56,548 bases of DNA, from positions 1 through 56,548 of the IMG/VR virus record IMGVR_UViG_3300042154_001807; one strand, 5' to 3'. The number at the start of each line of letters is the position of its first letter. Position 1 is the stretch's first letter. This DNA is from a virus (Duplodnaviria > Caudoviricetes). This document shows positions 1 through 56,548 of the stretch, piece after piece. The notes under the pieces are model-generated. The model had not been told where the DNA came from. It made no database searches and saw nothing but the letters and a program-made list of their open reading frames with translations. Both the position numbers and the translations under genes were made by a program.

Positions 1-273
1 CTAAATCTGGAATGATTAAGTCACCTGTGAAATTGCAGTCAAAGAATGCGTTGTCACTAATACTTGTAACCGATGTGCCAATGGTGAGCGTTCCTGCAAA
101 GCTAGTGCAACTGTAGAACGCCGAGTTTGCGATAGTTGTAACTGTGTTAGGAATGATTAGGTCGCCTGATATGTTAGTGCAGTATGCAAACGCACCATCG
201 CCAATGCTAGTAACCGATGTGCCGAGGTCGAGTGAAGTTAAGCCAATGCATTGCTGAAATGCGTTAATCCCAA
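1..273. repeat. Terminal redundancy with 56276..56548 (circular contig overlap)
   Basis: 147..273 is identical to the last 127 nt. 1..146 aligns without gaps to 56276..56421 with 9 substitutions. Confidence 0.95.
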
Positions 274-829
274 TGCTTAATACTGTATTCGGAATGACAA
301 GACCGCCAGTCAAGCCTTGGCAATCATAAAATGCTGTCGAATCAATGTTCGTAACTGTGTTTCCAAAGTGCAAATTAGTAATGAGCATATTGCTGGATTT
401 CCAAGAAGTAGGAATCGTTGCAGCAAAAGTTATGTCAAACTCTCCACCTCCACTTACGATAGTTGGGTCAGGAATGGATGTTGAAATAATACTCCATACG
501 GCTGCACTTGTAGTAGCGTCAGAGCATTGATACATATCGCCGTTCTCCAGCACCCACCAACTACCAGCAAAGAAGCCTTGTGTTTCGTCATTGTAATTCG
601 ATGGAGCGACAAACTGCATGTCCGTAAGCCTAATGGCTTCAGAAGTTGATTGACCACGATAGTAGTTCGATCCTAGCGACCAATCTTTTTTATAGTCAGC
701 AGTGCACACTTGGCGAATGCCACCGATAGGTGCTTCTTGGATTTTACTTTCATTAAAAAAGTCAAGAATACCACCTGTAATATTTTTCAGGAGCTTGCTA
801 ATGTTTTCTGTTAGGTTAATATCACTCAT
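1..829 (-). CDS. N-terminal part of a BspA/TpLRR (LRR_5) repeat protein; continues across the circular junction to 55506 (~532 aa in total)
   Basis: Manual translation from ATG 829: MSDINLTENISK...AFYDCQGLTGGLVIPNTVLSIGINAFQQCIGLTSLDLGTSVTSIGDGAFAYC. The frame stays open to base 1 and is in frame with 55506..56548. Confidence 0.85.
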   Translation of the reverse strand, partial: MSDINLTENISKLLKNITGGILDFFNESKIQEAPIGGIRQVCTADYKKDWSLGSNYYRGQSTSEAIRLTDMQFVAPSNYNDETQGFFAGSWWVLENGDMYQCSDATTSAAVWSIISTSIPDPTIVSGGGEFDITFAATIPTSWKSSNMLITNLHFGNTVTNIDSTAFYDCQGLTGGLVIPNTVLSIGINAFQQCIGLTSLDLGTSVTSIGDGAFAYCTNISGDLIIPNTVTTIANSAFYSCTSFAGTLTIGTSVTSISDNAFFDCNFTGDLIIPDL

Positions 830-965
830 AAAGTTTAAATCTGTTTCCGTTTTCGTCGCATAGATGGTTTCCTAGATCGTCAAGCATGTGACCGAAGTGG
901 ACTTCGATATTTGCCAGTGTTTGCAGCCATCCATACTGCAAACCTATACCAATTCCAATTCTCAT
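822..965 (-). CDS. Small 47-aa protein (MRIGIGIGL...), possibly associated with a head spike
   Basis: Manual translation; overlaps the stop and start of both neighbours. Confidence 0.55.
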   Translation of the reverse strand: MRIGIGIGLQYGWLQTLANIEVHFGHMLDDLGNHLCDENGNRFKLYE

Positions 966-1228
966 TAGTAGGTAGCGATAAGGTTGGATGCGGTGAGACC
1001 TGATGCCGACACGTTTACGACGCTGAAAGGATATTCAAGCCCAGCGATTAGTCCGACAAAGGTTTCAGTTTGACCATTAGCAAAGGTGATGGTAGCAGTG
1101 CCTCCGACACCAACATAGAGACCCCGTGACGGAGTTCCGAGAGCGGTTCCTGCTGTAATTGCTTTAGCACCGACTGCACAGTCGGACGTTTTTAGGTATG
1201 CTTGTTTGATAAATCCTGCGATAGTCAT
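965..1228 (-). CDS. Head spike base-like protein (RcGTA Rcc01079-like)
   Basis: 87 aa with an RGLYVGVGG...G..YPF.V..V.A.G.TA pattern recalled for this family. Confidence 0.6.
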   Translation of the reverse strand: MTIAGFIKQAYLKTSDCAVGAKAITAGTALGTPSRGLYVGVGGTATITFANGQTETFVGLIAGLEYPFSVVNVSASGLTASNLIATY

Positions 1229-1246
1229 GGTGTTGTGTGGTTGTGG

Positions 1247-1957
1247 TTAAGAGATTAAAATCCAGCTTCTCAGCCCAAAAGAGCCATCAACGGAAAGGTA
1301 AATATGACGACTATACAGAACAGCCATTTGCATGTTTACCCCGCTAGTAGCAGTAACTGTTCCGCTACCTCCCCCGCTCAGTGTTGCCCCGCTCAGTGTC
1401 AAGTTTCCCGCTGTTGTGGTTAGTGTGATTGCATTGCCTTCTTCTCGTAAGGATAAAGCGTAAAGCGTGACGACTGATCCAGATTTGGTAGAGACAACAT
1501 TTTTGTCTTTGCTATTGATAGTTGAACTGATTGCTGTCGCTATGCTTGTGGTAAAAGCTGGCGATGCGATCAGTATCTCGAATGGATTTGTTGCCGTGTC
1601 AGAAAAAGTATAAACGACACCATTTATTGTAATGGTTTGACCCGCTGTCGGAATGCCAGCAACTGTAATTGTCGCCGTGGCTTTCACCTCGTTTGATGAC
1701 ACTGGAGGTGTTGTCATTACCAATGTTGTAAACTGGTCATGCGTATGCGTCGCAGGAGTGAACGTCGCAGGTTTCCCAGTAACATCATCCCATGCCGTCG
1801 CCGCACCATTGAGAGTGTTCCCGCTCATCGATAGACGAGTGCCAAGAGTTATCTCCTCCCCGTCTCCAGCTCCAGCCGTGCCGCGCCCATACAATCGAGG
1901 CGAGGCGGAAAACCGTATCGTTTTTATAACTTCTCTGACCCTGTTGAATAATCCCAT
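1247..1957 (-). CDS. Putative fibre/decoration protein
   Basis: Gly/Thr-rich beta content, WDDVTGKPATFTPATHTH fibre-type motif; probable start MGLFNRV at 1957. Confidence 0.55.
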   Translation of the reverse strand: MGLFNRVREVIKTIRFSASPRLYGRGTAGAGDGEEITLGTRLSMSGNTLNGAATAWDDVTGKPATFTPATHTHDQFTTLVMTTPPVSSNEVKATATITVAGIPTAGQTITINGVVYTFSDTATNPFEILIASPAFTTSIATAISSTINSKDKNVVSTKSGSVVTLYALSLREEGNAITLTTTAGNLTLSGATLSGGGSGTVTATSGVNMQMAVLYSRHIYLSVDGSFGLRSWILIS

Positions 1958-1959
1958 AA

Positions 1960-2178
1960 TTAGCAATTCGATGGTAATGAAGGAAACCCTCCTCTGATTT
2001 TCACACTGAACGCGATCTTGCAACCCACGTTCACAAACTCTTTCTGCTCACCGACCTGAGAACTACTCTTCACACCGTTCTGCCGACTGACATCGGTAGA
2101 CGTAGTCGACTGGTTACCAATCTGATCGTAGTAACTTTTCCGTGTCGTGTCTTCTGTGATTTCGTAAGTGTCTGCCAT
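1960..2178 (-). CDS. Hypothetical virion-region protein
   Basis: 72-aa ORF tightly packed in the operon. Confidence 0.55.
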   Translation of the reverse strand: MADTYEITEDTTRKSYYDQIGNQSTTSTDVSRQNGVKSSSQVGEQKEFVNVGCKIAFSVKIRGGFPSLPSNC

Positions 2179-2189
2179 ATTCGTAATTG

Positions 2190-2504
2190 TTATGCGTCAG
2201 CGCCTTGATTCTTCTTCTGTATCCCTTTGGTAATATCCGTCTGAACATGCTTGGTGCTTTGATCCTGAGTCCCAGTCCCTTCTCTGGTCGTGTCCCCAGT
2301 CTCTGTAGCAGCGTCGTTTGCAGCAGTGGTGCGACGAACCTCAAGCGACTGGAAGTCAAAAATAACTTCGCACTGGAACGTCACTTCTTCTGGCATGTCC
2401 ACGATCAGACCAGAGTCACGCTGAGCAGCGACACCAAAACGAATTTCCTCCAGCACCTGTGAGATGTGGTTTCGAAGTTCAGCGATTGGGACGATGCTTT
2501 CCAT
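2190..2504 (-). CDS. Hypothetical virion-region protein
   Basis: 104-aa ORF in the operon. Confidence 0.6.
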   Translation of the reverse strand: MESIVPIAELRNHISQVLEEIRFGVAAQRDSGLIVDMPEEVTFQCEVIFDFQSLEVRRTTAANDAATETGDTTREGTGTQDQSTKHVQTDITKGIQKKNQGADA

Positions 2505-2508
2505 AAAA

Positions 2509-3372
2509 TTAATATCCGCTCGGAGACCCTACCGAGTTGCTAGGAGTTGTTAGTGTTTGCGGGATCATAGTCGAGTATCTAACCTCAGCTGCGTTGCCCC
2601 TTGCAACAGCTGCTGATCGAAGAGACTCACTTCTCCATAGGTCGGTCTCTGCCAGCAACCCCCTGACCATAGGTAAAAGATATGACTCCACATGTTCATA
2701 CCGAATAGGAAGGTCTCTAGTAGCCGTGATAGTATCCAAGAAAGTAATGCGCGGAGGAGCTAGACGCGCGGTAGCCTTGAACCTGATCGCTGATATAGGC
2801 AACCTATCGACTCGGAACACTGCTCTGTAGTCGTCATGCTGCCCGTTTGGCTCGACAGACCAGCACTCTGGGTTCCCGACAGCGAAACGATACAAAAGCC
2901 TGTCACGGGCAGGATAGGCACCTTGCAGAAGCTGTGTGTCGGTGTCAGCGTAGCGAGGGTTCGAAGAGATGCTTGAATACTGAGCAGGAAGAGCAACGGC
3001 ATCGTAGTAAATCGTGGCGCTTACAGTTCCAGTAGCTCCAGAGTATGGAAGCAACATCTTGTCATTCCCGATGATCTGGTTGTCGATCTCGTCACCAGTA
3101 ATTTTAATGGTGCAATACATGTCCTCGTCCGTTGCCGAGTAAGAGGTAAAGTCGGTGCTTCCTTGAACGACTCCTATAGTAATTGCTTTCGGAGCAGCAA
3201 GGTTGATCGATATTGTCGTGACCTTGCTATGGTCGGGTGCATGGTCGTGCATTATTTGCAGAGACGCATTTACGCAGTCGAGAATTGTTTGCCGTTCCTC
3301 AGCGGTCAGGTTGCTTGGATTTGTCTGAGTCAGGTCTCGAGTAAGACGCTGGATGAACGCTAAAGTTTTCAT
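2509..3372 (-). CDS. Putative head-tail adaptor/ring protein
   Basis: N-terminal helix 'ILDCVNASLQ' and C-terminal 'LPIRYEHVESYLLPMVR'; similar in outline to the C-terminal part of 3369..4340. Confidence 0.5.
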   Translation of the reverse strand: MKTLAFIQRLTRDLTQTNPSNLTAEERQTILDCVNASLQIMHDHAPDHSKVTTISINLAAPKAITIGVVQGSTDFTSYSATDEDMYCTIKITGDEIDNQIIGNDKMLLPYSGATGTVSATIYYDAVALPAQYSSISSNPRYADTDTQLLQGAYPARDRLLYRFAVGNPECWSVEPNGQHDDYRAVFRVDRLPISAIRFKATARLAPPRITFLDTITATRDLPIRYEHVESYLLPMVRGLLAETDLWRSESLRSAAVARGNAAEVRYSTMIPQTLTTPSNSVGSPSGY

Positions 3373-4340
3373 TTCGCCTTCGCTCCTTTCCTGTAGCCGA
3401 GGTTGTCTCCAGACTGACCAGCGAGCGGATCAGCTACGTCGAGTAGGAGTCGTGCCTGAGCATACCCGTTGACGATCGCTTCCTGACGATCTCGAGCAAT
3501 AAATAAATGGCTGCTCATCGCCATGTGTCGGCACACTGGCATGAGTAATGACTCAACGTATTTGTGAGGGATGGGGCACAGTGGGCAGCTATCGAAGTCG
3601 AGGAGAGAATATCGAGGAGCCTCTGTGACTACCTCCATCTTCACAGTGATATTCCCAGAAGGAGCAGGCACAATGTTCAGAGTGCATTTGGCAGGGTCAG
3701 CTCCAGCTTGATTCTCTCGCTCGAGATAGTAAGCTACTGGAACCGAGGCTGAGTCACCGTCAAGGAATGAGTCGGCGAAATTTTCAAGTTCCGAGACATT
3801 TGCAAGAGGGACTAACAATTCTCCAGTGGTTAGTCTAACAGGACCTGTGACGTTTTGAATGTCATTGGCAAGGACGCTTGTGGTGTTTCCAGAGGTGATC
3901 GCTACCGATAGATTGGAGGTTGTCCAGTAGCTTCGGTCGATCGCTTGGTTCCATACAACCTGCATCGATTGGTTAATGACATTCAGTGCAGCAATCTTTG
4001 CCATCTGTGGCGCTGAGCATGGACTCTCCATTCCCCAGCTCATTAGAATATCACGCAGAACGTCGCACACCGTTAGACCGTTCCTGATGACTGTGATAGA
4101 AGCTGAAGCATCAGACGTAGCTATGACCGATGCTGAAAATTTCTTTGTCAGTCCTGCGTTAACAGAAGCCACCGCAGATCCGTAGACAGCGGATGAGGAA
4201 ACAGACTTATTTGTAGTAGCTGCGGTCGCAACCGAAACCCCGATAACAGCAGCAGCCATTTTGCGCACAACTCGACGGTTAGCCGTGGCAGATACCACCA
4301 CGGTCCCAGTCATAGTTTTGTACACGATTGTAACTGGCAT
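3369..4340 (-). CDS. Putative head-tail adaptor with a Ser/Ala/Val-rich N-terminal extension
   Basis: 'ALNVINQSMQ', 'PVAYY', 'NIVPAPS' and 'PIPHKYVESLL' resemble adaptor motifs. Confidence 0.5.
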   Translation of the reverse strand: MPVTIVYKTMTGTVVVSATANRRVVRKMAAAVIGVSVATAATTNKSVSSSAVYGSAVASVNAGLTKKFSASVIATSDASASITVIRNGLTVCDVLRDILMSWGMESPCSAPQMAKIAALNVINQSMQVVWNQAIDRSYWTTSNLSVAITSGNTTSVLANDIQNVTGPVRLTTGELLVPLANVSELENFADSFLDGDSASVPVAYYLERENQAGADPAKCTLNIVPAPSGNITVKMEVVTEAPRYSLLDFDSCPLCPIPHKYVESLLMPVCRHMAMSSHLFIARDRQEAIVNGYAQARLLLDVADPLAGQSGDNLGYRKGAKAK

Positions 4341-4344
4341 GATT

Positions 4345-4746
4345 TTATTCGAAAGTAATGTCGAGATCTCCTGATGGAATTATCAGATGATCGTCATGAT
4401 TGATTAAAGTGACTGGCGCAAGTGCCCCGTAGAACAGCAGATTTCCTCCGCTAAGCTCGTCGAACATTCCCCAGCTAGTAACGGTCCCCCACGAAGCTCC
4501 GCTCACGGGGAAGGTGATAGCAATACCGTTTGATTTAACCCCAGCAATTGCGTCTGGGAAATTCGAAACAGTATTTGTCACTGATGCCCTAGCGTAACCT
4601 GTGCCGCTTACCTCTGTTCCGCCACCATCCTCAGACGGAGCAGCGGTGTAGAGAGCTAAATACACCGTGGTAGGAGCCGTGTAAGCGACCCTGCCAAGAA
4701 TGTAATTGGCTACTTTGCCTTGAAGGTATGCGCTGAGAGCTGCCAT
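4345..4746 (-). CDS. Virion structural protein (paralogue 1)
   Basis: YLALYTAAP...GGTEVSG.GYAR...ITFP...WGTVT..G.FD...GN.L.YG.L pattern, a common phage structural family. Confidence 0.7.
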   Translation of the reverse strand: MAALSAYLQGKVANYILGRVAYTAPTTVYLALYTAAPSEDGGGTEVSGTGYARASVTNTVSNFPDAIAGVKSNGIAITFPVSGASWGTVTSWGMFDELSGGNLLFYGALAPVTLINHDDHLIIPSGDLDITFE

Positions 4747-4747
4747 A

Positions 4748-5152
4748 TTAGTCGAGGGTGATCGTTAGTTGGTTGATCGGAATTGTTAGGGAGTCGGTAT
4801 CGGCAATCGTTTTCGCGGCGTTAAAAGCACCAAAGAAAAGCATGTCTCCAGAAGACGATGCCGACATGAGTGCCCAGTGACTAACGGTGCCCCATGAGCC
4901 TCCGCTTGCAGCTGGGAATGTAAACGCTGTTCCGTTAGACTTCTGACCACTGCTCGCAGCAGGAAAGTTCGTTGGGTTATTTGTAATGGACAGTCGAGTG
5001 TATCCGTAACCAGCAACTTCGGTGCCACCACCATTCTCGGTAGGGGCAACGGTGAAGAGCGCGAGATAGAGCGTAGTGACAGGGGTGTAAGTTCCTGCAC
5101 CAAGAATATGGTTCATCACTTTGTTTTCGAGATCTGATGAGAATGCGGACAT
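4748..5152 (-). CDS. Virion structural protein (paralogue 2)
   Basis: Colinear and similar to 4345..4746. Confidence 0.7.
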   Translation of the reverse strand: MSAFSSDLENKVMNHILGAGTYTPVTTLYLALFTVAPTENGGGTEVAGYGYTRLSITNNPTNFPAASSGQKSNGTAFTFPAASGGSWGTVSHWALMSASSSGDMLFFGAFNAAKTIADTDSLTIPINQLTITLD

Positions 5153-5161
5153 AATGGTAAA

Positions 5162-5419
5162 TTATTTAGTTGTTGATTTTTTAGCTTTCGGAGAAGGCGC
5201 TGCTTCCTCCTCGACTGGTTGGTTGACGGCAAACCCAGCGACTTGCTGATTGGCGAGCCTTTGCATTGCCCAGTTCTTTGCCATGAGAGTATTGAACTCT
5301 TCAAGCTCAAGCTCGCGACCCTGATAGATAAATTTTTGGTGCTTGTCCGAGAACAAAAACTCCCCACTCTTAACTCCAGAAGAACGACGCAAGCCGACGA
5401 TGTAAATTAGAAATTTCAT
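5162..5419 (-). CDS. Hypothetical protein after the capsid gene
   Basis: 85-aa ORF with a Lys-rich tail. Confidence 0.55.
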   Translation of the reverse strand: MKFLIYIVGLRRSSGVKSGEFLFSDKHQKFIYQGRELELEEFNTLMAKNWAMQRLANQQVAGFAVNQPVEEEAAPSPKAKKSTTK

Positions 5420-5422
5420 AAT

Positions 5423-5466
5423 AAAAAAAGGAAGGATGATGGGGGCACCAATATGATGCCCCCATC
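5423..5466 (-). terminator. Intrinsic terminator after the major capsid gene
   Basis: 10-bp stem GATGGGGGCA/TGCCCCCATC followed by a T-rich run on the minus strand. Confidence 0.65.
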
Positions 5467-5480
5467 GATCGTTGATTTGG

Positions 5481-6953
5481 TTAGCTGTTAACCACTGGGA
5501 GGTTCAGGTCTGGGTAGGACACAGCATGGTCAAGTCGGATGCACGACGGCACACGACCAGCACGGTCTGTATACAACTTCTGACCGAACACCGAGACGAT
5601 GTAACGCTCGGTGATGAATCCACCTTCTTGCTTTTGCGTCATGTTCTCACCACGGAACATACCGTAACCACGAAGGGCTGCGGACGCACCAATCATTAGG
5701 CTTGAACCGATTGGCACACCTTTCGAGTTAGCTTGGATGATGATCGACCCAGTTGGGTGATTAAGCGTGTTGAGGGCAGCATTCCATGTAACTCCTCCAA
5801 GTGGTGTTCCATTGACAAGACGAGCAGTAACATTGATCAACTGACCGTTGTTGCCAGTAGTGTAGCTGTAAAAGCCCCACTTACCAGCGTCGCCACCAGC
5901 TGCCGAATCTGTCTTATTGTAGATGATCAAGTAGCGAGTAATTGACGCAGGAGTAAACGCCGAGCCACCAACGTTCTCAAGGAACGGATACGCGAAGCCA
6001 TCGAAGTATTGGAAGAAGTCGATGTCTGTGCGGGTGTTGGTCAAGTTATCAGCTCCACCACCAATTACGTTAAAAGCAGCAGCGGCTCCGCCAGCTACAA
6101 TTGGAGTAGCTAGGAACGCGCGAGGGTTCAGGAAAGAACCAACGGCACCCACACCATCGTGGTCAAGTGGATTGTATTCCTTGATGACGTGACCATCGAC
6201 GTTGGCATATCCTCCTTTGAAGATGGTGTTCTCGGCACCACGGGTTTCGGCTTGAGCGCGAAGCGTTAGGTAAGCGCTGTCGATCTTCAAACTGGACAAC
6301 GCAGGGACAGTGCCGATGACGATGTTGCTGAAGATTGGAGCAGACTTAGCACCACTGCGGACGATGTTCGCAGGCTTTCCACCAAGCGGTTGAAGAGTAG
6401 TGCCCATGCGAACGATCTCGTTCCAGTCAAGCGTGTCGGCACTTAAAAGAGTGTCGCGCGTCTTTGAACCAGCGTAGAGGATGTTGTTCGAAGGAAGCAA
6501 TAGTTGGAACGTAGCGAACAGCTGATCGGATTTTTTACGACCAAGCCACTTGCCGAGTTCGACGTTGTCCTGAGAAGAAATCTCATCGCGCATCCCCATC
6601 ACTTCTTCAGCACGCATGTTGATGCTGGTAGCGTGGCGAAGCCAATCTACTTTCAACTGGAACGAACTGATCTGACGTTTTTCATAGTCAGTGAGTGTTG
6701 TGAACATCGCGTCACCTTGCTTGCCCCGACCGTAGTAGCCAGAACCAGTGGTGAAAGTGATGGTTTGTCCCGCACCTTTGCTGGTGTCGGTGATAGTGCG
6801 AATGGGTGAGTCCTTGCGATCTCCCTCAAGCTGAGCGAAAAAGTCTTCGGTTTGTTCACCTACGAGAACTCCTTTTTGCCACAGTTTGCGGACGGAATCA
6901 GGAGCCATTGCGGACAGGGAAGTCCCTGTGTTTGTTGCTGTAAAGTCAGGCAT
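5481..6953 (-). CDS. Major capsid protein (N4-gp56/DUF4043-like)
   Basis: 490 aa; 'KLWQKG', 'DTSKGAGQTITF', 'VDWLRHAT', 'LGKWL'; lies after an acidic scaffold gene and before a terminator. Confidence 0.8.
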   Translation of the reverse strand: MPDFTATNTGTSLSAMAPDSVRKLWQKGVLVGEQTEDFFAQLEGDRKDSPIRTITDTSKGAGQTITFTTGSGYYGRGKQGDAMFTTLTDYEKRQISSFQLKVDWLRHATSINMRAEEVMGMRDEISSQDNVELGKWLGRKKSDQLFATFQLLLPSNNILYAGSKTRDTLLSADTLDWNEIVRMGTTLQPLGGKPANIVRSGAKSAPIFSNIVIGTVPALSSLKIDSAYLTLRAQAETRGAENTIFKGGYANVDGHVIKEYNPLDHDGVGAVGSFLNPRAFLATPIVAGGAAAAFNVIGGGADNLTNTRTDIDFFQYFDGFAYPFLENVGGSAFTPASITRYLIIYNKTDSAAGGDAGKWGFYSYTTGNNGQLINVTARLVNGTPLGGVTWNAALNTLNHPTGSIIIQANSKGVPIGSSLMIGASAALRGYGMFRGENMTQKQEGGFITERYIVSVFGQKLYTDRAGRVPSCIRLDHAVSYPDLNLPVVNS

Positions 6954-7013
6954 AATAATAGTTAGTTAAGTTTTGATTTTGAAAAAACCGCTTCATTCTA
7001 ACCCAAGAGAAAT

Positions 7014-7997
7014 TTATCGTAACCCGTTAGTGATCTCTTCGTATTCAGTCAGAGATAAGTTAGGGTCGTCCAAACGGTCTAAGGCAACAGAAGTTGCGGC
7101 GGAGCGGGTTGATCCACTCGACGGTTGAAGTGCTGGACGTGTTGTGACTTTTTTGACAGTCGCGTTTTTTGACTGCGTCGAACGTGGCGCGATTGCCAAG
7201 TTGTTAGCCGCCATCTGCGCGATTCGCAAAGCCTTCTTTGGATCGTATAGCAAGGGATTGTCAGTCGCGATCATATCACGGTCGATGCGTGCCATTTCCT
7301 TCGCCAATGCTGATTGCGGATTTGCCGCATCAGGGTAAAGTTGCACGGCATCATTTGTTGCCTGATCTGCGTCTGCGTAGAAGCGCTGTTCCTCAGTAGC
7401 GGCACGGGCAGTTCTCTCATAAGAGAGCTTAGCCTTTTTGTCACGCAGCACCTCAAGTTGGTCTTCAAGTTCGATTTGCAGTTCGGCATCAAATTCCTTG
7501 ATAGCTTCTTTGCGCTTCTGTTTGAGATCGTCAATCTGAGACTGCACGACTTCTGGACTTTCGTCCTCGGTGTCGTCATGAGTTGTCGACTCTGTTGCTT
7601 GCTCTGGGTGAATCTTTTTAGCCTCGCCAATTGCCTGCTCCATCGTCCACGAAGGGTTCGCCTTGTGAAGGGCAAACGCAGTGCGTTCAACGTCATTTCT
7701 TGCTTTGATCCTGTAACGGTTAGCGGATGTGTCAGGTCTCTCCTCTTCTTCCTCTTCCTCAGTTTCCTCGAATTGCTCCTCGGTCTCGGTCTCGGACTCT
7801 TCGGTCTCCTGTGTTTCCTCCTCAAAAGTTTCTTCGCCACGGGATTGCTCCTCTTGACTATCACCTTCGAGAAGTGCTGCCACTTCTGCTGCGTAGTTAC
7901 TCACGTCATCGAGACCGTTGTCGATCTCTACTGACCCTTTCGAGTCAGCCAATTCAGTCGTATTGCCAGCGGATTTCTCCTGTTGTTGTTCGGACAT
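7014..7997 (-). CDS. Capsid scaffolding protein
   Basis: Very acidic, coiled-coil, directly upstream of the capsid gene; probable start MSEQQQ at 7997. Confidence 0.7.
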   Translation of the reverse strand: MSEQQQEKSAGNTTELADSKGSVEIDNGLDDVSNYAAEVAALLEGDSQEEQSRGEETFEEETQETEESETETEEQFEETEEEEEEERPDTSANRYRIKARNDVERTAFALHKANPSWTMEQAIGEAKKIHPEQATESTTHDDTEDESPEVVQSQIDDLKQKRKEAIKEFDAELQIELEDQLEVLRDKKAKLSYERTARAATEEQRFYADADQATNDAVQLYPDAANPQSALAKEMARIDRDMIATDNPLLYDPKKALRIAQMAANNLAIAPRSTQSKNATVKKVTTRPALQPSSGSTRSAATSVALDRLDDPNLSLTEYEEITNGLR

Positions 7998-8006
7998 GTG
8001 AAAGTG

Positions 8007-8026
8007 ATTAACGCAATTAAATTGCA
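8007..8026 (-). promoter_or_regulatory. Candidate late-promoter/operator motif (plus strand ATTAAYGCA-N6-TTGCA)
   Basis: The same motif occurs at 28164 and 28223, each upstream of a minus-strand structural operon. Confidence 0.45.
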
Positions 8027-8077
8027 GTTGCAAACAAATTACGTTGCTTTGTCAAAAAATTTCATTAACTTATCCGC

Positions 8078-8842
8078 ATGGCACTAAACATGGATCCAAT
8101 GGGAGGAGGCAATGATTCTAGCAGGCTTCGCCAGCTTGAATACATACTTGGAAATATCCAACGAGAAGTCGATGGGATGAGGAGAGAAAGGATAACTGGT
8201 CTCGACGGGCAGCAATACGAAGTGCTTGGTCGAAGGGGAATCATTGTCGAGCCAGATACTGTTGACCTACCATTCGGAGTAAACCTAACAAAAAGAGGTG
8301 ACCAGTATTTCGTCACAGTCAACGACGGCAGGGTTGTCGAGAGAGCAATGGCAGTAGCCAGCGAAGCTGACGCTCTTTACTACTACGAATGTAGTAACAG
8401 GGCTGACGGCAACGGGACTCCAATCGAATTCCGAATATCAGTAAACGAAGCTGTATACGTCCGAGTGAAGGAAGACAGCTCAGGAAGAGTAAACAGTGAA
8501 GAGGAAATAATCATAGTGATCGGAGACAACTATCTCAGATCGAGAAACTACGTGCCTGATGGGCAAGAGGGGATTTACTATTACAAGCTCGCGACTCTGA
8601 TCCAAGAAGGGACTGTGGCAAAGCTTGATCCAGTCTGCGCTGGTAGTCACATCTATCACAAGACTGGTCTGACATGTGACGTTCGTATTCTTCAATGCCC
8701 TGACCCAATGAGTTCATCAGAAGGTGCCCAACTACTACGAGTATCGTTTATCTCTGGGACAGTAGCATTTCTCAATAAGAGCAAAGAAGAAAGACCTCTT
8801 GCCCCAAACAAAGCAGAAACAAACGTGGAACACTGCACATGA
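8078..8842 (+). CDS. Hypothetical protein (opposite strand to the structural operon)
   Basis: 254-aa ORF coupled by an ATGA overlap to the next gene. Confidence 0.65.
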   Translation: MALNMDPMGGGNDSSRLRQLEYILGNIQREVDGMRRERITGLDGQQYEVLGRRGIIVEPDTVDLPFGVNLTKRGDQYFVTVNDGRVVERAMAVASEADALYYYECSNRADGNGTPIEFRISVNEAVYVRVKEDSSGRVNSEEEIIIVIGDNYLRSRNYVPDGQEGIYYYKLATLIQEGTVAKLDPVCAGSHIYHKTGLTCDVRILQCPDPMSSSEGAQLLRVSFISGTVAFLNKSKEERPLAPNKAETNVEHCT

Positions 8843-9477
8843 ACCGAGTATTTATTCTTTGTCGACCATCAGATTATTCACTGGCAATTCTTTGCAAGGA
8901 AAGGATGACTGACCTTGGGTGGGTCTCGGCTATAATGATTGACCCATCGGAGTGGGATGCTGTCCCAGAGAATGCATTGCATGCAAGCTACGGCACTCAA
9001 GGCAGGGGCATGTTCGGACGGATTTGTGCGCTCGGAATATCAGATGGAATCCTAAGTCATTCTAGTCCAAACGATGTAGTGATGAAGATGGACTGCGACG
9101 TTAGACTGTCTCCAGAGATGTCCGAATGGTTCAAGAGCGGAGAGAAAGCAAGGTGCCTGAAAATAAATCGACGAACCTGCATCGCTTGGGGCGGAGTGTG
9201 GTCTGCCACCAGAGAGCATCTTGTCGAGGCATACAAGCACATCAGCGACAGCGAGGAATGCAGGTGCCCAGAATCAGTTCTTCACATACGAGGTCTGAAC
9301 CTAACAAGAGGGGTCGAGTTACACGAAACCGAAATGGCACAGGAGTGGCTACCAGAAAACAATACTGAGTTCGCTCATGTGACCACCCTGCCTATTGCCC
9401 GAGGCATTGATAGGCAGGGTGCTGGCAAAGCCCTGTTCGGTCACCACCTCTCTGTAGACTGTGGCTTAGCGCTCTGA
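8839..9477 (+). CDS. Putative GT-A fold glycosyltransferase
   Basis: 'VVMKMDCDV' DxD motif after a beta strand; 'WGGVW'. Confidence 0.5.
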   Translation: MNRVFILCRPSDYSLAILCKERMTDLGWVSAIMIDPSEWDAVPENALHASYGTQGRGMFGRICALGISDGILSHSSPNDVVMKMDCDVRLSPEMSEWFKSGEKARCLKINRRTCIAWGGVWSATREHLVEAYKHISDSEECRCPESVLHIRGLNLTRGVELHETEMAQEWLPENNTEFAHVTTLPIARGIDRQGAGKALFGHHLSVDCGLAL

Positions 9478-9734
9478 ACAAAGCTCTCGATGTTTTTCTG
9501 GTGAGATAACTTTTCATGCTCTGGCATAGCAAGAACCTCTAACCATATCCCTCTGGTCATCTTTAACTTTGCAGTGATGTCTGGAGGAGTGCCCTCGTCG
9601 AGAATCTCTTCTTCGATCTTAGACAAACGCTCACGAAGCATTGGGAAAAACCATTCAATGACACCAGCGCATTTGCTGAACTCATTGATCAGCGAGATGA
9701 TTGCGTTAGATTCTTTCGGATTAAAGTTAGACAT
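9441..9734 (-). CDS. Small protein following the portal
   Basis: Probable start MSNFNP overlaps the portal stop. Confidence 0.55.
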   Translation of the reverse strand: MSNFNPKESNAIISLINEFSKCAGVIEWFFPMLRERLSKIEEEILDEGTPPDITAKLKMTRGIWLEVLAMPEHEKLSHQKNIESFVQSAKPQSTERW

Positions 9735-11922
9735 TTGGTTGAACTTGTTTTGGTTTCGAAGCGCCAGTCGAAGGATTGATGTTAGGACCTTGAGCTGAAG
9801 GAACAGACACAGTAGTAGGAACGATTCTACGGTCGTAGTCAATCACCTTCAGCGCCTTCAGGATCTCTTGGAACGCAGGTGCCGTGATCGCTTGGATCTC
9901 TGGTGCCTGAGCATAGAACGCATTGATAGTCTCGATGACAGCGTTGCTGTTAGCGATGACCTGCTCGCCTTTGTAGCGAGATAGCAAAATCGTTACGTCG
10001 AGATCCATGTCTCCAATTTCGTTAGGGTCAATCTCGATAAGGGTTCCAGCACCCTCTCCTCCAGCCTCGTTCTGTTCGAAGTATCTGTAGATCTCAAGCT
10101 CATCTAGGTGAGCAAACAAGGTAGAAATTTCTTTTCGAGCGAGACCCTGAATACCAATCTCTAACTGATGGATGTAGCTGCCGAAAACCTCCTGTCCACT
10201 AGCCTCGATATTTCGAATGCCAGTAGCCAGCTTGGTTGAGTCAAGCCCAGCTATGTTGCTGTCGTTTGTGTTAGACACGCCACTCTCCTGCATAGCCATC
10301 TGCACTTGCAAATTCAGAAGCTCTCTCAGACCGTCCATTTTATTGTCTTTGAGATAGATAGATTGCAAGCAGTCCTCTGCAGTCTTTCCGTTCTTGAGGG
10401 TGTATGTGCCGCCCCAGTTCAGCTTCAGGTTAGTGTCTGCCGCACCTTCGATAGTATTGAACGGTTGCCAGAAATCGACACGACCCTCTTTACTTGCTGC
10501 ATGGTTCATGCGGTTCATTGTTAGGTCGCAATACTCCTGAGCTTTGTCGAAGATTTCGAACGTGCCGATTCCATACCAGCGGTTCGGAACCTCGAGCGCA
10601 CGCACGACCGTGAACGGACGCTTGCCGTCAGCGGTGACGTTCTGGATGTAATCGTAGAAGATAGGAGTTCCAGTAGCCTTGTCCATCACAAGCATGATGT
10701 CTTCGAGGATGCCGTCACCGTTGGTATCGTATTGGAGATAGCACTCAGCGATTCTGACTGAGCTGATCATACTGGTGCGACTCGAGACCTGATCAATACT
10801 TGACAGGGTAGGGTCTACATTCTTCTGATAGTTCTCAGACGACCCAGTGTTCGATACTCCAGAGATAAGCTTGATCGCTTCCTTGGTCGCATTAATCTTT
10901 TCCTCGGTAGCAGACGCAGCCTCGTCAGCTTTACGCCATTGGTCCACGATCTCCATCATTGGCTTGTCGTATTGATGAGCGATGAAGTCTGCCTTCTCGA
11001 TACTCTGAGCCTCTAACGGGCAGATGAAGTCGAGGAAGTGAACCTGTGTGCTTTCAGGACCAACGTAGTATTTCTTTTTCCGCCATATCAGTTTTTCAGT
11101 CCAAACGATATTGATCGGTTTCATTACCGACGGATCTTTTTTCAAGACGTAGTTGCCAGTGTCGAACTCTTCTCCAGTCTCTTCGTTCTTACCGATCTGA
11201 GGCATCCAAATATCTGACTCAAGCACTACGTCACCGTTGCTTGTTAAAATGTCGTTGCCAACTTCGTCGGTAAGGACAGAAGCCCATGTCTGGTAAGGTC
11301 TCTCGTCTCGAGTATGGATAGTCTTTGTCACACACTCACCGATGGCAAACGCGCGATCGATGACACTGTGACCAACAGCAGCGAGACCGCTTCGGTCAAG
11401 CTTCCATTGCGCGTATCGGTTCACTCTATCAGCTTTTGCCCTGTCTAACAAACCGACTGGTTCAGCAGAGAAGAATGGCTGAGTCGAAAAGAAGTAGCTA
11501 TTCCCCCGAGCAGCCATCTGCCTCCAGACCCTGCGCGACAATGGCAGGACAAGGTTAGACTTCGAGAAAATCCCTTGCTCAAGAAACGCACGATACTCCA
11601 CCTCGTTACGAGACATAAGGTCGAACTTGATCCGCTTCCCTAGCCATGTTCTCTGAGACAGTCTGAGGTTCTCTGGGTTCGGTTGCTCAGCGAGTCCTCC
11701 CATCAATCCTCCCCAAGTATTGTCTGAGACATACTCTTTGCCCATCTCAGCCTCGATCGCTTTCATGCGACGAAGTGCATACTGGCACAGTTCATCCTCT
11801 TGCGCTCGGCTCAGGATATATGCCGTCGGGAATGGCATGATCGCTACCGAAGGGTCAATCGACGGTTGGGTTGCGGTTTCTTCTATCGCTTTATCTGTTA
11901 CACGTTTTTCTTGGTCTGACAT
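9727..11922 (-). CDS. Portal protein (podovirus/P22-like)
   Basis: 731 aa; 'PFTVVR...PNRWYGIG', 'KLATGI'; position between the giant protein and the scaffold/capsid genes. Confidence 0.75.
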   Translation of the reverse strand: MSDQEKRVTDKAIEETATQPSIDPSVAIMPFPTAYILSRAQEDELCQYALRRMKAIEAEMGKEYVSDNTWGGLMGGLAEQPNPENLRLSQRTWLGKRIKFDLMSRNEVEYRAFLEQGIFSKSNLVLPLSRRVWRQMAARGNSYFFSTQPFFSAEPVGLLDRAKADRVNRYAQWKLDRSGLAAVGHSVIDRAFAIGECVTKTIHTRDERPYQTWASVLTDEVGNDILTSNGDVVLESDIWMPQIGKNEETGEEFDTGNYVLKKDPSVMKPINIVWTEKLIWRKKKYYVGPESTQVHFLDFICPLEAQSIEKADFIAHQYDKPMMEIVDQWRKADEAASATEEKINATKEAIKLISGVSNTGSSENYQKNVDPTLSSIDQVSSRTSMISSVRIAECYLQYDTNGDGILEDIMLVMDKATGTPIFYDYIQNVTADGKRPFTVVRALEVPNRWYGIGTFEIFDKAQEYCDLTMNRMNHAASKEGRVDFWQPFNTIEGAADTNLKLNWGGTYTLKNGKTAEDCLQSIYLKDNKMDGLRELLNLQVQMAMQESGVSNTNDSNIAGLDSTKLATGIRNIEASGQEVFGSYIHQLEIGIQGLARKEISTLFAHLDELEIYRYFEQNEAGGEGAGTLIEIDPNEIGDMDLDVTILLSRYKGEQVIANSNAVIETINAFYAQAPEIQAITAPAFQEILKALKVIDYDRRIVPTTVSVPSAQGPNINPSTGASKPKQVQPNV

Positions 11923-11924
11923 AA

Positions 11925-14900
11925 TTATTTCCAGTTAGGATCTCTTTTCAGTGAGGTCAGAGCAGAAGCCCTAGACACCTCGATTATTTTTTGTAAGTTC
12001 TTAATATCTTCGTCTGTTGGGTCAGCGTAATTAAACGAGCGACCACGGACGATGTTTGTGAAGTTTGTTCCTGCACGCTCTCGGTAAATACGAGCCTGCG
12101 TGTCGGTCATTGCAACCTGCCCTTTACCTTTGACAGGGGTATAGCTTCCTCCAGCTTCTGATGGCAGGGTTTCTCCGTCAGGATTTTTCTGTTGATAGCG
12201 CCACAACATCTCATCAACCTTGTTCACCTCTACAGATCCAGAGTCAGTGAAGTCAAACAACCTTGTGATGGGAGTTCCTAGCTTCTCTGATTTTTCCCCA
12301 TAGATATCTACTTTAGCTTGTCTGATACCGTATGGGAAAACAGCTGCAAGAATTTCTTCATCGATAGTATCTGCTTTTGCTCGGTAGTAAGGATCAAGTT
12401 CACGAAGAGGTTGTTTTATCAGGTTCGGAACAAGCATCGCGATCTTGTCAGCGACAAATTTAGACATGCTTTGCTCTCCCATGATCGTCTTGTAGAAATT
12501 GCCAAGACCAGACAAGAAAGTTTTGTCAGACAGCTGATCAGCAAATGCTCGAGTAGATGCGCTCACGGCATCACCATAAGTTTGTCGACCCTTGCCTGCT
12601 TGCTTGAATTGTTTGAGCGTGTCAACGGTCGAAGAAATGATAGTTGCTACTGGTTCGTAGCGACCGTAATGGAACACTCCTCGTTTTCCGTTAGGAAGTT
12701 TCCATGAGATAGAGTAAGCGTCAAGCCCAAGTCTCTGAGCAGCTTCGCGGACACCCTTCTTTGTATTTGCGTAAGAACGGGAACCAGTGACAAGTATTGG
12801 CTTGTCGAGGTCGTCGTCGTCACCCTCTCCAATGCCTAACAAAAGAGAAGTGATGACTCCGCCGATCATGACTCGAGACATTCTCTCAATCACCTCCGCC
12901 TTTGCCTGCATCTTCTTCTCTGGAGTCTTGATGCCCATGCTCTGAACATACAGAGTGGCTACATCAATCAAGCTCAGAGGAGTGTATGTCAGTGCCAGTG
13001 CGGTGATGTTGTATGGGATCTTAACGAACGGGAAAAACATCATTCGGAAAAGCGTTTTGTTTAGCTTAACCAGCATGTTCTCATTGTTGCTGGGAGCTAT
13101 TGCGCTTTGAACTTTTGCCACGACCGAGCCGATTGCTTCCCCGCTAGTTCTGACTGGTCTTACCTCGCCAGTTGCTTGGTCTTTCTGACTCGGCATCGCT
13201 CCAGTGAAAGTCCGAGTATAAGCCTTCTGAGCAGCGAGCTGCCAAGCAAGCGACCCAGTGACGTTGACAAGCTCTTTCATTTTGTCGTCAAATGCTTTCG
13301 AGTCTGGCTTTAATCCACCAGCACGACAGATGCGATATGCCATCGCTCCGACCTCGGTCATAGCGTTGATCACTTTCACATACTCGTCGGTCGCTAGAAG
13401 CAGTCGTGTAGGAATCCGAAGGAACCTTCCCTTCTTGCCGCTGATTGCCGTGCGGTGATACATCCCGTGCCCCTCAAGGATACTTTCGAGGTCAGGAGGG
13501 ACTCCGAGTATGTCTTGCTCGAAGAACGCTGCCTCAGCGCCGTATGACGCGATGAAATTGGACTTCGCGCGAGAGAGCATAGGACCCATCGCCTTAAGCA
13601 TGTATTTGGTCTCTCCGAGAGTAGCGTTCATCGGGTTGTTGATAAATGCGTTGAGCATTATTTCGAACCCTCTTCCGATGGTGGCATCGAATGCCCCGTG
13701 AACAACACTGCTGGCGTTTACCATCATCGTTTGAAGTCCAGACAGTAGCGAGAAGTAACCATACTCCGTAGCCTTATCAATCCAGTCGGCATCAACAGAT
13801 CTGATTGCGTTAGAGATTAGGTGGACGTGCATGCGGTCGGTGATGTCGAATCGGTATGACTCAAGTGGCTTGCCAGAAGCTACCACGGTCGAAATATCGG
13901 TTCCATATTTCTTGAGGATTGCCTCGATACTCGCAAGCATCTTTTCAGCGTTTGCTCTTTTCACTGGATCCTCGATCGACTCGACTTTTGCCTTTGCTGC
14001 TGTAGCGTCGACAAGTGCCTGAACATTTTGCTTGATGTCTACAAGGTCTTTGGAATCGAACGTGTAGTTGAGTAGACCGCTGGTGAATTCTGGACGTGCC
14101 CAGTTCACTTTCTGCGGAGCAGTCGGAGCAGGTTTAACTTTGCGAGCGAGCGCCTTGGTCGAAGGACTGTGTGCCCGAGGAGAAATTCCAAGACCGACCT
14201 CAACCATTCTGCGAGCCTCTGCCTCGATCTCTGCCTCGGACATAACCGAAGCGGCACCAAGCCCAGAGTTTTCTAGCGTCGCTCCTCCGCGCACTTTTTC
14301 TTTCATGCGCTCGAGAGCTTCATTGTAGACTTTCTGAATTAGCTTCTCAACCTCAGACACTGTCATACGAGTAGCCTTAGCGATCTGTTCAGCACTGGAG
14401 TGCTGAGCATGCATTCGCATTGCCAAGGCTTCGTTTTTGCTAGAGTCCTTCATGATGTCTCTAACAATTCCGCTCTTGTCTAACGACATGTATACCTGTT
14501 TGCCGAGGACTTCGTTGATTGTGACCCCATACTCTTTCAGAGCTTTCTCGATTTCTGTTAGACGATCCTGAAGCTTCTTGCGGATCTCAGCCTTTGCCTG
14601 TGCTGGACTGAGGTATTTGCGATCGATCGAAGCAGCGACTTTCGCAGGAAGCGTTAGAATAGCGTTGGATAGGAACCTTCTGTTGCGCTCATCTGGTTTC
14701 ATCAATCGATCCCAGCCAGAGGCAAGAACCCGAGCGACATCGCTGCGCATCTTGCGATAGGACTGGATAACAACCCCAGCCTCTAACAGTTTATCGTAGT
14801 CGTTGCCTGCTTCCTGAACCATCTGCTCAATGACGATCTGAGTTCCGACAATGTCCTCTGGTCTCAGGGGCACGGCACCCACGGCACCAGTTGCGTTTGC

Positions 14901-17900
14901 GATAGCATTTTCAATAAGACCTTTGCGGTCGGAGTTGGCAAGCTTTTTGCCCCGCTTAACCCATTGCTCTCGGGTCTCTGTCTCGCGACGTTCTTCGTAT
15001 TCAATGTCGAATGCGTCTACTACTCTGCGAGTATTTTCATTGCCCATCGAAGCACGGTTTGGTGGCTTGACTGCGTTGCCGAACTCCGCTTGTTGATCTA
15101 ACAGATCTTTCGCGCGATCTTCGTCCATCAGGTTGGCAGCGAACAATGCCTGCCCTTTGCCTTTTACCGTTGCACGCATCTCGGGGGTGATGTCCACGCG
15201 CCAGATGGGGGTTGAGTTGGCATCCGATTCGCGTTTTGATGTCTCAGTAAGAACCTGACGTAGTTCGCTGTCATTCAGTTCGGAAGCTGGACGACCAAAC
15301 ATTTCTTGAGCAACCTGCTTGTATTGAACGGTAGCACGCTTGTCTGGATTCCGCAGACTCGCCTTCTCTACCTTCCCACCCCACTGCTTCACATACTTGC
15401 CAATATCTTTGACGAGCATGTTGTCGTAGAAGCCCTTCATGCCGCTGCCGCCGACTCGAAGATCATCGCCAGTGAAAACCTTTACGCCTTCTTCGAGCTT
15501 GCCTGTGCGCCGATTCAAATACCTGCTTTGGTAATCTTGCCCGTCACCACCTTCATCGTTGACGATCTTCTGGGCGAGTTCCTTGCCGACCATAGATTCC
15601 AGCGCATTGGCATCTTTGGCATACTCTTGGTCCATCACTGCGTCTCCGTTCAAGTCAAGAGCGCCGATTCCCCATCCATCGTCTTCTTTCCAATAAGCGA
15701 TTTCGCTAATGCTCTTGCTCAGGTCAAACCGATCATTCTGAGTCTCTCCAGTGGTCCAGCCGATCCAAGTCTTGCCACTTGCCACGGCATCACGCAGCGC
15801 ACGCTTGAATAAGGCAAGGTGCCAAGTGCTGCGGAAGGGAGCGTCGGCAACGCTCGCTGTTAGTCCAGATTTTCGCAACACTTCGATTTTGATAGCTCCT
15901 TCGGCAACGACAACCCCATCCGAGTCCCGCACCAACTGGTGAGTTACTGAGCTAGATTTAGGTTTGATTGTTTTCGCCCAAGAATACCCGTCAGGAGTGT
16001 AAGCCTCTACCTTGCCTCCGAACATGAGGAGCTCGCCTCTATACCCCTTCTTCCGTCCTTCTTGATGACGGTCCGACTGGATTTCCTCAATGAACAACCC
16101 GTTATCACGCTCATTCAAGCGCATGTGCGCGACGTAGTCTGGAATGTCTGGGAAGTGGCTAGACCGATAAGTTGAACCTCCTTTATCGGTAGTTTTCCCG
16201 TAATCATATCCGCTATCAAGTCTTGAAGCTTCAGCTTTTGCCTCTGCCTCTGTATCAAATGATGCGACGGCTACCCCATCTACTGGATTAAAAACCTCCC
16301 ACGGTTTTCCAATTGGCATCGCCAGCACGACCTCGCGGTAGTTCTTTCCGCCTTCGAGGACGTATTGAGAGTATCTCGGTGATGGTGGATCAAGCTTGTC
16401 AGACCGCCCAATAAGACGAGCCAGCTCTGTAAATCTTTTCAACTTTTCAGCCTCCTCTGGATACTTCTTGGAAAGGAGATTTAAGTAATCATCGACAACA
16501 CCTTCCCCTTCTTGCGCCTCAGCAGACAAGACATCAAGCTGTCTTTGACCGAGGCTTCTTGACCACAGATCTGTTCTCAAGTCGGCAATCTCAACCCGTG
16601 CCGATCGGGTGTCTTCTTTTCTTTTTTCCTCCGCTTGATCATAGCCACGATTCGACTCTTCAAACCTAACAACCCCCTCGTTGTTCAGGTATCTCAGCAC
16701 GGCTTCTTTCGTCACCTTACCCTTGTCATCCTGCATCGTCGTGAGTGCCTGCTGGAGACCGCTCCACTTCACTTCCTCAGCCTTTGCGTTTTGCATTGCA
16801 ATCTGCATGACCTGACCGATGTTTGACATGCTAGGCATCTTCTGGTCGATCACTTGAGACAGCTGCGAATAAAACGGAGCGACTTCAGTGTCGAGGCTTG
16901 CTGCGTTATTGATGTTGTCGGTTTTAGGATTGAATCGCTGCGAGAGCGGAATGACGTTGCCGTTGTCGTCATAAGTTACGGGGTCGGCGGATTTGATTTG
17001 GTTGGGGTTTATGACAATTATATCGTCTAAGTCGCCCCAATTACTCCCTACCGTAACTGCGTCGAGGTTGTTATCCTGTGCGAACTGCAAAACAGCCACT
17101 TTATCATCAGCCAAGTTACCTGAGATTTCTCCGACTCTCTCGGCGCGAATGAAAACACGCATGGAGTTCTCCTTGGGGTAGGTATCTTTGAGGCGTTGCA
17201 TTCCAGCTTCGTCGGTGAACTCGGACGGGGTTCTGAATTGAGTAAAAGTATATGGTGTGATGTGATACCGCTCAACGTCGTACCCAGCCTCCCGTGCTGC
17301 CTCATCCACCATCCGTTGCGCCGTCTCCATGTCTCCACCTGCGACTGCTGCTAAATAGTCGGTGTCTAGAGAAGCAGCAAAGTTAAAATTTCTCGCCTTG
17401 CCGTATTCGGGAACTCTAACGAAAACAGTGTTTCCTATCTGGAAAGCTTCCTCCCCTTTGATCACTGGTTTGTTAGTACCACGCTCGTAGTAGTAGCTGT
17501 GTCGGTCAGGATTGAATCCGACCTGAGTCCAGTTCTTGAGATCAGCAGGCATTGATTGGTCTGCCATCCACGCTCCTTTAATGACGATATGAGGACCCTT
17601 TTCACCTCCTAACGCAATCTTAAGTGTTGGCTTTTCGCGAACCTGAAAATCTGGGTTAAGAATTCGAACTGCGGGAAGGTAAAGGTTTCCATTTTTTGAT
17701 GTTGTGGTCACAACCCCTACTCCATTTTCAGTCATAGCAGGAACGTCTTGCCTAACAGTAACAATTTCACCAGCTGTCGGCATGCCAAGATCCACCGTCG
17801 CTTCGTGTGCTTTTCTTTTATCCTTGGTGACCGCAGCAAGAACCTTGTTTTGCGATGGCAAGTCTTTCATCGACTTTGGAACTGGAACCTTGTAGGACGG

Positions 17901-20900
17901 GAAGTGTTTATCGATAGCTCGAGCAATAACTTCTTTGGAGATATTTTCTCCGTCTTCACGACGTTGCAATAGGTCTCTAACGATCGGTGAGTAAACTCTT
18001 TTCTTTGGAGTGACAGTAGTGCTAGGGAACTTAGGGTTGCCCTCATACTTCGCCATCACTTCATCGTATTCGGAGTAGAGTGATGCTGCGGAGTTTTTGT
18101 TAGTCTTAGAAACTTTTGACGCAGCAAGCCTTTGAATATTGCCAGCATTCTCAGCATCTTTAGCCTTCTTCCCATCTTTACGAGAATACCATCCATTGTA
18201 GTTTGGATCGTAAACCATAAACACAACGTCAGGTCTTCCGTTATTGTAATCCTTAAAAACTTCGTAGTCCCAGTCCTCTGGCTTGAATTCTTCAGAGAAT
18301 GGAATCCTTGACGCTACAACGAAGCCATGATTGGCATTGAATTGCGGGAGGATTGTGTCAAAAGCGTCAAGCTTTCTTCCCCCAGCAGTTATGGCAAGTG
18401 CCAGCGCTGCGCTACCAGAAGTGGATCCTTTTCTCGAGAACAAAGAAACAATGTCCCCATCATTTTTGATTGCCATTCCAGCTGACCCGTCTTTCGACAG
18501 GAACAGTCTCATGCCAGCATACTCTTCAGCAGAATATGCATGGACTGCGGCACCGTATTTCGATTCTTTCTTGGCAATAGTGATCAGGTCTTTAAACTTC
18601 GTGGCATTAGTAGAGTCCCCAGCCTGAAGCTCAACGAACTGCGCTGGTGTCATCCCAGATGTTCGGTAAACATGGCTAAACTTTGCGCTAGGTTTCCATT
18701 CTGTTTCATAGCTAACCCCAAGGTTCTTCAGAACCCGAACTCGCTTGCCATCTGCTCCGCTGATTCCCGAGTAAGCTGGGGATTTTCCGCCATCGCGCGA
18801 GATATCGGATCGCGCTCTTCTAACCGCGAGAGATTGGATAAACCTCCGCTTTTCGATTGAAGTAAGCTCTCCAGTTTTTCTCTGCTCCCCTTGAAGTTCA
18901 GTTCCAACTTCTCCATCGCTTTGTTGTGCTGCTGTTGAGCGTCCATATTTTTTTAGTGTGTAATTAATTTTTCTTTGTGTGACACCCTTCTCAAGCACCA
19001 GTTTTACTGCTGCGTTTGCGTAGTCTGGCGCTTCGGTGTCATCATAGCCTCCAGCCTCTTTCACTTCAAGGTTTTTATCTTTGGCATTTTCATAAAGGCG
19101 CTTTTCAGCATACCATAGAACTGCCTGTAAATCCGCCATTTCAAGGTTTTCGAAACCTTCTATTTTACGCATTTCTGTTAGAATATTGCCAAAGATTTCG
19201 CGAATGTAATTTCGCTCATTAGGACCGCTCGGCGCTTCTTTCTGACCATCCAAATACTTCGTGTAATTGTTTGCTGTTTTGCGAAGTTTATTTCGAACTG
19301 GCGAAGACATCATCATCTTCCTCTTTTCTTTTTTGGTTGACAATTTAGTCAACTTAGCTGAAAGATCCTCAAGAGAAAGATTGGACAAGGTTGACTCGGT
19401 ATCCGCCGCAAGTGCATTGAGACCATCCTCTCCAATAGCGTCCAGAGCTTTCAAAAGATTCTGGCGCGAATCCTCGACCTTATCAGGGACATCGTCAATA
19501 AGTGTTCCAGTCCACCTTCCCCATGTGCGAACCAACCAACGATCCATTGTTAATGCGTCGAAGTATCCATACAGGTTAGAAAAGAAACCATTGCCTACTT
19601 TAGGACCAATAATAGCAGATCCTCTAACAATTGTCGCAGAATGTTCACCCGTTGGAGTTAGAGACTTCTGAATACCTCCGATCTCACCCACGGAGAATTT
19701 TGTCTGCATGAACGCTCTAAGGTTTGAAATGCCCCACTCTTTTTTTAGAGAGTTGAACAACTCAAGCGACTTATTAATTGAGTCCTGTGAATTACCAGCA
19801 AGCAGATTGCTCGGCATGAGACCAGTGCTTTTGTATTCAGAATACACTTTCTCTGCGAGTTCAAAATTCTTGTTAACTTTTTGACCATTAGACGTGCAGG
19901 CTAGTGCCCAGATAAACGCAAACTTAGAGTCTTCGTCAGTATTTAGCTCAGGGTGCAGTAGCCCCATTACTCCGATAGCTTGCTTCGTTTTTTCGTCATA
20001 CCATCCAACCGCATTAGGATTTTGCTTGATAGCAAAGAGAGCGTCATTGAGTCCCACTCTCGATAGATATTCTGTCAGCTGGGGAGAGACTAACGAAAGG
20101 TTTACTCCAGCAGCTTTGGCAGCATCAAGAACAGCTTTCTGCATGGATATTTTCATATCACGACCCCGTGCCCAAGCCTTGCTTCCAGCGAGAGCAATAT
20201 TCGATTGAATGCTTGAAGCTTCGTCCACTGACATTGGGATGTCTTTTTGAACCCCTGCCTTCAAATCCTCTCCATTGGTCTCAGCCTCTTCGTCGCTCTC
20301 AGAGTCTAGCGAAGCTGCATTATTCTTGGCTCCTTCAAGCTCAGCCTGAAGAGCAATCATCGGAGCATCAACATCAGGGTCGCCAGTCATAGCAAATTCG
20401 ATAGGCAGCAACGTCGCTTTCTGAACCGCAAAATCACGTTTTTTAGGACTTAGGTAACCTTCGTCACCAGCGACCTTCAGAGACCCGTCTGCGTTGCGCA
20501 TTTGAGGACCTTCGTTGACCCATGAGTTCTGACCACGGGTCTCAGTGGTAAGTGCCCACCGTGCCCAAGGATTATCGATCGTGCGAGAGTGAATAGCCCA
20601 AGCAGCTTCCTCTCCAATAGCTCCGAACTGGTCAGAAAACAAACCGTGCGCGAGAGTGTCATGCACTGCTCGGAACATGTCATTGTAGAGGATTGGCTGA
20701 GTCTTGCCGTCTGCGTCAACGTAGGTGAGACCAGTGTCCTGTAGCAATGGGTGCGAGCTAAAATCGGATCCTTCAGGACCGAACGCTGATGGATCAGTTT
20801 TAAGGACACGTAGTCGGTTGCCACGTATATCCGCAACCGCTTCTCTCGATGAACCGTAAAGATCTCCCATGATCTCTTCACCAGTCTGAGGATTTTTTCT

Positions 20901-23900
20901 AACGTAATTCTCGTATTGATACCGAATCCCGTCCTCACCTTTAGTCATCGCGACATACTGATTGTAGATCTCCTTCTGAAGCTCTTCATATGCCTTGCGC
21001 ACATTTGGGTTTGCAAGGTCATCAGTCTTAGCGGACTCGTAAGCATCCGCAATCTTCATCTTGTAAAGTTGGAACGTCGGAGTGTAGTCCTTACTGGTGA
21101 CGTAGCTGCGCTTAGCAGCAGGAGCCTTGAACATCTTGCCCACCATTTCAGGCAAGCGCTTGGTGAGCCGACTGATTAAGTGCGCGGCACCGTCACGAAC
21201 CTTATTGTCTTGGTAGTTGGTGATTCCGTTGGCTCCGTCGGTGTTGGCTTTTGACCAGACTCGGATTTTCCGCCTGCGTGTGCTAAGATTTGCTGCTCCG
21301 CCTGCGCCCACGTTAATTTGGTCGTAGAAGGATTTGACTTGCCTTGTGAATTTTTCAGGGTCTGTTCCATGATGTTTTAGTGTGTAAAGTTCGATTGATC
21401 CGTCTGCGTTAACCGTGAGACCTTGGATGCCTGCACTCTTACGTGCTTTTTCGATTTCGTCAATTGAAACCTTCGGTGCGCGGATCACAGATACCAATTG
21501 GTTCTGCGTCCCATCATCGTTGACTTCTCCAAGCTGATCATCAGAAATGTTAGAGTCATCGCTAATTTCGTGCATCTCATACTGTTCGAATAGTTCAGCG
21601 AGATCCGCCATTCTTGCTCGGATCATTGGAAGGTCGGAGTCGTTTTTATAAGCGATAGAAATCTGACTGCTTGGCTCAGAGTAAGCAGCTTCGCTCGGAC
21701 TGTTGGCAAACCATCCAGTGGAGTCCTTGAACCTAGCGCTAACACCTTTCAAGTCAGACAATGCATGAGTGACTGCGATCTTCGTCAGCTCCGCAACCTC
21801 ATTAAACTTTCCATCTAACATTTTCTGTTTGATCGACGGAATAGCTTCGGTAGCCACCGTGAAGTTGAAACTTGTCTTTTTGGAAGGCTTAGTGTCAGCG
21901 TCGAGACCTGCGGCGTTGTTCTTGTATGATCCTCGAGCCTTCGCTTGTTCTGGACTTATCGTTGGCAGAGATGTCATTCCCAGTTGGTCAGCAAGGAACG
22001 CGCGGTGATGACCATCGTCGAGAGAAATAGTCCCGTCAGGCAGTGATGAGGTAACGATAGGAGTGGTCTCAAGAAACGACTTCAGAGCTTCAACTTGCGC
22101 TGGGTTTCCTTTTACTGATTCGAGAACTGCTTTAAGATTCGTGTCGGAGTAATTTTCTCCCGTTGCGTAGTTGATAATTGCCACGGCACTTTCAGCCGTG
22201 AAACCTTGGTTCCCAATCTGACCACGACTGTTTTTCAAGTCTGAAATATTCACTCTCTCTGATGAAGCGTCAAGCGAAGCAGCAGCATTCGGAGAGGACT
22301 GAGCAACAGCTCCAGCGATGGCGATACTTGTGGTTTTGTTCCCAACCTTGATCAGCATGTTAACGTCACCAATGCGAATGATTTCGCCAGTAACTTCTTC
22401 ACCGCTACCAACTCTTGACACGACCTTTCCAGTAACGACCTGACCGATTTGGAAATTGTTAGGGGTAGACTGCTGAGCGTTTGGATCCATCGCCTCAAGA
22501 TCCTTGAGAGCTTTCTGCAACAAAGTAATCTCGTTTTTCATCTCGTCGGACAAAGCGTTATCGCTCGCCATCGACTTCAGAACCTTGAGCATCGCGCGTA
22601 AGTTCTTGATCACCTCTTCCTTTGCCTTTGTCCAAAGCTTAGCGATCTCGGTCGGTGAAGCGTCAGCGTTCTGCTGCCACATCATCCTGATACCTTCGAC
22701 AGCTTTCTGCCAGTCTTCCAAGCTATCGAATCCTTTGCCATACAGGTTGCTGACTACCGAGTCATTTCCAGTGTCGACGAACTCTTTTTTCCATACTTCT
22801 TTGTAGTATGATTCGCGCCACTCCTTGAATGGTCTTGTGTCTCCAGACTTTTTGTAAATCTCTTGAGCGGCACGATACTGCGCGACGTGACGAAGCTCTT
22901 CGTCGATAACTTTCTCGATCCACTTCAGTGCCTGAGCCTCGGTCATACCAGACTTCAGTGCATCTTCCATTAGACGATCAGGGTTGATCGTTATCAGTCC
23001 TTCGTCTTCATATGCTCGGTCATTAGGGTCATTTGAAATTGTTAGGACAGATGCCAGTCCCTTGCGTTTTTTGCGGATCTTCCTAACAGCTTTATTCGCG
23101 GGAGAAAGATTGGCTCGAATAGCTTCAACGATGTCCGCAGGGGTCATGTCGTCGGTCACGGTGACTCCGTTCTCCGCAGCCACACGTTTTAAATCGTCGA
23201 CCGTCCCAGTGAGTGCCCCGTTGTCGTCGATGCTATCCAGCAGCTTGTTAGCTTCGCTGTTAAGCCCGACCTGAGCTTGTTGGTTGTCCACAGGTGTCGC
23301 AGAATTTGCATCTCCCGCAGGGTTGCCTGCGTTCGGAGGATTAGCGGTCCCACCCTGACTATTCGCTCCCGCACCTGTGGACACCAAGGGGGTTACTGAG
23401 GCGACTTTATCGCCCATCGCAAATTGTTTGGCAGCGATCACCTGAGCATCGGCTTCGTCCTTCGCCTCCACTTCAACACTCGCACCGCTCTCGCTGGTTA
23501 CGGTGAACTTCTGCTTCGAGAACTTCGCCCGAGCCTCGCCTTCGGTCATCGTAGCGATGCCTTTGGCTGACGGTGCCACGTCTTCCATTTCTACCAGAGC
23601 AGCGTCAAGCAGGACTGGTTTGCCGTTGACCATTTCGACCATCGGTGGGTTTGGTGAGCCTTCCAGCGGTGTTCCGTCGCGATTGATTCCAAGCGCAGCA
23701 ATTTCTACTGCGGTCAGTTCGTCAAGACTCTTGCCCTGAGCCAGCTTTACGGCACCAGAGACGCGATCAGCGACTTCGGGGGCAGCAGCCCTCACGCTCT
23801 CGATCTCGCGCAGGACGGCAGCATTCTGTGCAAGTTTGTCTGGGTCTTCCAGATCAGCACCCATCTCCGCAGCTTTGCGCTCTTCTTCAGCCGTGAGCGG

Positions 23901-26381
23901 CTTGCCACCGTTCTCGACAAGCTTGGCACTTGCTTGGTCACGGACGGAGAACCGAACTTGTGGCAACACACCACCAACGAGTCCGCCAAGCATTGCGGCT
24001 TTGAACGACTCTTCAAGCAAATCACCTAGCTTCATGTCTTTACCAAGCGCTGCCGTGGAAATAATGCCGTCGAGCATTTGGTTGATTCCCTCTTCCAGTG
24101 CTTCATCAGTAGCATCAGCAAACATGGTTTTACCAATCTGCTTTAACTCTGCTTTCAAACCAGCGTCTTTGATTGCCTTGCGACCGCCTTTGCTTAAGAA
24201 ATCCAACACGGTCATCGTTCTGGCGGCTCCACCAGTGACAATCCGTTCAGGACCACTAGGAAGCATGCGATTCAGCAATGCCGTTTGTGCGCCATTACTG
24301 AACGCTGCAATGCGGGTTTCTTTGCGACCAAGCACTTCCGCAATTTCGTCGTTAGTAAGCCCACGACCAAATTTCTCTTCCTCAAGATTTACTGCATCTT
24401 GATACTTTGATCCTGCTCCTTGTAAAAACGATGTTCCTTCTACTGCTGCGACACGGGTAATCGCTGCGGCTAGTGGCTTTAATCCTCGTGCCACGGCACC
24501 ACCAGCTAACATCGGAACCATCTGCGTAGCGGTGTTTGCTACATCGCCAAATACGCCGTAAGCACCAGTCAGTCCTCTGTTTACTTGAGTCATTTGACGA
24601 CCTTCAACGTATTTACTCAATTCATTTGCCGATTGCCCAACGCTGCCTGCAATCTCATCAGCGCCTACGAGCGACGCAAAGCCAGCAGCCACATTTTTCC
24701 CTGTGCCGATGATTCCATACGCACCGTTCGCAATCTCATTGAGAACAACGTCCGCAAATTTCACGATCGGATTACGATCTGTCATGCTTTTGCGCCATTC
24801 GTCTAGCAAGGCAACGTCATCAGTGCCTTTACGCTCATCAGCAAACGCCTTGAAATCATAGTCAGCAGAATAGAGTTTGCCCTTCAATTCTTTCGCCATG
24901 CCTTTACGCATCGCATCAAGTCGCTCTAACGCTTCACCTTGCTTCTCGGCATTGTTTCCAGTTGTTTGGATCTTCTTTTTCAGCGCTTCATTGTCGCCAA
25001 AAATCAAAGCTGGATTGAACGCCATGCTTCCAGTTGAAAGCTCTCGCACGCTGTCCGTGGTGTCTGCCGTCCATGCGTATTCTTTTGAGGCATCTGAAAT
25101 AATGCGGTCCGCGTCATCGCCAAGTGATTCTTGCAGTTGCTTTAGTTTTGGCAGGTTCTTTTGCGCCATTTCTTTCCGCTCCAATGCTGCTTGCTCACCT
25201 CCGCCCATGTCAGCACCAAGTCCACCGCTATAAACGGCATCAGCGGTCATATCGCTCTCCGCACTGGAAATGGCTTCTTTTAATGTTTTATTGCGCAACA
25301 ATGCACCGATTGAAGCGCTGTCTTTGCTATTACCAAAAATTTCATTAAAGAAATCTTTACCTTTCTGATAAATCCCCTCTTCTTTTCCTGCAATGGCTTT
25401 CGACTGTGAGCTTACGCCAAGAATCTTAATTGCGGACTGTCTTTTTTTTGCCTCTTCGTTATCTTTACGAAACGTCGCAATGTTTTTTCTTTGTGCTGAG
25501 ATCTCTGCTTTCGCTGCCGCTATTTTTTGAGGATCAGCATTGCCAATTTTTTCAGCTTCTAAGACACGCTGATCCGCTGCGTTCAAATCATTGTCGTAAT
25601 CGTCAAGCGTCTTTGGCTTGTTCGGATTAGCCTCTTGAAACACTCCGTTCGTCGTAGTGCCATATCCTTCGGTCGGGTTCAGAACCCCAGCAGTCACGCT
25701 GGATCTGCGCTGTTCTACAAGCTTCCGCTCTTCTGCTACCTGAGCCTTCTCGGCAGCGTGTGCGGCAAGGTCTTTTCCAACAATGCCAGAAGCCTCGCGC
25801 TCAGCGATCGCGGTCTCGCGCTCTTTCAGTTTTTCATCGACAGTCGCCACAGAGTTGAGACGCGCCCTCGCACGCTCTTCACGGTATCCGTTGACACCCA
25901 TCGACCCAAGTTCTTGGAGGCGCTTTTTAGATTCCCATTGTTCCTTTTCTTTTGCTGCCAACTCATCGTCCTTGATGAGCTTAGCCTTCAGCTCTGCATG
26001 AACTGGATCGATTTCTTGAAGACCAGAACCAGTAGTAAGAATTTCTTCGCGTTCTTTCGCTGTAAGTCTTTGACCCTTTTTTTCAGGGTCTGACAAATCG
26101 ATCTCAAGCTGATCCATCTTGTCGCGCAATGACTTCGCGTCACGCTTAAATAATGCTTCAGTAGCAATTCCTCCATAAACTGGATCGTCCTCTAATCCTT
26201 CAGCGTCACGATCTTCCCACAACCCTCCTCCTAAAGAGAACTTCACAGTCCCGAAACCAGCCTTTGCCGTCGGTGTTGCCATTTCATCGGCAATTATTTT
26301 TTCCTCGCTCCTGATCGCTTCTTTGTTGCGTTCAGCAAAACCTGAGACATTGACGTTTCGTTTCCAGATAGGTGGTTGCAT
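11925..26381 (-). CDS. Giant (4818 aa) polyvalent protein, probably an internal virion/ejected protein
   Basis: Motifs seen: metallopeptidase-like EELRH, ParB-like DDGHHR, RAVHD..AH/EEAAW, GWY/TMDRW/QAVLW, GNAT-like GGRKLDAFD, ART-PolyVal-like NQIKSADPVTYDD, FIEEIQSD. Confidence 0.8.
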   Translation of the reverse strand: MQPPIWKRNVNVSGFAERNKEAIRSEEKIIADEMATPTAKAGFGTVKFSLGGGLWEDRDAEGLEDDPVYGGIATEALFKRDAKSLRDKMDQLEIDLSDPEKKGQRLTAKEREEILTTGSGLQEIDPVHAELKAKLIKDDELAAKEKEQWESKKRLQELGSMGVNGYREERARARLNSVATVDEKLKERETAIAEREASGIVGKDLAAHAAEKAQVAEERKLVEQRRSSVTAGVLNPTEGYGTTTNGVFQEANPNKPKTLDDYDNDLNAADQRVLEAEKIGNADPQKIAAAKAEISAQRKNIATFRKDNEEAKKRQSAIKILGVSSQSKAIAGKEEGIYQKGKDFFNEIFGNSKDSASIGALLRNKTLKEAISSAESDMTADAVYSGGLGADMGGGEQAALERKEMAQKNLPKLKQLQESLGDDADRIISDASKEYAWTADTTDSVRELSTGSMAFNPALIFGDNEALKKKIQTTGNNAEKQGEALERLDAMRKGMAKELKGKLYSADYDFKAFADERKGTDDVALLDEWRKSMTDRNPIVKFADVVLNEIANGAYGIIGTGKNVAAGFASLVGADEIAGSVGQSANELSKYVEGRQMTQVNRGLTGAYGVFGDVANTATQMVPMLAGGAVARGLKPLAAAITRVAAVEGTSFLQGAGSKYQDAVNLEEEKFGRGLTNDEIAEVLGRKETRIAAFSNGAQTALLNRMLPSGPERIVTGGAARTMTVLDFLSKGGRKAIKDAGLKAELKQIGKTMFADATDEALEEGINQMLDGIISTAALGKDMKLGDLLEESFKAAMLGGLVGGVLPQVRFSVRDQASAKLVENGGKPLTAEEERKAAEMGADLEDPDKLAQNAAVLREIESVRAAAPEVADRVSGAVKLAQGKSLDELTAVEIAALGINRDGTPLEGSPNPPMVEMVNGKPVLLDAALVEMEDVAPSAKGIATMTEGEARAKFSKQKFTVTSESGASVEVEAKDEADAQVIAAKQFAMGDKVASVTPLVSTGAGANSQGGTANPPNAGNPAGDANSATPVDNQQAQVGLNSEANKLLDSIDDNGALTGTVDDLKRVAAENGVTVTDDMTPADIVEAIRANLSPANKAVRKIRKKRKGLASVLTISNDPNDRAYEDEGLITINPDRLMEDALKSGMTEAQALKWIEKVIDEELRHVAQYRAAQEIYKKSGDTRPFKEWRESYYKEVWKKEFVDTGNDSVVSNLYGKGFDSLEDWQKAVEGIRMMWQQNADASPTEIAKLWTKAKEEVIKNLRAMLKVLKSMASDNALSDEMKNEITLLQKALKDLEAMDPNAQQSTPNNFQIGQVVTGKVVSRVGSGEEVTGEIIRIGDVNMLIKVGNKTTSIAIAGAVAQSSPNAAASLDASSERVNISDLKNSRGQIGNQGFTAESAVAIINYATGENYSDTNLKAVLESVKGNPAQVEALKSFLETTPIVTSSLPDGTISLDDGHHRAFLADQLGMTSLPTISPEQAKARGSYKNNAAGLDADTKPSKKTSFNFTVATEAIPSIKQKMLDGKFNEVAELTKIAVTHALSDLKGVSARFKDSTGWFANSPSEAAYSEPSSQISIAYKNDSDLPMIRARMADLAELFEQYEMHEISDDSNISDDQLGEVNDDGTQNQLVSVIRAPKVSIDEIEKARKSAGIQGLTVNADGSIELYTLKHHGTDPEKFTRQVKSFYDQINVGAGGAANLSTRRRKIRVWSKANTDGANGITNYQDNKVRDGAAHLISRLTKRLPEMVGKMFKAPAAKRSYVTSKDYTPTFQLYKMKIADAYESAKTDDLANPNVRKAYEELQKEIYNQYVAMTKGEDGIRYQYENYVRKNPQTGEEIMGDLYGSSREAVADIRGNRLRVLKTDPSAFGPEGSDFSSHPLLQDTGLTYVDADGKTQPILYNDMFRAVHDTLAHGLFSDQFGAIGEEAAWAIHSRTIDNPWARWALTTETRGQNSWVNEGPQMRNADGSLKVAGDEGYLSPKKRDFAVQKATLLPIEFAMTGDPDVDAPMIALQAELEGAKNNAASLDSESDEEAETNGEDLKAGVQKDIPMSVDEASSIQSNIALAGSKAWARGRDMKISMQKAVLDAAKAAGVNLSLVSPQLTEYLSRVGLNDALFAIKQNPNAVGWYDEKTKQAIGVMGLLHPELNTDEDSKFAFIWALACTSNGQKVNKNFELAEKVYSEYKSTGLMPSNLLAGNSQDSINKSLELFNSLKKEWGISNLRAFMQTKFSVGEIGGIQKSLTPTGEHSATIVRGSAIIGPKVGNGFFSNLYGYFDALTMDRWLVRTWGRWTGTLIDDVPDKVEDSRQNLLKALDAIGEDGLNALAADTESTLSNLSLEDLSAKLTKLSTKKEKRKMMMSSPVRNKLRKTANNYTKYLDGQKEAPSGPNERNYIREIFGNILTEMRKIEGFENLEMADLQAVLWYAEKRLYENAKDKNLEVKEAGGYDDTEAPDYANAAVKLVLEKGVTQRKINYTLKKYGRSTAAQQSDGEVGTELQGEQRKTGELTSIEKRRFIQSLAVRRARSDISRDGGKSPAYSGISGADGKRVRVLKNLGVSYETEWKPSAKFSHVYRTSGMTPAQFVELQAGDSTNATKFKDLITIAKKESKYGAAVHAYSAEEYAGMRLFLSKDGSAGMAIKNDGDIVSLFSRKGSTSGSAALALAITAGGRKLDAFDTILPQFNANHGFVVASRIPFSEEFKPEDWDYEVFKDYNNGRPDVVFMVYDPNYNGWYSRKDGKKAKDAENAGNIQRLAASKVSKTNKNSAASLYSEYDEVMAKYEGNPKFPSTTVTPKKRVYSPIVRDLLQRREDGENISKEVIARAIDKHFPSYKVPVPKSMKDLPSQNKVLAAVTKDKRKAHEATVDLGMPTAGEIVTVRQDVPAMTENGVGVVTTTSKNGNLYLPAVRILNPDFQVREKPTLKIALGGEKGPHIVIKGAWMADQSMPADLKNWTQVGFNPDRHSYYYERGTNKPVIKGEEAFQIGNTVFVRVPEYGKARNFNFAASLDTDYLAAVAGGDMETAQRMVDEAAREAGYDVERYHITPYTFTQFRTPSEFTDEAGMQRLKDTYPKENSMRVFIRAERVGEISGNLADDKVAVLQFAQDNNLDAVTVGSNWGDLDDIIVINPNQIKSADPVTYDDNGNVIPLSQRFNPKTDNINNAASLDTEVAPFYSQLSQVIDQKMPSMSNIGQVMQIAMQNAKAEEVKWSGLQQALTTMQDDKGKVTKEAVLRYLNNEGVVRFEESNRGYDQAEEKRKEDTRSARVEIADLRTDLWSRSLGQRQLDVLSAEAQEGEGVVDDYLNLLSKKYPEEAEKLKRFTELARLIGRSDKLDPPSPRYSQYVLEGGKNYREVVLAMPIGKPWEVFNPVDGVAVASFDTEAEAKAEASRLDSGYDYGKTTDKGGSTYRSSHFPDIPDYVAHMRLNERDNGLFIEEIQSDRHQEGRKKGYRGELLMFGGKVEAYTPDGYSWAKTIKPKSSSVTHQLVRDSDGVVVAEGAIKIEVLRKSGLTASVADAPFRSTWHLALFKRALRDAVASGKTWIGWTTGETQNDRFDLSKSISEIAYWKEDDGWGIGALDLNGDAVMDQEYAKDANALESMVGKELAQKIVNDEGGDGQDYQSRYLNRRTGKLEEGVKVFTGDDLRVGGSGMKGFYDNMLVKDIGKYVKQWGGKVEKASLRNPDKRATVQYKQVAQEMFGRPASELNDSELRQVLTETSKRESDANSTPIWRVDITPEMRATVKGKGQALFAANLMDEDRAKDLLDQQAEFGNAVKPPNRASMGNENTRRVVDAFDIEYEERRETETREQWVKRGKKLANSDRKGLIENAIANATGAVGAVPLRPEDIVGTQIVIEQMVQEAGNDYDKLLEAGVVIQSYRKMRSDVARVLASGWDRLMKPDERNRRFLSNAILTLPAKVAASIDRKYLSPAQAKAEIRKKLQDRLTEIEKALKEYGVTINEVLGKQVYMSLDKSGIVRDIMKDSSKNEALAMRMHAQHSSAEQIAKATRMTVSEVEKLIQKVYNEALERMKEKVRGGATLENSGLGAASVMSEAEIEAEARRMVEVGLGISPRAHSPSTKALARKVKPAPTAPQKVNWARPEFTSGLLNYTFDSKDLVDIKQNVQALVDATAAKAKVESIEDPVKRANAEKMLASIEAILKKYGTDISTVVASGKPLESYRFDITDRMHVHLISNAIRSVDADWIDKATEYGYFSLLSGLQTMMVNASSVVHGAFDATIGRGFEIMLNAFINNPMNATLGETKYMLKAMGPMLSRAKSNFIASYGAEAAFFEQDILGVPPDLESILEGHGMYHRTAISGKKGRFLRIPTRLLLATDEYVKVINAMTEVGAMAYRICRAGGLKPDSKAFDDKMKELVNVTGSLAWQLAAQKAYTRTFTGAMPSQKDQATGEVRPVRTSGEAIGSVVAKVQSAIAPSNNENMLVKLNKTLFRMMFFPFVKIPYNITALALTYTPLSLIDVATLYVQSMGIKTPEKKMQAKAEVIERMSRVMIGGVITSLLLGIGEGDDDDLDKPILVTGSRSYANTKKGVREAAQRLGLDAYSISWKLPNGKRGVFHYGRYEPVATIISSTVDTLKQFKQAGKGRQTYGDAVSASTRAFADQLSDKTFLSGLGNFYKTIMGEQSMSKFVADKIAMLVPNLIKQPLRELDPYYRAKADTIDEEILAAVFPYGIRQAKVDIYGEKSEKLGTPITRLFDFTDSGSVEVNKVDEMLWRYQQKNPDGETLPSEAGGSYTPVKGKGQVAMTDTQARIYRERAGTNFTNIVRGRSFNYADPTDEDIKNLQKIIEVSRASALTSLKRDPNWK

Positions 26382-26465
26382 AGAAATAAATTTAAAGTTG
26401 CGCGACTGGGCAATTTAACGGGGTCGCATCTCCGCAATGAACGTGGTCTGCCCTAACCAAAATGT

Positions 26466-27434
26466 TTACTCAGTCGGGAATTTGTAAGTCCCTGTTTTTT
26501 GAGCCTTTGCAACATTCGCAGCGACCTTTGCAGCGAATCGCGCTTTCTCTTGCTGAGCCTCGTAATCTTTTTTGTTCCTGTCGATGTTTCTCTCAGGACC
26601 GACGTAACGTCCAGCCTGATACAGACCTTTTTTCTCGTCTTCTCGAACACGATCGATCTCATACTGAGTCCGACCTAACACATCTTTAGTAGCGTAAGAA
26701 CTAACAAGGTCTTTCTCTTCTTTGGTAGCATTCCCAGCCTGTGCGTTTTTCTGTGCCTTGTCATAATTGATGAAATCTTTGTCGGGTGTCCCGCCAGTAG
26801 CAACGACACGACCTTTATCCATGTCATACTTCGTAGTGAATGGTCGAGGAGCGTCTGGACGATCGCGAAGCATAGGAGAAGTTACTACGTTTTTAGTAGT
26901 TTGCTCAGCCGCAGCTTTACCAGAATCCGATTCATCCGCGACAACGGTTGCCTTTGGAGGACTCGATACTGAATTTGCAACGACAGAAGCTCGAGTCGGA
27001 GAAGATTGCTTTTGCTCCATTCCTTTAACTTCTTCAGACACAGCTTTCTTCTGCACAGGAGGGGTGACGGTGGTAGGCGCTGGCTGACCCATTACTGGAA
27101 CTGAACTGCTAGGCTTAGCTGTAGTGGCGCTACTGGGTGCTGGAGAACCAACCGTGGCAGGGATCGAAGTCGCTTTTTTAAGGGAATCTGCCCGTTTAGC
27201 AGGTGACGACCCAGAAGGTTTAAAACCTTTCTCTCTAGCCGCCATTCGATCCGTATACAGATCAGAAACCTGCTCAGCATTTTTCACCACTTCGTCCATT
27301 GTATAAAATTTACCTCCTTGCAAATTATTTTTTGGGTTCCATGCTGGTGAAGGAGTTGGATTAGTAGCCTTTCCACTCTTCGCAGGAGTGACGGTTGGGG
27401 TAGTGTATGTCTGAGGTGGGTAATATCCTGCCAT
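26466..27434 (-). CDS. Putative internal virion/ejection protein, low complexity
   Basis: 322 aa, rich in P/T/S/K/A; upstream of the giant gene. Confidence 0.55.
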   Translation of the reverse strand: MAGYYPPQTYTTPTVTPAKSGKATNPTPSPAWNPKNNLQGGKFYTMDEVVKNAEQVSDLYTDRMAAREKGFKPSGSSPAKRADSLKKATSIPATVGSPAPSSATTAKPSSSVPVMGQPAPTTVTPPVQKKAVSEEVKGMEQKQSSPTRASVVANSVSSPPKATVVADESDSGKAAAEQTTKNVVTSPMLRDRPDAPRPFTTKYDMDKGRVVATGGTPDKDFINYDKAQKNAQAGNATKEEKDLVSSYATKDVLGRTQYEIDRVREDEKKGLYQAGRYVGPERNIDRNKKDYEAQQEKARFAAKVAANVAKAQKTGTYKFPTE

Positions 27435-27456
27435 AATAGTTTTTCGTTAGATTTAG

Positions 27457-28149
27457 TTAAGCCATTGCTCGATTGTAGCGCTTGAAAGCACCAGTCTTAC
27501 TGGCACCCTCGTCCTTGCGATTCCCAAATGTAGACTGGGTCATAGAATTTCCTCCAGCCTTGATCATTGGAGGAGAAATTGAAGAAACCATAGGCTCAGC
27601 TGGAGAGAACCCGTCAGTCGATGGAGCAGACGAATCAGCTTCCTCAATAGATCCTGTCCCAATTCCGCCGATCTTAGGGGTTCTTGCGGGACTAGCGACC
27701 GAAGTTCCAGTTGCTGGCTCAGCGCCAGACGAAGAAACACCAGTCGAAACAGGGGTAGGTGGTCCTTGCATGATCGATCCTTTCTGCCCAGCCTGCGCTG
27801 GGGTCGAAGAAACACCAGTCGAAACAGGGGTAGGTGGTCCTTGCATGATCGATCCTTTCTGCCCAGCCTGCGCTGGGGTCGGGGGGGTCACAGAAGTTGT
27901 TGCCTGAGCAGCTTTCTCGCTCGGTGACAACATGTCGGTCGTCGCACGCTTCGCATACTCGTCCTTCCACTCGGGTGCAGCATTCCTCCAAACCTCGTTC
28001 TGAAACTTCATCGCAGCTTGGTCTCGGGTCATCCCCTTCATTGGTCCTTTCAAATATTTGAACACACCTTTGTCGTCATTATTCAGTCCTCCGCCTTGGG
28101 AAATCCATGTAGAATAAGCATGTGCATAACCATTCGCTGTCGCAGTCAT
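27457..28149 (-). CDS. Putative internal virion protein with a 25-aa tandem duplication
   Basis: 230 aa; TPAQAGQKGSIMQGPPTPVSTGVSS occurs twice. Confidence 0.55.
   Translation of the reverse strand: MTATANGYAHAYSTWISQGGGLNNDDKGVFKYLKGPMKGMTRDQAAMKFQNEVWRNAAPEWKDEYAKRATTDMLSPSEKAAQATTSVTPPTPAQAGQKGSIMQGPPTPVSTGVSSTPAQAGQKGSIMQGPPTPVSTGVSSSGAEPATGTSVASPARTPKIGGIGTGSIEEADSSAPSTDGFSPAEPMVSSISPPMIKAGGNSMTQSTFGNRKDEGASKTGAFKRYNRAMA
27730..27879. repeat. Perfect 75-bp tandem duplication
   Basis: 27730..27804 = 27805..27879. Confidence 0.9.
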
Positions 28150-28162
28150 GCGACGACAAATA

Positions 28163-28242
28163 CATTAACGCATAAAAGTTGCAACAACCATTTCCTGCTC
28201 CACCAAAAAATTCCTTAGAATCATTAATGCATAAAAGTTGCA
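28163..28242 (-). promoter_or_regulatory. Two 21-bp direct repeats CATTAAYGCATAAAAGTTGCA
   Basis: 28163..28183 and 28222..28242, one mismatch; upstream of the 28149 start. Confidence 0.6.
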
Positions 28243-28306
28243 TTAGTGGTCAGGGGGTCAGGGGTTCACGTCAGGGGTTAACCTCTTTTGACCCCCTGCT
28301 ATCGGG

Positions 28307-28347
28307 AAAACAAAAACCCCGCTCGGCGCTATGATTCCGAGCGGGGT
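28307..28347 (-). terminator. Intrinsic terminator downstream of the tRNA
   Basis: 11-bp stem ACCCCGCTCGG/CCGAGCGGGGT followed by TTTTGTTTT on the minus strand. Confidence 0.75.
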
Positions 28348-28415
28348 AGTTCTCCTGCCGTCATCACGGAGTGCGAACACTTATTTCCGTCGGCTGGCTT
28401 CGTTTTTGTGGAGAT

Positions 28416-28493
28416 TGGTTGTAGGGGTGGAATTTGAATCCACATACTCTACGTCATGAGCGTAGCGTCTTACCAGTCGACATTCACCCTGCT
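28416..28493 (-). tRNA. tRNA with CAT anticodon (Met/fMet/Ile2), atypical acceptor stem
   Basis: Anticodon arm CTACG-CTCATGA-CGTAG, T arm GTGGA-TTCAAAT-TCCAC, encoded ACCA; mismatches at pairs 1:72 and 3:70. Confidence 0.8.
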
Positions 28494-28495
28494 TT

Positions 28496-28631
28496 TGGTG
28501 AGAGTTACACTGCTACTCACAAGCGTTCCCTATTCTTCAGAGACCAATACACTGCGGATTATCCTCCTCAATGCGCGGAGCTGATCTTAACCTCACAATG
28601 GCTAATCACGTGTGACGAGGCAACAATCTCA
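28496..28631 (-). ncRNA. Candidate structured RNA ending in ACCA, directly upstream of the tRNA
   Basis: 5' GAGA..UUGUUGC..UCACA can pair with 3' UGUGA..GUAGCAG..UCUC, followed by ACCA. Confidence 0.3.
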
Positions 28632-28807
28632 AATCAACGGGGTTTGTCAATCAGAAATAACGTCCATTTTCATCTTCGCGCATGTAAGAACGAATCAGTC
28701 GAGAATGGAAATGCAATTCGTTGGGTGATAGCTTATTCCCAATCATCGCAACGCCGAAATAATGCCAGTTCAAAGCATTCGCAATTCTCCGCAAAACGCG
28801 CTTTTTG

Positions 28808-29017
28808 TTAGGGTGCTTTTTCATCTTGTTTTGATTTTGCGTAAATCGCCTCACAATGCGCCACAAGCTCGCTTTGCATCAATCGCGCGCTGCCATCGCC
28901 AACAGCGCGGCGAATGTCGGCAATCAGGAAAAGCGCGGCAACAAGTGACCCGTTAGCGTCTGACAGTCTTTTCTCAAGATCGGCGTTTTCTATTTTCAGT
29001 TTTTCAATGTCGTTCAT
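28808..29017 (-). CDS. Hypothetical protein
   Basis: 69 aa, ATGA-coupled. Confidence 0.55.
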   Translation of the reverse strand: MNDIEKLKIENADLEKRLSDANGSLVAALFLIADIRRAVGDGSARLMQSELVAHCEAIYAKSKQDEKAP

Positions 29018-29205
29018 TTTGTTTTCAGTGTTTCAGCTTGTATTGAAGTGATTTCCAGCATGACGGCATCCATTATGTCGCGCACGATTTGACTTACTGT
29101 GCCAGAAGAATATCCATCTGGAATCTTAAACATCGTTTCTAGGTTTTTAATTGCTGACTCTCTTTTGCGATCAGCCATTGATTGTATTTCTTCTGGTGTG
29201 TTCAT
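29014..29205 (-). CDS. Hypothetical protein
   Basis: 63-aa ORF. Confidence 0.55.
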   Translation of the reverse strand: MNTPEEIQSMADRKRESAIKNLETMFKIPDGYSSGTVSQIVRDIMDAVMLEITSIQAETLKTK

Positions 29206-29232
29206 TTTGTTTCTTTCGTTGTTCCATAATCA

Positions 29233-31008
29233 TCAAACACTATGCGTCCCGTCACCTCGACCGACACCTCTCAATCCTCTCTGCCATTCACGGATCTCGG
29301 GAGGAATAAACATCGCTCGCATAGGGGTGTAATACGGTGTCGAATGGTCGAGCAAATGATACCCGATGCACAGACCCATCACCTGATCGTCGTGCTTTCC
29401 CGATGCAGCTGCCGCACGACCGCTGGCTCCTATCACGAACGATCGCATCTCCTTCACCGTCCACGGGCACCTCACGTCAAACCCTACACCAATGTCACCA
29501 CTCCCACTCTCGCGAATCGCAGCAGCAAATTTATCGATGATCATTCCTCGGTTCGTCTGGTCTGTCTTCCATCCGTAGTATTTCGTCTTCTCATCGGTCC
29601 GACGATTGATCTCGGTCCGCTGGTAAATATTCGCACTTTTCAGCTTCAGTAGCTCGACCAGTCCGTTGTCTTTGTTCATCTCTGGCACGATCACGCAATC
29701 ACCATAATACTCGGATGCCATCGATAACTGCTCAGCCAAGATGTCGGTGTCCCACCTGCATGCCATCGTGTCCCGATCCTTGTGCAAAGAACACCTACAC
29801 GCAATCGTCGGCTCGACCCATGCCCCGTCCAAGCCACGATACCCAGCACGCAAAACAAATGCACCGTGACTGTCTGGATCAAGACCTGATGTCTGCGAGT
29901 CACCAGTCGCTGGGTCGCACGCTACCAAGTATCCAAGACCGTCGCGCGGTGACTCCTGCATCGTCCACATCGATTGGTCATACGGTAGGTCAGTCCACAC
30001 CACCGCACCGTCAGAACGCCTAACAAATTCACCATGCTTCCACCCAGCCAGATCAGCTCTCTTCTGCTGGCGCTTCAGCGCTGCATTCGAAAATTTCCCT
30101 CTACCAGACTTCAGGAAAGCAGTCACCTCATCGAACGGATAGTCTTCCTGAAACTTCTCAAAGTCCCTGTTACATTCCTCGCGAATTGCCCAGCGCATCC
30201 ACGCTACCTGCCACAGGTCAAGAGACCACTCAGCTGCCAAATCACGCTCCTCGGTCGTCAGGTCGCTATCGTCCACGATCCCTTCCCGAACTGGGTCACG
30301 TCGTGAGTCGGCAAACTCAAACCACGCAGCAAACACTCGTATCGTCCCTGCCTTTCCTGCCTTCGCTTCCTCAAAAGTCACGGCTCCATCATACTTCGCA
30401 TAGAAGTATCCAGTCGCACCGTGCGCTGTCGATTCCTCGATCACGATCGTGTCTGGCTCATCAGGAACGCACTTCAGCAAACCTGCCACCACGTCGTCTG
30501 CGTTCGCTACACCCTCGTCAGAGAGGTAGGCGACCTCGGTCAGGATCAAAACCTGATACGTGCCCGATCGTCCCGCCTGAGCGTTCCTGAGCGTAATGCG
30601 CTCCAACGTAGACCCGTTGTAAAACTTCGCCTCGGTCGAATTGATGTCGCATCTCCCCTTGTCACCTTCGTCGTAGTCGACATACGTCTTGAAAATCTTC
30701 CACATGTTCGACGCTTGGAAGTGCGAACCACCAGCGAACAAACCACGACCGATCTTCGCCATCAACCGACGATACGCGACCGCTACACTGAAAGTCGTGC
30801 TTCCTTTCTGACGTGGTTTCAAAGCAATGATCCGACACGGAACACCGTTCTCATGGCACCACTCAACGATGTCACTGATCCGCTTCTGATACTCGTTAGG
30901 CTCGGCATCTGCGATCGCTCCTGACTTCGTTCGGATCTTCCCAAACGCTGCCAACCATCCTGCGACGTTCCACAGAACCCCGTCGCGTATCGCTCGTATC
31001 ATGCTCAT
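29233..31008 (-). CDS. terL: Terminase large subunit
   Basis: Walker A 'LKPRQKGSTT', Walker B 'LILTEVA', coupling motif 'EEST', nuclease acidic residues 'ACDPATG' and 'HDDQVM'. Confidence 0.92.
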   Translation of the reverse strand: MSMIRAIRDGVLWNVAGWLAAFGKIRTKSGAIADAEPNEYQKRISDIVEWCHENGVPCRIIALKPRQKGSTTFSVAVAYRRLMAKIGRGLFAGGSHFQASNMWKIFKTYVDYDEGDKGRCDINSTEAKFYNGSTLERITLRNAQAGRSGTYQVLILTEVAYLSDEGVANADDVVAGLLKCVPDEPDTIVIEESTAHGATGYFYAKYDGAVTFEEAKAGKAGTIRVFAAWFEFADSRRDPVREGIVDDSDLTTEERDLAAEWSLDLWQVAWMRWAIREECNRDFEKFQEDYPFDEVTAFLKSGRGKFSNAALKRQQKRADLAGWKHGEFVRRSDGAVVWTDLPYDQSMWTMQESPRDGLGYLVACDPATGDSQTSGLDPDSHGAFVLRAGYRGLDGAWVEPTIACRCSLHKDRDTMACRWDTDILAEQLSMASEYYGDCVIVPEMNKDNGLVELLKLKSANIYQRTEINRRTDEKTKYYGWKTDQTNRGMIIDKFAAAIRESGSGDIGVGFDVRCPWTVKEMRSFVIGASGRAAAASGKHDDQVMGLCIGYHLLDHSTPYYTPMRAMFIPPEIREWQRGLRGVGRGDGTHSV

Positions 31009-31102
31009 TCGCTCACCTCCAGTAATGGCATCGATCTAGCCATCTGTTCGTAAGACCTGAGACCTATCTCCCACAACGACACCTTTACTGTTCCTGTATC
31101 AA

Positions 31103-31348
31103 TCATGGCAGGAACCTCGCTCTCTTTAACTTGCTCCTCTTGCCCTTCAGCAAATGCAGGTAACCGTTAGAACATCCGTCCTTGTGGCACCCTACTGGGT
31201 GGTCGCTGCGGTGCAGCTGGACCGCTGTCCCACACGTCGGGCAATGCCACCACAACCGATCTTTAGACCTAATAAATCGGCAATAGACCTGACCAATGAT
31301 CAAGCCTAATCCGATCGCTACCGCATACTTCACCAATTCCTCGTTCAT
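31103..31348 (-). CDS. Small membrane-anchored Cys-rich protein
   Basis: N-terminal hydrophobic helix; CPTC...C....C. Confidence 0.5.
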   Translation of the reverse strand: MNEELVKYAVAIGLGLIIGQVYCRFIRSKDRLWWHCPTCGTAVQLHRSDHPVGCHKDGCSNGYLHLLKGKRSKLKRARFLP

Positions 31349-31638
31349 GCTTCAGCTGGTTCCGTTCCTAGCACCCTCGCACGCAGCTCATCATCGGTCG
31401 ATGCAGCATACGACTCAGACCCTGCACGCATGGCGAAGAACACCCACTTCTCCACCGCTTTCAGATCATCCTTCAACGAGTCTAACGGGTTTGGCAACCG
31501 TCGGATGAAGTCGTCGAGGGATACGTAAAGCACCAACACCGAGTCGGCATTGTGCTTGGTTAATTCAAGCGCACCAGCGTGGATGGCTTCGATCAGTAGT
31601 GTCTGCACTGCGTTCATAGTTCGCAAACCATCGCTCAT
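31345..31638 (-). CDS. Hypothetical protein
   Basis: 97 aa, ATGA-coupled. Confidence 0.55.
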   Translation of the reverse strand: MSDGLRTMNAVQTLLIEAIHAGALELTKHNADSVLVLYVSLDDFIRRLPNPLDSLKDDLKAVEKWVFFAMRAGSESYAASTDDELRARVLGTEPAEA

Positions 31639-31663
31639 TCAGCCGACTCTGCAAGCATTAAAT

Positions 31664-32188
31664 TCACTCGTCCGAATGCACCCATGGGCAGCACTGTCTC
31701 AGCCGTCTGGCTGGGTGCCTGAGCTTCCTCAGTGCCCGTGCCTCCACCTGACGGATGCGCTCACGGGTGACGCGCAGCTGACGACCTATCTCCTCGAGGG
31801 TCCGAGAGTATCCGTCACCGAGACCGAACCGAAGGACTAGCACCTCGCGCTCACGGGGCAGCAGAACCGACATCTGATCCCAGATGAATCTGGTATCGAT
31901 TTCAGAGACGCTGTCACCACAGTAATGGCGCTCCTCAGCAACCTGCTGAGCCTCGTCGCAGGACAGGTCTACGACCAGTATCGAAGCGTCGACAATGACG
32001 TGCCTGAGACCTAACGCCTTCACTATCTTTCGTGCTTGAAGCACCGTCGCTGGGATCCTCCCGTGCATGATGTTGTCCATCACCGTCACCGCTATCCTCG
32101 ACTGTCTGGAGAAATCCTCCCAGCTCAGTCCCGTCTGATGGATCGCAGCCTTCAGCGCTGCGTTCTCGCTCTTTGTTATTGTGTTCAT
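31664..32188 (-). CDS. XRE-like HTH fused to sigma-70 region 4
   Basis: C-terminus [50 protein letters not shown] is RpoD region 4-like; no region 2. Confidence 0.85.
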
Positions 32189-32859
32189 CTTGTTAGAATT
32201 GTTTTCACGCTGCTCATTCCCCAGTCGCCACCTTGACGTGTTGGGATTGCCCGAGCGTTCAACTCGGCTGCGATCTTCGCGTAGCTCATGCGCTTGTCCT
32301 GACCTACTGGTTTGCGACGAAGCGAGCGCATCAGGTCAATGATGTCCTGCTCTCCTGCGTTGAACCCATACGGCTTCTGACCCTCGCACTTGCCTGTCTC
32401 TTCACGCTTGCGCTGCCGTGCCGCGCGGAGCTTGCGGACCAGACTGTTTTTCTCCAGCTCAGAGAACACCGCTTGCATCTGGATGATTGCCTTCTTCATC
32501 GGATCTCCCTGAATCGCAGCGGTGATGTCTTCACCAGTGTCGGCAGAGATCAACGTGATGCCTTTCGATGCGAGGAACACCAAGATAGCGTCCTGCACGA
32601 CGTAGGCTCGAGACAGACGTGTCAGGTTCTCAACGATGATCGTGCGAACCCCGTTGTCGAGGATCGCTGAGATCATGTCTTGAAACGCTGGACGGTCACT
32701 CCACGTTGAGTCTCCAGTAACACCCTCCTCGACATACTCGGTCGAGATGGTGGCTCCCATCAACTTCGCCTGACGATCGATAGCTGCACGCTGACGGGGG
32801 AACCCGTCGCCTTCGATCTGACTTTTCCCGCTAACTCTGAGGTATGAAAATGCTTTCAT
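32185..32859 (-). CDS. Serine recombinase (resolvase catalytic domain plus short recombinase DNA-binding domain)
   Basis: YLRVS catalytic motif, 'DRPAF', 'LTRLSR', 'PYGF', '[16 protein letters not shown]'. Confidence 0.9.
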
Positions 32860-32865
32860 GCGTTG

Positions 32866-32893
32866 ATAATAATAGAACCAGCGAACAAGTCAA
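32866..32893 (-). promoter_or_regulatory. Sigma70-type promoter, probably leaderless, for the recombinase
   Basis: TTGACT-16-TATTAT, 6 nt before the ATG. Confidence 0.55.
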
Positions 32894-32939
32894 GCATTTT
32901 TCTGAAAATAAATGCTCATAATTTGTTCCACAGGACATT

Positions 32940-33359
32940 TTAGCCATCGATCGTGACCTTGTCGTCCGCCGCATCGAGCGCCTTCCGAAGTGCGGCACGA
33001 AGTGCTGGTGACTTCGCAAGACGATCCATCATCCCATTCTCGCTGTCAGCGTCCACGTTGACCGTGACGACCTCTTGGCGCTGGACGGGTAGACCGATGG
33101 TGTATGCGAGGTAGAGCTTGGCACCTGCCTCCTGCGCTCGGTAGTCAGGGATCTCTCCCTCACCCTTACTGAATCGAGTAGCGGTCAGCAGCGACGAGAT
33201 ACTCTCGGCGACCCGCTCGGGACTGATGCAGTGATTGATCGCATTGATGAATGATTTACTGATGGCACTCGGTGACACATCTTCGAGAGTTTTCCCCTCG
33301 AGACGACGTTGAGCATACTGTTCTTTTTTTACGGCTTCGATTCTGGCAAGTTCTGACAT
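32940..33359 (-). CDS. Putative terminase small subunit
   Basis: 139 aa helical protein upstream of terL; inferred from position. Confidence 0.4.
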   Translation of the reverse strand: MSELARIEAVKKEQYAQRRLEGKTLEDVSPSAISKSFINAINHCISPERVAESISSLLTATRFSKGEGEIPDYRAQEAGAKLYLAYTIGLPVQRQEVVTVNVDADSENGMMDRLAKSPALRAALRKALDAADDKVTIDG

Positions 33360-33365
33360 GAGGCG

Positions 33366-33394
33366 CTTTTACGATTTCTCGGTGGACGTGTCAA
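33366..33394 (-). promoter_or_regulatory. Sigma70-type promoter, probably leaderless
   Basis: TTGACA-17-TAAAAG, 6 nt before the ATG. Confidence 0.5.
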
Positions 33395-33644
33395 ATAAAA
33401 AAGCTACGTGCGCGTCACGCACGCGCGAGGGCTGGACATAAGTTTTTAGCCGACCCCTCACCCGATCGCGCAACAACTGTTCAGTTGATCAGTATTAAAA
33501 CGAATGTTTAAATCAAATGATTAAGAGTTCGCCAATTGCGTCAGGATCCAATTTAAGGCATGGTTGACCCGTCTTGGGTGTGTCGAGATGGTTATCCCCC
33601 TGATACGGTCGTGGCGACCCCGTGGCGCTAAACTGGCGAGCTAC

Positions 33645-33752
33645 TGATTTGAGATTGGTGATTGCTGATTGGTGTTGTTGGCTGATGATTGATTGGTTGA
33701 TTGGTTGGTTGATTAATTGTTGATTGATTGATGATTGATTGATGATTGATTA
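33645..33752 (+). repeat. Strand-biased GATT/GGTT low-complexity tract at the strand switch
   Basis: Runs such as gattgattggttgattggttggttgatt...gattgatgattgatt. Confidence 0.8.
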
Positions 33753-33888
33753 CTTTATCTACTCTATACTTATCATTATAGTATTACATGTATTTGTTAG
33801 TGCCCCCCTACAAGGGGGCACACAATACAAATACATTAAATAGACAATAGTAAATAGAGAATAAGAATAATAGAGAGGATGAATATTT

Positions 33889-34806
33889 ATGATTGACGTT
33901 GGGGAAAAAATAGATAATTGGATGGGCATGTCGGACATGAACAAGAGAGTGAAATTAACGGACGAAGAGAAAAGATTGAAGAGGAATGAGTTGTCGAAAT
34001 TGTATCGGCAGAAGCACCCAGAGAAAGCTGCCGAGTATACTCGGAAATGGATGGAGAAGAACCCTGAGAAACTGAAAGAAAATGCCGAGAGGTGGAGGAA
34101 GAACAATCCAGAGAAGGCAGCTCAGAACCAGAAGGTCGCGCAGAAAAAAACGCGATTAAAAAAAATGAATACTGGTGATTGGGTGAAGAATGAACTGATC
34201 AAGTTGGCATGGCTGAAGGAGAATGAAGAGGAGCCGAGATACCCGAGGAGGATCGCGAACTGGGCAGGTGGTGCTATCGATCGGATAGACTGTGACGAGC
34301 TGTCTCGGTGTCTGGTCGATCGTCAGTTGGTGATGAGATCCAGACGTGACCGAGTGGAATTATTTTCGGTAACGAAGTGCGGACGTGGTGACAAACCAGT
34401 CGACGTGGTGATTGTTGGATGGAATGGATGGATGACGAATCCTCGGGGTCTGGATAAATTGCTCACCGAGTTCGGGATGGGTAAGGTCGATTGGGATGGG
34501 CTGGACTGGACGGTTCCTGATTACTGGTTAGCGAAGCCACTGAGGAATGTGTTAGGTCATGACCTGACTCGGATTCGGTTAGGTGATAAGTGGAAGGGAT
34601 GGAGAATCAATCAGAAAGAATTGCACTACTGGCTGATCGAGAAGAAGTGCCGACTTGAGACGTTTGTCGACGATGCATCTTGGGGATTCGAGCTGGTGTC
34701 CGAGGATGTTTCTGTTAGACGGTTTTCTGTCATCTGGAGTGGGATTGAGGTGTCTCGGGACGATCTGAACGGTGTTGTTGAGTGGGTTCGGACATTGATG
34801 GAATAA
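33889..34806 (+). CDS. Hypothetical protein with a basic N-terminal repeat
   Basis: 305 aa; (Y/W)R.KNPEK-like repeats. Confidence 0.6.
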   Translation: MIDVGEKIDNWMGMSDMNKRVKLTDEEKRLKRNELSKLYRQKHPEKAAEYTRKWMEKNPEKLKENAERWRKNNPEKAAQNQKVAQKKTRLKKMNTGDWVKNELIKLAWLKENEEEPRYPRRIANWAGGAIDRIDCDELSRCLVDRQLVMRSRRDRVELFSVTKCGRGDKPVDVVIVGWNGWMTNPRGLDKLLTEFGMGKVDWDGLDWTVPDYWLAKPLRNVLGHDLTRIRLGDKWKGWRINQKELHYWLIEKKCRLETFVDDASWGFELVSEDVSVRRFSVIWSGIEVSRDDLNGVVEWVRTLME

Positions 34807-34844
34807 TGGCTGGCAGACTATTTTCAGTTTTCTGTAAATAAATA

Positions 34845-34893
34845 TTGATAACGTAAGTATTTCCGCTATGGTTCACCTGTCACCGCGAGTGAC
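34845..34893 (+). promoter_or_regulatory. Early promoter P1 plus leader hairpin
   Basis: TTGATA-16-TATGGT, then GTCAC-CGCGA-GTGAC. Confidence 0.55.
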
Positions 34894-34902
34894 CACAATA
34901 TT

Positions 34903-35112
34903 ATGAACACTACTACCGACACATTGACGACAGCATCGAAAGTTAAAAAAGGCGAATACGTTCGCTTCTCCAACACTGACACAGCACCTGTCTGGGTCAA
35001 AGGTGATTATGACCGCTCTTCGAAGAAGCACAGCTTCTCAAAAGCAGATGACATGAACCGTGAGGTGTTCCTGAAATCAACAGCGAAAGTTTTCGTTGGT
35101 TTTGAATATTAA
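34903..35112 (+). CDS. Small early protein
   Basis: 69 aa after the promoter. Confidence 0.7.
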   Translation: MNTTTDTLTTASKVKKGEYVRFSNTDTAPVWVKGDYDRSSKKHSFSKADDMNREVFLKSTAKVFVGFEY

Positions 35113-35154
35113 TCCCTAACACAGACCGAACTACTAACACTAACGAAACACAAT

Positions 35155-35346
35155 ATGAAAAGAACACGGATGCTAACATACTGCGAAAATTTACGTGACG
35201 TTATCACGATTCACGAACTAGTCGATAATTCAATTATCGCCACAACTTTTGACAAAGTCACTGGCAATTGCACATTTATCACCGACATGGATAGTGAGTG
35301 CCGCAAGATTCTTGACAATCACGCAGATACAGTGGTTTGCAGATAA
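35155..35346 (+). CDS. Small early protein
   Basis: 63 aa, A/C-rich leader. Confidence 0.55.
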   Translation: MKRTRMLTYCENLRDVITIHELVDNSIIATTFDKVTGNCTFITDMDSECRKILDNHADTVVCR

Positions 35347-35412
35347 ACAACAAACAGACTGTAACGCGCTAATTTTAACACAACCAAACCGAACCAAACC
35401 AAACAACACAAT

Positions 35413-35832
35413 ATGAGCAACAACAACATCGAACTCGAAGCCATCACAACAGTAGCAAACGCAGTTTACATCGCCTTTTATGCGGCGATAATGAACGCAC
35501 CAAACACCCCAGAATTCAATCGCCTTCGCGAGGTCAATGATGATCTCCGCAAGGCGATTGTTCGTGCAAAGAATCACTCCGAACCTGTTAAGTCAGTCAC
35601 TCAATCAGTCGCAGACACCGTCTGCAATATTATGCTCGGTGAGCGCTTGCCAGTCGACCTGACCATTCGGCACTCAGAGCATGTGCAAACCATTCCAGCA
35701 GGTCGGATGTTTACACGCACGCTATGCCGCGATGTAGGGGTCGCGTTGTTCGAGGGTCGCACCGTTTACGGAGACGGATGCGAGAAGTTTCTATCCCCAT
35801 TGGCTAAGTTGGTTCAAGCACTGCGTGCGTAA
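35413..35832 (+). CDS. Hypothetical early protein
   Basis: 139 aa, A/C-rich leader. Confidence 0.6.
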   Translation: MSNNNIELEAITTVANAVYIAFYAAIMNAPNTPEFNRLREVNDDLRKAIVRAKNHSEPVKSVTQSVADTVCNIMLGERLPVDLTIRHSEHVQTIPAGRMFTRTLCRDVGVALFEGRTVYGDGCEKFLSPLAKLVQALRA

Positions 35833-35851
35833 TCTCTAACCACCAACTACT

Positions 35852-36088
35852 ATGAACACCGTATCCGATATCCGAGACCAGAAAGCACGCATGAGCGGAG
35901 ATCACGAAGCGTGGATTAAAGGAAAGCAAATCGCAGCATACGAAGCAGCGCGTAAAGCATACCTGCAAGCCAACCCAGACGTGGGCACGCTGATCCGCGA
36001 CGGGGTAGAGATATTCTACCGCAACCTAACACCTTTGCACCTTGGTCAGACCAAGGAGTTTTACCCATCCACCGTGATAACACAATGA
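35852..36088 (+). CDS. Hypothetical early protein
   Basis: 78-aa ORF. Confidence 0.6.
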   Translation: MNTVSDIRDQKARMSGDHEAWIKGKQIAAYEAARKAYLQANPDVGTLIRDGVEIFYRNLTPLHLGQTKEFYPSTVITQ

Positions 36089-36351
36089 ACAGACACCTTA
36101 TGTATCTTCCTATGAACACCACCAGTGAGTTCCAGAACCAGTTCCAAAGCATGCTCAAGACAGCGATCTCCGACAAGGCACGCGAATTGGCTGCTGGAGG
36201 CACTACAGGGATCAGTATCGTCAACCTGAGCCAGATTGTCATGAACGACGGTCTGCGCTACGCTGACGGGGCACCTCGCGACCGCAGCGGGTATGTCAGA
36301 GAATTCGAGTCAGCAGTCCGCGCGGCAGATTTACCAATTGATATATTATGA
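36085..36351 (+). CDS. Hypothetical early protein
   Basis: ATGA-coupled. Confidence 0.55.
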   Translation: MNRHLMYLPMNTTSEFQNQFQSMLKTAISDKARELAAGGTTGISIVNLSQIVMNDGLRYADGAPRDRSGYVREFESAVRAADLPIDIL

Positions 36352-36530
36352 ACAAACACACACCGAAAAATTGGGTAGTAAACTACCGTGAACCGTCCTC
36401 CATTGGCAGGGCATTCTGGGAGATCACTGACGGCTTAGACAAGCCGATAGCATTTGTCACCGAACCGCAGCCAAGATCCCGCGAGGAGATGGCTGCTATA
36501 GCTAAAGCGAAAGGAGGGGCAGCGCTATGA
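36348..36530 (+). CDS. Hypothetical early protein (KHTP..W type)
   Basis: ATGA-coupled. Confidence 0.55.
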   Translation: MNKHTPKNWVVNYREPSSIGRAFWEITDGLDKPIAFVTEPQPRSREEMAAIAKAKGGAAL

Positions 36531-36724
36531 TCCTAGAACTAGCTATTTCAGGAGCCGCATTTGGGATTCTTGGAGCCTATTGTCTAGCAAAGGCAGCTTC
36601 GATGAAACCACCTAATCGAGGGATCCAAGTTGGCGGCGTTAAGCCGTTTGAATCGCGCAGTATTCAGAATAGGCTGGCACTTGGACTGCTGGCACAAAAA
36701 TCTAACAAAAACAAGAAAAAATAA
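36527..36724 (+). CDS. Small membrane protein
   Basis: Hydrophobic N-terminus; ATGA-coupled. Confidence 0.5.
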   Translation: MILELAISGAAFGILGAYCLAKAASMKPPNRGIQVGGVKPFESRSIQNRLALGLLAQKSNKNKKK

Positions 36725-36725
36725 T

Positions 36726-37001
36726 ATGAGTGAAAAAGAAATAACAACAGACAACGGTGGGTCGGCGTTTCCAACAACTGGCTTCGATAGCCCAAATCAT
36801 GGGTGGCAACACGGGCAAGAAGGTATGACACTACGCGACTACTTCGCGGCGGCGGCTTTGACTGGAGAGGTTGGCGGCGAAGATTTTGGTGGTGAGCTAG
36901 CACAACTAAGAAGCCATGAAAACGCAAGGTTGATGGCGAGGAGAGCATATATGCTAGCGGACGCAATGCTGGCAGCAAGAAAGGAGGGCAACCAGTCATG
37001 A
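36726..37001 (+). CDS. Conserved phage protein with GG.AFP / GMTLRDYFAA / AY..ADAML motifs
   Basis: Widespread small phage family recognised by its motifs; start MSEKEI. Confidence 0.75.
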   Translation: MSEKEITTDNGGSAFPTTGFDSPNHGWQHGQEGMTLRDYFAAAALTGEVGGEDFGGELAQLRSHENARLMARRAYMLADAMLAARKEGNQS

Positions 37002-37630
37002 GAAACGTAAACTGTCCGAAGACAAAAATCTACGTTCGCTGCGATGCGTTTGGTGGGTCTCCTGAAGAGTTTGAACCAGCGTGGTTGGTGTCCGTAAGAG
37101 CGATGCGTAACCGACCACTATGCTTCCAAGCATGGATTGAAAAGTATGCAGCGTGCTACGACAAGATTCCACCTCAGTGTATCTACTGGTATAAGCCTGA
37201 CGCAGACCACAAAGCGCTACCACTTCACAAGATACAGATGTGGGAGTGCCTCTCTGGATCTATCGAAATTTGGCGAAAGGATCAACTCAACGATGTTCCG
37301 ATGCTAGTGAACCTCGGAAAGGGTATGGATCCAATCGGAGGTCATTATTGGTTTACTATCGACTTCCTGCCCGAAGGACAGGCTCAAGGATTGTTTGACG
37401 TGGGCGACTCCGAGCTGCTCGAAGAACACAAAGAAGGTAATGTGATCAAACTGGACAACGGGCAGATTGCAATCTACCCAAACAACCGACTCAAATGGCT
37501 TCCAGTATCTCTGACAGGAAAAGAAGCACCGAGCGCAATTCCTCCGTGGGATGTGGCAACCAACGCCCAATGGGACGAGTGGTGGGCAGACTCAGACGAA
37601 ATCTTGGGGGACGCAAAATGGGCATATTAA
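36998..37630 (+). CDS. Conserved phage hypothetical protein
   Basis: 'FTID...SE...EHK..N.IKLDNGQ.A.YPNNR..W' pattern recalled from aquatic phages. Confidence 0.7.
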   Translation: MRNVNCPKTKIYVRCDAFGGSPEEFEPAWLVSVRAMRNRPLCFQAWIEKYAACYDKIPPQCIYWYKPDADHKALPLHKIQMWECLSGSIEIWRKDQLNDVPMLVNLGKGMDPIGGHYWFTIDFLPEGQAQGLFDVGDSELLEEHKEGNVIKLDNGQIAIYPNNRLKWLPVSLTGKEAPSAIPPWDVATNAQWDEWWADSDEILGDAKWAY

Positions 37631-38388
37631 AAATTATGAACGCAACATACGGACTAGAATTATTCGAACTCGCACTCCGCAAAGAGACCGAGTCAATGAC
37701 CGAGGCAGAGAGAGCGGTATACGCTCAGCTGTCCGAACACCCAGTCACTCAGAAGCAGATAGCTGAGAGTGAGCGCTGGATAGGCACACACCCTTGGCAT
37801 GATGGATACGAGTCGGACACGACTACCAGAGCTGTTAGGCAGATAGTTCAGGATCTCAGGACCAAGCACAAGGTGCCTGTGCTGTCAGACCGTCGTGGCT
37901 ACTTTTTCAGTAACGACGAAGAGCAGCGTAAGGCATTTCTCGAGAGGCATGTCCGCAGTGCGACAGCGTCGATGAAGACATCGATCGAGACATACAATTC
38001 GATGAAGCACATCGTCGGAGAGCATGCATTTTTTGAATCGATGTTAGAACTCATAAACCGTGAAGACAACAGCCAAGCACAGGAAAGCCCAGCGTTGCCT
38101 GATGCGGGATGTTCGGACACACCGAGAACAGATGCTAAAATGTTTCCCGCATGGGCATGGGACACGCACACAATGGAATACGTGCCTCACGGCATCGGAT
38201 TTCCTGCCGAGGATGCCCGTAAATTAGAGCGCGAACTAGCAGCAGTCACCGAGCAGCGGGACACGCTGGCAGAGGCACTCCGAAAACTAGCTGATTGCGA
38301 TTGGGTAATTACACTGCCAGATCGGATGGACGCAGTAAGAACTATCGCCAACGAAGCCCTCCAATCCATAACCCCGAACGAACTATGA
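37618..38388 (+). CDS. Winged-HTH-like protein fused through an attC-like site to a TPRTD/ARKLERE module
   Basis: 'TTRAVRQIVQDLR...VLSDRRGYFF'; the segment NSQAQESPALPDAGCS is encoded by 38064..38117. Confidence 0.6.
   Translation: MGILKIMNATYGLELFELALRKETESMTEAERAVYAQLSEHPVTQKQIAESERWIGTHPWHDGYESDTTTRAVRQIVQDLRTKHKVPVLSDRRGYFFSNDEEQRKAFLERHVRSATASMKTSIETYNSMKHIVGEHAFFESMLELINREDNSQAQESPALPDAGCSDTPRTDAKMFPAWAWDTHTMEYVPHGIGFPAEDARKLERELAAVTEQRDTLAEALRKLADCDWVITLPDRMDAVRTIANEALQSITPNEL
38064..38117 (-). mobile_element. attC-like site A (54 bp, inner stem slightly decayed)
   Basis: Minus strand: TCCGAAC-ATCCC-GCATCAGG-caacgctgggcttt-CCTGTGC-TTGGCT-GTTGTCT. Confidence 0.75.
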
Positions 38389-38795
38389 ACACAGACACAC
38401 CGAAAATAATACAATTACTAATGTCACCGAATGACTCCGTATGGCAAGGCGTGTTGCTTGGTCTTGGAGATGATGGAGTTACATATCATTGCCAAGGGGA
38501 TACATGGCAACCTTACATACCTCCGTTGAATCCACAAGATAAAGCAGCCGAGCTTGCCTCCTTCACCGAGCAGCGGGACGAAGCGCGAATTGAATTAGAG
38601 AAATACACAACTGACAGCGAAGACGATGCGCTTTATAACGTGCGAAGATTGCGTAAAGAACTAACCGCCGTCACCGAGCAGCGGGACGAAGCGCGTCGCC
38701 TTGCCGAGAAATACCGCCACTTATCATGCGACAGCCTAGAGGAAGCCGATGAAACGCTGCTGCCTTGGGAAATAACAACCCCGAACGAACTATGA
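38385..38795 (+). CDS. Hypothetical protein with TEQRD repeats
   Basis: Probable start MNTDTPK, ATGA-coupled. Confidence 0.6.
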   Translation: MNTDTPKIIQLLMSPNDSVWQGVLLGLGDDGVTYHCQGDTWQPYIPPLNPQDKAAELASFTEQRDEARIELEKYTTDSEDDALYNVRRLRKELTAVTEQRDEARRLAEKYRHLSCDSLEEADETLLPWEITTPNEL

Positions 38796-38841
38796 ACACA
38801 CCAACCGACTCCGAGGCGTTGCCTCTCACGACTTGTTCGTC
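38780..38841 (-). mobile_element. Partial/hybrid attC-like site C
   Basis: R''-L'' arm GACGAAC-AAGTC-GTGAGAGG-CAACGCC is nearly identical to site G, but the matching L' is missing. Confidence 0.55.
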
Positions 38842-38974
38842 TTGTTTGAATTGGGAGCCACGCCAGAACAGCGGCATTGGTGACGGATACTGCCAGATCT
38901 TCGATAAATTCACCGATCCTGACCACGGCAAACGCTGCACCGCATTTGAGCCGAACGCACAAGCAAAGCCATGA
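38792..38974 (+). CDS. Small Cys-rich cassette protein
   Basis: MNTPTDSEALPLTTCSSC..W...GYC...C..F; starts and ends inside attC-like sites. Confidence 0.6.
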   Translation: MNTPTDSEALPLTTCSSCLNWEPRQNSGIGDGYCQIFDKFTDPDHGKRCTAFEPNAQAKP

Positions 38975-39080
38975 GCCATTGTGAAAACATCGACGGAAAG
39001 TGCGGAGCGTCGTGGTGTGACTGCGACTATCAGCGGCGTAAAAAGTCAGTTGGATCATTGGCTTCTGCGCCTTGTTCGCG
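38950..39080 (-). mobile_element. attC-like site D (131 bp)
   Basis: Minus strand: CGCGAAC-AAGGC-GCA(G)AAGC-CA(A)TGA...TCATG-GCTTTGC-TTGTGC-GTTCGGC. Confidence 0.8.
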
Positions 39081-39333
39081 GTTGCGGATACCTCGCCACC
39101 TGCTCGAACTGCGCATTCGCAACGCCATAGCCGACAAGGAAATGGTAACGGCGATGGCAAACCGTGACCTGCAATGCGGGGACGGGTGGCGGTGCGACTA
39201 TGCCGAGTGGCATCGTGAAGTCTCAAAGGAGATCGAGGAACTATTCATTCTTTCCGCGAACAGCCAAGCACAGGCACGCCCAGCGTTGCCTGATGCGGAA
39301 TGTTCGGAACAACCAACAAACGAAACAAAATGA
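38971..39333 (+). CDS. Hypothetical cassette protein
   Basis: 120 aa; starts inside site D and reads through site F. Confidence 0.6.
   Translation: MSHCENIDGKCGASWCDCDYQRRKKSVGSLASAPCSRLRIPRHLLELRIRNAIADKEMVTAMANRDLQCGDGWRCDYAEWHREVSKEIEELFILSANSQAQARPALPDAECSEQPTNETK
39255..39308 (-). mobile_element. attC-like site F (54 bp)
   Basis: Minus strand: TCCGAAC-ATTCC-GCA(T)CAGG-CA(A)CGC-TGG-GCGTG-CCTGTGC-TTGGCT-GTTCGCG. Confidence 0.85.
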
Positions 39334-39689
39334 ACGACACACCGACACCGAGGACGGATGCTGAACACGCTCAATTTCCGATGGGAGGATTTACGTTAGA
39401 CTTTGCCAGAAAACTTGAACGCGAGCTTGCCGCCGCACGGGAGGAATTAGCCGAACTAAAGGCGGAATACGGAACGTGGTGGGCGCAGAAACGCATCGCA
39501 ATTGATGAGCTAAAGGAAGTCACCGAGCAGCGAGACAGGCTGGCTGAGGAGTTGAAAAATATCAAATGTGCTTTTTGCGGGGAAACGCAACAAACAGAAA
39601 ATGAAAAAGCATATTGCCAAGAGTTTAGCAATACACTAGGTGAGTTACCAACTATGGCTATGTGGCTACTAACTAAAAGGAAGCCATGA
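39330..39689 (+). CDS. TPRTD/ARKLERE-type coiled-coil protein
   Basis: Probable start MNDTPTPRTD, ATGA-coupled. Confidence 0.6.
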   Translation: MNDTPTPRTDAEHAQFPMGGFTLDFARKLERELAAAREELAELKAEYGTWWAQKRIAIDELKEVTEQRDRLAEELKNIKCAFCGETQQTENEKAYCQEFSNTLGELPTMAMWLLTKRKP

Positions 39690-39840
39690 ACCTAGAACTC
39701 TGGCAAATCGTCGGCAATCAAGGAGGTGATCGATGAGCGACCAAAGCATAAAACTGTTAGAAAAGATCCTCGACAAGGCAAAATCTCTAACGAAATAGAA
39801 CTTTCTTTCGTTGTAGAATATAGGATTTTGAAAATACTTG

Positions 39841-39890
39841 TTTACAACGGAAGCGTTTTTGTTATGTTTCGTTTGTCGCCGCGAGCGACA
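39841..39890 (+). promoter_or_regulatory. Early promoter P2 plus leader hairpin
   Basis: TTTACA-16-TATGTT, then TGTCGC-CGCGA-GCGACA. Confidence 0.55.
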
Positions 39891-39915
39891 CCAACAACAC
39901 TAATCAAAACACATT

Positions 39916-40164
39916 ATGAAAACTACAATCATCCACGTCGATCACCGCAAAGTTGAAGTCGAAATCAGAAACGCTCCAAACGGTCGCAAGCTTGTAATCG
40001 CTATTCGCGATGCGGGTGCATCGGAAATGTGGGATCAAAAACCTAATCCGATTGGCGCATATATACGCCAGCAGTGGAATAAAACTTACATCTACAAGCG
40101 TTGCGCGGGATGGGTATCCCTAAGCGCATCGCAAATTGGATTTCTTGACGAAATTACAGTCTAA
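39916..40164 (+). CDS. Small early protein
   Basis: 82 aa after P2. Confidence 0.65.
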   Translation: MKTTIIHVDHRKVEVEIRNAPNGRKLVIAIRDAGASEMWDQKPNPIGAYIRQQWNKTYIYKRCAGWVSLSASQIGFLDEITV

Positions 40165-40216
40165 CTAATTCAAAAACAGGGGCGCGGCTGAATACGCGCA
40201 ACCGAAACACAAAATT

Positions 40217-40462
40217 ATGACAATCACAAACGCAATTAAAAAAGTTACCAAGGCAGGTTTCAAAGTCACACAAAATGGGAAACGCTATTCAGCAAAAAAA
40301 GATGGCATAAATTATCTTGTTGAGTTTTCACAAAACGGCAGTGAAGACATAATCACCTGCATCGGAGTGCGTCACAAAAACGATAATAGCGATAGTCAAT
40401 GCGACTATTGCGCCACGATTTTTACTGATAACCTATCGCAAGCAATCAGACTTGCTCACTAA
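40217..40462 (+). CDS. Small early protein
   Basis: 81-aa ORF. Confidence 0.65.
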   Translation: MTITNAIKKVTKAGFKVTQNGKRYSAKKDGINYLVEFSQNGSEDIITCIGVRHKNDNSDSQCDYCATIFTDNLSQAIRLAH

Positions 40463-40470
40463 CTAAAAAT

Positions 40471-40683
40471 ATGGAACCAGAAGCCGCCGCCGCGAGAATA
40501 TGCTGCGAGTATAATCTCCTAGCAGAAGACTCGGATATTAAGACTATCTGCATGAGCGCTGACGACCTGCACAGTCTAGCGCTTGACTGGCAGCGCAAGA
40601 CCAAAATCCTTCAGGATCTGTTAGACCACGTAGCTGGAATTCAATCTAACGTAAACGACTTAGCCAAGATTTTAAAATCATGA
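40471..40683 (+). CDS. Small early protein
   Basis: 70-aa ORF. Confidence 0.55.
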   Translation: MEPEAAAARICCEYNLLAEDSDIKTICMSADDLHSLALDWQRKTKILQDLLDHVAGIQSNVNDLAKILKS

Positions 40684-41279
40684 ACGACACCAAGACAAAC
40701 GAGGAAATGATCAGGCTCCTTCTCACACCGATCAGCGAACTGAGCAAAGACGAAGTGTCATTCTTCGTCGGGAACAGGGAGCTTCTAAGAAATCTGAGGA
40801 ATTCTCCAGAGTATTATCGGGGTCTTGCTGCGGATCTCAGGACGAAGTCGGTAATCCCTAACGGGATGCGTCTCACTGGTCTCACAGAACACGTCACGCA
40901 TGCCAGTGGTAAACGCAAGACAGTATGCACGTCGGCTGCTCTGGCATTCTTCAACGTGCCACCAAGCGCATACCACTACAGTGGTCATGCAGAGCAAGAC
41001 AACGCAGTCCTGCGCAGGCACGGCTGGAGTGCCCGTAGCCGTAAATCAGCGTTCAAGGTGAAGGGTGGCAAGGCATCGCTCGCCAGCGTCATCAGGGGCA
41101 TCAAGGATCGAGGAGAAGACGGGCACTACAAGCTCAGCATCAGACTGACCAAGGGTCAGGGATACCACTGCATCGTGATCGACTCCAAAGGCAAGATCGT
41201 AGTCGACACTGCGAGCAGCGCCACCACACCTCGCGCCACCGTGCGTGACATTTACATCATTCAACGAATAAAAAAATAA
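40680..41279 (+). CDS. Hypothetical protein, possibly papain-like (Cys...His...Asp)
   Basis: 'TVCTSAAL', 'YHCIVID', 'VVDT'. Confidence 0.45.
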   Translation: MNDTKTNEEMIRLLLTPISELSKDEVSFFVGNRELLRNLRNSPEYYRGLAADLRTKSVIPNGMRLTGLTEHVTHASGKRKTVCTSAALAFFNVPPSAYHYSGHAEQDNAVLRRHGWSARSRKSAFKVKGGKASLASVIRGIKDRGEDGHYKLSIRLTKGQGYHCIVIDSKGKIVVDTASSATTPRATVRDIYIIQRIKK

Positions 41280-41281
41280 TT

Positions 41282-41521
41282 ATGAACACACGACCAATAC
41301 ACGAAATAGCGTCCGAGATTTATCAGGACTGGGGAAGCAAAGTGAACTTCGCGGCGAAGCCATACCTGAAGGCGATGACCTTCTTGGACAAGCCGACGGA
41401 CAAATACATCCACGACAGCGGCAGAGACATCGTCCTGCGCTTCCTGTGCAATGCCACGACCTACCGTGGAGAAACCGCACGACGGGTGAAGGCAGAACTT
41501 AAAAAACTGTTAGGGATTTAA
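41282..41521 (+). CDS. Conserved small phage protein
   Basis: 'RPIHEIA.EI..DW..VNFAAKPYL.AM...FL.NA...RGE.AR.VKAELK'. Confidence 0.7.
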   Translation: MNTRPIHEIASEIYQDWGSKVNFAAKPYLKAMTFLDKPTDKYIHDSGRDIVLRFLCNATTYRGETARRVKAELKKLLGI

Positions 41522-41522
41522 C

Positions 41523-41753
41523 ATGAAAACCAAGCCGATGAGAATCAAAGCTTTCTGGTCACTTTACGGTGTCCGCATCCACCGTGCAGGTCGCAACCTA
41601 GACCTCGGTGGAGGCGATGGGGCTTATCACGTAGCAGCTTTTAATTTACTAAATCTGTTAGAGAGAGAGTGCTACACTGGCGAGATTGAATTTTACGGAA
41701 ATTGTTCAAAAGAAGTGGAAAAAGAATTCAACGAATACAAGTCAATCGGCTGA
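41523..41753 (+). CDS. Small early protein
   Basis: 76-aa ORF. Confidence 0.55.
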   Translation: MKTKPMRIKAFWSLYGVRIHRAGRNLDLGGGDGAYHVAAFNLLNLLERECYTGEIEFYGNCSKEVEKEFNEYKSIG

Positions 41754-41793
41754 AACCATTTTAGAATATAGCGAAAATAAATGAAAATAATTA

Positions 41794-41821
41794 TTTACAT
41801 CGGAAGTATTTTCGCTATGAT
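41794..41821 (+). promoter_or_regulatory. Early promoter P3
   Basis: TTTACA-16-TATGAT with a CGGAAGTATTT spacer like P1 and P2. Confidence 0.55.
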
Positions 41822-41843
41822 GAGCGCGTCAACCAACAACATT

Positions 41844-42239
41844 ATGAACACACCTACGAATCCAACAGCAGCACAAATTGCACAATACACAGCAACCGTC
41901 ACCCAAGTGGGCAAAAAATGGGTGCATACTTTGATTGACGAAAATGGACAAGTGATTGCAAAGCGTAGCACAGACAACTGCACACCATACCGTGCAGCGT
42001 GTGTTACAGTTGTCACTCTTAATTCTCGCATTCACTCCCTCAAAAGAGAGATTGTAAAATCTCGTTCAAAGTCATTCATTGAGTCCTGCAAACACGACAT
42101 TCAAGAAGCACAGGCAGATATTGCAGCAGGTGTTGATGGCAACCAGTATTTTGGTTTTATTGTTTCATGGACAAGAGGTCTTTCTGGGTCCGCCAGTTAT
42201 GGATCAATCATTGCCAGACTGGTGCCATGCAAAGCATAA
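41844..42239 (+). CDS. Hypothetical early protein
   Basis: Probable start MNTPTNPT downstream of P3. Confidence 0.6.
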   Translation: MNTPTNPTAAQIAQYTATVTQVGKKWVHTLIDENGQVIAKRSTDNCTPYRAACVTVVTLNSRIHSLKREIVKSRSKSFIESCKHDIQEAQADIAAGVDGNQYFGFIVSWTRGLSGSASYGSIIARLVPCKA

Positions 42240-42261
42240 ATCAACTAACATACCAGCACTC

Positions 42262-42291
42262 ACCTCACCGATTGAATTCGGTGGGGTTTTC
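42262..42291 (+). terminator. Possible intrinsic terminator
   Basis: CCTCACCGA-loop-TCGGTGGGG followed by TTTT. Confidence 0.5.
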
Positions 42292-42301
42292 TGGGCGTAA
42301 C

Positions 42302-42538
42302 ATGAAAATACTAATTGCCAACATCCCGATCGGTCTTCGCCTTGCTCTCAAGGCTGGAGAATTCGCAGCAATCAGACTCAGCTCTGGAGCAAACAACAGT
42401 GTCTTGATCAGAGACGGTCGAGCCTACCAGTTCGAGAACACGATGCGCAGCAAGATGCCGTCTTTGCCTGCGACATCGCTACCAGTAAAAGTAAAAAGAG
42501 TCTCAGAAAAATCTATCACATTCGACCTATTGCCATGA
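42302..42538 (+). CDS. Hypothetical protein
   Basis: Probable start MKILIANIP. Confidence 0.55.
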   Translation: MKILIANIPIGLRLALKAGEFAAIRLSSGANNSVLIRDGRAYQFENTMRSKMPSLPATSLPVKVKRVSEKSITFDLLP

Positions 42539-42852
42539 ACATCCTATCATCAAAACGTCGTGGCGTAAATGCCGCCCTGAACGCATCTCCCAGCCTGTCT
42601 GGAAACATGCGTCACGGGTCAACCACCTCTGGGCTACAGGAGCTTACACGCATCCTTGCAGCGCACGGTTTCAGCCTTGACATTGTCCGAGGAGATACCA
42701 TCATCGGTGACCGAGGGATTGTCACCCTGCCATTCAGACCGACCTCGGACGACTCTGCCACGGAGCTGCCACAAGTCACTAATTCATTCGCGGTCTTTTC
42801 TTGGACGAAGCTCGACGAAGATCGCACTGAAGTCCTCGCATACCTCTCCTAA
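42535..42852 (+). CDS. Hypothetical protein
   Basis: 105 aa, ATGA-coupled. Confidence 0.6.
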   Translation: MNILSSKRRGVNAALNASPSLSGNMRHGSTTSGLQELTRILAAHGFSLDIVRGDTIIGDRGIVTLPFRPTSDDSATELPQVTNSFAVFSWTKLDEDRTEVLAYLS

Positions 42853-42866
42853 CAACTAAAATTAAT

Positions 42867-43043
42867 ATGAAAATAACACAGCAATACGCAGACAGAACAG
42901 TCGGGATCATAGCCGCCCAGTCATACCTTGACGAGCGGTTCGCCCCGACCAATAGCAAGCTCGCCAGCGCCTTCATCACGGGTTTAGGCATTGGAATCAT
43001 CATCGCGACCATCATCGGTCTGCTCGTCATCCAACCCAGCTAA
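42867..43043 (+). CDS. Small membrane protein (58 aa)
   Basis: Manual translation; C-terminal hydrophobic stretch GLGIGIIIATIIGLLVI. Confidence 0.5.
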   Translation: MKITQQYADRTVGIIAAQSYLDERFAPTNSKLASAFITGLGIGIIIATIIGLLVIQPS

Positions 43044-43219
43044 TGAAACCTAACAAAAACGCACAGGCACTCGGCGCTCTTGGAAAAGGCATCAAGAAGA
43101 CCATGACCAAGGCAGCGCTTGAGCAGCGCAAGGCTGCTTCCAAGAAGCCAAGGACCACCACTCCAACTAAATCAACAATTGCTCGCAGAGCAAAACTCGG
43201 AATCAAAAACAAATTATGA
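43043..43219 (+). CDS. Small very basic protein (58 aa)
   Basis: Manual translation MKPNKNAQALGALGKGIKKT...; coupled to both neighbours. Confidence 0.55.
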   Translation: MKPNKNAQALGALGKGIKKTMTKAALEQRKAASKKPRTTTPTKSTIARRAKLGIKNKL

Positions 43220-43440
43220 ACGACATCATCGAACACCACACCAAGCAGGAGTCTGCGGCTCAGTCAGAGCTTCAGCAATTGAAAGATCGCGAGTTCAGTT
43301 TAAAGCTGAAGCTGCGGTTTCAGAAAGCTCCAGTCCAGTATCATAGCCGCCACGGTCGAACCCGTGCAGCTATACAACTAAGAATCTCCCAGCACGGTGC
43401 GCTCGCCAGCTACTGGGCAAACAAAATGAAGCGAGCCTAA
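43216..43440 (+). CDS. Hypothetical protein
   Basis: 74-aa ORF. Confidence 0.5.
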   Translation: MNDIIEHHTKQESAAQSELQQLKDREFSLKLKLRFQKAPVQYHSRHGRTRAAIQLRISQHGALASYWANKMKRA

Positions 43441-43445
43441 AATTT

Positions 43446-43543
43446 TCTCTCGCCAGTGCTGAGGCGGCGACTCAGGATAAAGCCCTTGAATGGGACAGAG
43501 TGCCTGCCAGCGATGGCTTAAAAACATGACAACTGGCGAGAGA
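43446..43543 (+). ncRNA. Candidate multibranch structured RNA
   Basis: 12-bp closing stem TCTCTCGCCAGT/ACTGGCGAGAGA encloses CTGAG/CTCAG, CCC/GGG and GCCA-GCGA-TGGC hairpins. Confidence 0.55.
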
Positions 43544-43560
43544 TTCAAATCAAATAAATT

Positions 43561-44676
43561 ATGAACAAAACATTACCACCACAAGAGGTCGAGGTGCTAC
43601 CCACGCTCGAGATGTCGGAAGTCCCACAGGAGTTCCAAGTGAAGATTCGCGCCAGTTTCGGAGACCTGATGCACCAAGCTGATGTGCTTGTTACCAAGGC
43701 TCGAGAAATCGCAGCAATGGGAGAGTCTACCGATCAGGAGAAGCAGGCACGGGAGACCCGTCTGGCGCTCGTCAAGGTGCGGACTAGTGCCGAGAAAACG
43801 CATAAGGACATGAAGCAAGACATCCTTGTGCAAGGTCGTGCGATCGACGGGGCGAAGAACATCGTGATCGCTGCTACCCAGCCGTCCGAGAAGGACATGA
43901 AAGCGATCGAGGATCGTGCCGAGCTACGTGCCCAAGAAGAGCGCGACCGTCTGCACGCTGATCGATACGCTGAGCTGAACCAGTTCACGACCGCATACAA
44001 CACACTCAGCCTCGGTCGCCTGACCGCTGAGGAGTATGCAGCGATGCTTGACAACAGCAAGCTGGCACACGAAGCCAGAATTGCCCGTGAAGAGCGCGAG
44101 AAGGCAGAGCGCGAAGCCGCAGCCAAGGCTGAGGAGGAAGAGCGCCAGCGCATTGCTGCCGAGCGTGTAGAGGCTGAGAAGAAAGCAGCAGCAGAGCGTG
44201 CTGAGCTTGAGGCTAAGGCAAAGCGTGAGGAGGCTGCTCGCAAAGAAGCTGAAGCAGTGATCGCAAAGCAGCAAGCAGAGGCTGAAACCGCTCGCAAAGC
44301 TGCTGCTGCGGCACTAGCCAAGCAGCAGGCAGAGGCTGAGGCAAAGCTCGCAGCAGAGCGTAAGTCTGCGGCAGCGGCTCTTGAGGCTGCGGCAGCGGCG
44401 ATTGAGAAAGCAAAAGCTGAGGCAGCACGGCTTGCAAAGATCGAATCCGATCGATTGGCTGCTGCTCGCGCCGATTCCGAGGCTAAGGAACAGGCTGAGA
44501 AAAAAGCAGCCATTGCTCCTGACAAAGTCAAAATCGCTGAATACGCGAAAGAGATTTTAGGGGTCAGGTTGCCTACTGGCAGCACCGACGATGGGAAAGC
44601 AGCTTGCGCTAAAATCAGCAAGGTCATCGAAACAGCACTCGCTGAAATCCGAACCATTTACACAACACTAAAATGA
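43561..44676 (+). CDS. Long coiled-coil protein of the recombination module
   Basis: Ala/Glu/Lys/Arg-rich; 'AIDGAKN', 'APDKVKI'. Confidence 0.7.
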   Translation: MNKTLPPQEVEVLPTLEMSEVPQEFQVKIRASFGDLMHQADVLVTKAREIAAMGESTDQEKQARETRLALVKVRTSAEKTHKDMKQDILVQGRAIDGAKNIVIAATQPSEKDMKAIEDRAELRAQEERDRLHADRYAELNQFTTAYNTLSLGRLTAEEYAAMLDNSKLAHEARIAREEREKAEREAAAKAEEEERQRIAAERVEAEKKAAAERAELEAKAKREEAARKEAEAVIAKQQAEAETARKAAAAALAKQQAEAEAKLAAERKSAAAALEAAAAAIEKAKAEAARLAKIESDRLAAARADSEAKEQAEKKAAIAPDKVKIAEYAKEILGVRLPTGSTDDGKAACAKISKVIETALAEIRTIYTTLK

Positions 44677-45554
44677 TACAAGAAGCACAAAGAAAAGGAG
44701 CCAAGGGAGTTTTCGGATTCGCTGGTCAATCGGGCACTGGGAAAACCTTTAGCGCACTCATGTTCGCGTATGGTCTCGCTGGCTGCGTCGGCAAGCGCAT
44801 GGGATTTCTTGACACCGAGAACCGTCGAGGAAGTCTCTACGCTGACATCCTTCCAGATGGCGACCGATTCATGGCAATGGACATGACCGCTCCGTTCCAT
44901 CCTCGCAAATATGTCGAGGCTATTGCGGAGTTCGAAAAAGCTGGAATCGACACCCTTGTCATCGACTCTATCTCTCACGAATGGGAGGGTCAAGGAGGCT
45001 GCTCCGACATCGCTCTCTACGGGGACTACACCGACGCTCAGTTCTCTGACGGCACATGGTGCGCGAAAGAAGCCAAGCGTGCCCAGTGGCAGGTTGCTAA
45101 GCGCGAGAACCAGAAGTTCGTGAACGCACTGCTACAGTCGAAGATGAACATCGTCGTCTGCCTCCGAGCCAAGGAGAAGTCCAAGGTCGAGCAAGACGGT
45201 GGTGTCAGCTCATTGGGTATCCAGCCGATCTGCGAGAAGAATTTCTCGTTCGAGGCTACCACTCTCTTGCTCATGCAGGACGAGGGTTCGTCTCAGAAGG
45301 TGCTGCGCTGCCCTTCGGCGCTCAGACCCTACCTCGGACGTGCCGATGACTACATCACGGTGCAGGACGGTCTTGCTGTGCGCGAGTGGCTACAGGGAGG
45401 CACTCCTATGACAGCACTCGACAGACTGCGTGCGCAGCTCCTCACCAGCGCTGGGGAAGCCAGAGAGGCACTGTGGAAGTCTCTGACCAAGGATCAGAAG
45501 AAAACTCTAACCGACGACGGCACAGTCGCTCGTTTGAAAGGTGAGACGGTATAA
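44673..45554 (+). CDS. AAA_24 / Sak4-like ATPase (ssDNA annealing/recombination)
   Basis: Walker A GQSGTGKT, 'DTE', Walker B 'LVIDSISHEWEG.GG'. Confidence 0.8.
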   Translation: MIQEAQRKGAKGVFGFAGQSGTGKTFSALMFAYGLAGCVGKRMGFLDTENRRGSLYADILPDGDRFMAMDMTAPFHPRKYVEAIAEFEKAGIDTLVIDSISHEWEGQGGCSDIALYGDYTDAQFSDGTWCAKEAKRAQWQVAKRENQKFVNALLQSKMNIVVCLRAKEKSKVEQDGGVSSLGIQPICEKNFSFEATTLLLMQDEGSSQKVLRCPSALRPYLGRADDYITVQDGLAVREWLQGGTPMTALDRLRAQLLTSAGEAREALWKSLTKDQKKTLTDDGTVARLKGETV

Positions 45555-45557
45555 TTT

Positions 45558-45785
45558 ATGACTGACGAAGAAATTGAATTCTTTCAGCGTGAGAGCGCTG
45601 AAAGAAAGCGGATCAAAAAAATGGTTGATGACCTAAACGAAAGCGAGAAAGAGCGCAAGTCGTGGAGCAAATCACAAGAGCATAAAGCACCGTCAATAAC
45701 ACGATCCTATGCTGGCGGCAAAACATCGAAGGTCAAAGGGACTGGAAACTTTGACAGAGAGCAAATCAGATACGAAGGAAAATAA
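45558..45785 (+). CDS. Hypothetical protein
   Basis: 75-aa ORF. Confidence 0.55.
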   Translation: MTDEEIEFFQRESAERKRIKKMVDDLNESEKERKSWSKSQEHKAPSITRSYAGGKTSKVKGTGNFDREQIRYEGK

Positions 45786-45789
45786 TAAC

Positions 45790-46701
45790 ATGCAACCACA
45801 AATCATATACAACTACCCGAGAAAAAATTACTTCGCCCCTCATACTGGCGACCACAAGACACTGCGTGTCAGTAAGTCAATGCTTACCGACTTCGTGCCT
45901 AACCCAGCTGCGTGGCTGCTCATGCCTGTGCGCGAATACACAAAGGCGATGAAGTTCGGAAACCTCGTCGACTGCTTAGCACTGACCCCGACCGAGTTCG
46001 AGAACGAATACACAATCCTCCCATCGCACTACCCGTGCAAGCCGACCAAAATAGATCCTCGGGTAGAGAAACCGTGGAACGCTAATTCAAACTACTGCAA
46101 AGCTTTCGAAGCAGGTGTCGAGCTGGACGGCAAGCAAGCTGTGAAGCAAAGCGACTACCAGCAGGCACTCCAAGCGCTGACCATGCTCATGGCATTCAAG
46201 CCATACTCTGAGATGATGGAAGAGGCATCCACACAGGTTGCTATGTTCGGAGAGATTGTCGAAGAGGGATCTATGACCTTGGCTAAGGCGATGATTGACA
46301 TCGTGCCTAACAAAGGGAAGTGGAAGAGCTGCCTCGTTGACATGAAGACTACCGCTGAGATGTCGGAGCATCACTTTGCCAAGACAGTCGCGAAGTTTGG
46401 ATACCACCGTCAGGCTGCTCTGTATCTCGACCTGTGGAACGCATTGTCTGGTGAGAACCGAGACACGTTCTACATCGTATGGGTTCACAGTAAGGCACCT
46501 TACGAAGTGGCTATGAGACCGATCAGCGCCTCAGCAATTGCCGAGGGTCGTCGCTGGTATCGCAGCGCTCTTCGTCTCTGGAACGAATGCGTTACAACGG
46601 GAGTGTTCCCATCACCATGGGATGATATTGAGACCCCGATAGATTTGCCAGCGTTTGTCGAGTTGACATCGTTGGATGACGAAGAAGAAGAAGAAAACTA
46701 A
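45790..46701 (+). CDS. RecE/exonuclease VIII-like PD-(D/E)XK nuclease (DUF3799)
   Basis: 'SKSML', 'AMKFG', 'KAMID', 'VDMKTT', 'YHRQAALY', 'KAPYEV'. Confidence 0.85.
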   Translation: MQPQIIYNYPRKNYFAPHTGDHKTLRVSKSMLTDFVPNPAAWLLMPVREYTKAMKFGNLVDCLALTPTEFENEYTILPSHYPCKPTKIDPRVEKPWNANSNYCKAFEAGVELDGKQAVKQSDYQQALQALTMLMAFKPYSEMMEEASTQVAMFGEIVEEGSMTLAKAMIDIVPNKGKWKSCLVDMKTTAEMSEHHFAKTVAKFGYHRQAALYLDLWNALSGENRDTFYIVWVHSKAPYEVAMRPISASAIAEGRRWYRSALRLWNECVTTGVFPSPWDDIETPIDLPAFVELTSLDDEEEEEN

Positions 46702-46726
46702 TACCAATAATTAACTAAATAGAAAA

Positions 46727-47173
46727 ATGAGTAAAATATCACTAAACGATAAGTTAGCAGACCAAGAGGGTGGAGATTATATTCTCGTCCCTGTAGGCTA
46801 CCACGCATTCACAGTTGAAAGCGTAGGAGACGTAGAACTGTCATCCAACGGAAATGAGTTTCTAACCGTTGAGCTGACGTGCGGAGGAACCAAGGTGAAG
46901 GACAAAATTTTCTTAGGTGAGAAATCACTGTGGAGACTTGCCCGATTCTTGAAATCTTTGAAGGGAGGAGAGAGTCTTGGAGACATCGAGTTCGTGCCTG
47001 AAAAGTGCAGGTGGATTGTCGGCAAATCTGGGCAGCTTTTGATCGAGCATGAGAGTCCGACCGAAGGCAAGTATGCAGGCAAGAAATTTGCTCGCGTGAA
47101 GACATACGAGTGGGGGAAAGTGGTCGCTGATCTTGATGAGGATCCAGCAGATGACGACGACGTGCCGTTCTGA
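46727..47173 (+). CDS. DUF669-like ssDNA-binding protein
   Basis: 'PVGYH.F.V', acidic C-terminus ending DDDDVPF; follows the Sak4 and RecE-like genes. Confidence 0.75.
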   Translation: MSKISLNDKLADQEGGDYILVPVGYHAFTVESVGDVELSSNGNEFLTVELTCGGTKVKDKIFLGEKSLWRLARFLKSLKGGESLGDIEFVPEKCRWIVGKSGQLLIEHESPTEGKYAGKKFARVKTYEWGKVVADLDEDPADDDDVPF

Positions 47174-47204
47174 TCAATAAACGCTGGCATACCGTTTGTA
47201 TGCC

Positions 47205-47286
47205 ACCACACTCGCGCTCATTGCATTGAGGGCATCCTTAAACTAGATACTGGGTGAGCGACCTGAACAGTGGGTGCGAGTGTGGT
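47205..47286 (+). ncRNA. Candidate structured RNA with a 19-bp closing stem
   Basis: ACCACACUCGCGCUCAUUG pairs fully with CAGUGGGUGCGAGUGUGGU using 3 G.U pairs; two internal hairpins. Confidence 0.55.
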
Positions 47287-47292
47287 AATAAA

Positions 47293-47365
47293 ACTATCAT
47301 AGCTCAGAGTAGAGCAGTGGGCTTATAACCCATTGGACAGTGAATTAACGACTCACTTGGTAGCT
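47293..47365 (+). tRNA. tRNA-Ile(TAT)-like gene with a non-canonical T loop
   Basis: D arm GCTC-AGAGTA-GAGC, anticodon arm GTGGG-CTTATAA-CCCAT, T stem AGTGA/TCACT without TTC; no encoded CCA. Confidence 0.6.
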
Positions 47366-47465
47366 GTAATAAAATCCACACGCCTTGCCGACGTAATCGG
47401 CTAACAATTTACAAAATTATGAACAAAGAAAAACAAGAAGATGCAATTGCGATTGCAACGGGATG

Positions 47466-47551
47466 GGAGAACGCCTCTGTGGAGGCACGCCAATAACGAC
47501 TATGAATACACCAACCAACTCCGAGGCGTTGCCTCCCACAAATTGTTCTCG
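47466..47551 (-). mobile_element. attC-like site G (86 bp)
   Basis: Minus strand: CGAGAAC-AATTT-GTG(G)GAGG-CA(A)CGCC...GGCGTG-CCTCCAC-AGAGGC-GTTCTCC. Confidence 0.85.
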
Positions 47552-47789
47552 GCGTTGCTCGCCGCAGCTATCTAGTTCCGAAACTACGGCATACCGCGCG
47601 GTGGTCGTTGATGCCGATCAAGACGTAATCTGGACGCGAGACGCTCAAAACAACGTCATCGGCTACACGATTACTAACCCAAAGCCCGTCGCGGGTATGA
47701 GGCACATTCTGGACGATGGGAGTCTCTCTGCGCTAGATGTCCAAATTCATTGCGAGAACAGCCAAGATCAATCAGCACGCAGTGACTGA
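47502..47789 (+). CDS. Hypothetical cassette protein
   Basis: Start MNTPTNSEALPPTNCS lies in the loop of site G; the stop lies inside site H. Confidence 0.6.
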   Translation: MNTPTNSEALPPTNCSRRCSPQLSSSETTAYRAVVVDADQDVIWTRDAQNNVIGYTITNPKPVAGMRHILDDGSLSALDVQIHCENSQDQSARSD

Positions 47790-47808
47790 TTGCATCGACA
47801 TGTTCGAT
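47753..47808 (-). mobile_element. attC-like site H (56 bp)
   Basis: Minus strand: ATCGAAC-ATGTC-GAT(G)CAAT-CAG(T)CAC-TGC-GTGCTG-ATTGATC-TTGGCT-GTTCTCG. Confidence 0.85.
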
Positions 47809-47818
47809 AAAAATTATT

Positions 47819-49270
47819 ATGAAACCAAGACCATACCAACAGGAAGGCATCGACCATATACGACGAGCATATGGAAAGAAAATCCGCAAAGTCTTATACG
47901 TCCTCCCGACTGGAGGAGGCAAGACCGTCACGTTCTCATGCATCGCTGCTGGTGCAGCTGTGAAAGGAACTCGGACATGGATCGTTGCGCACCGTCGCGA
48001 ACTAGTGAACCAAGCGAGTAAGACTCTAACATCTTTCGGGATTAATCACGGGATCATGGTCCCTAAGTCAAAGCAGTGGACAGAATCACCAGTGCAGGTC
48101 TGTTCTCTCCAAACCCTTGTCGGTCGCATGTCGAAGGAGCAAGCTCCAAACTTTATCGTCTACGACGAAGCCCATCACGCTACGTCTGGAAGCTATGACA
48201 AGATCATGAAGCATTTCCCCGACGCTAAAATTCTAGGGGTAACAGCGACACCGTGCCGAACTGATGGCAAAGGTCTCGGTGATGTTTTTGAAGAACTGAT
48301 CATCGGTCCTTCTACTGGAGATCTAACAAATGATGGATACCTTTCTTCGGCTAGGTATTTCTGTAGCCCACGAATTGCCGATTTGTCTGGCATAGCGAAG
48401 CGTGGCGGAGACTACGAACGAGAAGCGCTTGCCGAAGCGATGGATCAGAAGCTCATCACTGGTGACGCTATCGAGCATTACAAGCGTCACTGCGACGGTG
48501 TTCCGATGATTGTGTTCTGCGTGTCTGTAGAGCATGCCAAGCACGTCGCTTCCGAGTATATCATTGCAGGATACCGAGCCACCTACGTCGACGGTCAACT
48601 ATCGGACGAAGAGCGTGCGTATCGACTCACGGGTCTCGGTGACGGAACCTTCCAAGTCGTCACCTCCTGCGACTTAATTGGTGAAGGGTTAGACATCCCC
48701 AACGTGGTCGCAGCACAACTCCTAAGACCGACGGAGTCGACAGGTTTGCACATGCAACAGATAGGAAGACCACTCAGACCAGTCTACGCAGCAGGCATGC
48801 CTCTGGACTCGGCGGAAGACAGGCTGGCAGCGATCGCGAACGGGGTGAAACCATACTCTGTGATTCTCGACCACGTAGGCAACTGCGGGTCAGTGGTCAA
48901 TGGTCAGTGGATGACCAAGCACGGGTTCGCGACAAGCCCGAGGGAGTGGTCTCTGGACGGCAAGAAAAAGAAGCCAAAGCTCGAGCCAGACGTTCTTATC
49001 AAGTCGTGCCCAGACTGCTTCAGTGTCCATGCCCCAGCCACCTGCTGTCCGTTCTGTGGGCACGTCTACCAAGTCGTCAAGTCACGCACCGTTGAAATAT
49101 CCAAGGGTGAATTGATAGAAGTCAAGGCACAGGAAGCACTGGCAAAAAAACAGGAAGAAAAAAAAGTTTTTACTCTGAAAGATCTCACAGAACTCGGTCG
49201 TAGCAGGGGATATAAAAATCCAGAGTTCTGGGCTAGAATGAAAATCAAAGGAAGAAAAAATATACGATGA
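47819..49270 (+). CDS. SF2 DEAD/DEAH-type helicase with a C-terminal zinc ribbon
   Basis: PTGGGKT, DEAHH, TATP.R.DG, EGLD.P, QQIGR.LR, CPDC/CPFCG. Confidence 0.92.
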   Translation: MKPRPYQQEGIDHIRRAYGKKIRKVLYVLPTGGGKTVTFSCIAAGAAVKGTRTWIVAHRRELVNQASKTLTSFGINHGIMVPKSKQWTESPVQVCSLQTLVGRMSKEQAPNFIVYDEAHHATSGSYDKIMKHFPDAKILGVTATPCRTDGKGLGDVFEELIIGPSTGDLTNDGYLSSARYFCSPRIADLSGIAKRGGDYEREALAEAMDQKLITGDAIEHYKRHCDGVPMIVFCVSVEHAKHVASEYIIAGYRATYVDGQLSDEERAYRLTGLGDGTFQVVTSCDLIGEGLDIPNVVAAQLLRPTESTGLHMQQIGRPLRPVYAAGMPLDSAEDRLAAIANGVKPYSVILDHVGNCGSVVNGQWMTKHGFATSPREWSLDGKKKKPKLEPDVLIKSCPDCFSVHAPATCCPFCGHVYQVVKSRTVEISKGELIEVKAQEALAKKQEEKKVFTLKDLTELGRSRGYKNPEFWARMKIKGRKNIR

Positions 49271-49653
49271 CACCATACATATCGACACATTGCAACAAGG
49301 GTAACCTCATAATCACAGACGACGAAGTTGTCTCACTGTGGACACCTTCGCCAGCTGAGCTTCAATGCTTAATAGCTGGAGGAAGCTTGGGAGTTAAAAT
49401 ATCAAAGGCAGAACAAGAGGTGTTTACTCTGATGCCAGACGATCAATCATACTATACTCAGGCTAAGTCGCCAGAGCATGCGATGGAGCTTCTGCCAATC
49501 TCAATGAGGCATTCATCCGATCTCACTAACATAATTAAAAAAGCGTTAGTTTTTCTAGCAGAGAAATTACCAAACGAAGAAAGAACCACTCTCATTTTAA
49601 ATGAGTTCTTGGATCTAACAGCTCAACCAAACATCATAACCACACATGAATAA
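49267..49653 (+). CDS. Hypothetical protein
   Basis: 128 aa, coupled. Confidence 0.55.
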   Translation: MTPYISTHCNKGNLIITDDEVVSLWTPSPAELQCLIAGGSLGVKISKAEQEVFTLMPDDQSYYTQAKSPEHAMELLPISMRHSSDLTNIIKKALVFLAEKLPNEERTTLILNEFLDLTAQPNIITTHE

Positions 49654-49936
49654 AATCGAATACACAATCAAGTTCTACCGCAACTCTCTCGCCGAGGGAA
49701 TGGTTCCGAGAGAAGCCGTAATGCTATGCGCTGTCGCGCAGTTAACATCAACAGTCAAAGAATGCACCAGTCATGAGGTGACTGAGATTACTGGCGACTC
49801 ACATCCATCGGTGACCTTGAGACGGATGACTTGGTGGCTGAATATCAGAGAGACGAAGAATGCGAAAAACAAAAAAGTATTCTACTACTCGCTCAAGGAA
49901 GACGGTGTGAAAAAACTTCGCAAGCTGATATTATGA
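49646..49936 (+). CDS. Putative winged-HTH protein
   Basis: 'TSHEVTEITG...SVTLRRM...YYSLKEDG'. Confidence 0.5.
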   Translation: MNKIEYTIKFYRNSLAEGMVPREAVMLCAVAQLTSTVKECTSHEVTEITGDSHPSVTLRRMTWWLNIRETKNAKNKKVFYYSLKEDGVKKLRKLIL

Positions 49937-50298
49937 GCCTAACAGAAAAAAATATACAGAACGAGATCCGACTGCACCTCAGTAAAGCAGGAGCTTTGTC
50001 ACTTCGGTATCAGGTCGGTCTGTTTTACTCTCCTGCTGGAGACCCAGTGAAGATAGGGGAGGTAGGAGCCAGCGACCTCATCTGCTGCGTGCCAATACTC
50101 ATTACTCAGGAAATGGTCGGGAAGACATTAGGAGTATTTGCAGCAATTGAGACGAAAAAGATAAACGACAAAACTGCAAAAGGCAGGAAAGAGTCGCAGG
50201 ATAAATTCATCAACCGAGTCCAAGCCCTCGGAGGAATTGCTGGGATAGCACGAAGCACTGAAGACGTAGAAAAATTAATATCAGAAAAGAAAAAATAA
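49933..50298 (+). CDS. VRR-NUC-like nuclease
   Basis: 'EKNIQNEI', 'GASDLI', 'AIETK', 'Q.KF...V...GG.AGIARS.ED'. Confidence 0.85.
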   Translation: MSLTEKNIQNEIRLHLSKAGALSLRYQVGLFYSPAGDPVKIGEVGASDLICCVPILITQEMVGKTLGVFAAIETKKINDKTAKGRKESQDKFINRVQALGGIAGIARSTEDVEKLISEKKK

Positions 50299-50302
50299 CC
50301 AA

Positions 50303-52444
50303 ATGATACCAGAACAAGAAATTGAAAGAATCAGAGATCAATACGACATCGTGTCGGTTATAAAAAGATTCATTGAGCTAGATAAAAACAACACCGCTTG
50401 CTGCCCGTTTCACACAGAGAAGTCAGGATCGTTCAAGGTGAATGCCGAGCGCAAAACTTACAAGTGCTTTGGATGCGGTGACGGTGGAGATATTTTTGCG
50501 TTCGTCCAAAAATTAAAGATGGTGAATTTCAAGGAAGCTGCCGAAATTATCACTGGACACGTCATCGCCGACACATCTAACGGATTAAAAAATGGGCGGA
50601 TTATTCTTCTCAACGACTCTCATGCAGACAGTAACGGGACAGCTCCACCAGTGAAAAAGCCTGCTCAAAAAACAAAGACTGCTGCCACTAACAAATTCGC
50701 GGCATTGTGGGAATCAAGGGTGGACAATCTAACAGAAGAGCAGGTGGACGCAGTCGCTGCCGACAGAGGTGTCGACTCGAGAGTGTTCCACTGGTTAAAA
50801 TCTAAAAAGCTTATCGGCATCTTCAACGGTAACTACGCATTCCCAGTCTTTGACGACGGGGTCGTCGTGCGGTGCCACTACAAGGACAAGGCTAAGGGTA
50901 ATTGGTTCTATGACCCGCAGGCAGCGGAGGGAACGTCAGCGCTGGTGATCGGAGATCCGAAAGCAGCGAACACAACATTCATTCTAGAATCTCAGTGGGA
51001 TGCGTTCGCTGTCATGGCATCGCTGCGGCACTGGGAGCAAGAAAACTACTATGCCTACATTATCACGCGCGGAGCCTCTTCAAACACTGACGTGTCGGCG
51101 TTGATCGGGAAAACATCTAGGATCATCGCAATCTCTCAGAACGATCCAGAAACGAAAAAAGACAAGGAGGGAAAAACCCCCGCACAGAAATGGTTAGAGC
51201 GAGTTAAAGCATCGATACCACAGGAGTGTTCGTTCTCATACTCGCACGCTCCTGAAAAGTTCGAAGACCCGAACGACTGGATCGCGAAAGAGCAACCTAC
51301 CTTTGAGGATGTCACCAAACAGTTCGTCGAGAAAGCAACGTCTCCAGATGTCCTTCCATTCTTCCGTATTCCTGACCTAACAAATTTCCCCCTTAAGGAC
51401 GATCCAGACGCGATGATTGGAATCAAAAAACGCTACCTGTGCAGAGGTGGTTCGATGGTCATCATCGGTCCTTCTGGTGCTGGCAAATCAACCCTGATGA
51501 CTGGCATGGCAATGGCATGGGCTATGGGCAGATCATGGAACGGAATTGATTGCAGACGACCGCTGAGACAGATCATTATCCAAGCGGAGAACGACAAAGG
51601 AGACATCGCAGAGATGGCTGCTGGATCAGTGTTTGCGATCAATCGAAAAGGGAAGCTTCAGGAGGAAGAATACAAGTCGCTGGTATCTAACGTAATTTTC
51701 GTCCCTGTGTCTGGAGTGACTTCCGCAGACTTCGTCAAGGTCGTCGAGCGCCAGCTTTTATTCCACCGTGCTGATGTCGTATGGATCGACCCAGTATTAA
51801 GTTATATCGGCGGAGACATATCAAAGCAGGAAGTCAGCAGTAACTTTTTTAGAGTCCTGTTAGACCCGATGCTGAAGCGCACTGGAGCGATCGCAATCCT
51901 GATGCACCACACTGGGAAGCCAGAGAAAACAGATGGCAAACCAAAAGCAGAGCGATCGGTAAAAGAATTTGCCTACAGTGGTCTTGGAAGCTCTGACATG
52001 GTGAACTGGGTGCGGTCGGTAGCTGTCCTCATGCCGACGGCAGAGAAGGGGAAATACAAGTTTATGTTGTGCAAGCGTGAGTCGCGTGCTGGAGCTATAG
52101 ACTTCGATGGATCTCCTGACGTTGACACACTATATCTGCGGCAGGGAGGCAAGAACGAAGGTCTGTCATGGACTCTGTGCCCAGCGCCACAGGAAGAAGT
52201 CGAGCCACTTAAAAAAGGAGAGAGAGAGACCCTTAACTTTTTTGACTGCACCTTTCCCACCATGTTCGAAGAGTTGATAAATCAACTGATCAAGGTTCGC
52301 AAAATCACAGCTCCAAAGGCGAGGATGCTGCTGAAAAAAGCAATCGACTTCGATGTCATTCACTGTCCTCAGAGGAACGGGATGTGGGAGATAAAGGGAC
52401 CACCAACACCAGCATATTCAAACGATGAAAGACCAGCGTTTTAA
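50303..52444 (+). CDS. Primase-helicase (CHC2 zinc finger, Toprim-like domain, AAA_25/RepA-like helicase)
   Basis: CPFH.EKSGSF...CFGC; 'ESQWDA'; GPSGAGKST; 'VWIDP'; 'HHTGK'. Confidence 0.85.
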   Translation: MIPEQEIERIRDQYDIVSVIKRFIELDKNNTACCPFHTEKSGSFKVNAERKTYKCFGCGDGGDIFAFVQKLKMVNFKEAAEIITGHVIADTSNGLKNGRIILLNDSHADSNGTAPPVKKPAQKTKTAATNKFAALWESRVDNLTEEQVDAVAADRGVDSRVFHWLKSKKLIGIFNGNYAFPVFDDGVVVRCHYKDKAKGNWFYDPQAAEGTSALVIGDPKAANTTFILESQWDAFAVMASLRHWEQENYYAYIITRGASSNTDVSALIGKTSRIIAISQNDPETKKDKEGKTPAQKWLERVKASIPQECSFSYSHAPEKFEDPNDWIAKEQPTFEDVTKQFVEKATSPDVLPFFRIPDLTNFPLKDDPDAMIGIKKRYLCRGGSMVIIGPSGAGKSTLMTGMAMAWAMGRSWNGIDCRRPLRQIIIQAENDKGDIAEMAAGSVFAINRKGKLQEEEYKSLVSNVIFVPVSGVTSADFVKVVERQLLFHRADVVWIDPVLSYIGGDISKQEVSSNFFRVLLDPMLKRTGAIAILMHHTGKPEKTDGKPKAERSVKEFAYSGLGSSDMVNWVRSVAVLMPTAEKGKYKFMLCKRESRAGAIDFDGSPDVDTLYLRQGGKNEGLSWTLCPAPQEEVEPLKKGERETLNFFDCTFPTMFEELINQLIKVRKITAPKARMLLKKAIDFDVIHCPQRNGMWEIKGPPTPAYSNDERPAF

Positions 52445-52602
52445 AAAGAAGGCGAAACAAAAAATCGCCAGACAAATGAAGTATCACCACTTTTCGATCA
52501 TCAGATTGTGGCGAGCCGTCAACCGTGGCTGGATGCTACGGGTAGAATTTCCTAGCCTAGTGGCTAACGAATACCAAGACTAACAAAAATACAAATACAC
52601 AT

Positions 52603-52899
52603 ATGAGAATACCAGACATTGGATACGCAGTTGAAGCATTGAAACAAGGGAAGCGAGTTCGTCGAGCTGGCTGGAATGGTAAGGAGATGTTCCTCTTCCT
52701 GCTCCCCGCTTGCGATAGCATCCCCACGAAAGTGATACACGACCCCGCGCTTCGTGCGGTGATTGAGTCAGAAGTAGGAGGTGAAACTTTCGATGCCTTG
52801 GGAAGCATTCGAATGTTCACGGCAGACAAGAAAATCCTCACGGGTTGGCTTGCATCGCAAACCGATCTTCTGGCTGAAGATTGGGAAGTCATCGAGTAA
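52603..52899 (+). CDS. DUF2829 protein (Tad2-like anti-Thoeris sponge family)
   Basis: 'AVEALKQGKRVRRAGWNGK.MF...GWLASQTDLLAEDW'. Confidence 0.8.
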   Translation: MRIPDIGYAVEALKQGKRVRRAGWNGKEMFLFLLPACDSIPTKVIHDPALRAVIESEVGGETFDALGSIRMFTADKKILTGWLASQTDLLAEDWEVIE

Positions 52900-52944
52900 C
52901 AACCCATCCACCCTGCCCCCACGGGGTGGCACACCAACAATCGA

Positions 52945-53142
52945 ATGAACCAACACCTCAAGAAAATAATCACCAAGATACGTCGTCAGCGAAGAGACGG
53001 AAGGTCTAACAAGAAAAGCATTCAAAAAGGACACGTCCACAAATGGAATCTCGGATGCACAATCATTAGCGGGAAAAGAATCCCCATGAGGTATCATTGG
53101 TGCTATTGCGGAGACCATCGAACAACCGAAATAAACTCATGA
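52945..53142 (+). CDS. Small basic protein
   Basis: 65-aa ORF. Confidence 0.4.
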   Translation: MNQHLKKIITKIRRQRRDGRSNKKSIQKGHVHKWNLGCTIISGKRIPMRYHWCYCGDHRTTEINS

Positions 53143-53345
53143 CTGGTCTCGAAGAAATGACAGACAAAAACAGAGAAGAGAAAATAGCAAGGCTGCGAGT
53201 TCTCTGGAAGTATGCCCCTAAAGAGGAACGGCATGCGATCAACGTCACAGGAATGGCTATGGTCGACGGCAGGGATCCACAGACGGTCTCACGAAGAGCA
53301 GCGGCACATGAGCGACGGTTCAGTAAAAATCGTTACGACGTATAG
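53139..53345 (+). CDS. Hypothetical protein
   Basis: ATGA-coupled start MTGLEEM; converges on the lysis module. Confidence 0.45.
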   Translation: MTGLEEMTDKNREEKIARLRVLWKYAPKEERHAINVTGMAMVDGRDPQTVSRRAAAHERRFSKNRYDV

Positions 53346-53962
53346 CGGTGCGGGGCAATAATATTCCCCTTCCGTCTCTCGGTTTCTTCGATGAGACAAT
53401 ATTCAAAAGTGCGAACTTTTTCGCCCCAGTCGTTTTTGCCGAATGGGTTAAGCGAGGCTGCGAGCCATGAAACAAACATAGACTGCAGTGGCACGAACAT
53501 TGTAGTCGGAGCTGTCTGGCATCCCTCGGAAGAAGTGCTGGCACCTTTAGCGTCGTGAATATCGATCGCGTGCTGACCCCAGTGGTCGTAAGTGCCTCCG
53601 CCAACCTTGTCTCTCTTGACTAATACGTCAGCGCATTGGCGGAACGCTGGTCTTCCTTTGTGTTTTCCTGCACCGTATAGCCAAACTCCCGTAGCGAGGC
53701 TTGCGCGACCCTTATTGGAGCCTGTGCCAGACCCAGCACGATACCCAGTTGGGTCGGTGTTAGCTTGGTAAGTCACTACACCGTGTTGAGGTGAGTAGAG
53801 ACACCACGCATCGTCCCATTTGTTGCGATCATTTTTACCCTCGACTCCAATACTATCAAGATAGTAGCCGCGAATCGCGAGCCAACAACATTTTGTTATG
53901 TCGCAACCGTTAGCAAGGAGAATCGACTTTACTTCGTCGTGGGTAATGCGTGGGGTGGACAT
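53333..53962 (-). CDS. Putative endolysin with an L,D-transpeptidase(YkuD)-like catalytic motif
   Basis: 'IDIH......SSEGCQ' His/Ser-x-Gly-Cys; lies beside lipoprotein and holin-like genes. Confidence 0.55.
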   Translation of the reverse strand: MSTPRITHDEVKSILLANGCDITKCCWLAIRGYYLDSIGVEGKNDRNKWDDAWCLYSPQHGVVTYQANTDPTGYRAGSGTGSNKGRASLATGVWLYGAGKHKGRPAFRQCADVLVKRDKVGGGTYDHWGQHAIDIHDAKGASTSSEGCQTAPTTMFVPLQSMFVSWLAASLNPFGKNDWGEKVRTFEYCLIEETERRKGNIIAPHRYTS

Positions 53963-53964
53963 AA

Positions 53965-54093
53965 TTATTTTGCGTCAAGGATTGCGACTACGACTTCTGG
54001 ATCGGCACCATAAGTGCGCGAACCGTCTGGGTTAACCGTTAATGTGCAGCTTGAGTAAGCAAGTGCTAAAATGATTGTAATTAGTAGTTTCAT
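53965..54093 (-). CDS. 42-aa lipoprotein (possibly spanin-like)
   Basis: Manual translation MKLLITIILALAYSSC..., signal peptide ending in Cys. Confidence 0.55.
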   Translation of the reverse strand: MKLLITIILALAYSSCTLTVNPDGSRTYGADPEVVVAILDAK

Positions 54094-54530
54094 TTGTATA
54101 TGATTTTCACGTTTGATTTCTTACCATAAAATTTCCAGCCGAAGGCACACACTCCAGCGTAAATGATTCGTGCGTCCCAAGGTGCGCGGGGCGCAATTAA
54201 ATCGCGTATCCAACAATCAATCTCTTTACGAGTGAACGGCGTATTGGGGCAGCCACCTAGCTGATAACCAAGATCATGCACCAAGCCGCCGATCATGTTC
54301 GCGGGAGTATCGTTGTAGCACGTTAAGCCATCCCATTCATAGCCTTCAAAGATAGTCAGTCTGCCGTCGCGGAAGGATGCGATATGGTATAGCCCATCAT
54401 TCGTCCAAACATCAAACGGCTCGATTATGCGTCCAACCAGATAGGTTTTGTCTGACTCAAGGCGATAAGCCCAGTCGTCGGATAGTCTGCCGTCGTCGGA
54501 GTAAACTAATTTATTAGTGCTGGTAATCAT
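54090..54530 (-). CDS. DUF1353-like protein
   Basis: 'GYEWDG', 'VHD.GYQ', 'R.E.D', 'YAGV..FG'. Confidence 0.65.
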   Translation of the reverse strand: MITSTNKLVYSDDGRLSDDWAYRLESDKTYLVGRIIEPFDVWTNDGLYHIASFRDGRLTIFEGYEWDGLTCYNDTPANMIGGLVHDLGYQLGGCPNTPFTRKEIDCWIRDLIAPRAPWDARIIYAGVCAFGWKFYGKKSNVKIIYK

Positions 54531-54623
54531 CGTCGTCAAAAAAGTTTGAGCAAACCATACAAACCATGACAACAACAAAAATTGCAGTTGCAATAATTTT
54601 TACATACAGATGTGAGTCACTCA

Positions 54624-55001
54624 TTAGTCAGTTGCACATTTATGCTTATCCAGTGCTTTGGAAGTTTTAGCTAAGATCATATTATTCTGCGCTACGACAC
54701 TTTTGGTTGACTCAAGTGCCTCAGTCATAATCCGCATCGACTCAATGCGAGACACAAGATGCGCCTCGTCTTTCACCTCTTGGGTTTTGCGAATCTCCTC
54801 AGTCTTAATGTCCTGCTTGGCGTTTCTTTGTGCCATGTAGTAAATACCGATGCACATGCTAACAAATGCACCTAGCGGACCAGTAAGTTTATCGAACCAG
54901 TCAGCGGGTGGCATTGCTTGAGCTAGTGTCATAGATATTTTCCCAGATAGTATCATCAAGGAAATAACGCAGATGTCGGTAAATGATTGGTGTGGTGTCA
55001 T
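54624..55001 (-). CDS. Putative holin-like membrane protein
   Basis: Two hydrophobic segments followed by a coiled coil. Confidence 0.4.
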   Translation of the reverse strand: MTPHQSFTDICVISLMILSGKISMTLAQAMPPADWFDKLTGPLGAFVSMCIGIYYMAQRNAKQDIKTEEIRKTQEVKDEAHLVSRIESMRIMTEALESTKSVVAQNNMILAKTSKALDKHKCATD

Positions 55002-55008
55002 AGAAGTA

Positions 55009-55509
55009 TCAGATAAAGATGCTATCGAACTGCTCTCCAGTGATACCGAGTGCGGTGAGAATCATTGCTCGACCATCAACCAAGAATGGATACTCTGGAT
55101 GGATTGTCGGTGACGCTTCCCAACGTAGTTTTTCCTCAAGCGGTAACTTACCAAGTAGGGCGTTGAACTCAGTAGCTACTCCGAGATCAATGAGCTTATC
55201 CACAAGTTCACGCTTGGTTATTGCGCGTGGCTTCGGTGTTTTAGAAGCAAGAAACTTTAAGTGCATAGCACGTTTCTCTGGTGACATTGCAGCAAGTCGC
55301 TTGGCTTCTTGTTCAACACGATGTGCCGCAATCTCACGATCAATGAATTGACGCTGTGTAAGCAATTCACCTCCCACAATGAAGTGAGGAATTTTCTGGT
55401 TAGCATTAACAACTGCGGATTGCTCGTCAGTTATTGATGTTGTTTTGTCTGTTGGCGCATCAAGGATGCGTAAGACTCTACCTTTGCTATCTGTGTGTGC
55501 ATATTTCAT
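55009..55509 (-). CDS. Hypothetical protein, possible fibre chaperone
   Basis: Directly after the LRR gene; 'ITKRE...W......HP......ALG.T.EQ.D.IF'. Confidence 0.5.
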   Translation of the reverse strand: MKYAHTDSKGRVLRILDAPTDKTTSITDEQSAVVNANQKIPHFIVGGELLTQRQFIDREIAAHRVEQEAKRLAAMSPEKRAMHLKFLASKTPKPRAITKRELVDKLIDLGVATEFNALLGKLPLEEKLRWEASPTIHPEYPFLVDGRAMILTALGITGEQFDSIFI

Positions 55510-56548
55510 AAAATTAAATCGTCGAATACTTCTAGTCCACCATAAAAAGCACCGTAACCAGTAGCCCCTATTGGTACATGTATTTCCGTGACTGTTACCC
55601 CACTGAAGGCAGATAATGTTCCTAAGAGTGTTGGTGCTGTATCAGCGAGGCAGTTAATGACAGTGAATCCAGTGCAGTATTCAAACGCATAATCGCCAAT
55701 GGTCGTAACTGAATCTGGAATCGTTAGAGCACCTGTAAATCCAGTGCAGTTTTCAAACGCATACTCGCCAATGGTCGTAACTCCGTTACCAATCGTTAGA
55801 TCACCTGTGAATTGATAGCAGTAATAGAATGCATAATCGCCAATGGTCGTAACTGAATCTGGAATCGTTAGATTACCTGTAAATCCAGTGCAGTTTTCAA
55901 ACGCATGAACACCAATGCTAGTAACTCCGTTACCAATCGTTAGATCACCTGTAAATCCATAGCAGTCGAAGAATGCATAATCGCCAATGGTCGTAACTGA
56001 ATCTGGAATAGTTAAATCTCCAGTGAATTCAGTGCAGTTTTCAAATGCGTTGTTACCAATATCTGTAACTAAATTTCCAATAGTCAAATCTCCATCAAAT
56101 CCGCAACCATAAAATGCTGAGGCACCAATACTTGTAACTGAGTCTGGAATAATTAGGTCGCCTGTAAATGCAAACCCATAAAATGCACTAGAGGAAATAG
56201 TGGCAACATTGGCTCCAATAGTTAAGGTTCCATTAAAGTTGCATCCATAAAATGAATCAACACCAATATACGTAACTGAGTCTGGAATGATTAAGTTACC
56301 TGTGAAATTGCAGTCATAGAATGCGTTGTCACTAATAGCTGTCACCGATGTGCCAATGGTGAGCGTTCCTGCAAAGCTAGTGCAACCGTAGAACGCCGAG
56401 TTTGCGATAGTTGTAACTGTATTAGGAATGATTAGGTCGCCTGATATGTTAGTGCAGTATGCAAACGCACCATCGCCAATGCTAGTAACCGATGTGCCGA
56501 GGTCGAGTGAAGTTAAGCCAATGCATTGCTGAAATGCGTTAATCCCAA
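55506..56548 (-). CDS. C-terminal part of the BspA/TpLRR repeat protein
   Basis: Tandem 23-24 aa repeats TG.LTI(P/G)..VT.IG..AF..C..F with a capping 'IHVP.GA.GY'. Confidence 0.9.
   Translation of the reverse strand, partial: GINAFQQCIGLTSLDLGTSVTSIGDGAFAYCTNISGDLIIPNTVTTIANSAFYGCTSFAGTLTIGTSVTAISDNAFYDCNFTGNLIIPDSVTYIGVDSFYGCNFNGTLTIGANVATISSSAFYGFAFTGDLIIPDSVTSIGASAFYGCGFDGDLTIGNLVTDIGNNAFENCTEFTGDLTIPDSVTTIGDYAFFDCYGFTGDLTIGNGVTSIGVHAFENCTGFTGNLTIPDSVTTIGDYAFYYCYQFTGDLTIGNGVTTIGEYAFENCTGFTGALTIPDSVTTIGDYAFEYCTGFTVINCLADTAPTLLGTLSAFSGVTVTEIHVPIGATGYGAFYGGLEVFDDLIL

Follow-up and report, generated by a model that had tools for sequence, protein, structure and literature searches.

The window analysed here, the whole 56,548-nt stretch of DNA from a lake-water phage (Caudoviricetes; IMG/VR record IMGVR_UViG_3300042154_001807), contains small genes with integron-type folded sites inside their coding sequence. 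Its + strand holds five complete hairpin sites (A, D, F, G and H) together with one 3′ half-site (C), and these are listed with the genes around them in Table 1. An earlier sequence-only reading had correctly picked out A, D, F and G as sites but had missed H; it had also assigned G to the interval 37618–39689, outside which it in fact lies, and had counted C as a complete site. A BLASTN search of positions 36900–40200 against public phage records gave no match, and an Rfam search of the window returned only two tRNAs.

Table 1: Hairpin sites in the window and the genes that contain or adjoin them.
Feature	Position	Strand	Description
ORF 37636-38388	37636-38388	+	Reads through site A; N-terminal domain joined to a TPRTDA/VTEQRD coiled-coil domain
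Site A	38068-38117	+	Short-loop attC-like hairpin; linker within ORF 37636-38388, translated end to end
ORF 38385-38795	38385-38795	+	Small gene with two VTEQRD repeats (family D1); stop/start junction motif ...PNEL at its end
Half-site C	38782-38839	+	Apical arm, bulged T, 6-bp arm, bulge, 3 nt, spacer, TGTTCG; codes for the N-terminus of ORF 38792-38974
ORF 38792-38974	38792-38974	+	Small Cys-rich gene; start within half-site C, end within the 5′ arm of D, where AAC is Asn
Site D	38954-39077	+	Long-loop site; stop of ORF 38792-38974 and ATG of ORF 38971-39333 both in its 5′ arm
ORF 38971-39333	38971-39333	+	Gene of the 305-nt unit from the AAC of D to the AAC of F; tail and stop from site F
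Site F	39259-39308	+	Short-loop site; codes for the C-terminal tail of ORF 38971-39333
ORF 39330-39689	39330-39689	+	TPRTDA/VTEQRD gene; starts 24 nt 3′ of site F
Site G	47470-47548	+	Long-loop site; 5′ arm is the end of small ORF 47420-47497
ORF 47502-47789	47502-47789	+	Starts in the loop of G, ends in H
Site H	47757-47806	+	Short-loop site; ORF 47502-47789 takes its tail and stop from it; helicase gene begins 13 nt downstream

The window also encodes a PDDEXK exonuclease and an AAA_24 protein. Across the five near-complete phages that carry such elements, only the VTEQRD family (four of five) and the PDDEXK exonuclease (three of five) were held in common, with no recombinase as common partner enzyme. 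The C-terminal domain of ORF 37636-38388 occurs in L136 as a separate gene with its own ATG (95% nucleotide identity from 38116 onwards). When the D–F cassette was sought elsewhere in IMG/VR, a relative was found only for the F-encoded tail (residues 97–120) of the ORF 38971-39333 protein. By eye, Shine-Dalgarno sequences are not visible before these genes.

Inverted core triplets, AAC and GTT, bound an imperfect palindrome in A, D, F, G and H, and the stems are unchanged while the loop measures 3 nt (A, F and H), 37 nt (G) or 80 nt (D). Sites A and F are 50-nt copies that differ at three positions, a match seen in 0 of 100 shuffles; two C-to-A changes weaken the stem of A relative to F, for which the DNA fold scored z −3.47. 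Site H has the same ends as the other sites and a different but compensated inner stem, giving the fold architecture of F. R1, the short-loop model, recovered F, H and A at 74.5, 68.5 and 64.7 bits, and its next match in the window scored 9.2 bits. A strict structural descriptor gave three matches on the + strand, none on the − strand and none in reversed or shuffled sequence; D (with both bulges present) and G fitted the descriptor with no mismatches and H with a 7-bp middle stem. A scan of folding energies between AAC and GTT was dropped, as it did not separate real from reversed sequence. No 5′ arm of C was found in the window, and its fold was no better than those of shuffles (z −0.37 and −0.14). 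The half-site shares 91% identity with the 3′ portion of a complete L135 site, and in other lake-water contigs a complete 5′ arm precedes the same 3′ part (loose ends at 38789).

This site family occurs in at least 54 IMG/VR phage records. Covariation was counted on an alignment of 84 matches (75 distinct) that had itself been fitted to the structure: 94.2% of cells pair, compared with 74.7% in shuffles and at most 37.6% when the alignment is slid, and both sides have changed in 217 cells, compared with 79 in shuffles. Inner stems are of more than 15 different types; the three pairs that hold the AAC/GTT letters keep their commonest pair in 73–75 of the 75 distinct rows. The layout reads AAC, 5–6 nt, 3 bp, 6 bp, apex, loop, bulged T, 6 bp, bulge, 3 bp, 4–5 nt, GTT, with the central spacer unpaired both in folds and in the family alignment (5–6 nt on the 5′ side and 4–5 nt on the 3′ side). 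Its arrangement of 3 bp, bulge, 6 bp and bulge on the 3′ arm fits 66 of the 75 distinct members. The two single-base bulges lie on the 3′ arm, separated by 6 bp, or by 7 bp in two members; at the apical bulge T occurs in 48 of the 66 members, C in 17 and A in one, and at the basal bulge T in 27, A in 22, C in 15 and G in two. Loop length runs from 2 to 39 nt among the R1 matches, and the short-loop phage subfamily has conserved boxes of its own, AACAGCCAAG and CGACCTGTTC. In GTDB representative genomes, a tighter pattern gave 32 stretches, six of them true elements; these six copies of the short-loop subfamily all lie on separate MAG contigs, four shorter than 15 kb. An initial, looser GTDB scan returned at least 120 stretches and was rejected, those that were folded looking like chance matches in coding DNA.

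Integrons are bacterial platforms for gene capture, in which a cassette consists of a promoterless gene followed by an attC site. The family layout is the bottom-strand layout of two published sites, attC aadA7 and TJE1_attC2, as given in Table S3 of Qi et al. (2023; PMC9892861). A covariance model (R2) of chromosomal sites was built from eight sites that lie beside intI in Verrucomicrobiota arrays; it yielded 21 matches, 13 of them new, all on the bottom strand as predicted from the position of intI. A further model, R3, was built in this analysis from those 21 matches and contains host chromosomal sites only. Among 16 matches to R3 in the window, D (23.8 bits, E 0.0013) and F (21.8 bits, E 0.0039) came first and second, A third (11.3 bits), H fourth and G eighth (9.3 bits, a partial match), the scores of A, G and H not being significant alone. 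In other element-bearing phages R3 gave 11 matches at E < 0.1, all on the coding strand and the best at 35.8 bits. The converse search of host arrays with R1 gave weak matches only (best 14.8 bits, E 0.09), and a repeat search in the host loci produced nothing usable. The identification of the sites as attC-type, made in the sequence-only reading, is thus supported both by their geometry and by the match to a model trained on real integron arrays.

In some details these sites depart from what has been described for attC. The extrahelical G of the L box was called essential by Bouvier (2009); the basal extrahelical base is G in only two of 66 phage members, and in the eight host sites that fit the descriptor it is C (five) or T (three) and never G. 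The R′ box GTTRRRY has a purine as its fourth base, a position occupied by C in 61 of the 66 phage members and by G (four), C (three) or A (one) in the eight host sites. CALINs are defined, in the methods of Qi et al. (PMC9892861), as at least two attC sites at most 3 kb from each other with no integrase; with A, D and F within 1.3 kb, G and H within 0.35 kb and no integrase encoded, the window holds such clusters.

The orientation of the genes is a larger departure. A canonical cassette has a top-strand ORF that is directed toward its attC and ends at or before it, and the phage ORFs lie instead on the bottom-like strand, as the sequence-only reading had proposed. In the host array L328, ORFs lie on the strand opposite to the R2 matches. 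Since host genes are on the other strand under the same model, the phage cassettes are reversed relative to them. On this evidence we conclude that the sites are probably integron-type attC sites in reverse polarity, the phage coding strand being the one that folds as an attC bottom strand; the features that mark this strand, a pair of extrahelical bases in the 3′ arm and the triplets AAC and GTT at the 5′ and 3′ ends, respectively, would then all be carried on the coding strand.

Reading phase at these sites is far from random: the upstream ORF reads AAC in frame as Asn in 47 of 56 contexts across phages (P = 8e-15 against one third), in line with the constant phase first proposed from this window. 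Translation through the sites was likewise as described, with A read as NSQAQESPALPDAGCS between the two domains of ORF 37636-38388 and F as NSQAQARPALPDAECS, the tail of ORF 38971-39333. Sites C (ATG 38792), D (ATG 38971) and G (ATG 47502, in the loop) each contain the start codon of the gene that follows; the loop and 3′ arm of D code for the N-terminus of the ORF 38971-39333 protein, and the 3′ arm of G for that of ORF 47502-47789. Cys-Ser at the 3′ box, TGTTC(G/T), is a property of A, C, D, F and G in the window and not of the whole family, several related sites reading Leu-Val by eye.

The proposal that a fixed phase would let recombination create in-frame fusion proteins fared less well. 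Of 67 cores, 55 have a stop inside the site in frame 0, as against 24 and 8 for the remaining frames, so that the upstream protein usually gains only a short new tail. Among the 56 contexts, long frame-0 extensions past the site occur only at A (stop at +318) and in L239 (stop at +348); the latter looks like a chance match, leaving A as the sole convincing fusion. The usual effect is a swapped C-terminal tail, and fusion proteins are rare. With the phase of the sites fixed within genes, genes are apparently swappable as cassettes with their neighbours unbroken.

None of the 54 element-bearing records, this window included, encodes an integron integrase above the TIGR02249 cut-off, five of the records being at least 90% complete; weak tyrosine-recombinase matches were found in two of the 54. 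A complete integron combines intI and attI on the same replicon, and this phage, with no integrase, does not hold one. Among five MAGs that hold an element-bearing contig, three encode an integron integrase over the curated cut-off; this is not above the rate among Verrucomicrobiota genomes (39 of 151; P 0.11), and the host assignment to Verrucomicrobiota rests on MAG binning. A search of IMG/VR for viral integrases gave one weak match with a single query and 14 with a three-sequence alignment, and R1 found no match at E ≤ 0.1 in those 14 integrase-bearing viral loci. One phage contig, L340, does encode an integron integrase (287 bits, cut-off 265), and an array of genes on the + strand carrying such sites is found immediately upstream of the integrase gene. 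Over 87 nt, one of the L340 sites shares 93% identity with an L135 site that is itself located about 280 nt downstream of a 97%-identical copy of window site F.

Comparison between phages located the edges of exchange. In nine pairs the hairpin and the DNA downstream of it are common while the upstream DNA is unrelated, with the break exactly at (G)AAC; no pair showed the reverse pattern of common upstream and unrelated downstream DNA. A 76-nt unit that includes site F recurs, 99% identical, between unrelated genes in L136, and site G is 95% identical to L135 8428–8507 with unrelated flanks on both sides. Metagenome contigs diverge from the window at 39259, such joints having been used selectively; most were set aside, having short sides and falling between paralogous genes. 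Sites of this type also meet unrelated gene bodies at an abrupt 3′ edge at GTTC, and a single crossover at AA/C does not explain this.

Sharp edges of this kind could arise if the sites were simply patches of homology at gene boundaries, used by general recombination between co-infecting phages and no site-specific enzyme, in the manner proposed for PeSL cassettes of T4-type phages. High-identity patches between unrelated phages do start and end at the sites and at conserved gene starts, a crossover anywhere in a 10-nt conserved box would give the same sharp edge, and the frequent exonuclease family and the lack of an integrase in 54 records fit well with such exchange. Homology, however, needs no hairpin, yet the stems co-vary and the bulges on one arm are kept across more than 15 stem types; the breakpoints are asymmetric, nine pairs to none; and the sites match a model of intI-adjacent sites, with an integrase adjoining such an array in L340. 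We therefore regard general recombination at homology patches as a rather unlikely account.

A role in mRNA was also considered, in which a helix opened by the ribosome couples the translation of neighbouring genes, or the hairpin is a processing or stability signal, and the likeness to attC is convergent or ancestral. All members are oriented in the sense direction, stop and start lie in or beside the loop, the phase is fixed, and no Shine-Dalgarno sequence is visible by eye before the genes. Yet wobble pairs show no excess (G.T in 17 and A.C in 14 of 1173 cells), which points to DNA rather than RNA, and in host arrays the bulged strand is antisense to the genes, so there the fold is not a feature of mRNA. 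The loop varies from 3 to about 80 nt with the stem geometry constant, cuts in the stems of long-loop members would ruin both coding regions, and no T-run was seen 3′ of the sites, which, with coding arms, resemble neither terminators nor RNase III-type hairpins. An mRNA signal is thus an unlikely explanation. It is scarcely credible that the repeats are merely duplicated coding sequence (paralogous linkers and N-terminal peptides) with palindromy by chance: a TPRTDA/VTEQRD domain or gene does follow both A and F, and this protein family recurs in the window and is present in four of the five near-complete phages, but many phages have the same sites between genes that are unrelated, conservation is as good in the untranslated 3′ box as in the translated 5′ box, and the descriptor found nothing in reversed or shuffled sequence.

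Reversed attC sites remain our preferred identification, and from the sequences we infer that an integron integrase acts on them. Such an enzyme would cut between AA and C and would be supplied by the host or, in some relatives, by the phage itself. A cassette would then begin at the C of an AAC and extend through the AA of the following one, its own hairpin coming first and one gene or a few genes after it, with the gene start held by the hairpin or placed behind it. With the upstream AAC an Asn codon in nearly all cases and stops in frame, exchange would leave the upstream protein intact apart from a new short tail, and fusion, as at A, would be an occasional outcome. More tentatively, and with rather less confidence than an even chance would allow, we suggest that phages of Verrucomicrobiota and their relatives maintain a mirror-image cassette pool, moved by a host integrase or their own, in which the genes lie on the recombined strand, AA/C falls within a phase-fixed Asn codon, and each hairpin provides both tail and stop for the prior gene and both start and leader for the next.

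The same kind of site that bacteria use for gene capture is here built into phage genes in reverse, with a phase rule that spares neighbouring proteins. If an integrase acts on these sites, they would offer a defined and testable mechanism for the fine mosaic of phage early regions, an instance of host integrases exploited by phages and a natural viral case of phase-compatible shuffling of genes and domains; the coding overlap would place new constraints on the origin of attC, and standard integron finders, which expect top-strand genes, would under-report phage cassettes. Should the mirror-image pool exist, whole genes, and now and then domains, would be swapped phase-compatibly, much as in exon shuffling, and a cassette that crossed between a phage and a bacterial integron, in either direction, would be silent.

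A literature search found no printed description of such phage sites. The closest relatives are the phage CALINs of Qi et al. (2023; PMC9892861), reported from virulent and temperate phages, with integron components in 21 of 10,705 genomes. Both sets comprise attC-type hairpins that are spaced at intervals of a few hundred to a few thousand bases and lack an accompanying integrase, and both include DNA methyltransferase cassettes (here a C5 methylase in the L133 and L340 arrays). In the parts of that study drawn on here (PMC9892861), cassettes form typical arrays or point in divergent directions, and those parts contain no mention of genes on the bottom-strand side, sites within coding sequence or a fixed phase; the scale differs too, at least 54 IMG/VR records holding this one sequence family alone.

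Chromosomal Verrucomicrobiota arrays beside intI (L324–L329) have the same geometry, with spacers and inner stems partly alike, and in both settings sites of one type flank unrelated genes on both sides, as in sedentary arrays. They differ in that host ORFs are encoded on the top strand, with stops located at the site or slightly within it, whereas phage ORFs lie on the bottom-like strand and enter the site or start inside it. PeSL (promoter-early stem-loop) cassettes of T4-type phages are reportedly units of a promoter and a stem-loop in intergenic DNA. Like them, the present stem-loops are repeated, lie on either side of small accessory genes in an early region that is plastic, and coincide with mosaic joints; they also have attC geometry, coding overlap and a phase rule, none of which PeSLs are known to have. 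In class 1 integrons, short ORFs of attI1 and attC (ORF-11 and relatives) are leaders in canonical polarity that aid the translation of cassettes. The phage sites resemble these in that integron recombination sites are translated, here as the ends and starts of the cassette genes themselves.

The attC-like hairpins of the window, which carry AAC at the 5′ end and GTT at the 3′ end, are best explained, and with good probability, as reverse-polarity integron cassettes on which a host or phage integrase would act, a rule of reading phase keeping upstream genes intact after exchange. All the peptides listed for these sites by the sequence-only reading are present in the window. Sites A and F are 50-nt copies with three differences and both fold as imperfect hairpins (F fold z −3.47); searching with their shared ends revealed a third copy, H, with the same architecture and a different inner stem. 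R1, a covariance model built from eight copies of short-loop phage sites, scored F at 74.5, H at 68.5 and A at 64.7 bits, with the next match in the window at 9.2 bits. Long-loop junctions in related contigs share these ends and stems, and their loops of 33 to ~80 nt contain one gene's stop and the following gene's start. Site C has the 3′ arm alone and its fold is no better than chance; elsewhere among lake-water contigs, the sequence of C follows a full 5′ arm.

A constant reading phase had been proposed to yield in-frame fusion proteins. The phase is non-random across phages: with every row kept, AAC was read as Asn by the long upstream ORF in 47 of 56 unique contexts (P = 8e-15), with Ser-Gln next in the short-loop family. 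One of the 47, like several of the nine exceptions, seems to match by chance or has a stop immediately ahead of the site. Window sites D, F, G, H and A all obey the rule. A stop lies inside the site in the Asn frame in 55/67 distinct cores, the remaining frames having 24 and 8. Where a next ATG was found, it mostly falls within ~30 nt of the site. The fusions fared less well. Through A, reading continues into a TPRTDA/VTEQRD domain that forms an independent gene, start included, in another phage contig (L136); no other of the 56 contexts offers a convincing read-through fusion. Separately, the C5 methyltransferase of one cassette (contig L133) is divided between two frames, one for its N-terminal and one for its C-terminal half, reflecting a frameshift or an assembly error; solely the C-terminal frame runs into the site in the usual phase.

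Otherwise unrelated phages share with the window short patches of 87–99% identity that start or end at sites, as might plain homology patches serving general recombination. That explanation is unlikely given that the break is one-sided: among 1540 pairs drawn from the 56 contexts, nine had the hairpin and downstream DNA in common with unrelated upstream DNA and none had upstream DNA and hairpin in common with different downstream DNA, while 40 had the hairpin alone in common. In the nine pairs, identity starts exactly at (G)AAC. Under the integron reading, such left-hand breaks fit the crossover set out by Bouvier et al., the hairpin being part of the downstream cassette. Lake-water contigs from other runs have divergence points at 39259 and 38838/38839, the latter being where C ends on its 3′ side; the sharp 3′ boundaries are outside what that crossover, as set out there, explains and resemble sedentary arrays, in which one attC type stands beside unrelated genes.

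Search patterns were built from two conserved boxes of the element. The first recovered nine stretches from IMG/VR, four of them true, and a looser one 115; the first-pattern matches folded from GTDB genomes resembled chance hits. R1 found 1–6 copies in each of 54 records, all picked for carrying the pattern. Across 84 matches (75 distinct), in an alignment fitted to the structure and hence biased in its favour, pairing held in 94.2% of cells (74.7% in shuffles, ≤37.6% with partners slid) and 217 cells were changed on both sides (79 in shuffles); despite that fitting, more than 15 unrelated inner-stem types are directly visible. With a tighter pattern, true elements made up 6/32 GTDB stretches, on MAG contigs (4/6 <15 kb) titled Verrucomicrobia, Akkermansiaceae, Verrucomicrobiota, Planctomycetaceae, Glaciecola and an uncultured bacterium.

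For attC aadA7 and for phage attC sites recombined by IntI1, bottom-strand sequences appear in Table S3 of Qi et al. 2023 (PMC9892861). There, the 5′ half of aadA7 and TJE1_attC2 comprises an R box ending in AAC, 5 nt, 3–4 bp, 6 bp, apex and loop, and the 3′ half apex, T, 6 bp, G, 3 bp, 5 nt and GTT. This geometry fits 66/75 distinct family members, the apical bulge being T in 48 of the 66; the basal extrahelical base varies in the phage family and is G in only two. There is no excess of wobble pairs (17 G.T, 14 A.C, of 1173 cells), which argues for a fold acting at the DNA rather than the RNA level; an mRNA-level junction structure is, like homology patches, unlikely. Coding paralogy alone is scarcely credible, since a strict descriptor (AAC, 5–6 nt, helices of 3, 6 and 3 bp, then 3–5 nt and TGTT, with a single-base bulge in the 3′ arm after each of the last two helices) retrieved D, F and G on the window + strand, with no match on the − strand and none after reversal or shuffling. 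Allowing a 7-bp stem added H, at about one match per strand in controls.

The relationship to integrons extends to host arrays. An integron integrase exceeded the NCBIfam cut-off in 3/5 MAGs holding element-bearing contigs and in 39/151 sampled genomes of the first MAG's phylum; such integrases are common in this lineage, and the MAGs show no enrichment over the phylum rate (P 0.11). Beside intI, in 20-kb stretches from three such genomes, descriptor matches fell on the strand predicted to be the bottom one, and their inner stems and spacers resembled those of the phage sites. R2, a model built from eight of these host sites, returned 21 matches (13 new), without exception on the predicted strand and the intI-proximal side. 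In host array L328, ORFs lie opposite to the sites, one per site, as in canonical cassettes. R3, rebuilt from the 21 matches and run unfiltered over the whole window, placed D at the top (23.8 bits, E 0.0013) ahead of F (21.8 bits, E 0.0039), with A, H and G at ranks 3, 4 and 8 among 16. Its 11 matches at E<0.1 in other element-bearing phages were confined to the coding strand (best 35.8 bits). These E-values are rough. Together, these matches and the strand comparison show the phage sites to be related to integron attC sites, with phage genes on the strand opposite to that of canonical cassette genes, in agreement with the reversed polarity proposed from sequence alone.

No integron integrase was found in the 54 element-bearing records. 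An alignment of three host integrases identified full-length relatives in 14 IMG/VR loci. R3 matched nine times (E<0.1) in five of these loci, in each case upstream of the integrase gene and on its strand; R1 matched none of the 14. One such locus, L340, encodes an integrase scoring 287 bits (cut-off 265) alongside DnaB, a terminase small subunit and a C5-methylase, and genes between its sites lie mostly on the sites' strand, that is, in reverse polarity. One L340 site shares 93% identity over 87 nt with a site in phage contig L135, and the L135 site follows, at a distance of ~280 nt, a copy with 97% identity to window F.

The window, an IMG/VR virus record of 56.5 kb, is rated 95% complete, and blastn with 36900–40200 found no relative in public phage records. 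Its serine recombinase is possibly split or shortened, and its 20-nt A+T-rich repeats are possibly promoters. The TPRTDA/VTEQRD proteins, a small coiled-coil family with an N-terminal TPRTDA motif, one or more VTEQRD repeats and three window paralogues, form the only protein family common to 4/5 near-complete element-bearing phages, with no Pfam family above threshold. At a second junction motif, which may be a minimal or decayed site, the upstream gene ends in Asn-Glu-Leu/Pro, TGA overlaps the next ATG and AAC is again in frame.

Sites and other features in the window and compared loci
Feature	Position	Strand	Sequence
Site A	38068-38117	+	window
Site C	38782-38839	+	window
Site D	38954-39077	+	window
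Site F	39259-39308	+	window
Site G	47470-47548	+	window
Site H	47757-47806	+	window
ORF of 4818 aa, structural module, adjoining SU10-type portal gene	11925-26381	-	window
tRNA gene	28422-28490	-	window
Serine recombinase, 224 aa (Resolvase, truncated Recombinase domain), directly upstream of sigma-70 gene; span covers both genes	31664-32859	-	window
Sigma-factor-like gene, 174 aa, sigma-70 region 4, directly downstream of serine recombinase; span covers both genes	31664-32859	-	window
Block of small genes	~33.9 to 53 kb	+	window
VTEQRD/TPRTDA family	38233-38275, 38550-38592, 38658-38700, 39507-39549		window; also L285, L136
Second junction motif	38377-38393, 38784-38800		window
Second junction motif	~1040-1065, ~1260-1290		L285
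Second junction motif	~5085-5105		L136
20-nt A+T-rich repeat, three copies ahead of gene starts	39829-39848, 41782-41801, 42303-42322		window
tRNA gene, just upstream of sites G and H	47293-47365	+	window
C5 cytosine methyltransferase cassette between two sites	4897-5659		L133
Family member forming a near-perfect palindrome without unpaired spacer; R1 match on both strands	G008 22332-22395		L289
894-aa ORF with Hint (intein-type) domain, after terminase small-subunit gene	11025-13709		L340

Our literature search, of a kind that cannot prove absence, came upon no account of sites that are reversed, translated and phase-locked. The nearest published work it gave is Qi et al. 2023 (PMC9892861). 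Canonical cassettes carry their genes on one strand relative to the site, whereas the phage cassettes carry theirs on the opposite strand.

Follow-up and report, generated by a model that had tools for sequence, protein, structure and literature searches.

Integrons are commonly regarded as bacterial devices. A canonical cassette has its open reading frame (ORF) on the top strand, preceding the cassette's attC site without entering it, and the attC site must fold from single-stranded DNA. In the superintegron of Vibrio cholerae, a near-identical repeat is found around unrelated genes, with homology stopping at the R boxes, and the genes keep the canonical orientation, unlike those of the locus described here.

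The available text of Nivina et al. (2020, PMC7439510) describes attC as being cut at AA|C and as having a GC-rich apex, a VTS of 3-100 nt, and two extrahelical bases, usually G and T, that are separated by 6 bp and lie 9 and 16 nt from the R box. It also reports that protein-coding DNA and linkers can accommodate functional attC sites; those sites were engineered, whereas the ones considered here would be natural and would hold a stop and a start codon in addition. Clusters of attC sites lacking an integron integrase are known as CALINs and, according to Cury (2016, PMC4889954), comprise at least two same-strand sites separated by less than 4 kb. CALINs and integrons of phages have already been published as well. 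Phage-borne attC clusters were first reported in 2023 from a handful of isolates by Qi et al. (2023, PMC9892861), whose accessible sections describe clusters without an integrase in virulent phages and five DNA methyltransferase cassettes.

The DNA analyzed here, referred to as the window, is a viral stretch of 56,548 nucleotides (IMGVR_UViG_3300042154_001807:1-56548). It carries five elements that we take to be integron-type attC recombination sites, with a probability of about 75%, the recombining bottom strand being the window's + strand. This reading draws on observed structure and statistics, a geometry identical to that of real attC sites, homology boundaries, and an association with integrases. 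The first-pass annotation of the window knew of no characterization of a phage-borne CALIN-like system; phage CALINs were published in 2023 (Qi et al., PMC9892861), so the basic idea has been characterized before. To the extent that the accessible sections of that study cover them, its CALINs resemble the present clusters in lacking an integrase, and its DNA methyltransferase cassettes have counterparts among the cassette ORFs scanned here (5/50 methyltransferase-like, 2 Mom-like). They differ in that the present clusters come from a fresh-water habitat and have an integrase link to Verrucomicrobiota. In the partly available literature, no description was found of attC sites that are joined in frame to the borders of genes while the ORFs lie on the bottom strand. 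In Tetrasphaera phage TJE1, a strict match to the descriptor used below lies between genes on the opposite strand, whereas the window sites are in frame on the coding strand and contain the junction itself.

Elements of the window and their fold

The features of the window that enter the comparison are the following:

38064..38117, + strand: element A, a decayed attC-like site (bottom strand) and paralogue of F, in frame within the fused ORF 37495-38388; AAC 38068-70, GTT 38111-13
38789..38842, + strand: orphan half-site with a G-type loop, the 3' arm and the GTTC box; the complementary 5' arm is absent
38792..39689, + strand: small, cassette-like ORFs 38792-38974, 38971-39333 and 39330-39689
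38950..39080, + strand: element D, attC-like, with an 80-nt loop; strict descriptor match with 0 mismatches; AAC 38954-56, GTT 39074-76
39255..39308, + strand: element F, compact and attC-like, with a loop of 3 nt, where ORF 38971-39333 has its 3' end; strict descriptor match; AAC 39259-61, GTT 39302-04
44673..47173, + strand: recombination module with Sak4-like AAA_24, PDDEXK exonuclease VIII-like and SSB-like genes (Pfam and PHROG matches)
47419..47789, + strand: ORFs 47419-47496 (25 aa) and 47502-47789 (95 aa)
47466..47551, + strand: element G, an attC-like site with a 33-nt loop; strict descriptor match; AAC 47470-72, GTT 47545-47
47753..47808, + strand: element H, compact and attC-like, where ORF 47502-47789 has its 3' end, upstream of a helicase gene; strict descriptor match; AAC 47757-59, GTT 47802-04

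Parsing of the + strand places all five elements where the first-pass annotation had put them, with the arms of D corrected: its 3' arm (39050-39079) lies about 100 nt downstream of the 5' arm, with the 80-nt loop between them. From 5' to 3', the fold consists of AAC, 6 nt, 3 bp, 6 bp, a GC-rich stem and a loop of 3-80 nt, after which follow an unpaired T, 6 bp, an unpaired base, 3 bp, 5 nt and GTT. AAC and GTT pair at the base of the hairpin in A, D, F, G and H. As had been claimed, D, F, G and H keep this geometry although their sequences differ. Their stems are free of mismatches, and the DNA fold of F has a z of -3.8. For element A, the location stands but its integrity does not: it is a decayed paralogue of F (82% identity across 72 nt) with two mismatches in the stem and a weak basal R helix, and it does not pass the strict descriptor. 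Of the features described for attC, the AAC/GTT base, the central spacer, the two extrahelical bases 6 bp apart on one arm, the VTS and the GC-rich apex are all found, while the R box consensus RYYYAAC/GTTRRRY is not, since the window sites read GAAC/GTTC.

The descriptor of this geometry was written after the window elements had been seen, and its independent tests are the related loci and real integrons. In its loose form, with an inner stem of at least 12 bp, it has 4 matches in the window, whereas 60 dinucleotide shuffles average 0.05. In its strict form, 15 unique matches are obtained on the + strand of the window plus 83 loci and none on the - strand, and shuffling these 915 kb four times leaves 1, 1, 0 and 0. 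When 34 of the 64 basal triplets were tried, more than 2 matches were obtained only for AAC (15) and for the shifted readings GAA (11) and ACA (4). Family statistics were taken from 57 unique strict sites in phage loci totalling about 1.02 Mb. Of these sites, 39 have spacers of 6/5 nt (range 4-7 nt across all 57), 54 have a middle helix of 6 bp, and 54 have T as the inner unpaired base; the outer one is C in 29, G in 10, T in 10 and A in 8. The apical stem is 89% GC and the loop is 3-80 nt long (median 33); G precedes AAC in 41/57 sites, C follows GTT in 43/57, and there are 35 distinct basal stems.

Applied unaltered to a 26-kb class 1 integron region, the same descriptor has 7 matches, all 7 of them cassette junctions on the bottom strand, and four plasmid integrons add 5 further matches at junctions and none elsewhere at 0 mismatches. 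In sixteen regions beside Verrucomicrobiota intI genes, all 18 matches share the strand of intI. The attC architecture proposed for the window is matched by the bottom strands of real attC sites from class 1, plasmid and Verrucomicrobiota integrons. The class 1 sites used for comparison (aadA1, aadA2, cmlA1, estX, dfrA and others; from the phage P1 record MH445380 and four plasmids) share with the phage sites the bottom-strand AAC, the 6/5-nt spacers, the 3-bp helix, the unpaired base, the 6-bp helix, the unpaired T, the GC-rich stem, the variable loop and the closing GTT. They differ in the R box (YAAC/GTTR in class 1, mostly GAAC/GTTC in the phages), in the outer unpaired base (G and mostly C, respectively), and in that the phage genes lie on the bottom strand, with sites overlapping two genes. 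Chromosomal integrons of Verrucomicrobiota have the same geometry, and some of their sites, for example in genome G261, share the CGAAC...GTTCG boxes; the attC sites beside intI in G261 deviate from the R box consensus as the window sites do. Their cassette ORFs run opposite to the bottom strand, whereas those of the window lie on it, and the G-type sequence of the window was not found in 401 sampled Verrucomicrobiota genomes, where its core does not occur beyond chance.

A covariance model (R1), a proxy seeded with six class 1 attC sites, ranks F first across the whole window (28.6 bits, E 2.4e-6), gives H a marginal score (14.5 bits, E 0.083), and gives A (8.6 bits, E 6.6) and G (8.5 bits, E 6.9) non-significant ones; D is absent from the window's match list under this six-site proxy. 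In the benchmark of R1, real attC sites outside the seed scored 20-45 bits and some real sites were missed, and the relative L085a scored 21.9 bits.

Homology boundaries and associated integrase-like genes

Homology between unrelated phages begins at AAC and stops at GTTC. Breakpoints in relatives had been expected at G|TT, and they do fall at AAC, its complement, with five pairwise breaks no more than 8 nt away from it (H, A, L118/L113, L124/L109 and D/L109). Homology with the relatives L003-L005 begins at 47756, the G of the GAAC of element H, and a lake-metagenome contig (run X4) rejoins the window at 47806, directly past the GTTC of H; the segment 47419..47789 is wholly replaced in L003-L005 and in run X4. 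At A, homology with the closest relatives stops at 38078, 8 nt beyond AAC, and at D, the stem and the downstream gene of L109 both differ after a shared ...CCGAAC. Several boundaries lie at the GTTC end, for which a one-point crossover at AA|C does not itself account.

Element G matches L066 (4365-4444) at 92.5% identity over exactly GAAC..GTTC between unrelated flanks, its core is also found in 34 IMG/VR loci, and it is about 100% identical over some 70 nt to the second site of L124, a genome otherwise unrelated, which suggests either recent spread or strong selection. Across 30 contexts of the G-type, the information content is about 0 upstream, rises to 1.8 bits at the first A of AAC, 1.3 at the second and 1.6 at the C, and decays past GTTC. 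Within the window, the orphan half-site is 90% identical to 47499-47548 across 50 nt, stopping exactly at GTTC.

All five elements are on the + strand, with A, D and F grouped inside 1.24 kb and a distance of 287 nt from G to H. As noted earlier from the sequence, the window has no tyrosine recombinase, Pfam and PHROGs giving no match, and what would make a complete integron, the integrase gene, is absent from it. If the sites are attC, the window would thus contain two CALIN-like clusters, A-D-F and G-H, with at least two sites each, in agreement with the CALIN-like reading first proposed.

Integron-integrase-like genes are found beside arrays of the same type in other phages. Among 79 viral loci with IntI or Xer relatives, 42 matches lie upstream of the integrase gene on its strand, 13 on the opposite strand downstream, 2 on the same strand downstream, and 0 on the opposite strand upstream. 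Three viral contigs (L137, L187 and L190) carry such a gene beside arrays. In L137, three attC-like sites of this type are followed on the same strand by a gene whose product matches TIGR02249 over positions 7-312 of 315 with 252.3 bits, slightly below the curated cut-off of 265 and against 112-116 bits for Xer models; aligned with IntI1, it has the catalytic R, K, H-x-x-R, H and Y as well as the IntI-specific insert region. Two homologues, 86% and 81% identical, each stand behind similar site arrays, one belonging to a phage whose 59,637-bp genome is complete and has terminal repeats, and a further homologue (80%) is encoded in a Verrucomicrobiota genome. The earlier guess of Verrucomicrobiota fits these data, as the sole close bacterial homologue of the associated integrase is found in Haloferula luteola; integron integrases are common in this phylum, the TIGR02249 family being present in 87/301 sampled genomes.

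An unlikely reading is that the sites are fossils, made by integron activity in an ancestor or another phage, acquired through ordinary recombination, and now inactive gene ends. The visible decay of element A, which is read through in frame, and the orphan half-site at 38789-38842 would be expected of fossils, as would the absence of an integrase here and in 24 of the records of 25 relatives (the remaining one has a weak and generic tyrosine recombinase match). A strict site is present in only 12/80 related loci, and most other mosaic joints need no hairpin, many of those with the nearest relatives being start codons without one. Against this reading stand the perfect stems of D, F, G and H despite their different sequences, the near-identity of G with the second site of L124, and the occurrence of integrase-bearing phages and hosts in the same habitat type.

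Gene junctions and orientation

The + strand of the window is both the coding strand and the attC bottom strand, and relative to canonical cassettes the sites are, as first described, antisense to the genes. The canonical layout is not found: the ORFs lie on the bottom strand and begin within or just past the site. Counted as sense versus antisense, orientations are 29 vs 5 for phage sites, 1 vs 5 for class 1 sites and 2 vs 6 for Verrucomicrobiota sites. AAC stands in the reading frame of the upstream ORF in 44/52 sites. The 5' arm of D spans the ATGA in which the stop of ORF 38792-38974 overlaps the start of ORF 38971-39333, the loop of G is where ORF 47419-47496 stops and ORF 47502-47789 starts, and the orphan half-site codes for the N-terminus of ORF 38792-38974. 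The three ORFs in 38792..39689 have no Pfam or PHROG match and are mutually unrelated except for their element-encoded ends. With genes on the bottom strand and sites overlapping coding sequence, selection at the RNA or protein level could add to the conservation of the sites.

This layout is also what would be expected if the elements were RNA hairpins of early transcripts, involved in translational coupling, processing or protein binding and resembling attC by convergence, which we regard as quite improbable. Every site is on the sense strand at a gene junction, with the upstream stop and downstream start in the 5' arm or loop, ATGA overlaps occur within the loop, and a few G-T pairs are tolerated on the + strand. 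Coupling, however, needs no invariant AAC/GTT, fixed 6/5 spacers, 6-bp gap or conserved T, the same descriptor matches only attC sites in integrons, the arrays upstream of integrase genes have the orientation that integrons require, and the hairpins match no Rfam family; an RNA role could, moreover, coexist with an attC role. Very improbable is some other palindromic mobile repeat or linker unrelated to integrons (MITE-like, or based on Sak4/exonuclease short homology), for although the conserved unit runs exactly from box to inverted box in unrelated contexts, with boundaries at both ends, and although G and H have a recombination module of the phage itself as a neighbour, no target duplications were seen at the element ends, the strand asymmetry is strict (15 vs 0), the geometry is fixed while the stems vary, and the elements are associated with integrase genes.

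Proposed cassette exchange

Taking the elements as attC sites, the + strand, once single-stranded, would fold into the standard attC hairpin, with an R helix holding AAC/GTT, the unpaired 6/5-nt spacer, the 3-bp helix, an extrahelical base, the 6-bp helix, an extrahelical T, and a GC-rich stem leading to the 3-80 nt loop. The single-stranded DNA may come from the activity of the phage recombination module. The folded shape would be bound by an integron integrase and cut at AA|C, and a pair of sites recombining in this way would lead to excision or insertion of a module, namely one attC together with the gene after it. The predicted cassette between G and H extends from the C of the AAC of G to the AA of the AAC of H (47472-47758, 287 nt).

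That such recombination occurs, when, and through which integrase, we infer from assembled contigs. The enzyme could come from other phages of the same waters, in which a cognate integrase-like gene lies beside such sites, or from Verrucomicrobiota hosts. The first-pass annotation had proposed that a host integrase shuffles modules of the phage; its attC reading holds, but the integrase may be phage-borne rather than host-borne, as in the three viral contigs that carry one.

Unlike in classical cassettes, AAC is here an in-frame Asn codon close to the end of the upstream gene, with the upstream stop and the downstream start inside the 5' arm or loop and the genes on the bottom strand. Such a portable junction would supply the last codons and stop of the preceding gene together with the start and first codons of the next. 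With sites fused to gene junctions, any cassette could be joined in frame behind any gene and be read from the early transcript, so that it would be expressed at once. Somewhat short of an even chance, in our estimate, is the full proposal of a phage-adapted integron in lake phages, in which attC doubles as a portable gene junction and cassettes are exchanged in frame through a phage or host IntI.

If so, this uncultured phage group, with a whole attC-like family (about 1 Mb of loci yields 57 distinct sites) and integrase-like genes in some genomes, would offer natural examples of attC written into coding sequence, and a testable route for gene flow among phages and possibly between phages and Verrucomicrobiota hosts. 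The data suggest that small genes, some of them for DNA modification, are exchanged among its members in the form of integron cassettes, drawn from a shared pool that appears rich in such anti-restriction functions. Among 50 cassette ORFs scanned, 8 have a Pfam match, and 7 of these 8 are DNA methyltransferase-like (5) or Mom-like (2), which suggests that integron logic is used by phages to shuffle anti-restriction and other early genes, a counter-defence mirror, if true, of the bacterial integrons that store defence systems.

Structure of the elements and comparison with real attC sites

The five elements of the window, A (38064), D (38950), F (39255), G (47466) and H (47753), are candidate attC sites. 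This reading is well supported by their structure, by comparison with real sites, by the boundaries of homology with related phages, and by an association with integrases, so that the attC architecture proposed in the first-pass annotation holds. The four intact elements and an additional half-site are arranged as follows, with unpaired or spacer bases in lower case and loop lengths in parentheses.

Candidate attC sites of the window
F, + strand: GCGAAC agccaa GCA CAGGCA CGC (3 nt) GCG t TGCCTG a TGC ggaat GTTCGG
H, + strand: GAGAAC agccaa GAT CAATCAG CAC (3) GTG a CTGATTG c ATC gacat GTTCGA
G, + strand: GAGAAC, TGT GGAGGC ACGCC (33) GGCGT t GCCTCC c ACA, GTTCTC
D, + strand: CCGAAC gcacaa GCA AAGCCA TGA (80) TCA t TGGCTT c TGC gcctt GTTCGC
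38789-38842, + strand: half-site, additional to the five elements

D, F, G and H have a common layout and different stem sequences. A is a decayed paralogue of F: it is 82% identical to F over 72 nt, its stem carries two mismatches, and the paralogy extends to the genes that follow A and F. The five elements therefore amount to four independent good sites and one relic. All of them were found where the earlier annotation had placed them, except that the second arm of D lies about 100 nt further downstream. A hairpin at 32884-32927 (GAACAA...TTGTTC), just upstream of a serine recombinase gene, has no unpaired bases and a weak fold, and was not counted as a member.

According to Nivina et al. 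(2020, PMC7439510), an attC site is defined by cleavage of the R box between A and C, by a pair of extrahelical bases separated by 6 bp, by a loop of 3-100 nt and by a GC-rich apex. Real attC sites share with the phage elements the 6-nt and 5-nt spacers, as well as the order of a 3-bp helix, an unpaired base, a 6-bp helix and an unpaired T. Since this layout is that of real attC bottom strands, the + strand of the window has the bottom-strand layout, which is what the first-pass annotation meant in reading the sites on the minus strand.

A strict structural descriptor of the AAC...GTT hairpin with attC geometry (zero mismatches, at most one G-T pair) was applied unchanged to known integrons. 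A 26-kb stretch surrounding the class 1 integrons of a phage P1 record (MH445380) gave seven matches, all at cassette junctions (qacH, aadA1, cmlA1, aadA2, psp, estX and a dfrA cassette) and all opposite the cassette-gene strand, that is, on the attC bottom strand. Four plasmid integrons gave five junction matches; outside the junctions there were none at 0 mismatches. Two sites of this set, those of aadA5 and aac(6')-Ib, were missed. Two published phage CALINs (attC clusters without an integron integrase), from Shewanella phage M16-3 and Tetrasphaera phage TJE1, gave one strict match each.

The same descriptor found 15 unique matches on the + strand and 0 on the - strand of the window together with 83 related loci (915 kb), and 1, 1, 0 and 0 matches in four shuffles of this set. 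Of the 64 possible basal triplets, 34 were placed in the descriptor in turn: 15 matches were obtained with AAC, 11 and 4 with its shifted readings GAA and ACA, and 0-2 with each of the others. A looser version matched the window four times with an inner stem of at least 12 bp, whereas 60 dinucleotide shuffles averaged 0.05 such matches (maximum 1); the early region alone had four matches, compared with 0 in 100 shuffles. As the descriptor was written after the elements of the window had been seen, the independent tests are those on real integrons, relatives and integrase loci.

The covariance-model check was made through a proxy, R1, built from six compact class 1 attC bottom strands with a structure set by hand. 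The seed was limited to compact sites because the 5' arms of long-loop sites could not be aligned with MAFFT, and the model is accordingly narrow and penalises long-loop sites such as G and D. Over the whole window, on both strands and with filters off, F ranked first with 28.6 bits (E 2.4e-6). H reached 14.5 bits (E 0.083). The scores of A and G were 8.6 and 8.5 bits (E about 7), and D was not listed. Real attC sites outside the seed scored 20.5-44.7 bits, some being missed, and the element L085a of a relative scored 21.9 bits. Model support is thus clear for F and for no other element. A further match at 40574-40626 (17.1 bits, E 0.012), in which AGC replaces AAC and which shows no fold (z = -0.39), was treated as false.

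Homology boundaries and position within genes

The closest relatives of the window share 92-98% DNA identity with it. Their homology stops at 38078, 8 nt beyond the AAC of A, and restarts at 39716; it stops again at 47435 and restarts at 47756, which is the G of the GAAC of H. Pairwise breaks at AAC are also seen between the viral loci L118 and L113, between the second site of L124 and L109, and between D and L109, where D and L109 share ...CCGAAC followed by a different stem and a different gene. A comparison of relatives for breakpoints at G|TT had been proposed in the first pass, and it came out positive, with breaks at or near AAC in H, A, L118/L113, L124/L109 and D/L109. Against this, the majority of the other mosaic joints with the nearest relatives coincide with a start codon and have no hairpin. 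In several cases the boundary is at the GTTC end (38838, as well as the loose ends at 47806 and, in two lake runs, at 47549), and an AAC junction at 38866 is not followed by a hairpin. A joint of 38373 to 47469 in the lake-metagenome run X4 was discounted, its short side being only 21 letters.

The element itself can be shared between otherwise unrelated contexts. G and positions 4365-4444 of locus L066 are 92.5% identical over exactly GAAC to GTTC, with unrelated flanks on both sides, and loci L079 and L014 show the same pattern. The core of G was found at 34 loci in an IMG/VR scan. Across 30 distinct contexts of this core, information content is about 0 upstream, rises sharply at AAC (1.8, 1.3 and 1.6 bits for its successive bases), and falls off just past GTTC; among the 29 contexts listed, the two bases before the conserved C are not AA in four.

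The conserved signal is in the nucleic acid and not in the protein. The conserved 3' half is translated in differing frames, as ALPxxxCS in the window and AVAQQRLVP in locus L003, and in H the GTTC box lies past the stop codon. The ORFs following the sites are mutually unrelated except for 16 residues encoded by the element. AAC is an in-frame codon in 44 of the 52 sites with an upstream open frame of at least 30 codons, the chance expectation being one third, and was so in 13 of the 15 sites of the first set. The stop of the upstream gene falls in the spacer, arm or loop of the site, and the ATG of the next gene is either within the site (5' arm or loop) or immediately after it; loops of the G type hold TAA ... 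ATG or an ATGA overlap. Nivina et al. (2020, PMC7439510) showed that coding sequence can be engineered to contain attC sites.

Sites occur in arrays with a spacing of about 230-600 nt, D-F and G-H in the window and up to five per 3 kb elsewhere. Eight of the 50 ORFs directly after a site have a Pfam match at E 0.001, namely five DNA methyltransferase-like proteins (one below the cut-off), two of the Mom family and one with a helix-turn-helix.

Integrase-like genes of other phages and integrases of Verrucomicrobiota

No tyrosine recombinase turned up in the window when 71 ORFs were scanned with Pfam and 62 with PHROG, in agreement with the first reading. Such a gene is present in only 1 of 25 records of relatives, and in 3 of 32 records with a G-type core. 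The one among the relatives, in G004, was rejected as an integron integrase, being a generic phage integrase with a best NCBIfam match of 31.9 bits.

Integron-integrase-like genes are found beside such sites in other viral contigs. L132/L137, one of the three G-core records with a tyrosine recombinase, has an array of three strict sites with two methyltransferase-like cassettes, and behind it, on the same strand, a gene for 324 aa. The L137 protein scores 252.3 bits on the integron integrase model TIGR02249 (cut-off 265), compared with 112-116 bits on Xer models. It can be aligned over its entire length with IntI1 and with a pair of Verrucomicrobiota integrases (34-35% identity), and both the catalytic residues and the characteristic insert of integron integrases are covered by this alignment. 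Homologues in L187 and L190 (86% and 81% identity) lie downstream of arrays of GAAC-type sites. The L187 record, of 59,637 bp and with terminal repeats, is rated complete, and its portal is a distant homologue of that of the window. A tblastx search of L137 against the window returned nothing at E 1e-4, so the integrase-bearing contig belongs to a different phage.

Strict sites are present in 31 of the 79 viral loci that encode IntI or Xer relatives. Upstream of the integrase gene there were 42 matches on its own strand and 0 on the other; downstream of it, 13 were on the opposite strand and 2 on its own. Seven IMG/VR contigs (L195, L207, L208, L216, L219, L230 and L243) have attC-like arrays downstream of an integrase-like gene and on the strand opposite to it, which may be the "inverted integrase" arrangement of the integron literature. 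In L137 (2660-2700), fewer than 50 nt separate the last cassette from the integrase start, and the sequence preceding the integrase gene in L137, L187 and L190 yielded no attI-like site.

The only close bacterial homologue found of the L137 integrase is from Haloferula luteola (Verrucomicrobiota), at 80% identity; no strict site lies within 6 kb of it, and the same genome also encodes an integrase above the TIGR02249 cut-off. Matches over this cut-off occur in 87 of 301 sampled Verrucomicrobiota genomes, and in 16 regions beside Verrucomicrobiota integrase genes all 18 descriptor matches were on the same strand as the integrase gene. Some of these integron sites have the same CGAAC...GTTCG boxes as the phage sites. 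The cassette ORFs of Verrucomicrobiota, however, lie opposite the bottom strand, as in classical integrons, whereas the phage ORFs are on the bottom strand: sense and antisense ORFs number 29 and 5 for phage sites, 1 and 5 for class 1, and 2 and 6 for Verrucomicrobiota, the remaining sites being ambiguous. The G-type sequence was not found beyond chance in 401 sampled Verrucomicrobiota genomes; its core, at no more than one mismatch, occurred in 26 of them against about 36 for the reversed control, and none of the matches listed was element-like. A member of the Verrucomicrobiota is a possible host of the window phage.

Phage-borne attC sites have precedents, and Qi et al. (2023, PMC9892861) reported 17 CALINs and three complete integrons in 10,705 phage genomes, as well as recombination by IntI1 of five out of six attC sites from virulent phages. 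Full-text literature searches brought up no account of attC sites joined to gene junctions, of bottom-strand-encoded cassettes or of integrons in Verrucomicrobiota phages; the supplements of Qi et al. may list further phage sites.

Genome layout of the window

The window is an entire IMG/VR virus record of 56,548 bp, rated about 95% complete, and its ends (1-273 and 56276-56548) repeat each other over 273 nt at 97% identity. Megablast of 36000-48000 against GenBank phages gave no match. Rfam at the gathering threshold gave two tRNA matches only and none at the elements, and ARAGORN called no tRNA; the Rfam calls, unreported by ARAGORN, are at 47293-47365 (+, 43.2 bits) and 28422-28490 (-, 37.9 bits).

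Main regions of the window
About 1-33.4 kb, - strand: structural genes (portal, capsid protein, GP4-type fibres, terminase, one 4,818-aa ORF)
32185-32859, - strand: serine recombinase (Resolvase domain, PHROG "integrase", only 224 aa)
About 33.9-53.3 kb, + strand: early and replication genes (ORF list, Pfam, PHROG)

The serine recombinase gene overlaps by 4 bases the start of the next ORF on its strand (31664-32188, -), which encodes a sigma-70 region 4 domain. The 4,818-aa ORF (11925-26381, -) has no Pfam match and is located between the portal gene and the remaining structural block, and a perfect 75-nt tandem duplication (27730-27879) lies within the ORF at 27457-28149 (-). Beside one genome end, five repeats spaced by 72 nt (55591-56094) are found within a gene for BspA-type leucine-rich repeats.

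Many early genes on the + strand (e.g., at 34903, 35852, 38385, 41282 and 43561) start with (T)ATGAAC(A), and no clear Shine-Dalgarno sequence precedes them. ATGAAC, a motif that itself includes GAAC, is also directly followed by several of the mosaic joints with relatives. A 43-nt repeat encoding ...TEQRD... is present in four copies in adjoining coiled-coil ORFs (38233-38700 and 39507-39549), with many alternative joints between copies in lake-metagenome contigs.

Follow-up and report, generated by a model that had tools for sequence, protein, structure and literature searches.

Integron attC sites provide the closest described counterpart of the hairpin analyzed here. [quoted passage not shown] Which base occupies the first extrahelical position is of little importance, a conserved T follows 6–8 nt past it, and the loop (VTS) of short attC sites is GAA. 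For this reference geometry we relied on Nivina et al. 2016 (PMC5027507) and Bouvier et al. 2009 (PMC2727003). In phages, 17 clusters of attC sites without an integrase were described by Qi et al. 2023 (PMC9892861), and IntI1 recombined five of six phage attC sites in that study, the phages being virulent. A second related system is formed by the PeSLs of T4-type phages, which are the known case of repeat-mediated gene shuffling in phages (Arbiol et al. 2010, PMC2839356; Comeau et al. 2014, PMC4122927).

The locus is part of a linear virus record of 56,548 bp with a CheckV completeness of 95%; this whole stretch is referred to below as the window. It is a near-complete genome of a lytic-type lake phage, with genes for a major head protein, an SU10-type portal, a terminase, a helicase and a primase. 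Contigs from three lake-water metagenome runs contain 85–92% of the sampled words of the region, and in the comparisons with phage records neither blastn with positions 37400–39800 (50,697 records) nor tblastn with the portal protein gave any match. ARAGORN found no tRNA in the window. A giant ORF (11925–26381) was considered as an N4-like virion RNA polymerase, the type associated with hairpin promoters, and was rejected, as its matches were confined to two PHROGs of unknown function, with none in Pfam. Small plus-strand early genes, P0001–P0005, form one block in which they are linked via ATGA stop-start overlaps, and two genes further along belong to the phage's own recombination functions:

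37495–38388, plus strand: P0001, composed of a phrog_2113 N-terminal domain, the linker that contains hairpin copy A and a P0005-like C-terminal domain ending in TPNEL
38385–38795, plus strand: P0002, with an ATGA overlap to P0003
38792–38974, plus strand: P0003, with ATGA overlaps to its neighbours
38971–39333, plus strand: P0004, 120 aa, containing the entire segment between sites F and D that the initial annotation had proposed as a cassette; its stop overlaps the next ATG (ATGA)
39330–39689, plus strand: P0005, directly after hairpin copy F, a paralogue of the C-terminal part of P0001
44673–45554: AAA_24 protein, one of the phage's own recombination genes
45709–46701: PDDEXK exonuclease, one of the phage's own recombination genes

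The ends of P0001/P0002 and P0002/P0003 carry exact 24-nt junction repeats (38370–38393 and 38777–38800), and the junction 17-mer is present in 23 viral stretches. Relatives of P0005 were found at 22 loci by tblastn.

Three copies of a hairpin of approximately 55 nt are present in the window, as scored with covariance model R1:

38063–38117, plus strand: copy A (site A of the initial annotation), AAC at 38068–38070; 59 bits, E = 1.8e-12
39254–39308, plus strand: copy F (site F of the initial annotation); 70.9 bits, E = 1.8e-15
47752–47808, plus strand: third copy, of a diverged GATC subtype, AAC at 47757–47759; 39.6 bits, E = 1.4e-7

When R1 was run on the window with filters off and E ≤10, it returned these three copies and three weak, unrelated places. 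In copy F, the AAC occupies positions 39259–39261 and the 5′ box extends to 39270; it is followed by the stem CAGGCA/CGC and a CCA loop (39280–39282), and the 3′ arm contains a bulged T (39286), a bulged A (39293) and GTT (39302–39304). The fragment 39250–39312 folds with a z-score of −3.3 on both strands, and copy F refolded in the rebuild test described below gave a z-score of −3.48, with none of 200 shuffles reaching the same energy. Copy A contains two stem mismatches. Copies A and F belong to a 72-nt direct repeat with 82% identity (38068–38139 and 39259–39330; D2). Copy A is translated through within ORF 37495–38388, so the upstream domain is fused to the P0005-like domain. The third copy, absent from the initial annotation, is located 10 nt 5′ of the ATG of the helicase gene. 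ORF 47502–47789 runs into it in the same frame and terminates at a TGA in the 3′ arm; a homologue search with this ORF returned only the ORF itself.

The alignment comprises 38 distinct copies, taken from contigs of phages and metagenomes. They were selected from 50 regular-expression candidates, of which 12 rows from 11 loci were dropped by eye (L053, L067, L071, L116, L135, L152, L156, two rows of L170, L177, L204 and L208, truncated). The search pattern fixes alignment columns 10–20 and 39–45, so the evidence of covariation comes from columns 21–38 only. The 5′ half of the consensus consists of (G)AACAG, CCAA, GCA, a 6-bp stem, a further stem of 2–4 bp and a loop of 3–4 nt, and the 3′ half consists of the return arm with a bulged T and then a bulged A, TGC, GAC and CTGTT(C). 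Pairing is observed in 92.7% of cells in the 38 copies, compared with 25–47% when the 3′ partners are slid by one to three columns. Changes on both sides occur at eight pairs (69 cells), and none of 500 shuffles attained the observed values; for each of the five inner pairs, both sides are changed in 10–16 sequences. Identical helices were predicted independently by RNAalifold. The hairpin structure is real, and its inner stem covaries strongly. Template switching in quasi-palindromes is able to mimic compensatory change. Among the wobble cells, approximately 11 are of the G-T type and 6 of the A-C type, with no clear strand bias. The loops are mostly GCA, GAA, GGA, GTA, AAA or CCA, or GNNA tetraloops, and GNA triloops are typical of stable DNA hairpins.

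When the element is compared with attC sites, it is apparent that several independent features of the fold are common to both. An attC site is an imperfect single-strand hairpin of 57–141 nt, to which the element corresponds with a core of 55–57 nt. AAC and GTT are almost invariant and pair as in the attC R box, with standard pairs at columns 6–53, 7–52 and 8–51 in 37, 38 and 37 of the 38 copies, respectively. Extrahelical bases are found on the GTT arm, where column 42 is a bulged A and column 35 a bulged T, 7 nt apart; if the 7-mer on the GTT side is taken as the start and bases are counted inward from its outer end, they fall, by our own count, on positions 16 and 23. The tip is mostly of the GNA type, where the available descriptions of attC give GAA. 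With AAC on the 5′ arm and the bulges on the 3′ arm, the coding strand therefore resembles the attC bottom strand. Sites F and A of the initial annotation are, by covariation and by attC geometry, genuine attC-like folded elements.

The unpaired central spacer between the R and L boxes of attC has a counterpart in an internal loop of the element, CCAA opposite GAC or GGAA, which falls short of the usual length since AAC is followed by two further base pairs (AG/CT) in most of the copies. In other respects the element departs from attC. The extended attC consensus RYYYAAC/GTTRRRY is absent: 24 of 36 copies have G at position −4, position −5 is A or C, and GTT is mostly followed by C. The outer R positions do not pair (pairing at only 4/20), unlike in attC, and the inner boxes show far stronger sequence conservation than those of most attC sites. 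Gene organization differs as well. The ORFs of a cassette array are on the top strand, 5′ of attC, whereas those associated with the element are on the strand that resembles the bottom strand, so that gene polarity is reversed. An array usually contains one promoterless ORF per attC, whereas copies of the element are often many genes apart, and, unlike in attC cassettes, the ORF is translated through AAC in a fixed frame. An integron has intI, attI and Pc close by, and a cluster of attC sites without an integrase (CALIN) has at least two attC sites and no intI; with three copies and no PF00589 protein, the layout of the window would resemble a CALIN solely on the premise that its sites count as attC. 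The phage CALINs of Qi et al. (PMC9892861) are similar to the element in the lack of an integrase nearby, in the lytic type of the phages and in the small flanking genes of unknown function. Our literature searches retrieved no account of coding-strand, in-frame attC-like sites; the supplementary tables of Qi et al. may list such phages.

The position at which the element would act as a junction is indicated by protein modules that end at its AAC. One of them is the core of P0004:

39070–39261, plus strand: P0004 core (PCSRLRIPRH...EELFILSAN), running from GTTCGCG to the AAC of copy F

A search with P0004 gave 16 proteins at E ≤1e-3 among 19 candidates. The core is present, with 78–98% identity, in 11 metagenome proteins whose N-terminal leaders and C-terminal tails vary, and in 10 of the 11 the shared part ends in the Asn encoded by AAC, after which the sequences diverge completely. 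The leader of P0004 (residues 1–25) is shared with P0017, which is otherwise a different protein. Because both leaders and tails differ, 39070–39261 is a discrete module that occurs with other neighbours, and the expectation of the initial annotation that the same unit should be found beside other sequences was borne out for this segment. AAC 39259–39261 is a true module boundary and the predicted crossover point of copy F. A search of viral contigs with the P0004 alignment gave 37 pattern matches, none of which was confirmed (P0006–P0016 are known as proteins only), and an apparent P0004 homologue in genome G002 was rejected since the match was confined to the shared tail. The second family is that of the YqaJ-type gene 5′ of the copy at L046. 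Among its 32 closest homologues, Asn is found at or next to the junction in 28, at the junction column in 19 and one column earlier in nine; it is missing from four. More than 15 different tails follow the junction. Four close relatives of the window (L001–L004, 94–96% identical) separate from it immediately after the AAC of copy A and rejoin it at 39716; in P0001, they match only residues 1–196. L054, the sole alternative tail seen as DNA, contains a plain hairpin without the GTT partner.

From the geometry of the hairpin and the divergence after AAC, we infer a mechanism of the attC type. The best reading of the element, to which we assign roughly an even chance, is that of attC-type junction sites with reversed gene polarity; it is supported by the gene families because they diverge exactly after the Asn of AAC. 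The element would then be a folded single-strand attC-type recombination site in which the coding strand plays the part of the bottom strand. Its fixed frame, together with the stop in the 3′ arm and the ATG close by, would turn the site into a standard plug-in junction at which translation also stays coupled. An integron integrase recombines attC at AA|C; for the element, the enzyme may likewise be an integron integrase, supplied by the host, or else a different structure-specific recombinase. A PF00589 tyrosine recombinase was found in none of six element-bearing phage records, four of which have a completeness of at least 92%, and a Y1 HUH enzyme (Y1 transposase) in none of four. The window contains a serine recombinase gene (32185–32859, 224 aa), which is not present in the other element-bearing genomes. 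An excision joint at 38069/39261 was not observed in contigs of four lake-water runs, an assembly product from which rare forms are dropped.

The element family is widespread in uncultured lake phages. Exact-pattern scans of viral contigs gave two genuine cases among three stretches and, in a second scan, 27 stretches; the same kind of scan of metagenome contigs gave at least 118 stretches, of which a minority were genuine. A loose regular-expression census of extra copies was dropped because of false positives. In a set with one genome for each of 185,579 species, there were 35 pattern matches, all judged false, and no genuine copy; two of the 35 scored only 26.6 and 25 bits with R1. A search with the 82-nt element against phage records and PLSDB plasmids gave matches at chance level (E 0.6–0.7). 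Other phage genomes contain one to six copies each, on a single strand per genome. When these genomes and the window are taken together, copies are 0.3 to 8.5 kb apart, with one to approximately 20 genes between them; in the window, the spacings are 1.2 kb (∼4 ORFs) and 8.5 kb (∼20 ORFs). One contig of run X4 contains 39259–39319 with both flanks different.

The main rival explanation is that the element acts at the RNA level, as a gene-boundary device in polycistronic early mRNAs, and that shuffling is due to homologous recombination between copies. Its function could be that of a hairpin for protein binding or processing, or that of an adaptor for translational coupling, and the likeness to attC would be coincidental. 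We consider this a serious possibility that falls short of being probable. It agrees with the behaviour of the element at gene boundaries, where the coding strand carries it in every case. With AAC read as an Asn codon, the frame stays free of stops for at least 24 codons upstream in 35 of 38 copies; 26 copies clearly use this frame for coding, eight are ambiguous and four use another frame (binomial p 2e-9 versus one third), which means that upstream ORFs enter in one frame in 26 of 30 unambiguous cases. In the same frame, a stop codon follows within 12–96 nt in 36 of 38 copies, 21 of these stops being the TGA of a conserved CTGATGC, and an ORF-opening ATG is located within −12 to +70 nt, also in 36 of 38. 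Two copies (L121 and L006) contain a mini-ORF of their own. Moreover, the window and G002 have in common an 87-nt piece, in which the element is followed by its spacer and by the opening codons of the next gene; its identity is 95%, although the flanks cannot be aligned. Such identity across diverged contexts is what direct purifying selection predicts, and a direct function, for example at the RNA level, fits this conservation as well as mobility does. The exchange itself could also proceed without site-specific recombination, since the PDDEXK exonuclease and the AAA_24 protein encoded by the phage make homologous recombination available to it, and the PeSLs show that repeat-mediated shuffling and mini-circles exist (PMC2839356, PMC4122927).

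Several results speak against an RNA-level role with homologous recombination. No Rfam family was found: at the gathering score, the window contained two tRNA-like matches elsewhere and nothing at the element, and at E ≤10 the sole match in 37900–39500 (39123–39159, minus strand) was unrelated to it. A scan for promoters and terminators gave no match at any of the three copies, so the signature of such signals is absent. Homologous recombination fails to explain how two families came to be joined at the same Asn to many unrelated sequences. In 12 pairs of copies, the type of hairpin follows the downstream flank, and no pair was found in which it follows just the upstream one (these pairs are not independent and represent approximately 11 events), although the 5′ and 3′ boxes are similar in length; among pairs with a common downstream flank, the upstream flanks were unrelated in 19 of 20. 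The agreement of several independent geometric parameters with attC, and tips of the GNA type known from stable DNA hairpins, also argue against it.

The PeSLs themselves share more with the element than the use of repeats. Both are short conserved stem-loop repeats that border small accessory genes and mark points of gene exchange between related phages, and in both, recombination between copies could yield mini-circles. A PeSL, however, is intergenic, combines a sigma-70-like early promoter with a terminator and acts through homologous recombination, whereas the element has neither a promoter nor a T-run and is itself read, in frame, as the 3′-terminal part of the upstream ORF. The attC-like bulges and the divergence at one fixed codon are features of the element. 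A further parallel is offered by the start-associated sequences (SAS) of Cluster K mycobacteriophages, conserved repeats located just 5′ of many start codons, some of which contain inverted repeats (extended SAS hairpins). Their sequence and phage group are different. To our knowledge, no attC-like geometry has been reported for SAS hairpins.

The model put forward in the initial annotation was a minus-strand cassette of approximately 304 nt (39260→38957) between site F and the next site, D, the latter serving as the attC of the cassette itself, with the R boxes of the two sites matching each other as expected if circularization restores a perfect R stem.

38951–39080: site D, spanning the end of P0003, the ATGA overlap and the P0004 leader; not detectable as a site

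The sequence matches on which the model was built are present. GTTCGCG is found on the plus strand at 39074–39080 and its exact reverse complement, CGCGAAC, at 39255–39261, and the partner within site F itself is imperfect, as GTTCGGA (39302–39308) is complementary to CGCGAAC at five of seven positions. The pair described for sites D and C does have one mismatch (GCCGAAC at 38950–38956 versus GTTCGTC at 38833–38839), and CCCGAAC was confirmed at 38373 and 38780, in both cases within the exact 24-nt repeat (family D6). In a post hoc count, the free outer letters of the proposed sites match in 4/6 between neighbours versus 0/8 within sites, and 38967–38975 can be paired with 39055–39064 in a 9-bp stem that has one bulged T.

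As the signature of a cassette, the match of the R boxes is not supported. GTTCGCG occurs 11 times on both strands of the window, with 9.1 expected, and 27 of 100 shuffles contain at least 11. Each R-box pair has only two free letters because the CGAAC/GTTCG core is fixed by the way the sites were picked. The 6-mer CCGAAC is enriched in the window (39 versus 26 expected, a count reached by none of 100 shuffles), locally because coding modules repeat. The pattern also does not generalize to intact elements. For the outer four R positions of five consecutive intact pairs, the agreement is 4/20 with the cassette partner and 4/20 with the own partner, and in 13 element-plus-gene units, those of 31 units with an in-frame terminal AAC, 8/52 outer R positions match versus 10.9 with shuffled partners.

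Folding gave the same picture. Site D (38946–39085) has z-scores of −0.06, −0.13 and −0.29 against shuffles, no better than chance on either strand, and the values for the region of site C and for site B are −0.59 and +1.37; R1, with filters off and E ≤10, found no match at sites B to E. Within site D, only 39055–39078 resembles an element, namely its 3′ arm (16/24; repeat D3). Site D thus lacks both the significant fold and the covariance-model match of the 130-nt attC for which it had been taken. Circularization of the segment in silico lowered the energy of site D from −19.3 to −23.1 kcal/mol (z −1.71, equalled by 8 of 200 shuffles), a gain that the chosen 7-bp match supplies by construction, and the interior of the rebuilt site remained unstructured. 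Copy A rebuilt with the left arm of copy F improved from a z-score of −1.43 to −2.8, because of one extra G-C pair that is present in most copies anyway. The proposed minus-strand polarity is not supported either, as the bulges and loops of the real copies identify the plus, coding strand as the one that resembles the attC bottom strand. In addition, the segment is located within a conserved plus-strand gene, and a unit length of 304 is not divisible by 3. The mini-cassette between F and D as drawn is not real and the model is already largely refuted, which leaves it very improbable; of its outline, the right edge (AAC 39259–39261) and the left edge hold as module boundaries.

The weakest alternative, that there is no nucleic-acid element and the repeats are paralogous coding sequence with a linker peptide (NSQAQ..PALPDAxCS), could appeal to the translation of both copy A and copy F and to other coding modules that the neighbouring genes have in common (VTEQRD, TPNEL), but it is already refuted by the covariation and is improbable in the extreme, as base pairing is conserved where the peptide encoded by the stem is not, conservation 5′ of AAC reaches third-codon positions and is therefore at the nucleotide level (T at −10 in 28/36 copies, G at −4 in 24/36), and the element follows 28 unrelated protein clusters (28 blastp clusters among 31 upstream proteins).

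The attC-type reading can be extended to a broader proposal, which we advance tentatively and which is on balance unlikely: lake phages of several kinds may share a plug-and-play form of gene exchange, in which attC-like hairpins on the coding strand serve both as structure-specific recombination sites and as standard translational junctions. The site would be cut at the in-frame AAC, and the hairpin would supply a stop before and a restart after the junction. Accessory and even replication genes could in this way be swapped between unrelated phages without a phage integrase.

If the hairpins are working attC-type sites, integron-style exchange would extend beyond bacterial platforms to lytic freshwater phages. 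Gene trading would then be routine in these phages, with a gene polarity and an in-frame junction that have not been described for integrons, and the mosaic, 'hyperplastic' early regions of phages could be traced to a concrete mechanism that can be tested. If the element acts instead as RNA, it would represent a structured motif, widespread but not yet described, by which neighbouring genes are coupled. In both cases, recombination boundaries are marked by the element, which makes it useful for reading the mosaicism of phages.

A third copy of the attC-like imperfect hairpin element lies near the helicase gene. It is diverged and of the GATC subtype, and an ORF at 47502–47789 runs in frame into it. 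Gene P0003 (38792–38974, plus strand) is paralogous to the N-terminus of this ORF (MNTPTNSEALPP..).

47752–47808: third element copy, with the helicase gene starting 10 nt further downstream
L118 (another element-bearing contig), ~1037–1000, minus strand: ACGACTA tandem repeats directly 3′ of the element
L136 (likewise), ~547–580, plus strand: the same repeats directly 3′ of the element

In these two contigs, three to four tandem repeats of the 7-nt unit ACGACTA separate the element from the next start codon. Within the window, stretches at 38816–38839 and 39055–39078 resemble the element's 3′ arm, with 71% and 67% identity, respectively, and lack a matching 5′ arm. The former sits at the 5′ end of P0003, the latter at that of the core of gene P0004 (39070–39261). 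Both may be relics of decayed element copies that are now translated (..ALPxxxCS..).

The window also encodes a serine recombinase, which was not found in three other element-bearing genomes. For a lytic-type phage, this is odd.

32185–32859, minus strand: serine recombinase, 224 aa, with a Resolvase domain and the start of a Recombinase domain
31664–32188, minus strand: ORF with sigma-70 region 4, in ATGA overlap with the recombinase gene

In the early region (34903–43561), ATGAAC (Met-Asn) opens at least 15 genes, and the sequence upstream of these starts is A/C-rich, without a Shine-Dalgarno motif. The junction ..CCGAACGAACTATGAACAC.. was found again in 23 other viral stretches.

34845–34900 and 39841–39895 (also 41794–41843): putative sigma-70-like promoters (TTGATA/TATGGT, TTTACA/TATGTT)

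Each promoter is followed by a conserved hairpin, GTCRC-CGCGA-GYGAC, immediately ahead of the gene start. At 39.8 kb, a terminator-like stem precedes promoter and hairpin, so the layout resembles PeSL, the T4-type cassette of early promoter and terminator stem-loop. A run of short TGATTGG/TGATTGA-type repeats (33640–33750), followed by a perfect GC-rich hairpin (33800–33822), occupies the divergent control region between minus- and plus-strand gene blocks and may be an origin or operator array.

11925–26381, minus strand: single ORF of 4818 aa, adjoining the portal gene
47293–47365, plus strand: tRNA-like match (Rfam, 43.2 bits)
28422–28490, minus strand: tRNA-like match (Rfam, 37.9 bits)

The giant ORF matched no Pfam family and only two PHROGs, both weakly and both of unknown function. 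ARAGORN calls neither tRNA-like match.

38233–38275, 38550–38592, 38658–38700 and 39507–39549: coiled-coil coding module (..VTEQRD..), four copies in three adjacent genes

In the lake metagenome contigs, depth is 210–400 over 38242–38375 versus ~18 alongside; this coiled-coil module is therefore carried by many phages of the same lakes.

Follow-up and report, generated by a model that had tools for sequence, protein, structure and literature searches.

Comparison with close relatives supports the conclusion that two hairpin-forming elements, site G (47466-47551, + strand) and site H (47753-47808, + strand), delimit a unit that appears to be exchanged between phage genomes, and by their sequence the two are members of a single family of junction elements that recurs across many contigs of uncultured phages. 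All positions refer to the window (the whole stretch of DNA analyzed), an IMG/VR virus record of 56,548 bases with an estimated completeness of 95%. We lean toward reading G and H as folded-hairpin recombination sites of an integron-like cassette system in uncultured freshwater phages. The initial annotation had called them attC sites around one cassette inserted in a gene, and its observation is partly confirmed, being largely right and more general than was proposed: the anatomy is attC-like (AAC/GTT boxes, a spacer, a stem with an extra base, and a variable loop), but a classical integron is not what we found (no recombinase, and boxes that mostly depart from the consensus).

The slot bounded by the two sites lies on the + strand in the early and replication region. 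Upstream of it are an AAA_24/Sak4-like gene (44673-45554), a PD-(D/E)XK exonuclease (45709-46701, + strand), an SSB-like protein (46727-47173, + strand), and, as part of the upstream backbone, a tRNA-like gene (47293-47365, + strand; Rfam RF00005, 43.2 bits; anticodon loop CUUAUAA, UAU), at which ARAGORN, unlike Rfam, reported no tRNA. Downstream are an SF2 helicase (47819-49270, + strand; Pfam ResIII, Helicase_C, and DEAD; PHROG 16), which is a backbone gene contiguous with H, and a primase-helicase (50303-52444, + strand). At the nucleotide level, 46700-49300 matched none of 50,697 phage records.

We compared this slot with its relatives, i.e., four IMG/VR contigs with a 98-99% identical helicase or the same tRNA flank. 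There are no mismatches across 47060-47382, and the relatives align to the window at ~96-97% as far as 47424/47427, just past ATGAAC (47419-47424, + strand; BLAST identity stops at 47427). This motif, itself ending in AAC, contains the last bases in common and is the left junction of the exchanged segment, the first mismatch being at 47425. The next ~330 nt are wholly different, and similarity is regained at 47756, the AAC of H, so that H stays with the backbone. In the relatives, the slot holds a different ORF of 126 aa, which has only its first two codons and its last ten residues in common with the window, and contigs from two lake runs are joined in the same way, 392 other letters separating 47424 from 47806. 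The alleles covary (window, TGTTCTCG/CGAGAACA with TCG/CGA; relatives, TGTTCCCCG/CGGGGAACA with CCCG/CGGG). Because the relatives carry another gene and not an uninterrupted version of the same one, the helicase slot holds alternative genes. The alignment of the tRNA-to-helicase interval, suggested by the initial annotation as a check on its proposed insertion at a secondary GTT within a gene, thus speaks against that insertion, with both boundaries of similarity at an AAC and not at GTT.

Site H is a compact element with outer boxes CGAGAAC (47753-47759) and GTTCGAT (47802-47808), spacers AGCCAAGAT and CATCGACAT, and a stem in which CAATCAG (47769-47775) pairs with CTGATTG (47786-47792). Site G is a long-loop element with outer boxes GGAGAAC (47466-47472) and GTTCTCG (47545-47551) and inner arms GGAGGCACGCC (47481-47491) and GGCG-T-TGCCTCC (47525-47536, with a bulged T). 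Its arms form the same hairpin as those of an H-type copy at 39253, bulged T included, and by sequence it is classed as a long-loop relative of the H-type element. The two sites bracket one ORF, as annotated, of 95 aa from ATG 47502 to TGA 47789: the 33-nt loop of G contains both TAA (47494-47496), the stop of an upstream 25-aa ORF, and ATG (47502-47504), the start of the 95-aa ORF, whose own stop TGA (47787-47789) sits within the stem of H. The general plan of the family is an outer nnnnAAC/GTTnnnn pair, unpaired spacers of 7-9 nt on each side, an inner stem with a bulged T, and a variable loop, with loop lengths from three to >60 nt (about 62) and site lengths of 56-100 nt.

Within the window, AACAGCCAAG has three exact occurrences (38068, 39259, and 47757). 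When the H-type copies of the window were aligned with those of the relatives, the flanks were conserved and the stems differed in sequence yet stayed complementary. A first gapped pattern was too loose (120 matches, nine with a stem after filtering) but still pointed to a family, and a refined gapped pattern gave 18 H-type matches in 17 other IMG/VR loci. Nineteen sequences (three from the window, two from relatives, and 14 distinct ones from the pattern loci) were placed in alignment A4; repeat rows (both L128 copies, L144, and L146) and L043, which had been picked by its stem, were left out, and the stemless L147 was kept. The structure scored was an outer helix of 7 bp, a 7 x 7 spacer, and an inner helix of 6 + 3 bp with a bulged T. 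All nine inner pairs had changed on both sides, with 89.3% of the cells of that helix paired; the structure as a whole was 86.7% paired vs. 27.6-39.8% in slid controls, and its covariation score was reached by none of 500 shuffles. The outer AAC...GTT triplets pair in 18-19 of the 19 rows, but we give this pairing no weight because the search patterns partly fixed those boxes.

A covariance model of the H-type element (R1) found exactly three copies in the window (39253-39310, 63.9 bits; 47751-47810, which is H, 61.2 bits; and 38062-38119, 50.6 bits; next best, 12.4 bits) and did not detect the long-loop site G. At other loci it returned more copies, two of which are long-loop variants whose stems are new but whose bulged T is unchanged. 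The extra T of the 3' arm is seen again in stems of unrelated sequence. The copy at 38062-38119 (+ strand), inside gene A, is read through in frame (NSQAQESPALPDAGCS) into a paralogue of gene E, and it is the left breakpoint (38078) of a 1.6-kb block absent from relatives. Among 185,579 species genomes, an exact-box pattern had five matches, none with a hairpin and the best at 25.6 bits by R1, giving no convincing copy there. Among the papers listed by literature searches, which included Qi et al. (2023) and general work on integrons, none named this family of elements (the supplementary tables of Qi et al. could list similar phages).

The long-loop form has its own set of copies. A 23-mer taken from G led to 16 more IMG/VR loci and, after three exact duplicates were dropped, to 15 distinct copies, in whose 15 distinct contexts the element is an island of ~80 nt with 86-100% identity. 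All 105 pairs among these copies are alike across the element only, except for three pairs that have a downstream ORF in common. The left ends of pairwise similarity cluster at the AAC box, or at ATG where the left arm is missing; the right ends lie at +35 to +54 in 101 pairs and reach +264 in the three pairs with the common ORF, with the similarity among the three loci concerned beginning at the AAC of G and ending with the final base of GCCGAAC (-45/-40 to +264). Many contigs of the lake runs span 47469/70-47548/50 with different flanking sequence to the left and to the right. Every downstream ORF (15/15; 60-130 aa) starts in the loop with MNTPTNSEALP..(T)CS and then diverges, and 11 copies besides that of the window have an upstream ORF of 50 to >286 aa that ends in ..NASVEAR plus 1-5 residues. 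A degenerate G-type copy (38735-38841, + strand; outer box GTTCGTC at 38835-38841) spans the junction of genes B and C, and its right half (38789-38838) is 90% identical to 47499-47548. We also considered 47422-47463 as a further degenerate element, a suggestion that had a 13/16 inverted match as its sole basis and gained no support from R1.

GTTCTCG (47545-47551) and CGAGAAC (47753-47759) are exact complements, and 8/8 nt pair when the flanking T/A is included. The initial annotation had noted this complementarity correctly and had swapped the labels, the former box belonging to G and the latter to H. By itself, one 8-nt inverted repeat is not unusual in a 700-nt region that contains 19 short inverted pairs. 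By sequence comparison, however, box complementarity is a general rule of the family. For each of 16 loci (the 15 G-type copies and the allele of the relatives, with eight box variants), we searched for the reverse complement of its own GTTnnnn from the site to a point 120 nt beyond the stop codon of the following ORF. Thirteen of the 16 had it, in comparison with 6/112 for boxes of other loci and 124/4080 for all other GTTnnnn. Three of the 13 positive loci have one ORF in common; counted as a single case, they leave 11 of 14. The complementarity is sharply 7 nt long, with 0-1 extra pairs inward and 0-2 outward, and the 126-aa allele of the relatives follows the rule as well (GTTCCCC/GGGGAAC).

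The rule also holds in the other direction. The complement of the own nnnnAAC of an H-type copy was sought within 900 nt upstream and found for 16 of 25 copies vs. 182 of 6375 controls (2.9%); extra inner pairing was 0-2 nt in 14 of these 16. The upstream partners lie in a conserved context (..GTTG.. about 10 nt ..CTT-GTTnnnn), and at least five of the 16 partner sites are complete hairpins of other stem sequence with 8-11-nt exact arms. A second boxed unit of the window (39074-39310, + strand) is an example: its box GTTCGCG, within gene D at 39074-39080, is complementary to CGCGAAC (39255-39261) at the beginning of the H-type copy 39253-39310; this partner lies at -181 of the copy, in the same frame and with no stop between. 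Exceptions among G-type loci are the 38835 box and L155, which have no partner, and L157, whose partner lies far beyond the ORF; nine of the 25 H-type copies have no upstream partner, one of them with only 84 nt of upstream sequence and another being the 38062 copy with AGACAAC. The constant GTTCGAT of the compact H sites has a downstream partner in only two of 23 copies, a result that fits a cassette system only if H is a resident site.

Where similarity between contigs begins and ends indicates which part travels. Seven of the 253 pairs among 23 H-type copies have at least 90 colinear nt in common, and in six of these seven informative pairs similarity sets in 2-4 nt before the C of AAC, the seventh being at -13. 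Three pairs continue for >1.1 kb downstream at 96-97%, with unrelated DNA upstream. The G islands likewise begin at AAC, a triplet identical in all copies, so the exact crossover bond is unreadable. In units common to several contigs, the site precedes its own ORF, and a G-type site provides the ATG. From the breakpoints and the shared units, it follows that the unit would be [site + downstream ORF + nnnnAA(C)] and that the compact H belongs to the right-hand backbone. Near the crossover, G (upstream) and H (downstream) have TGTTC alone in common, and therefore too little for homologous exchange.

The 25-aa ORF (47419-47496, + strand), which is present as annotated and ends at the TAA inside the G loop, had been taken for the stub of an interrupted gene, with an N-terminus like that of a common family of phage proteins. 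We read it instead, from its composition, as a recombination leftover: its start codon and second codon belong to the backbone, 15 codons follow (47425-47469), and its tail NASVEARQ (the last 7-8 residues) is coded by the left arm of G. The noted split after ...GWEN falls exactly after the AAC of the outer box of G (47470-47472). Against Pfam and PHROGs, no match was better than E 0.09; at E<=10, tblastn matched none of 50,697 phage records; and degenerate DNA patterns for EDAIAIATGWE had no matches in IMG/VR and none in metagenome contigs. We considered L174 (PHROG 3754), the only phage-type protein among five matches to a shorter pattern, as a homologue and rejected it: it was matched by construction of the pattern, its similarity is limited to the nine residues searched for, and AIAIATGWE is internal there, not N-terminal. 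No longer homologue of the 25-aa ORF was found in these searches, the NASVEARQ tail recurs in the unrelated upstream ORFs of the 11 other contigs, and the ORF of the window is by far the shortest of the G-type upstream ORFs.

The closest structural parallel is the attC site and its integrase-less clusters (CALINs). Nivina et al. (2016, PMC5027507) describe the attC bottom strand as having AAC in the 5' arm, an extra-helical base on the other arm, an unpaired spacer, and a variable terminal structure, and the coding-strand anatomy of the G/H elements agrees with the geometry given there. As in attC/CALIN arrays, the elements are imperfect palindromes with outer AAC/GTT, an unpaired spacer, an extra-helical base, and a variable loop; the stop of the neighboring ORF lies inside the site, junctions appear to fall at AAC, and clusters occur without an integrase. 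As in attC, there are two nested inverted repeats (R''-L''...L'-R'), here an outer 7-bp and an inner 9-bp helix, and the core at the cassette boundary complements the box of its own site (13/16 and 16/25). Qi et al. (2023, PMC9892861) reported integrase-less attC clusters in virulent phages, with IntI1 able to recombine five of the six sites they tested.

There are also differences from attC. The boxes here depart from RYYYAAC/GTTRRRY, their variable bases including CGAG, GCCG, GGAG, GGGG, CGCT, and GGAT, and position 4 of GTTnnnn is C in six of eight box variants and A in two. Two further base pairs (AG/CT) lie inside AAC/GTT in these elements. attC sites usually have two or three extra-helical bases, whereas there is one here. 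The ORF lies downstream of its own site, unlike the promoterless ORF of an integron cassette, which precedes its attC, and on the strand equivalent to the attC bottom strand, and the long-loop sites carry a start codon and a 16-aa leader. A complete integron places IntI and attI next to its array; among five near-complete phages with the elements, none was found to encode an integrase.

The comparisons show the anatomy, the covarying stems, a 7-nt box rule, similarity breakpoints at AAC, and replacement of one allele by another, and from these we infer a site-specific exchange acting on folded single strands. On the coding strand, a site reads nnnnAAC, an unpaired stretch of ~7-9 nt, the first arm of the inner stem, the loop, the second arm with its extra T, another ~7-9 unpaired nt, and GTTnnnn. 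The mobile unit, [site + downstream ORF body + nnnnAA], would pass through a circular form and cross over at AAC, and the four variable bases before the next AAC would complement the GTTnnnn of the unit's own site, because a circular intermediate resolved at AAC would leave the complement of that box at the end of the unit (the signature of a classical integron cassette). The unit of the window may then span ~47472-47758 and consist of G, whose loop gives the ATG and the 16-aa leader, and the body of the 95-aa ORF. The layout would be backbone to ATGAAC (47424), then a 45-nt remnant (47425-47469) whose last bases are GGAGAA, and, after the unit itself, resident H followed by the helicase, with close relatives holding the other unit (the 126-aa ORF) at the same AAC. 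The 25-aa ORF would be a by-product assembled from the backbone start codon, the last codons of a truncated upstream unit, and the tail of G.

The enzyme may be a host IntI- or Xer-type recombinase or an unrecognized phage protein, as the phage encodes no tyrosine recombinase: in this 95%-complete record, PF00589 and TIGR02249 had no match at E<=1. A tyrosine recombinase is present in two of 34 element-bearing viral records and in none of the four that are >=90% complete. We evaluated as a recombinase candidate a 210-aa ORF (36998-37630), the sole non-element protein common to all five near-complete element-bearing phages (4/4 complete records, 7/34 overall). It was dropped for its homologues in 104 cyanophage and pelagiphage records, annotated as PurM or ferredoxin; its predicted model (pLDDT 75) had no PDB match at E<=0.001. 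No excised-circle junction was found among the contigs of four sequencing runs. Counted against a cassette system are the lack of a recombinase, the non-RYYY/RRRY boxes, the partnerless sites, and the sense-strand bias; exchange of attC-like cassettes nevertheless appears to us the best-supported mechanism, and on balance a somewhat probable one. A more specific version is that the phages have an integron-like system of their own, in which sites double as translation starts, cassette polarity is opposite, no phage integrase is present, a host tyrosine recombinase would be borrowed or an unrecognized enzyme used, and small accessory genes spread among unrelated phages in the same lakes. We propose it tentatively, as a possibility that falls a little short of probable.

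The alternative that survives best, which we nonetheless consider unlikely, is that the elements act in RNA, as processing, stability, or translational-coupling hairpins at the junctions of a polycistronic early transcript, with the 7-9-bp GTTnnnn/nnnnAAC pairing looping each cistron and the swaps produced by illegitimate or homologous recombination followed by selection. RNase III-type sites (lower stem, internal loop, and upper stem) offer an example; those of the T7 type are intercistronic, about 55-60 nt long, and often placed over the upstream stop, and to our knowledge they have no long-range box rule or breakpoint clustering. A function in RNA is favored by orientation and placement: every copy has the orientation of the ORFs beside it, 22 of 25 hairpins contain the upstream stop, and the next ORF (>=40 aa) begins 4-35 nt past the element in 16 of 25, or, for each of the 15 distinct G-type copies, within the loop itself. 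On the sense strand, G-T pairs are more numerous than A-C pairs (five vs. two), and the rarity of recombinase genes described above points the same way. However, a 7-bp helix closing 150-600 nt would be weak and ribosomes read straight through both boxes, no homology between G and H could guide the exchange, and the breakpoints fall within 2-4 nt of one position in six of seven informative pairs. Rfam returned no family and no attC-type match (the window at gathering thresholds, 47100-47900 at E<=10). The G islands, 86-100% identical in otherwise unrelated DNA, point to recent spread and not an old conserved RNA motif.

For the shuffling of modules, the closest functional analogue, by analogy, is the PeSL cassette. 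Arbiol et al. (2010, PMC2839356) and Comeau et al. (2014, PMC4122927) describe PeSLs as a sigma-70 promoter plus a terminator stem-loop, at which homology drives the shuffling of modules in T4-type phages and mini-circles are formed. PeSLs have features in common with G and H: both are short conserved stem-loops to either side of small accessory genes, in the variable parts of lytic phage genomes, and both coincide with places where close relatives differ by an insertion, a deletion, or a replacement. On this explanation, modules would be swapped at conserved junctions through short homology by the general recombination system of the phage itself. Genes for such a system (the exonuclease, the AAA_24/Sak4-like gene, and the SSB-like protein) lie just upstream, elements of the same type have 45-80 nt of near-identity in common, and a crossover within an element between its two variable boxes would also give the box rule. 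Yet most boxed units lie between unlike elements (G-like upstream and H-type downstream) with TGTTC or AAC alone in common, and inner stems are never mispaired hybrids. The elements overlap coding sequence, the 7-nt box rule connects unlike elements, and a scan of the + strand for promoters and terminators found none at G, H, or 39253 and one weak promoter-like match (9/12) beside 38062. We regard this explanation as improbable.

Still less credible, and in our view very improbable, is the explanation closest to the initial annotation, in which IntI put a classical integron cassette (the ORF plus attC H) into a secondary GTT inside a resident gene and left the N-terminus of that gene behind as the 25-aa ORF. 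The boxes are indeed complementary, and the phage attC clusters recombinable by IntI1, as Qi et al. (2023) report them, make such an event conceivable; but the slot of the relatives holds another gene and not an uninterrupted one, no relative with a full-length gene starting MNKEKQEDAIAIATGWEN was found, the exchanged segment begins at 47425, 120 nt before the GTT, and the 25-aa peptide is without a longer homologue. The probability that the sites are chance inverted repeats in a coding region is negligible: many 7-8-nt inverted repeats do occur in the 700-nt region and the folding of G and H alone is unremarkable (z of -1.3 and -1.7 for G and -2.3 and -2.2 for H, with 22 and 9 of 200 shuffles, and 5 and 6 of 200, folding at least as well), but the comparative tests (covariation, G islands, the box rule in both directions, and breakpoints) refute it.

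The usual account of phage mosaicism is selection acting on the products of rare recombination, either illegitimate or loosely homologous. In the present case the junction element is defined and readable from the sequence, with a 7-nt complementary box and breakpoints at one AAC that make up a testable rule, and at least 30 unrelated viral contigs contain swappable single-gene units that it delimits. Should an integron- or Xer-type recombinase act on the sites, lytic phages would take a direct part in the cassette economy of their hosts, and the small ORFans in the early regions of phages would form a common mobile pool. The box rule lets annotators delimit accessory-gene units in metagenomic phage genomes, and it accounts for tiny leftover ORFs such as that of 25 aa.

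The cargo of the slot, the 95-aa ORF (47502-47789, + strand), is itself composite, with its leader MNTPTNSEALPPTNCS coded by G and its tail NSQDQSARSD coded by H. It matches no Pfam family. The core between them (residues about 16-83, ..DQDVIWTRD..NNVIGYTI.NP..) is a conserved small domain: a word-index search found only the ORF itself, and a full HMMER search found six relatives, with homologues of 68-199 aa that include P0003 (E 4e-13), P0004 (E 1e-8), and P0007 (E 3e-5).

Gene A (37636-38388) looks, from comparison of its sequence with that of genes D and E (38971-39689), like a fusion of a shorter gene of the relatives with a paralogue of gene E. Its N-terminal part is the shorter gene carried by the four contigs that are near-identical to the window around the helicase slot; downstream, the reading frame continues through a compact H-type hairpin element (38062-38119) into the gene E paralogue (DTPRTDA...KLERELAA). 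Gene A lacks the ATG-bearing intergenic stretch of about 30 nt that is present at the D/E junction. Further blocks are missing or replaced in the same four relatives, at 38079-39715 (1,637 nt in the window vs. 614 nt in the relatives), 39915-40172, 40202-40464, and 41854-42229. Other block breakpoints fall at gene borders, e.g., just 5′ of the ribosome-binding site AAGGAGGTGATCGATG near 39716.

The gene immediately upstream of the first element cluster (36998-37630, plus strand) encodes a 210-aa protein, which is the only nonelement protein common to all five near-complete element-bearing phages. It has very many relatives (269 clusters), and the 120 clusters listed share 71-88% identity with it and are mostly 210 aa long. 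It is also homologous to a cyanophage/pelagiphage gene (29-36% in the 25 records listed), for which the annotations are PurM, transcriptional regulator, or ferredoxin. A β-rich fold is predicted by AF2 (pLDDT 75), and no PDB entry matched this model at E ≤ 0.001.

A minimal site was observed in the IMG/VR contig L158, ∼180 nt past its long-loop G-type site, and consists of GCCGAACAG, 6 nt, and CTGTTAGGC. There is no inner stem, and the 3′ box, GTTAGGC, does match the classical GTTRRRY core; an A-rich stretch and the inverted repeat TTGTCAAG...CTTGACA lie 3′ of the site.

The interval separating the SSB-like gene from the tRNA contains two inverted repeats (47185-47286). One is TGGCATAC/GTATGCCA (47185-47205); in the other, 19 nt at 47205-47223 are 84% complementary to 47268-47286. 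In sequencing run X13, one contig joins an H-like stretch (corresponding to 47756-47811) to 47173-47288, with 598 other letters in between. A second tRNA-like match was returned by Rfam at 28422-28490 (minus strand, 37.9 bits), where ARAGORN called no tRNA.

A giant ORF of 4,817-4,818 aa (11925-26381, minus strand) adjoins the SU10-type portal gene (9727-11922). No Pfam family was found in it, and its PHROG matches were only two, both short and of unknown function; another record, G019, carries a counterpart at 39% identity. Within a separate minus-strand ORF (27457-28149) lies a perfect 75-nt tandem duplication (27730-27879, copies 100% identical). The two ends of the record (1-273 and 56276-56548) are 97% identical across 273 nt, and both are contained in a gene of 72-nt repeats, which were noted also at 55591-56094. 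The ends may be alike because the assembly is circularly permuted, or simply because of the repeat protein.
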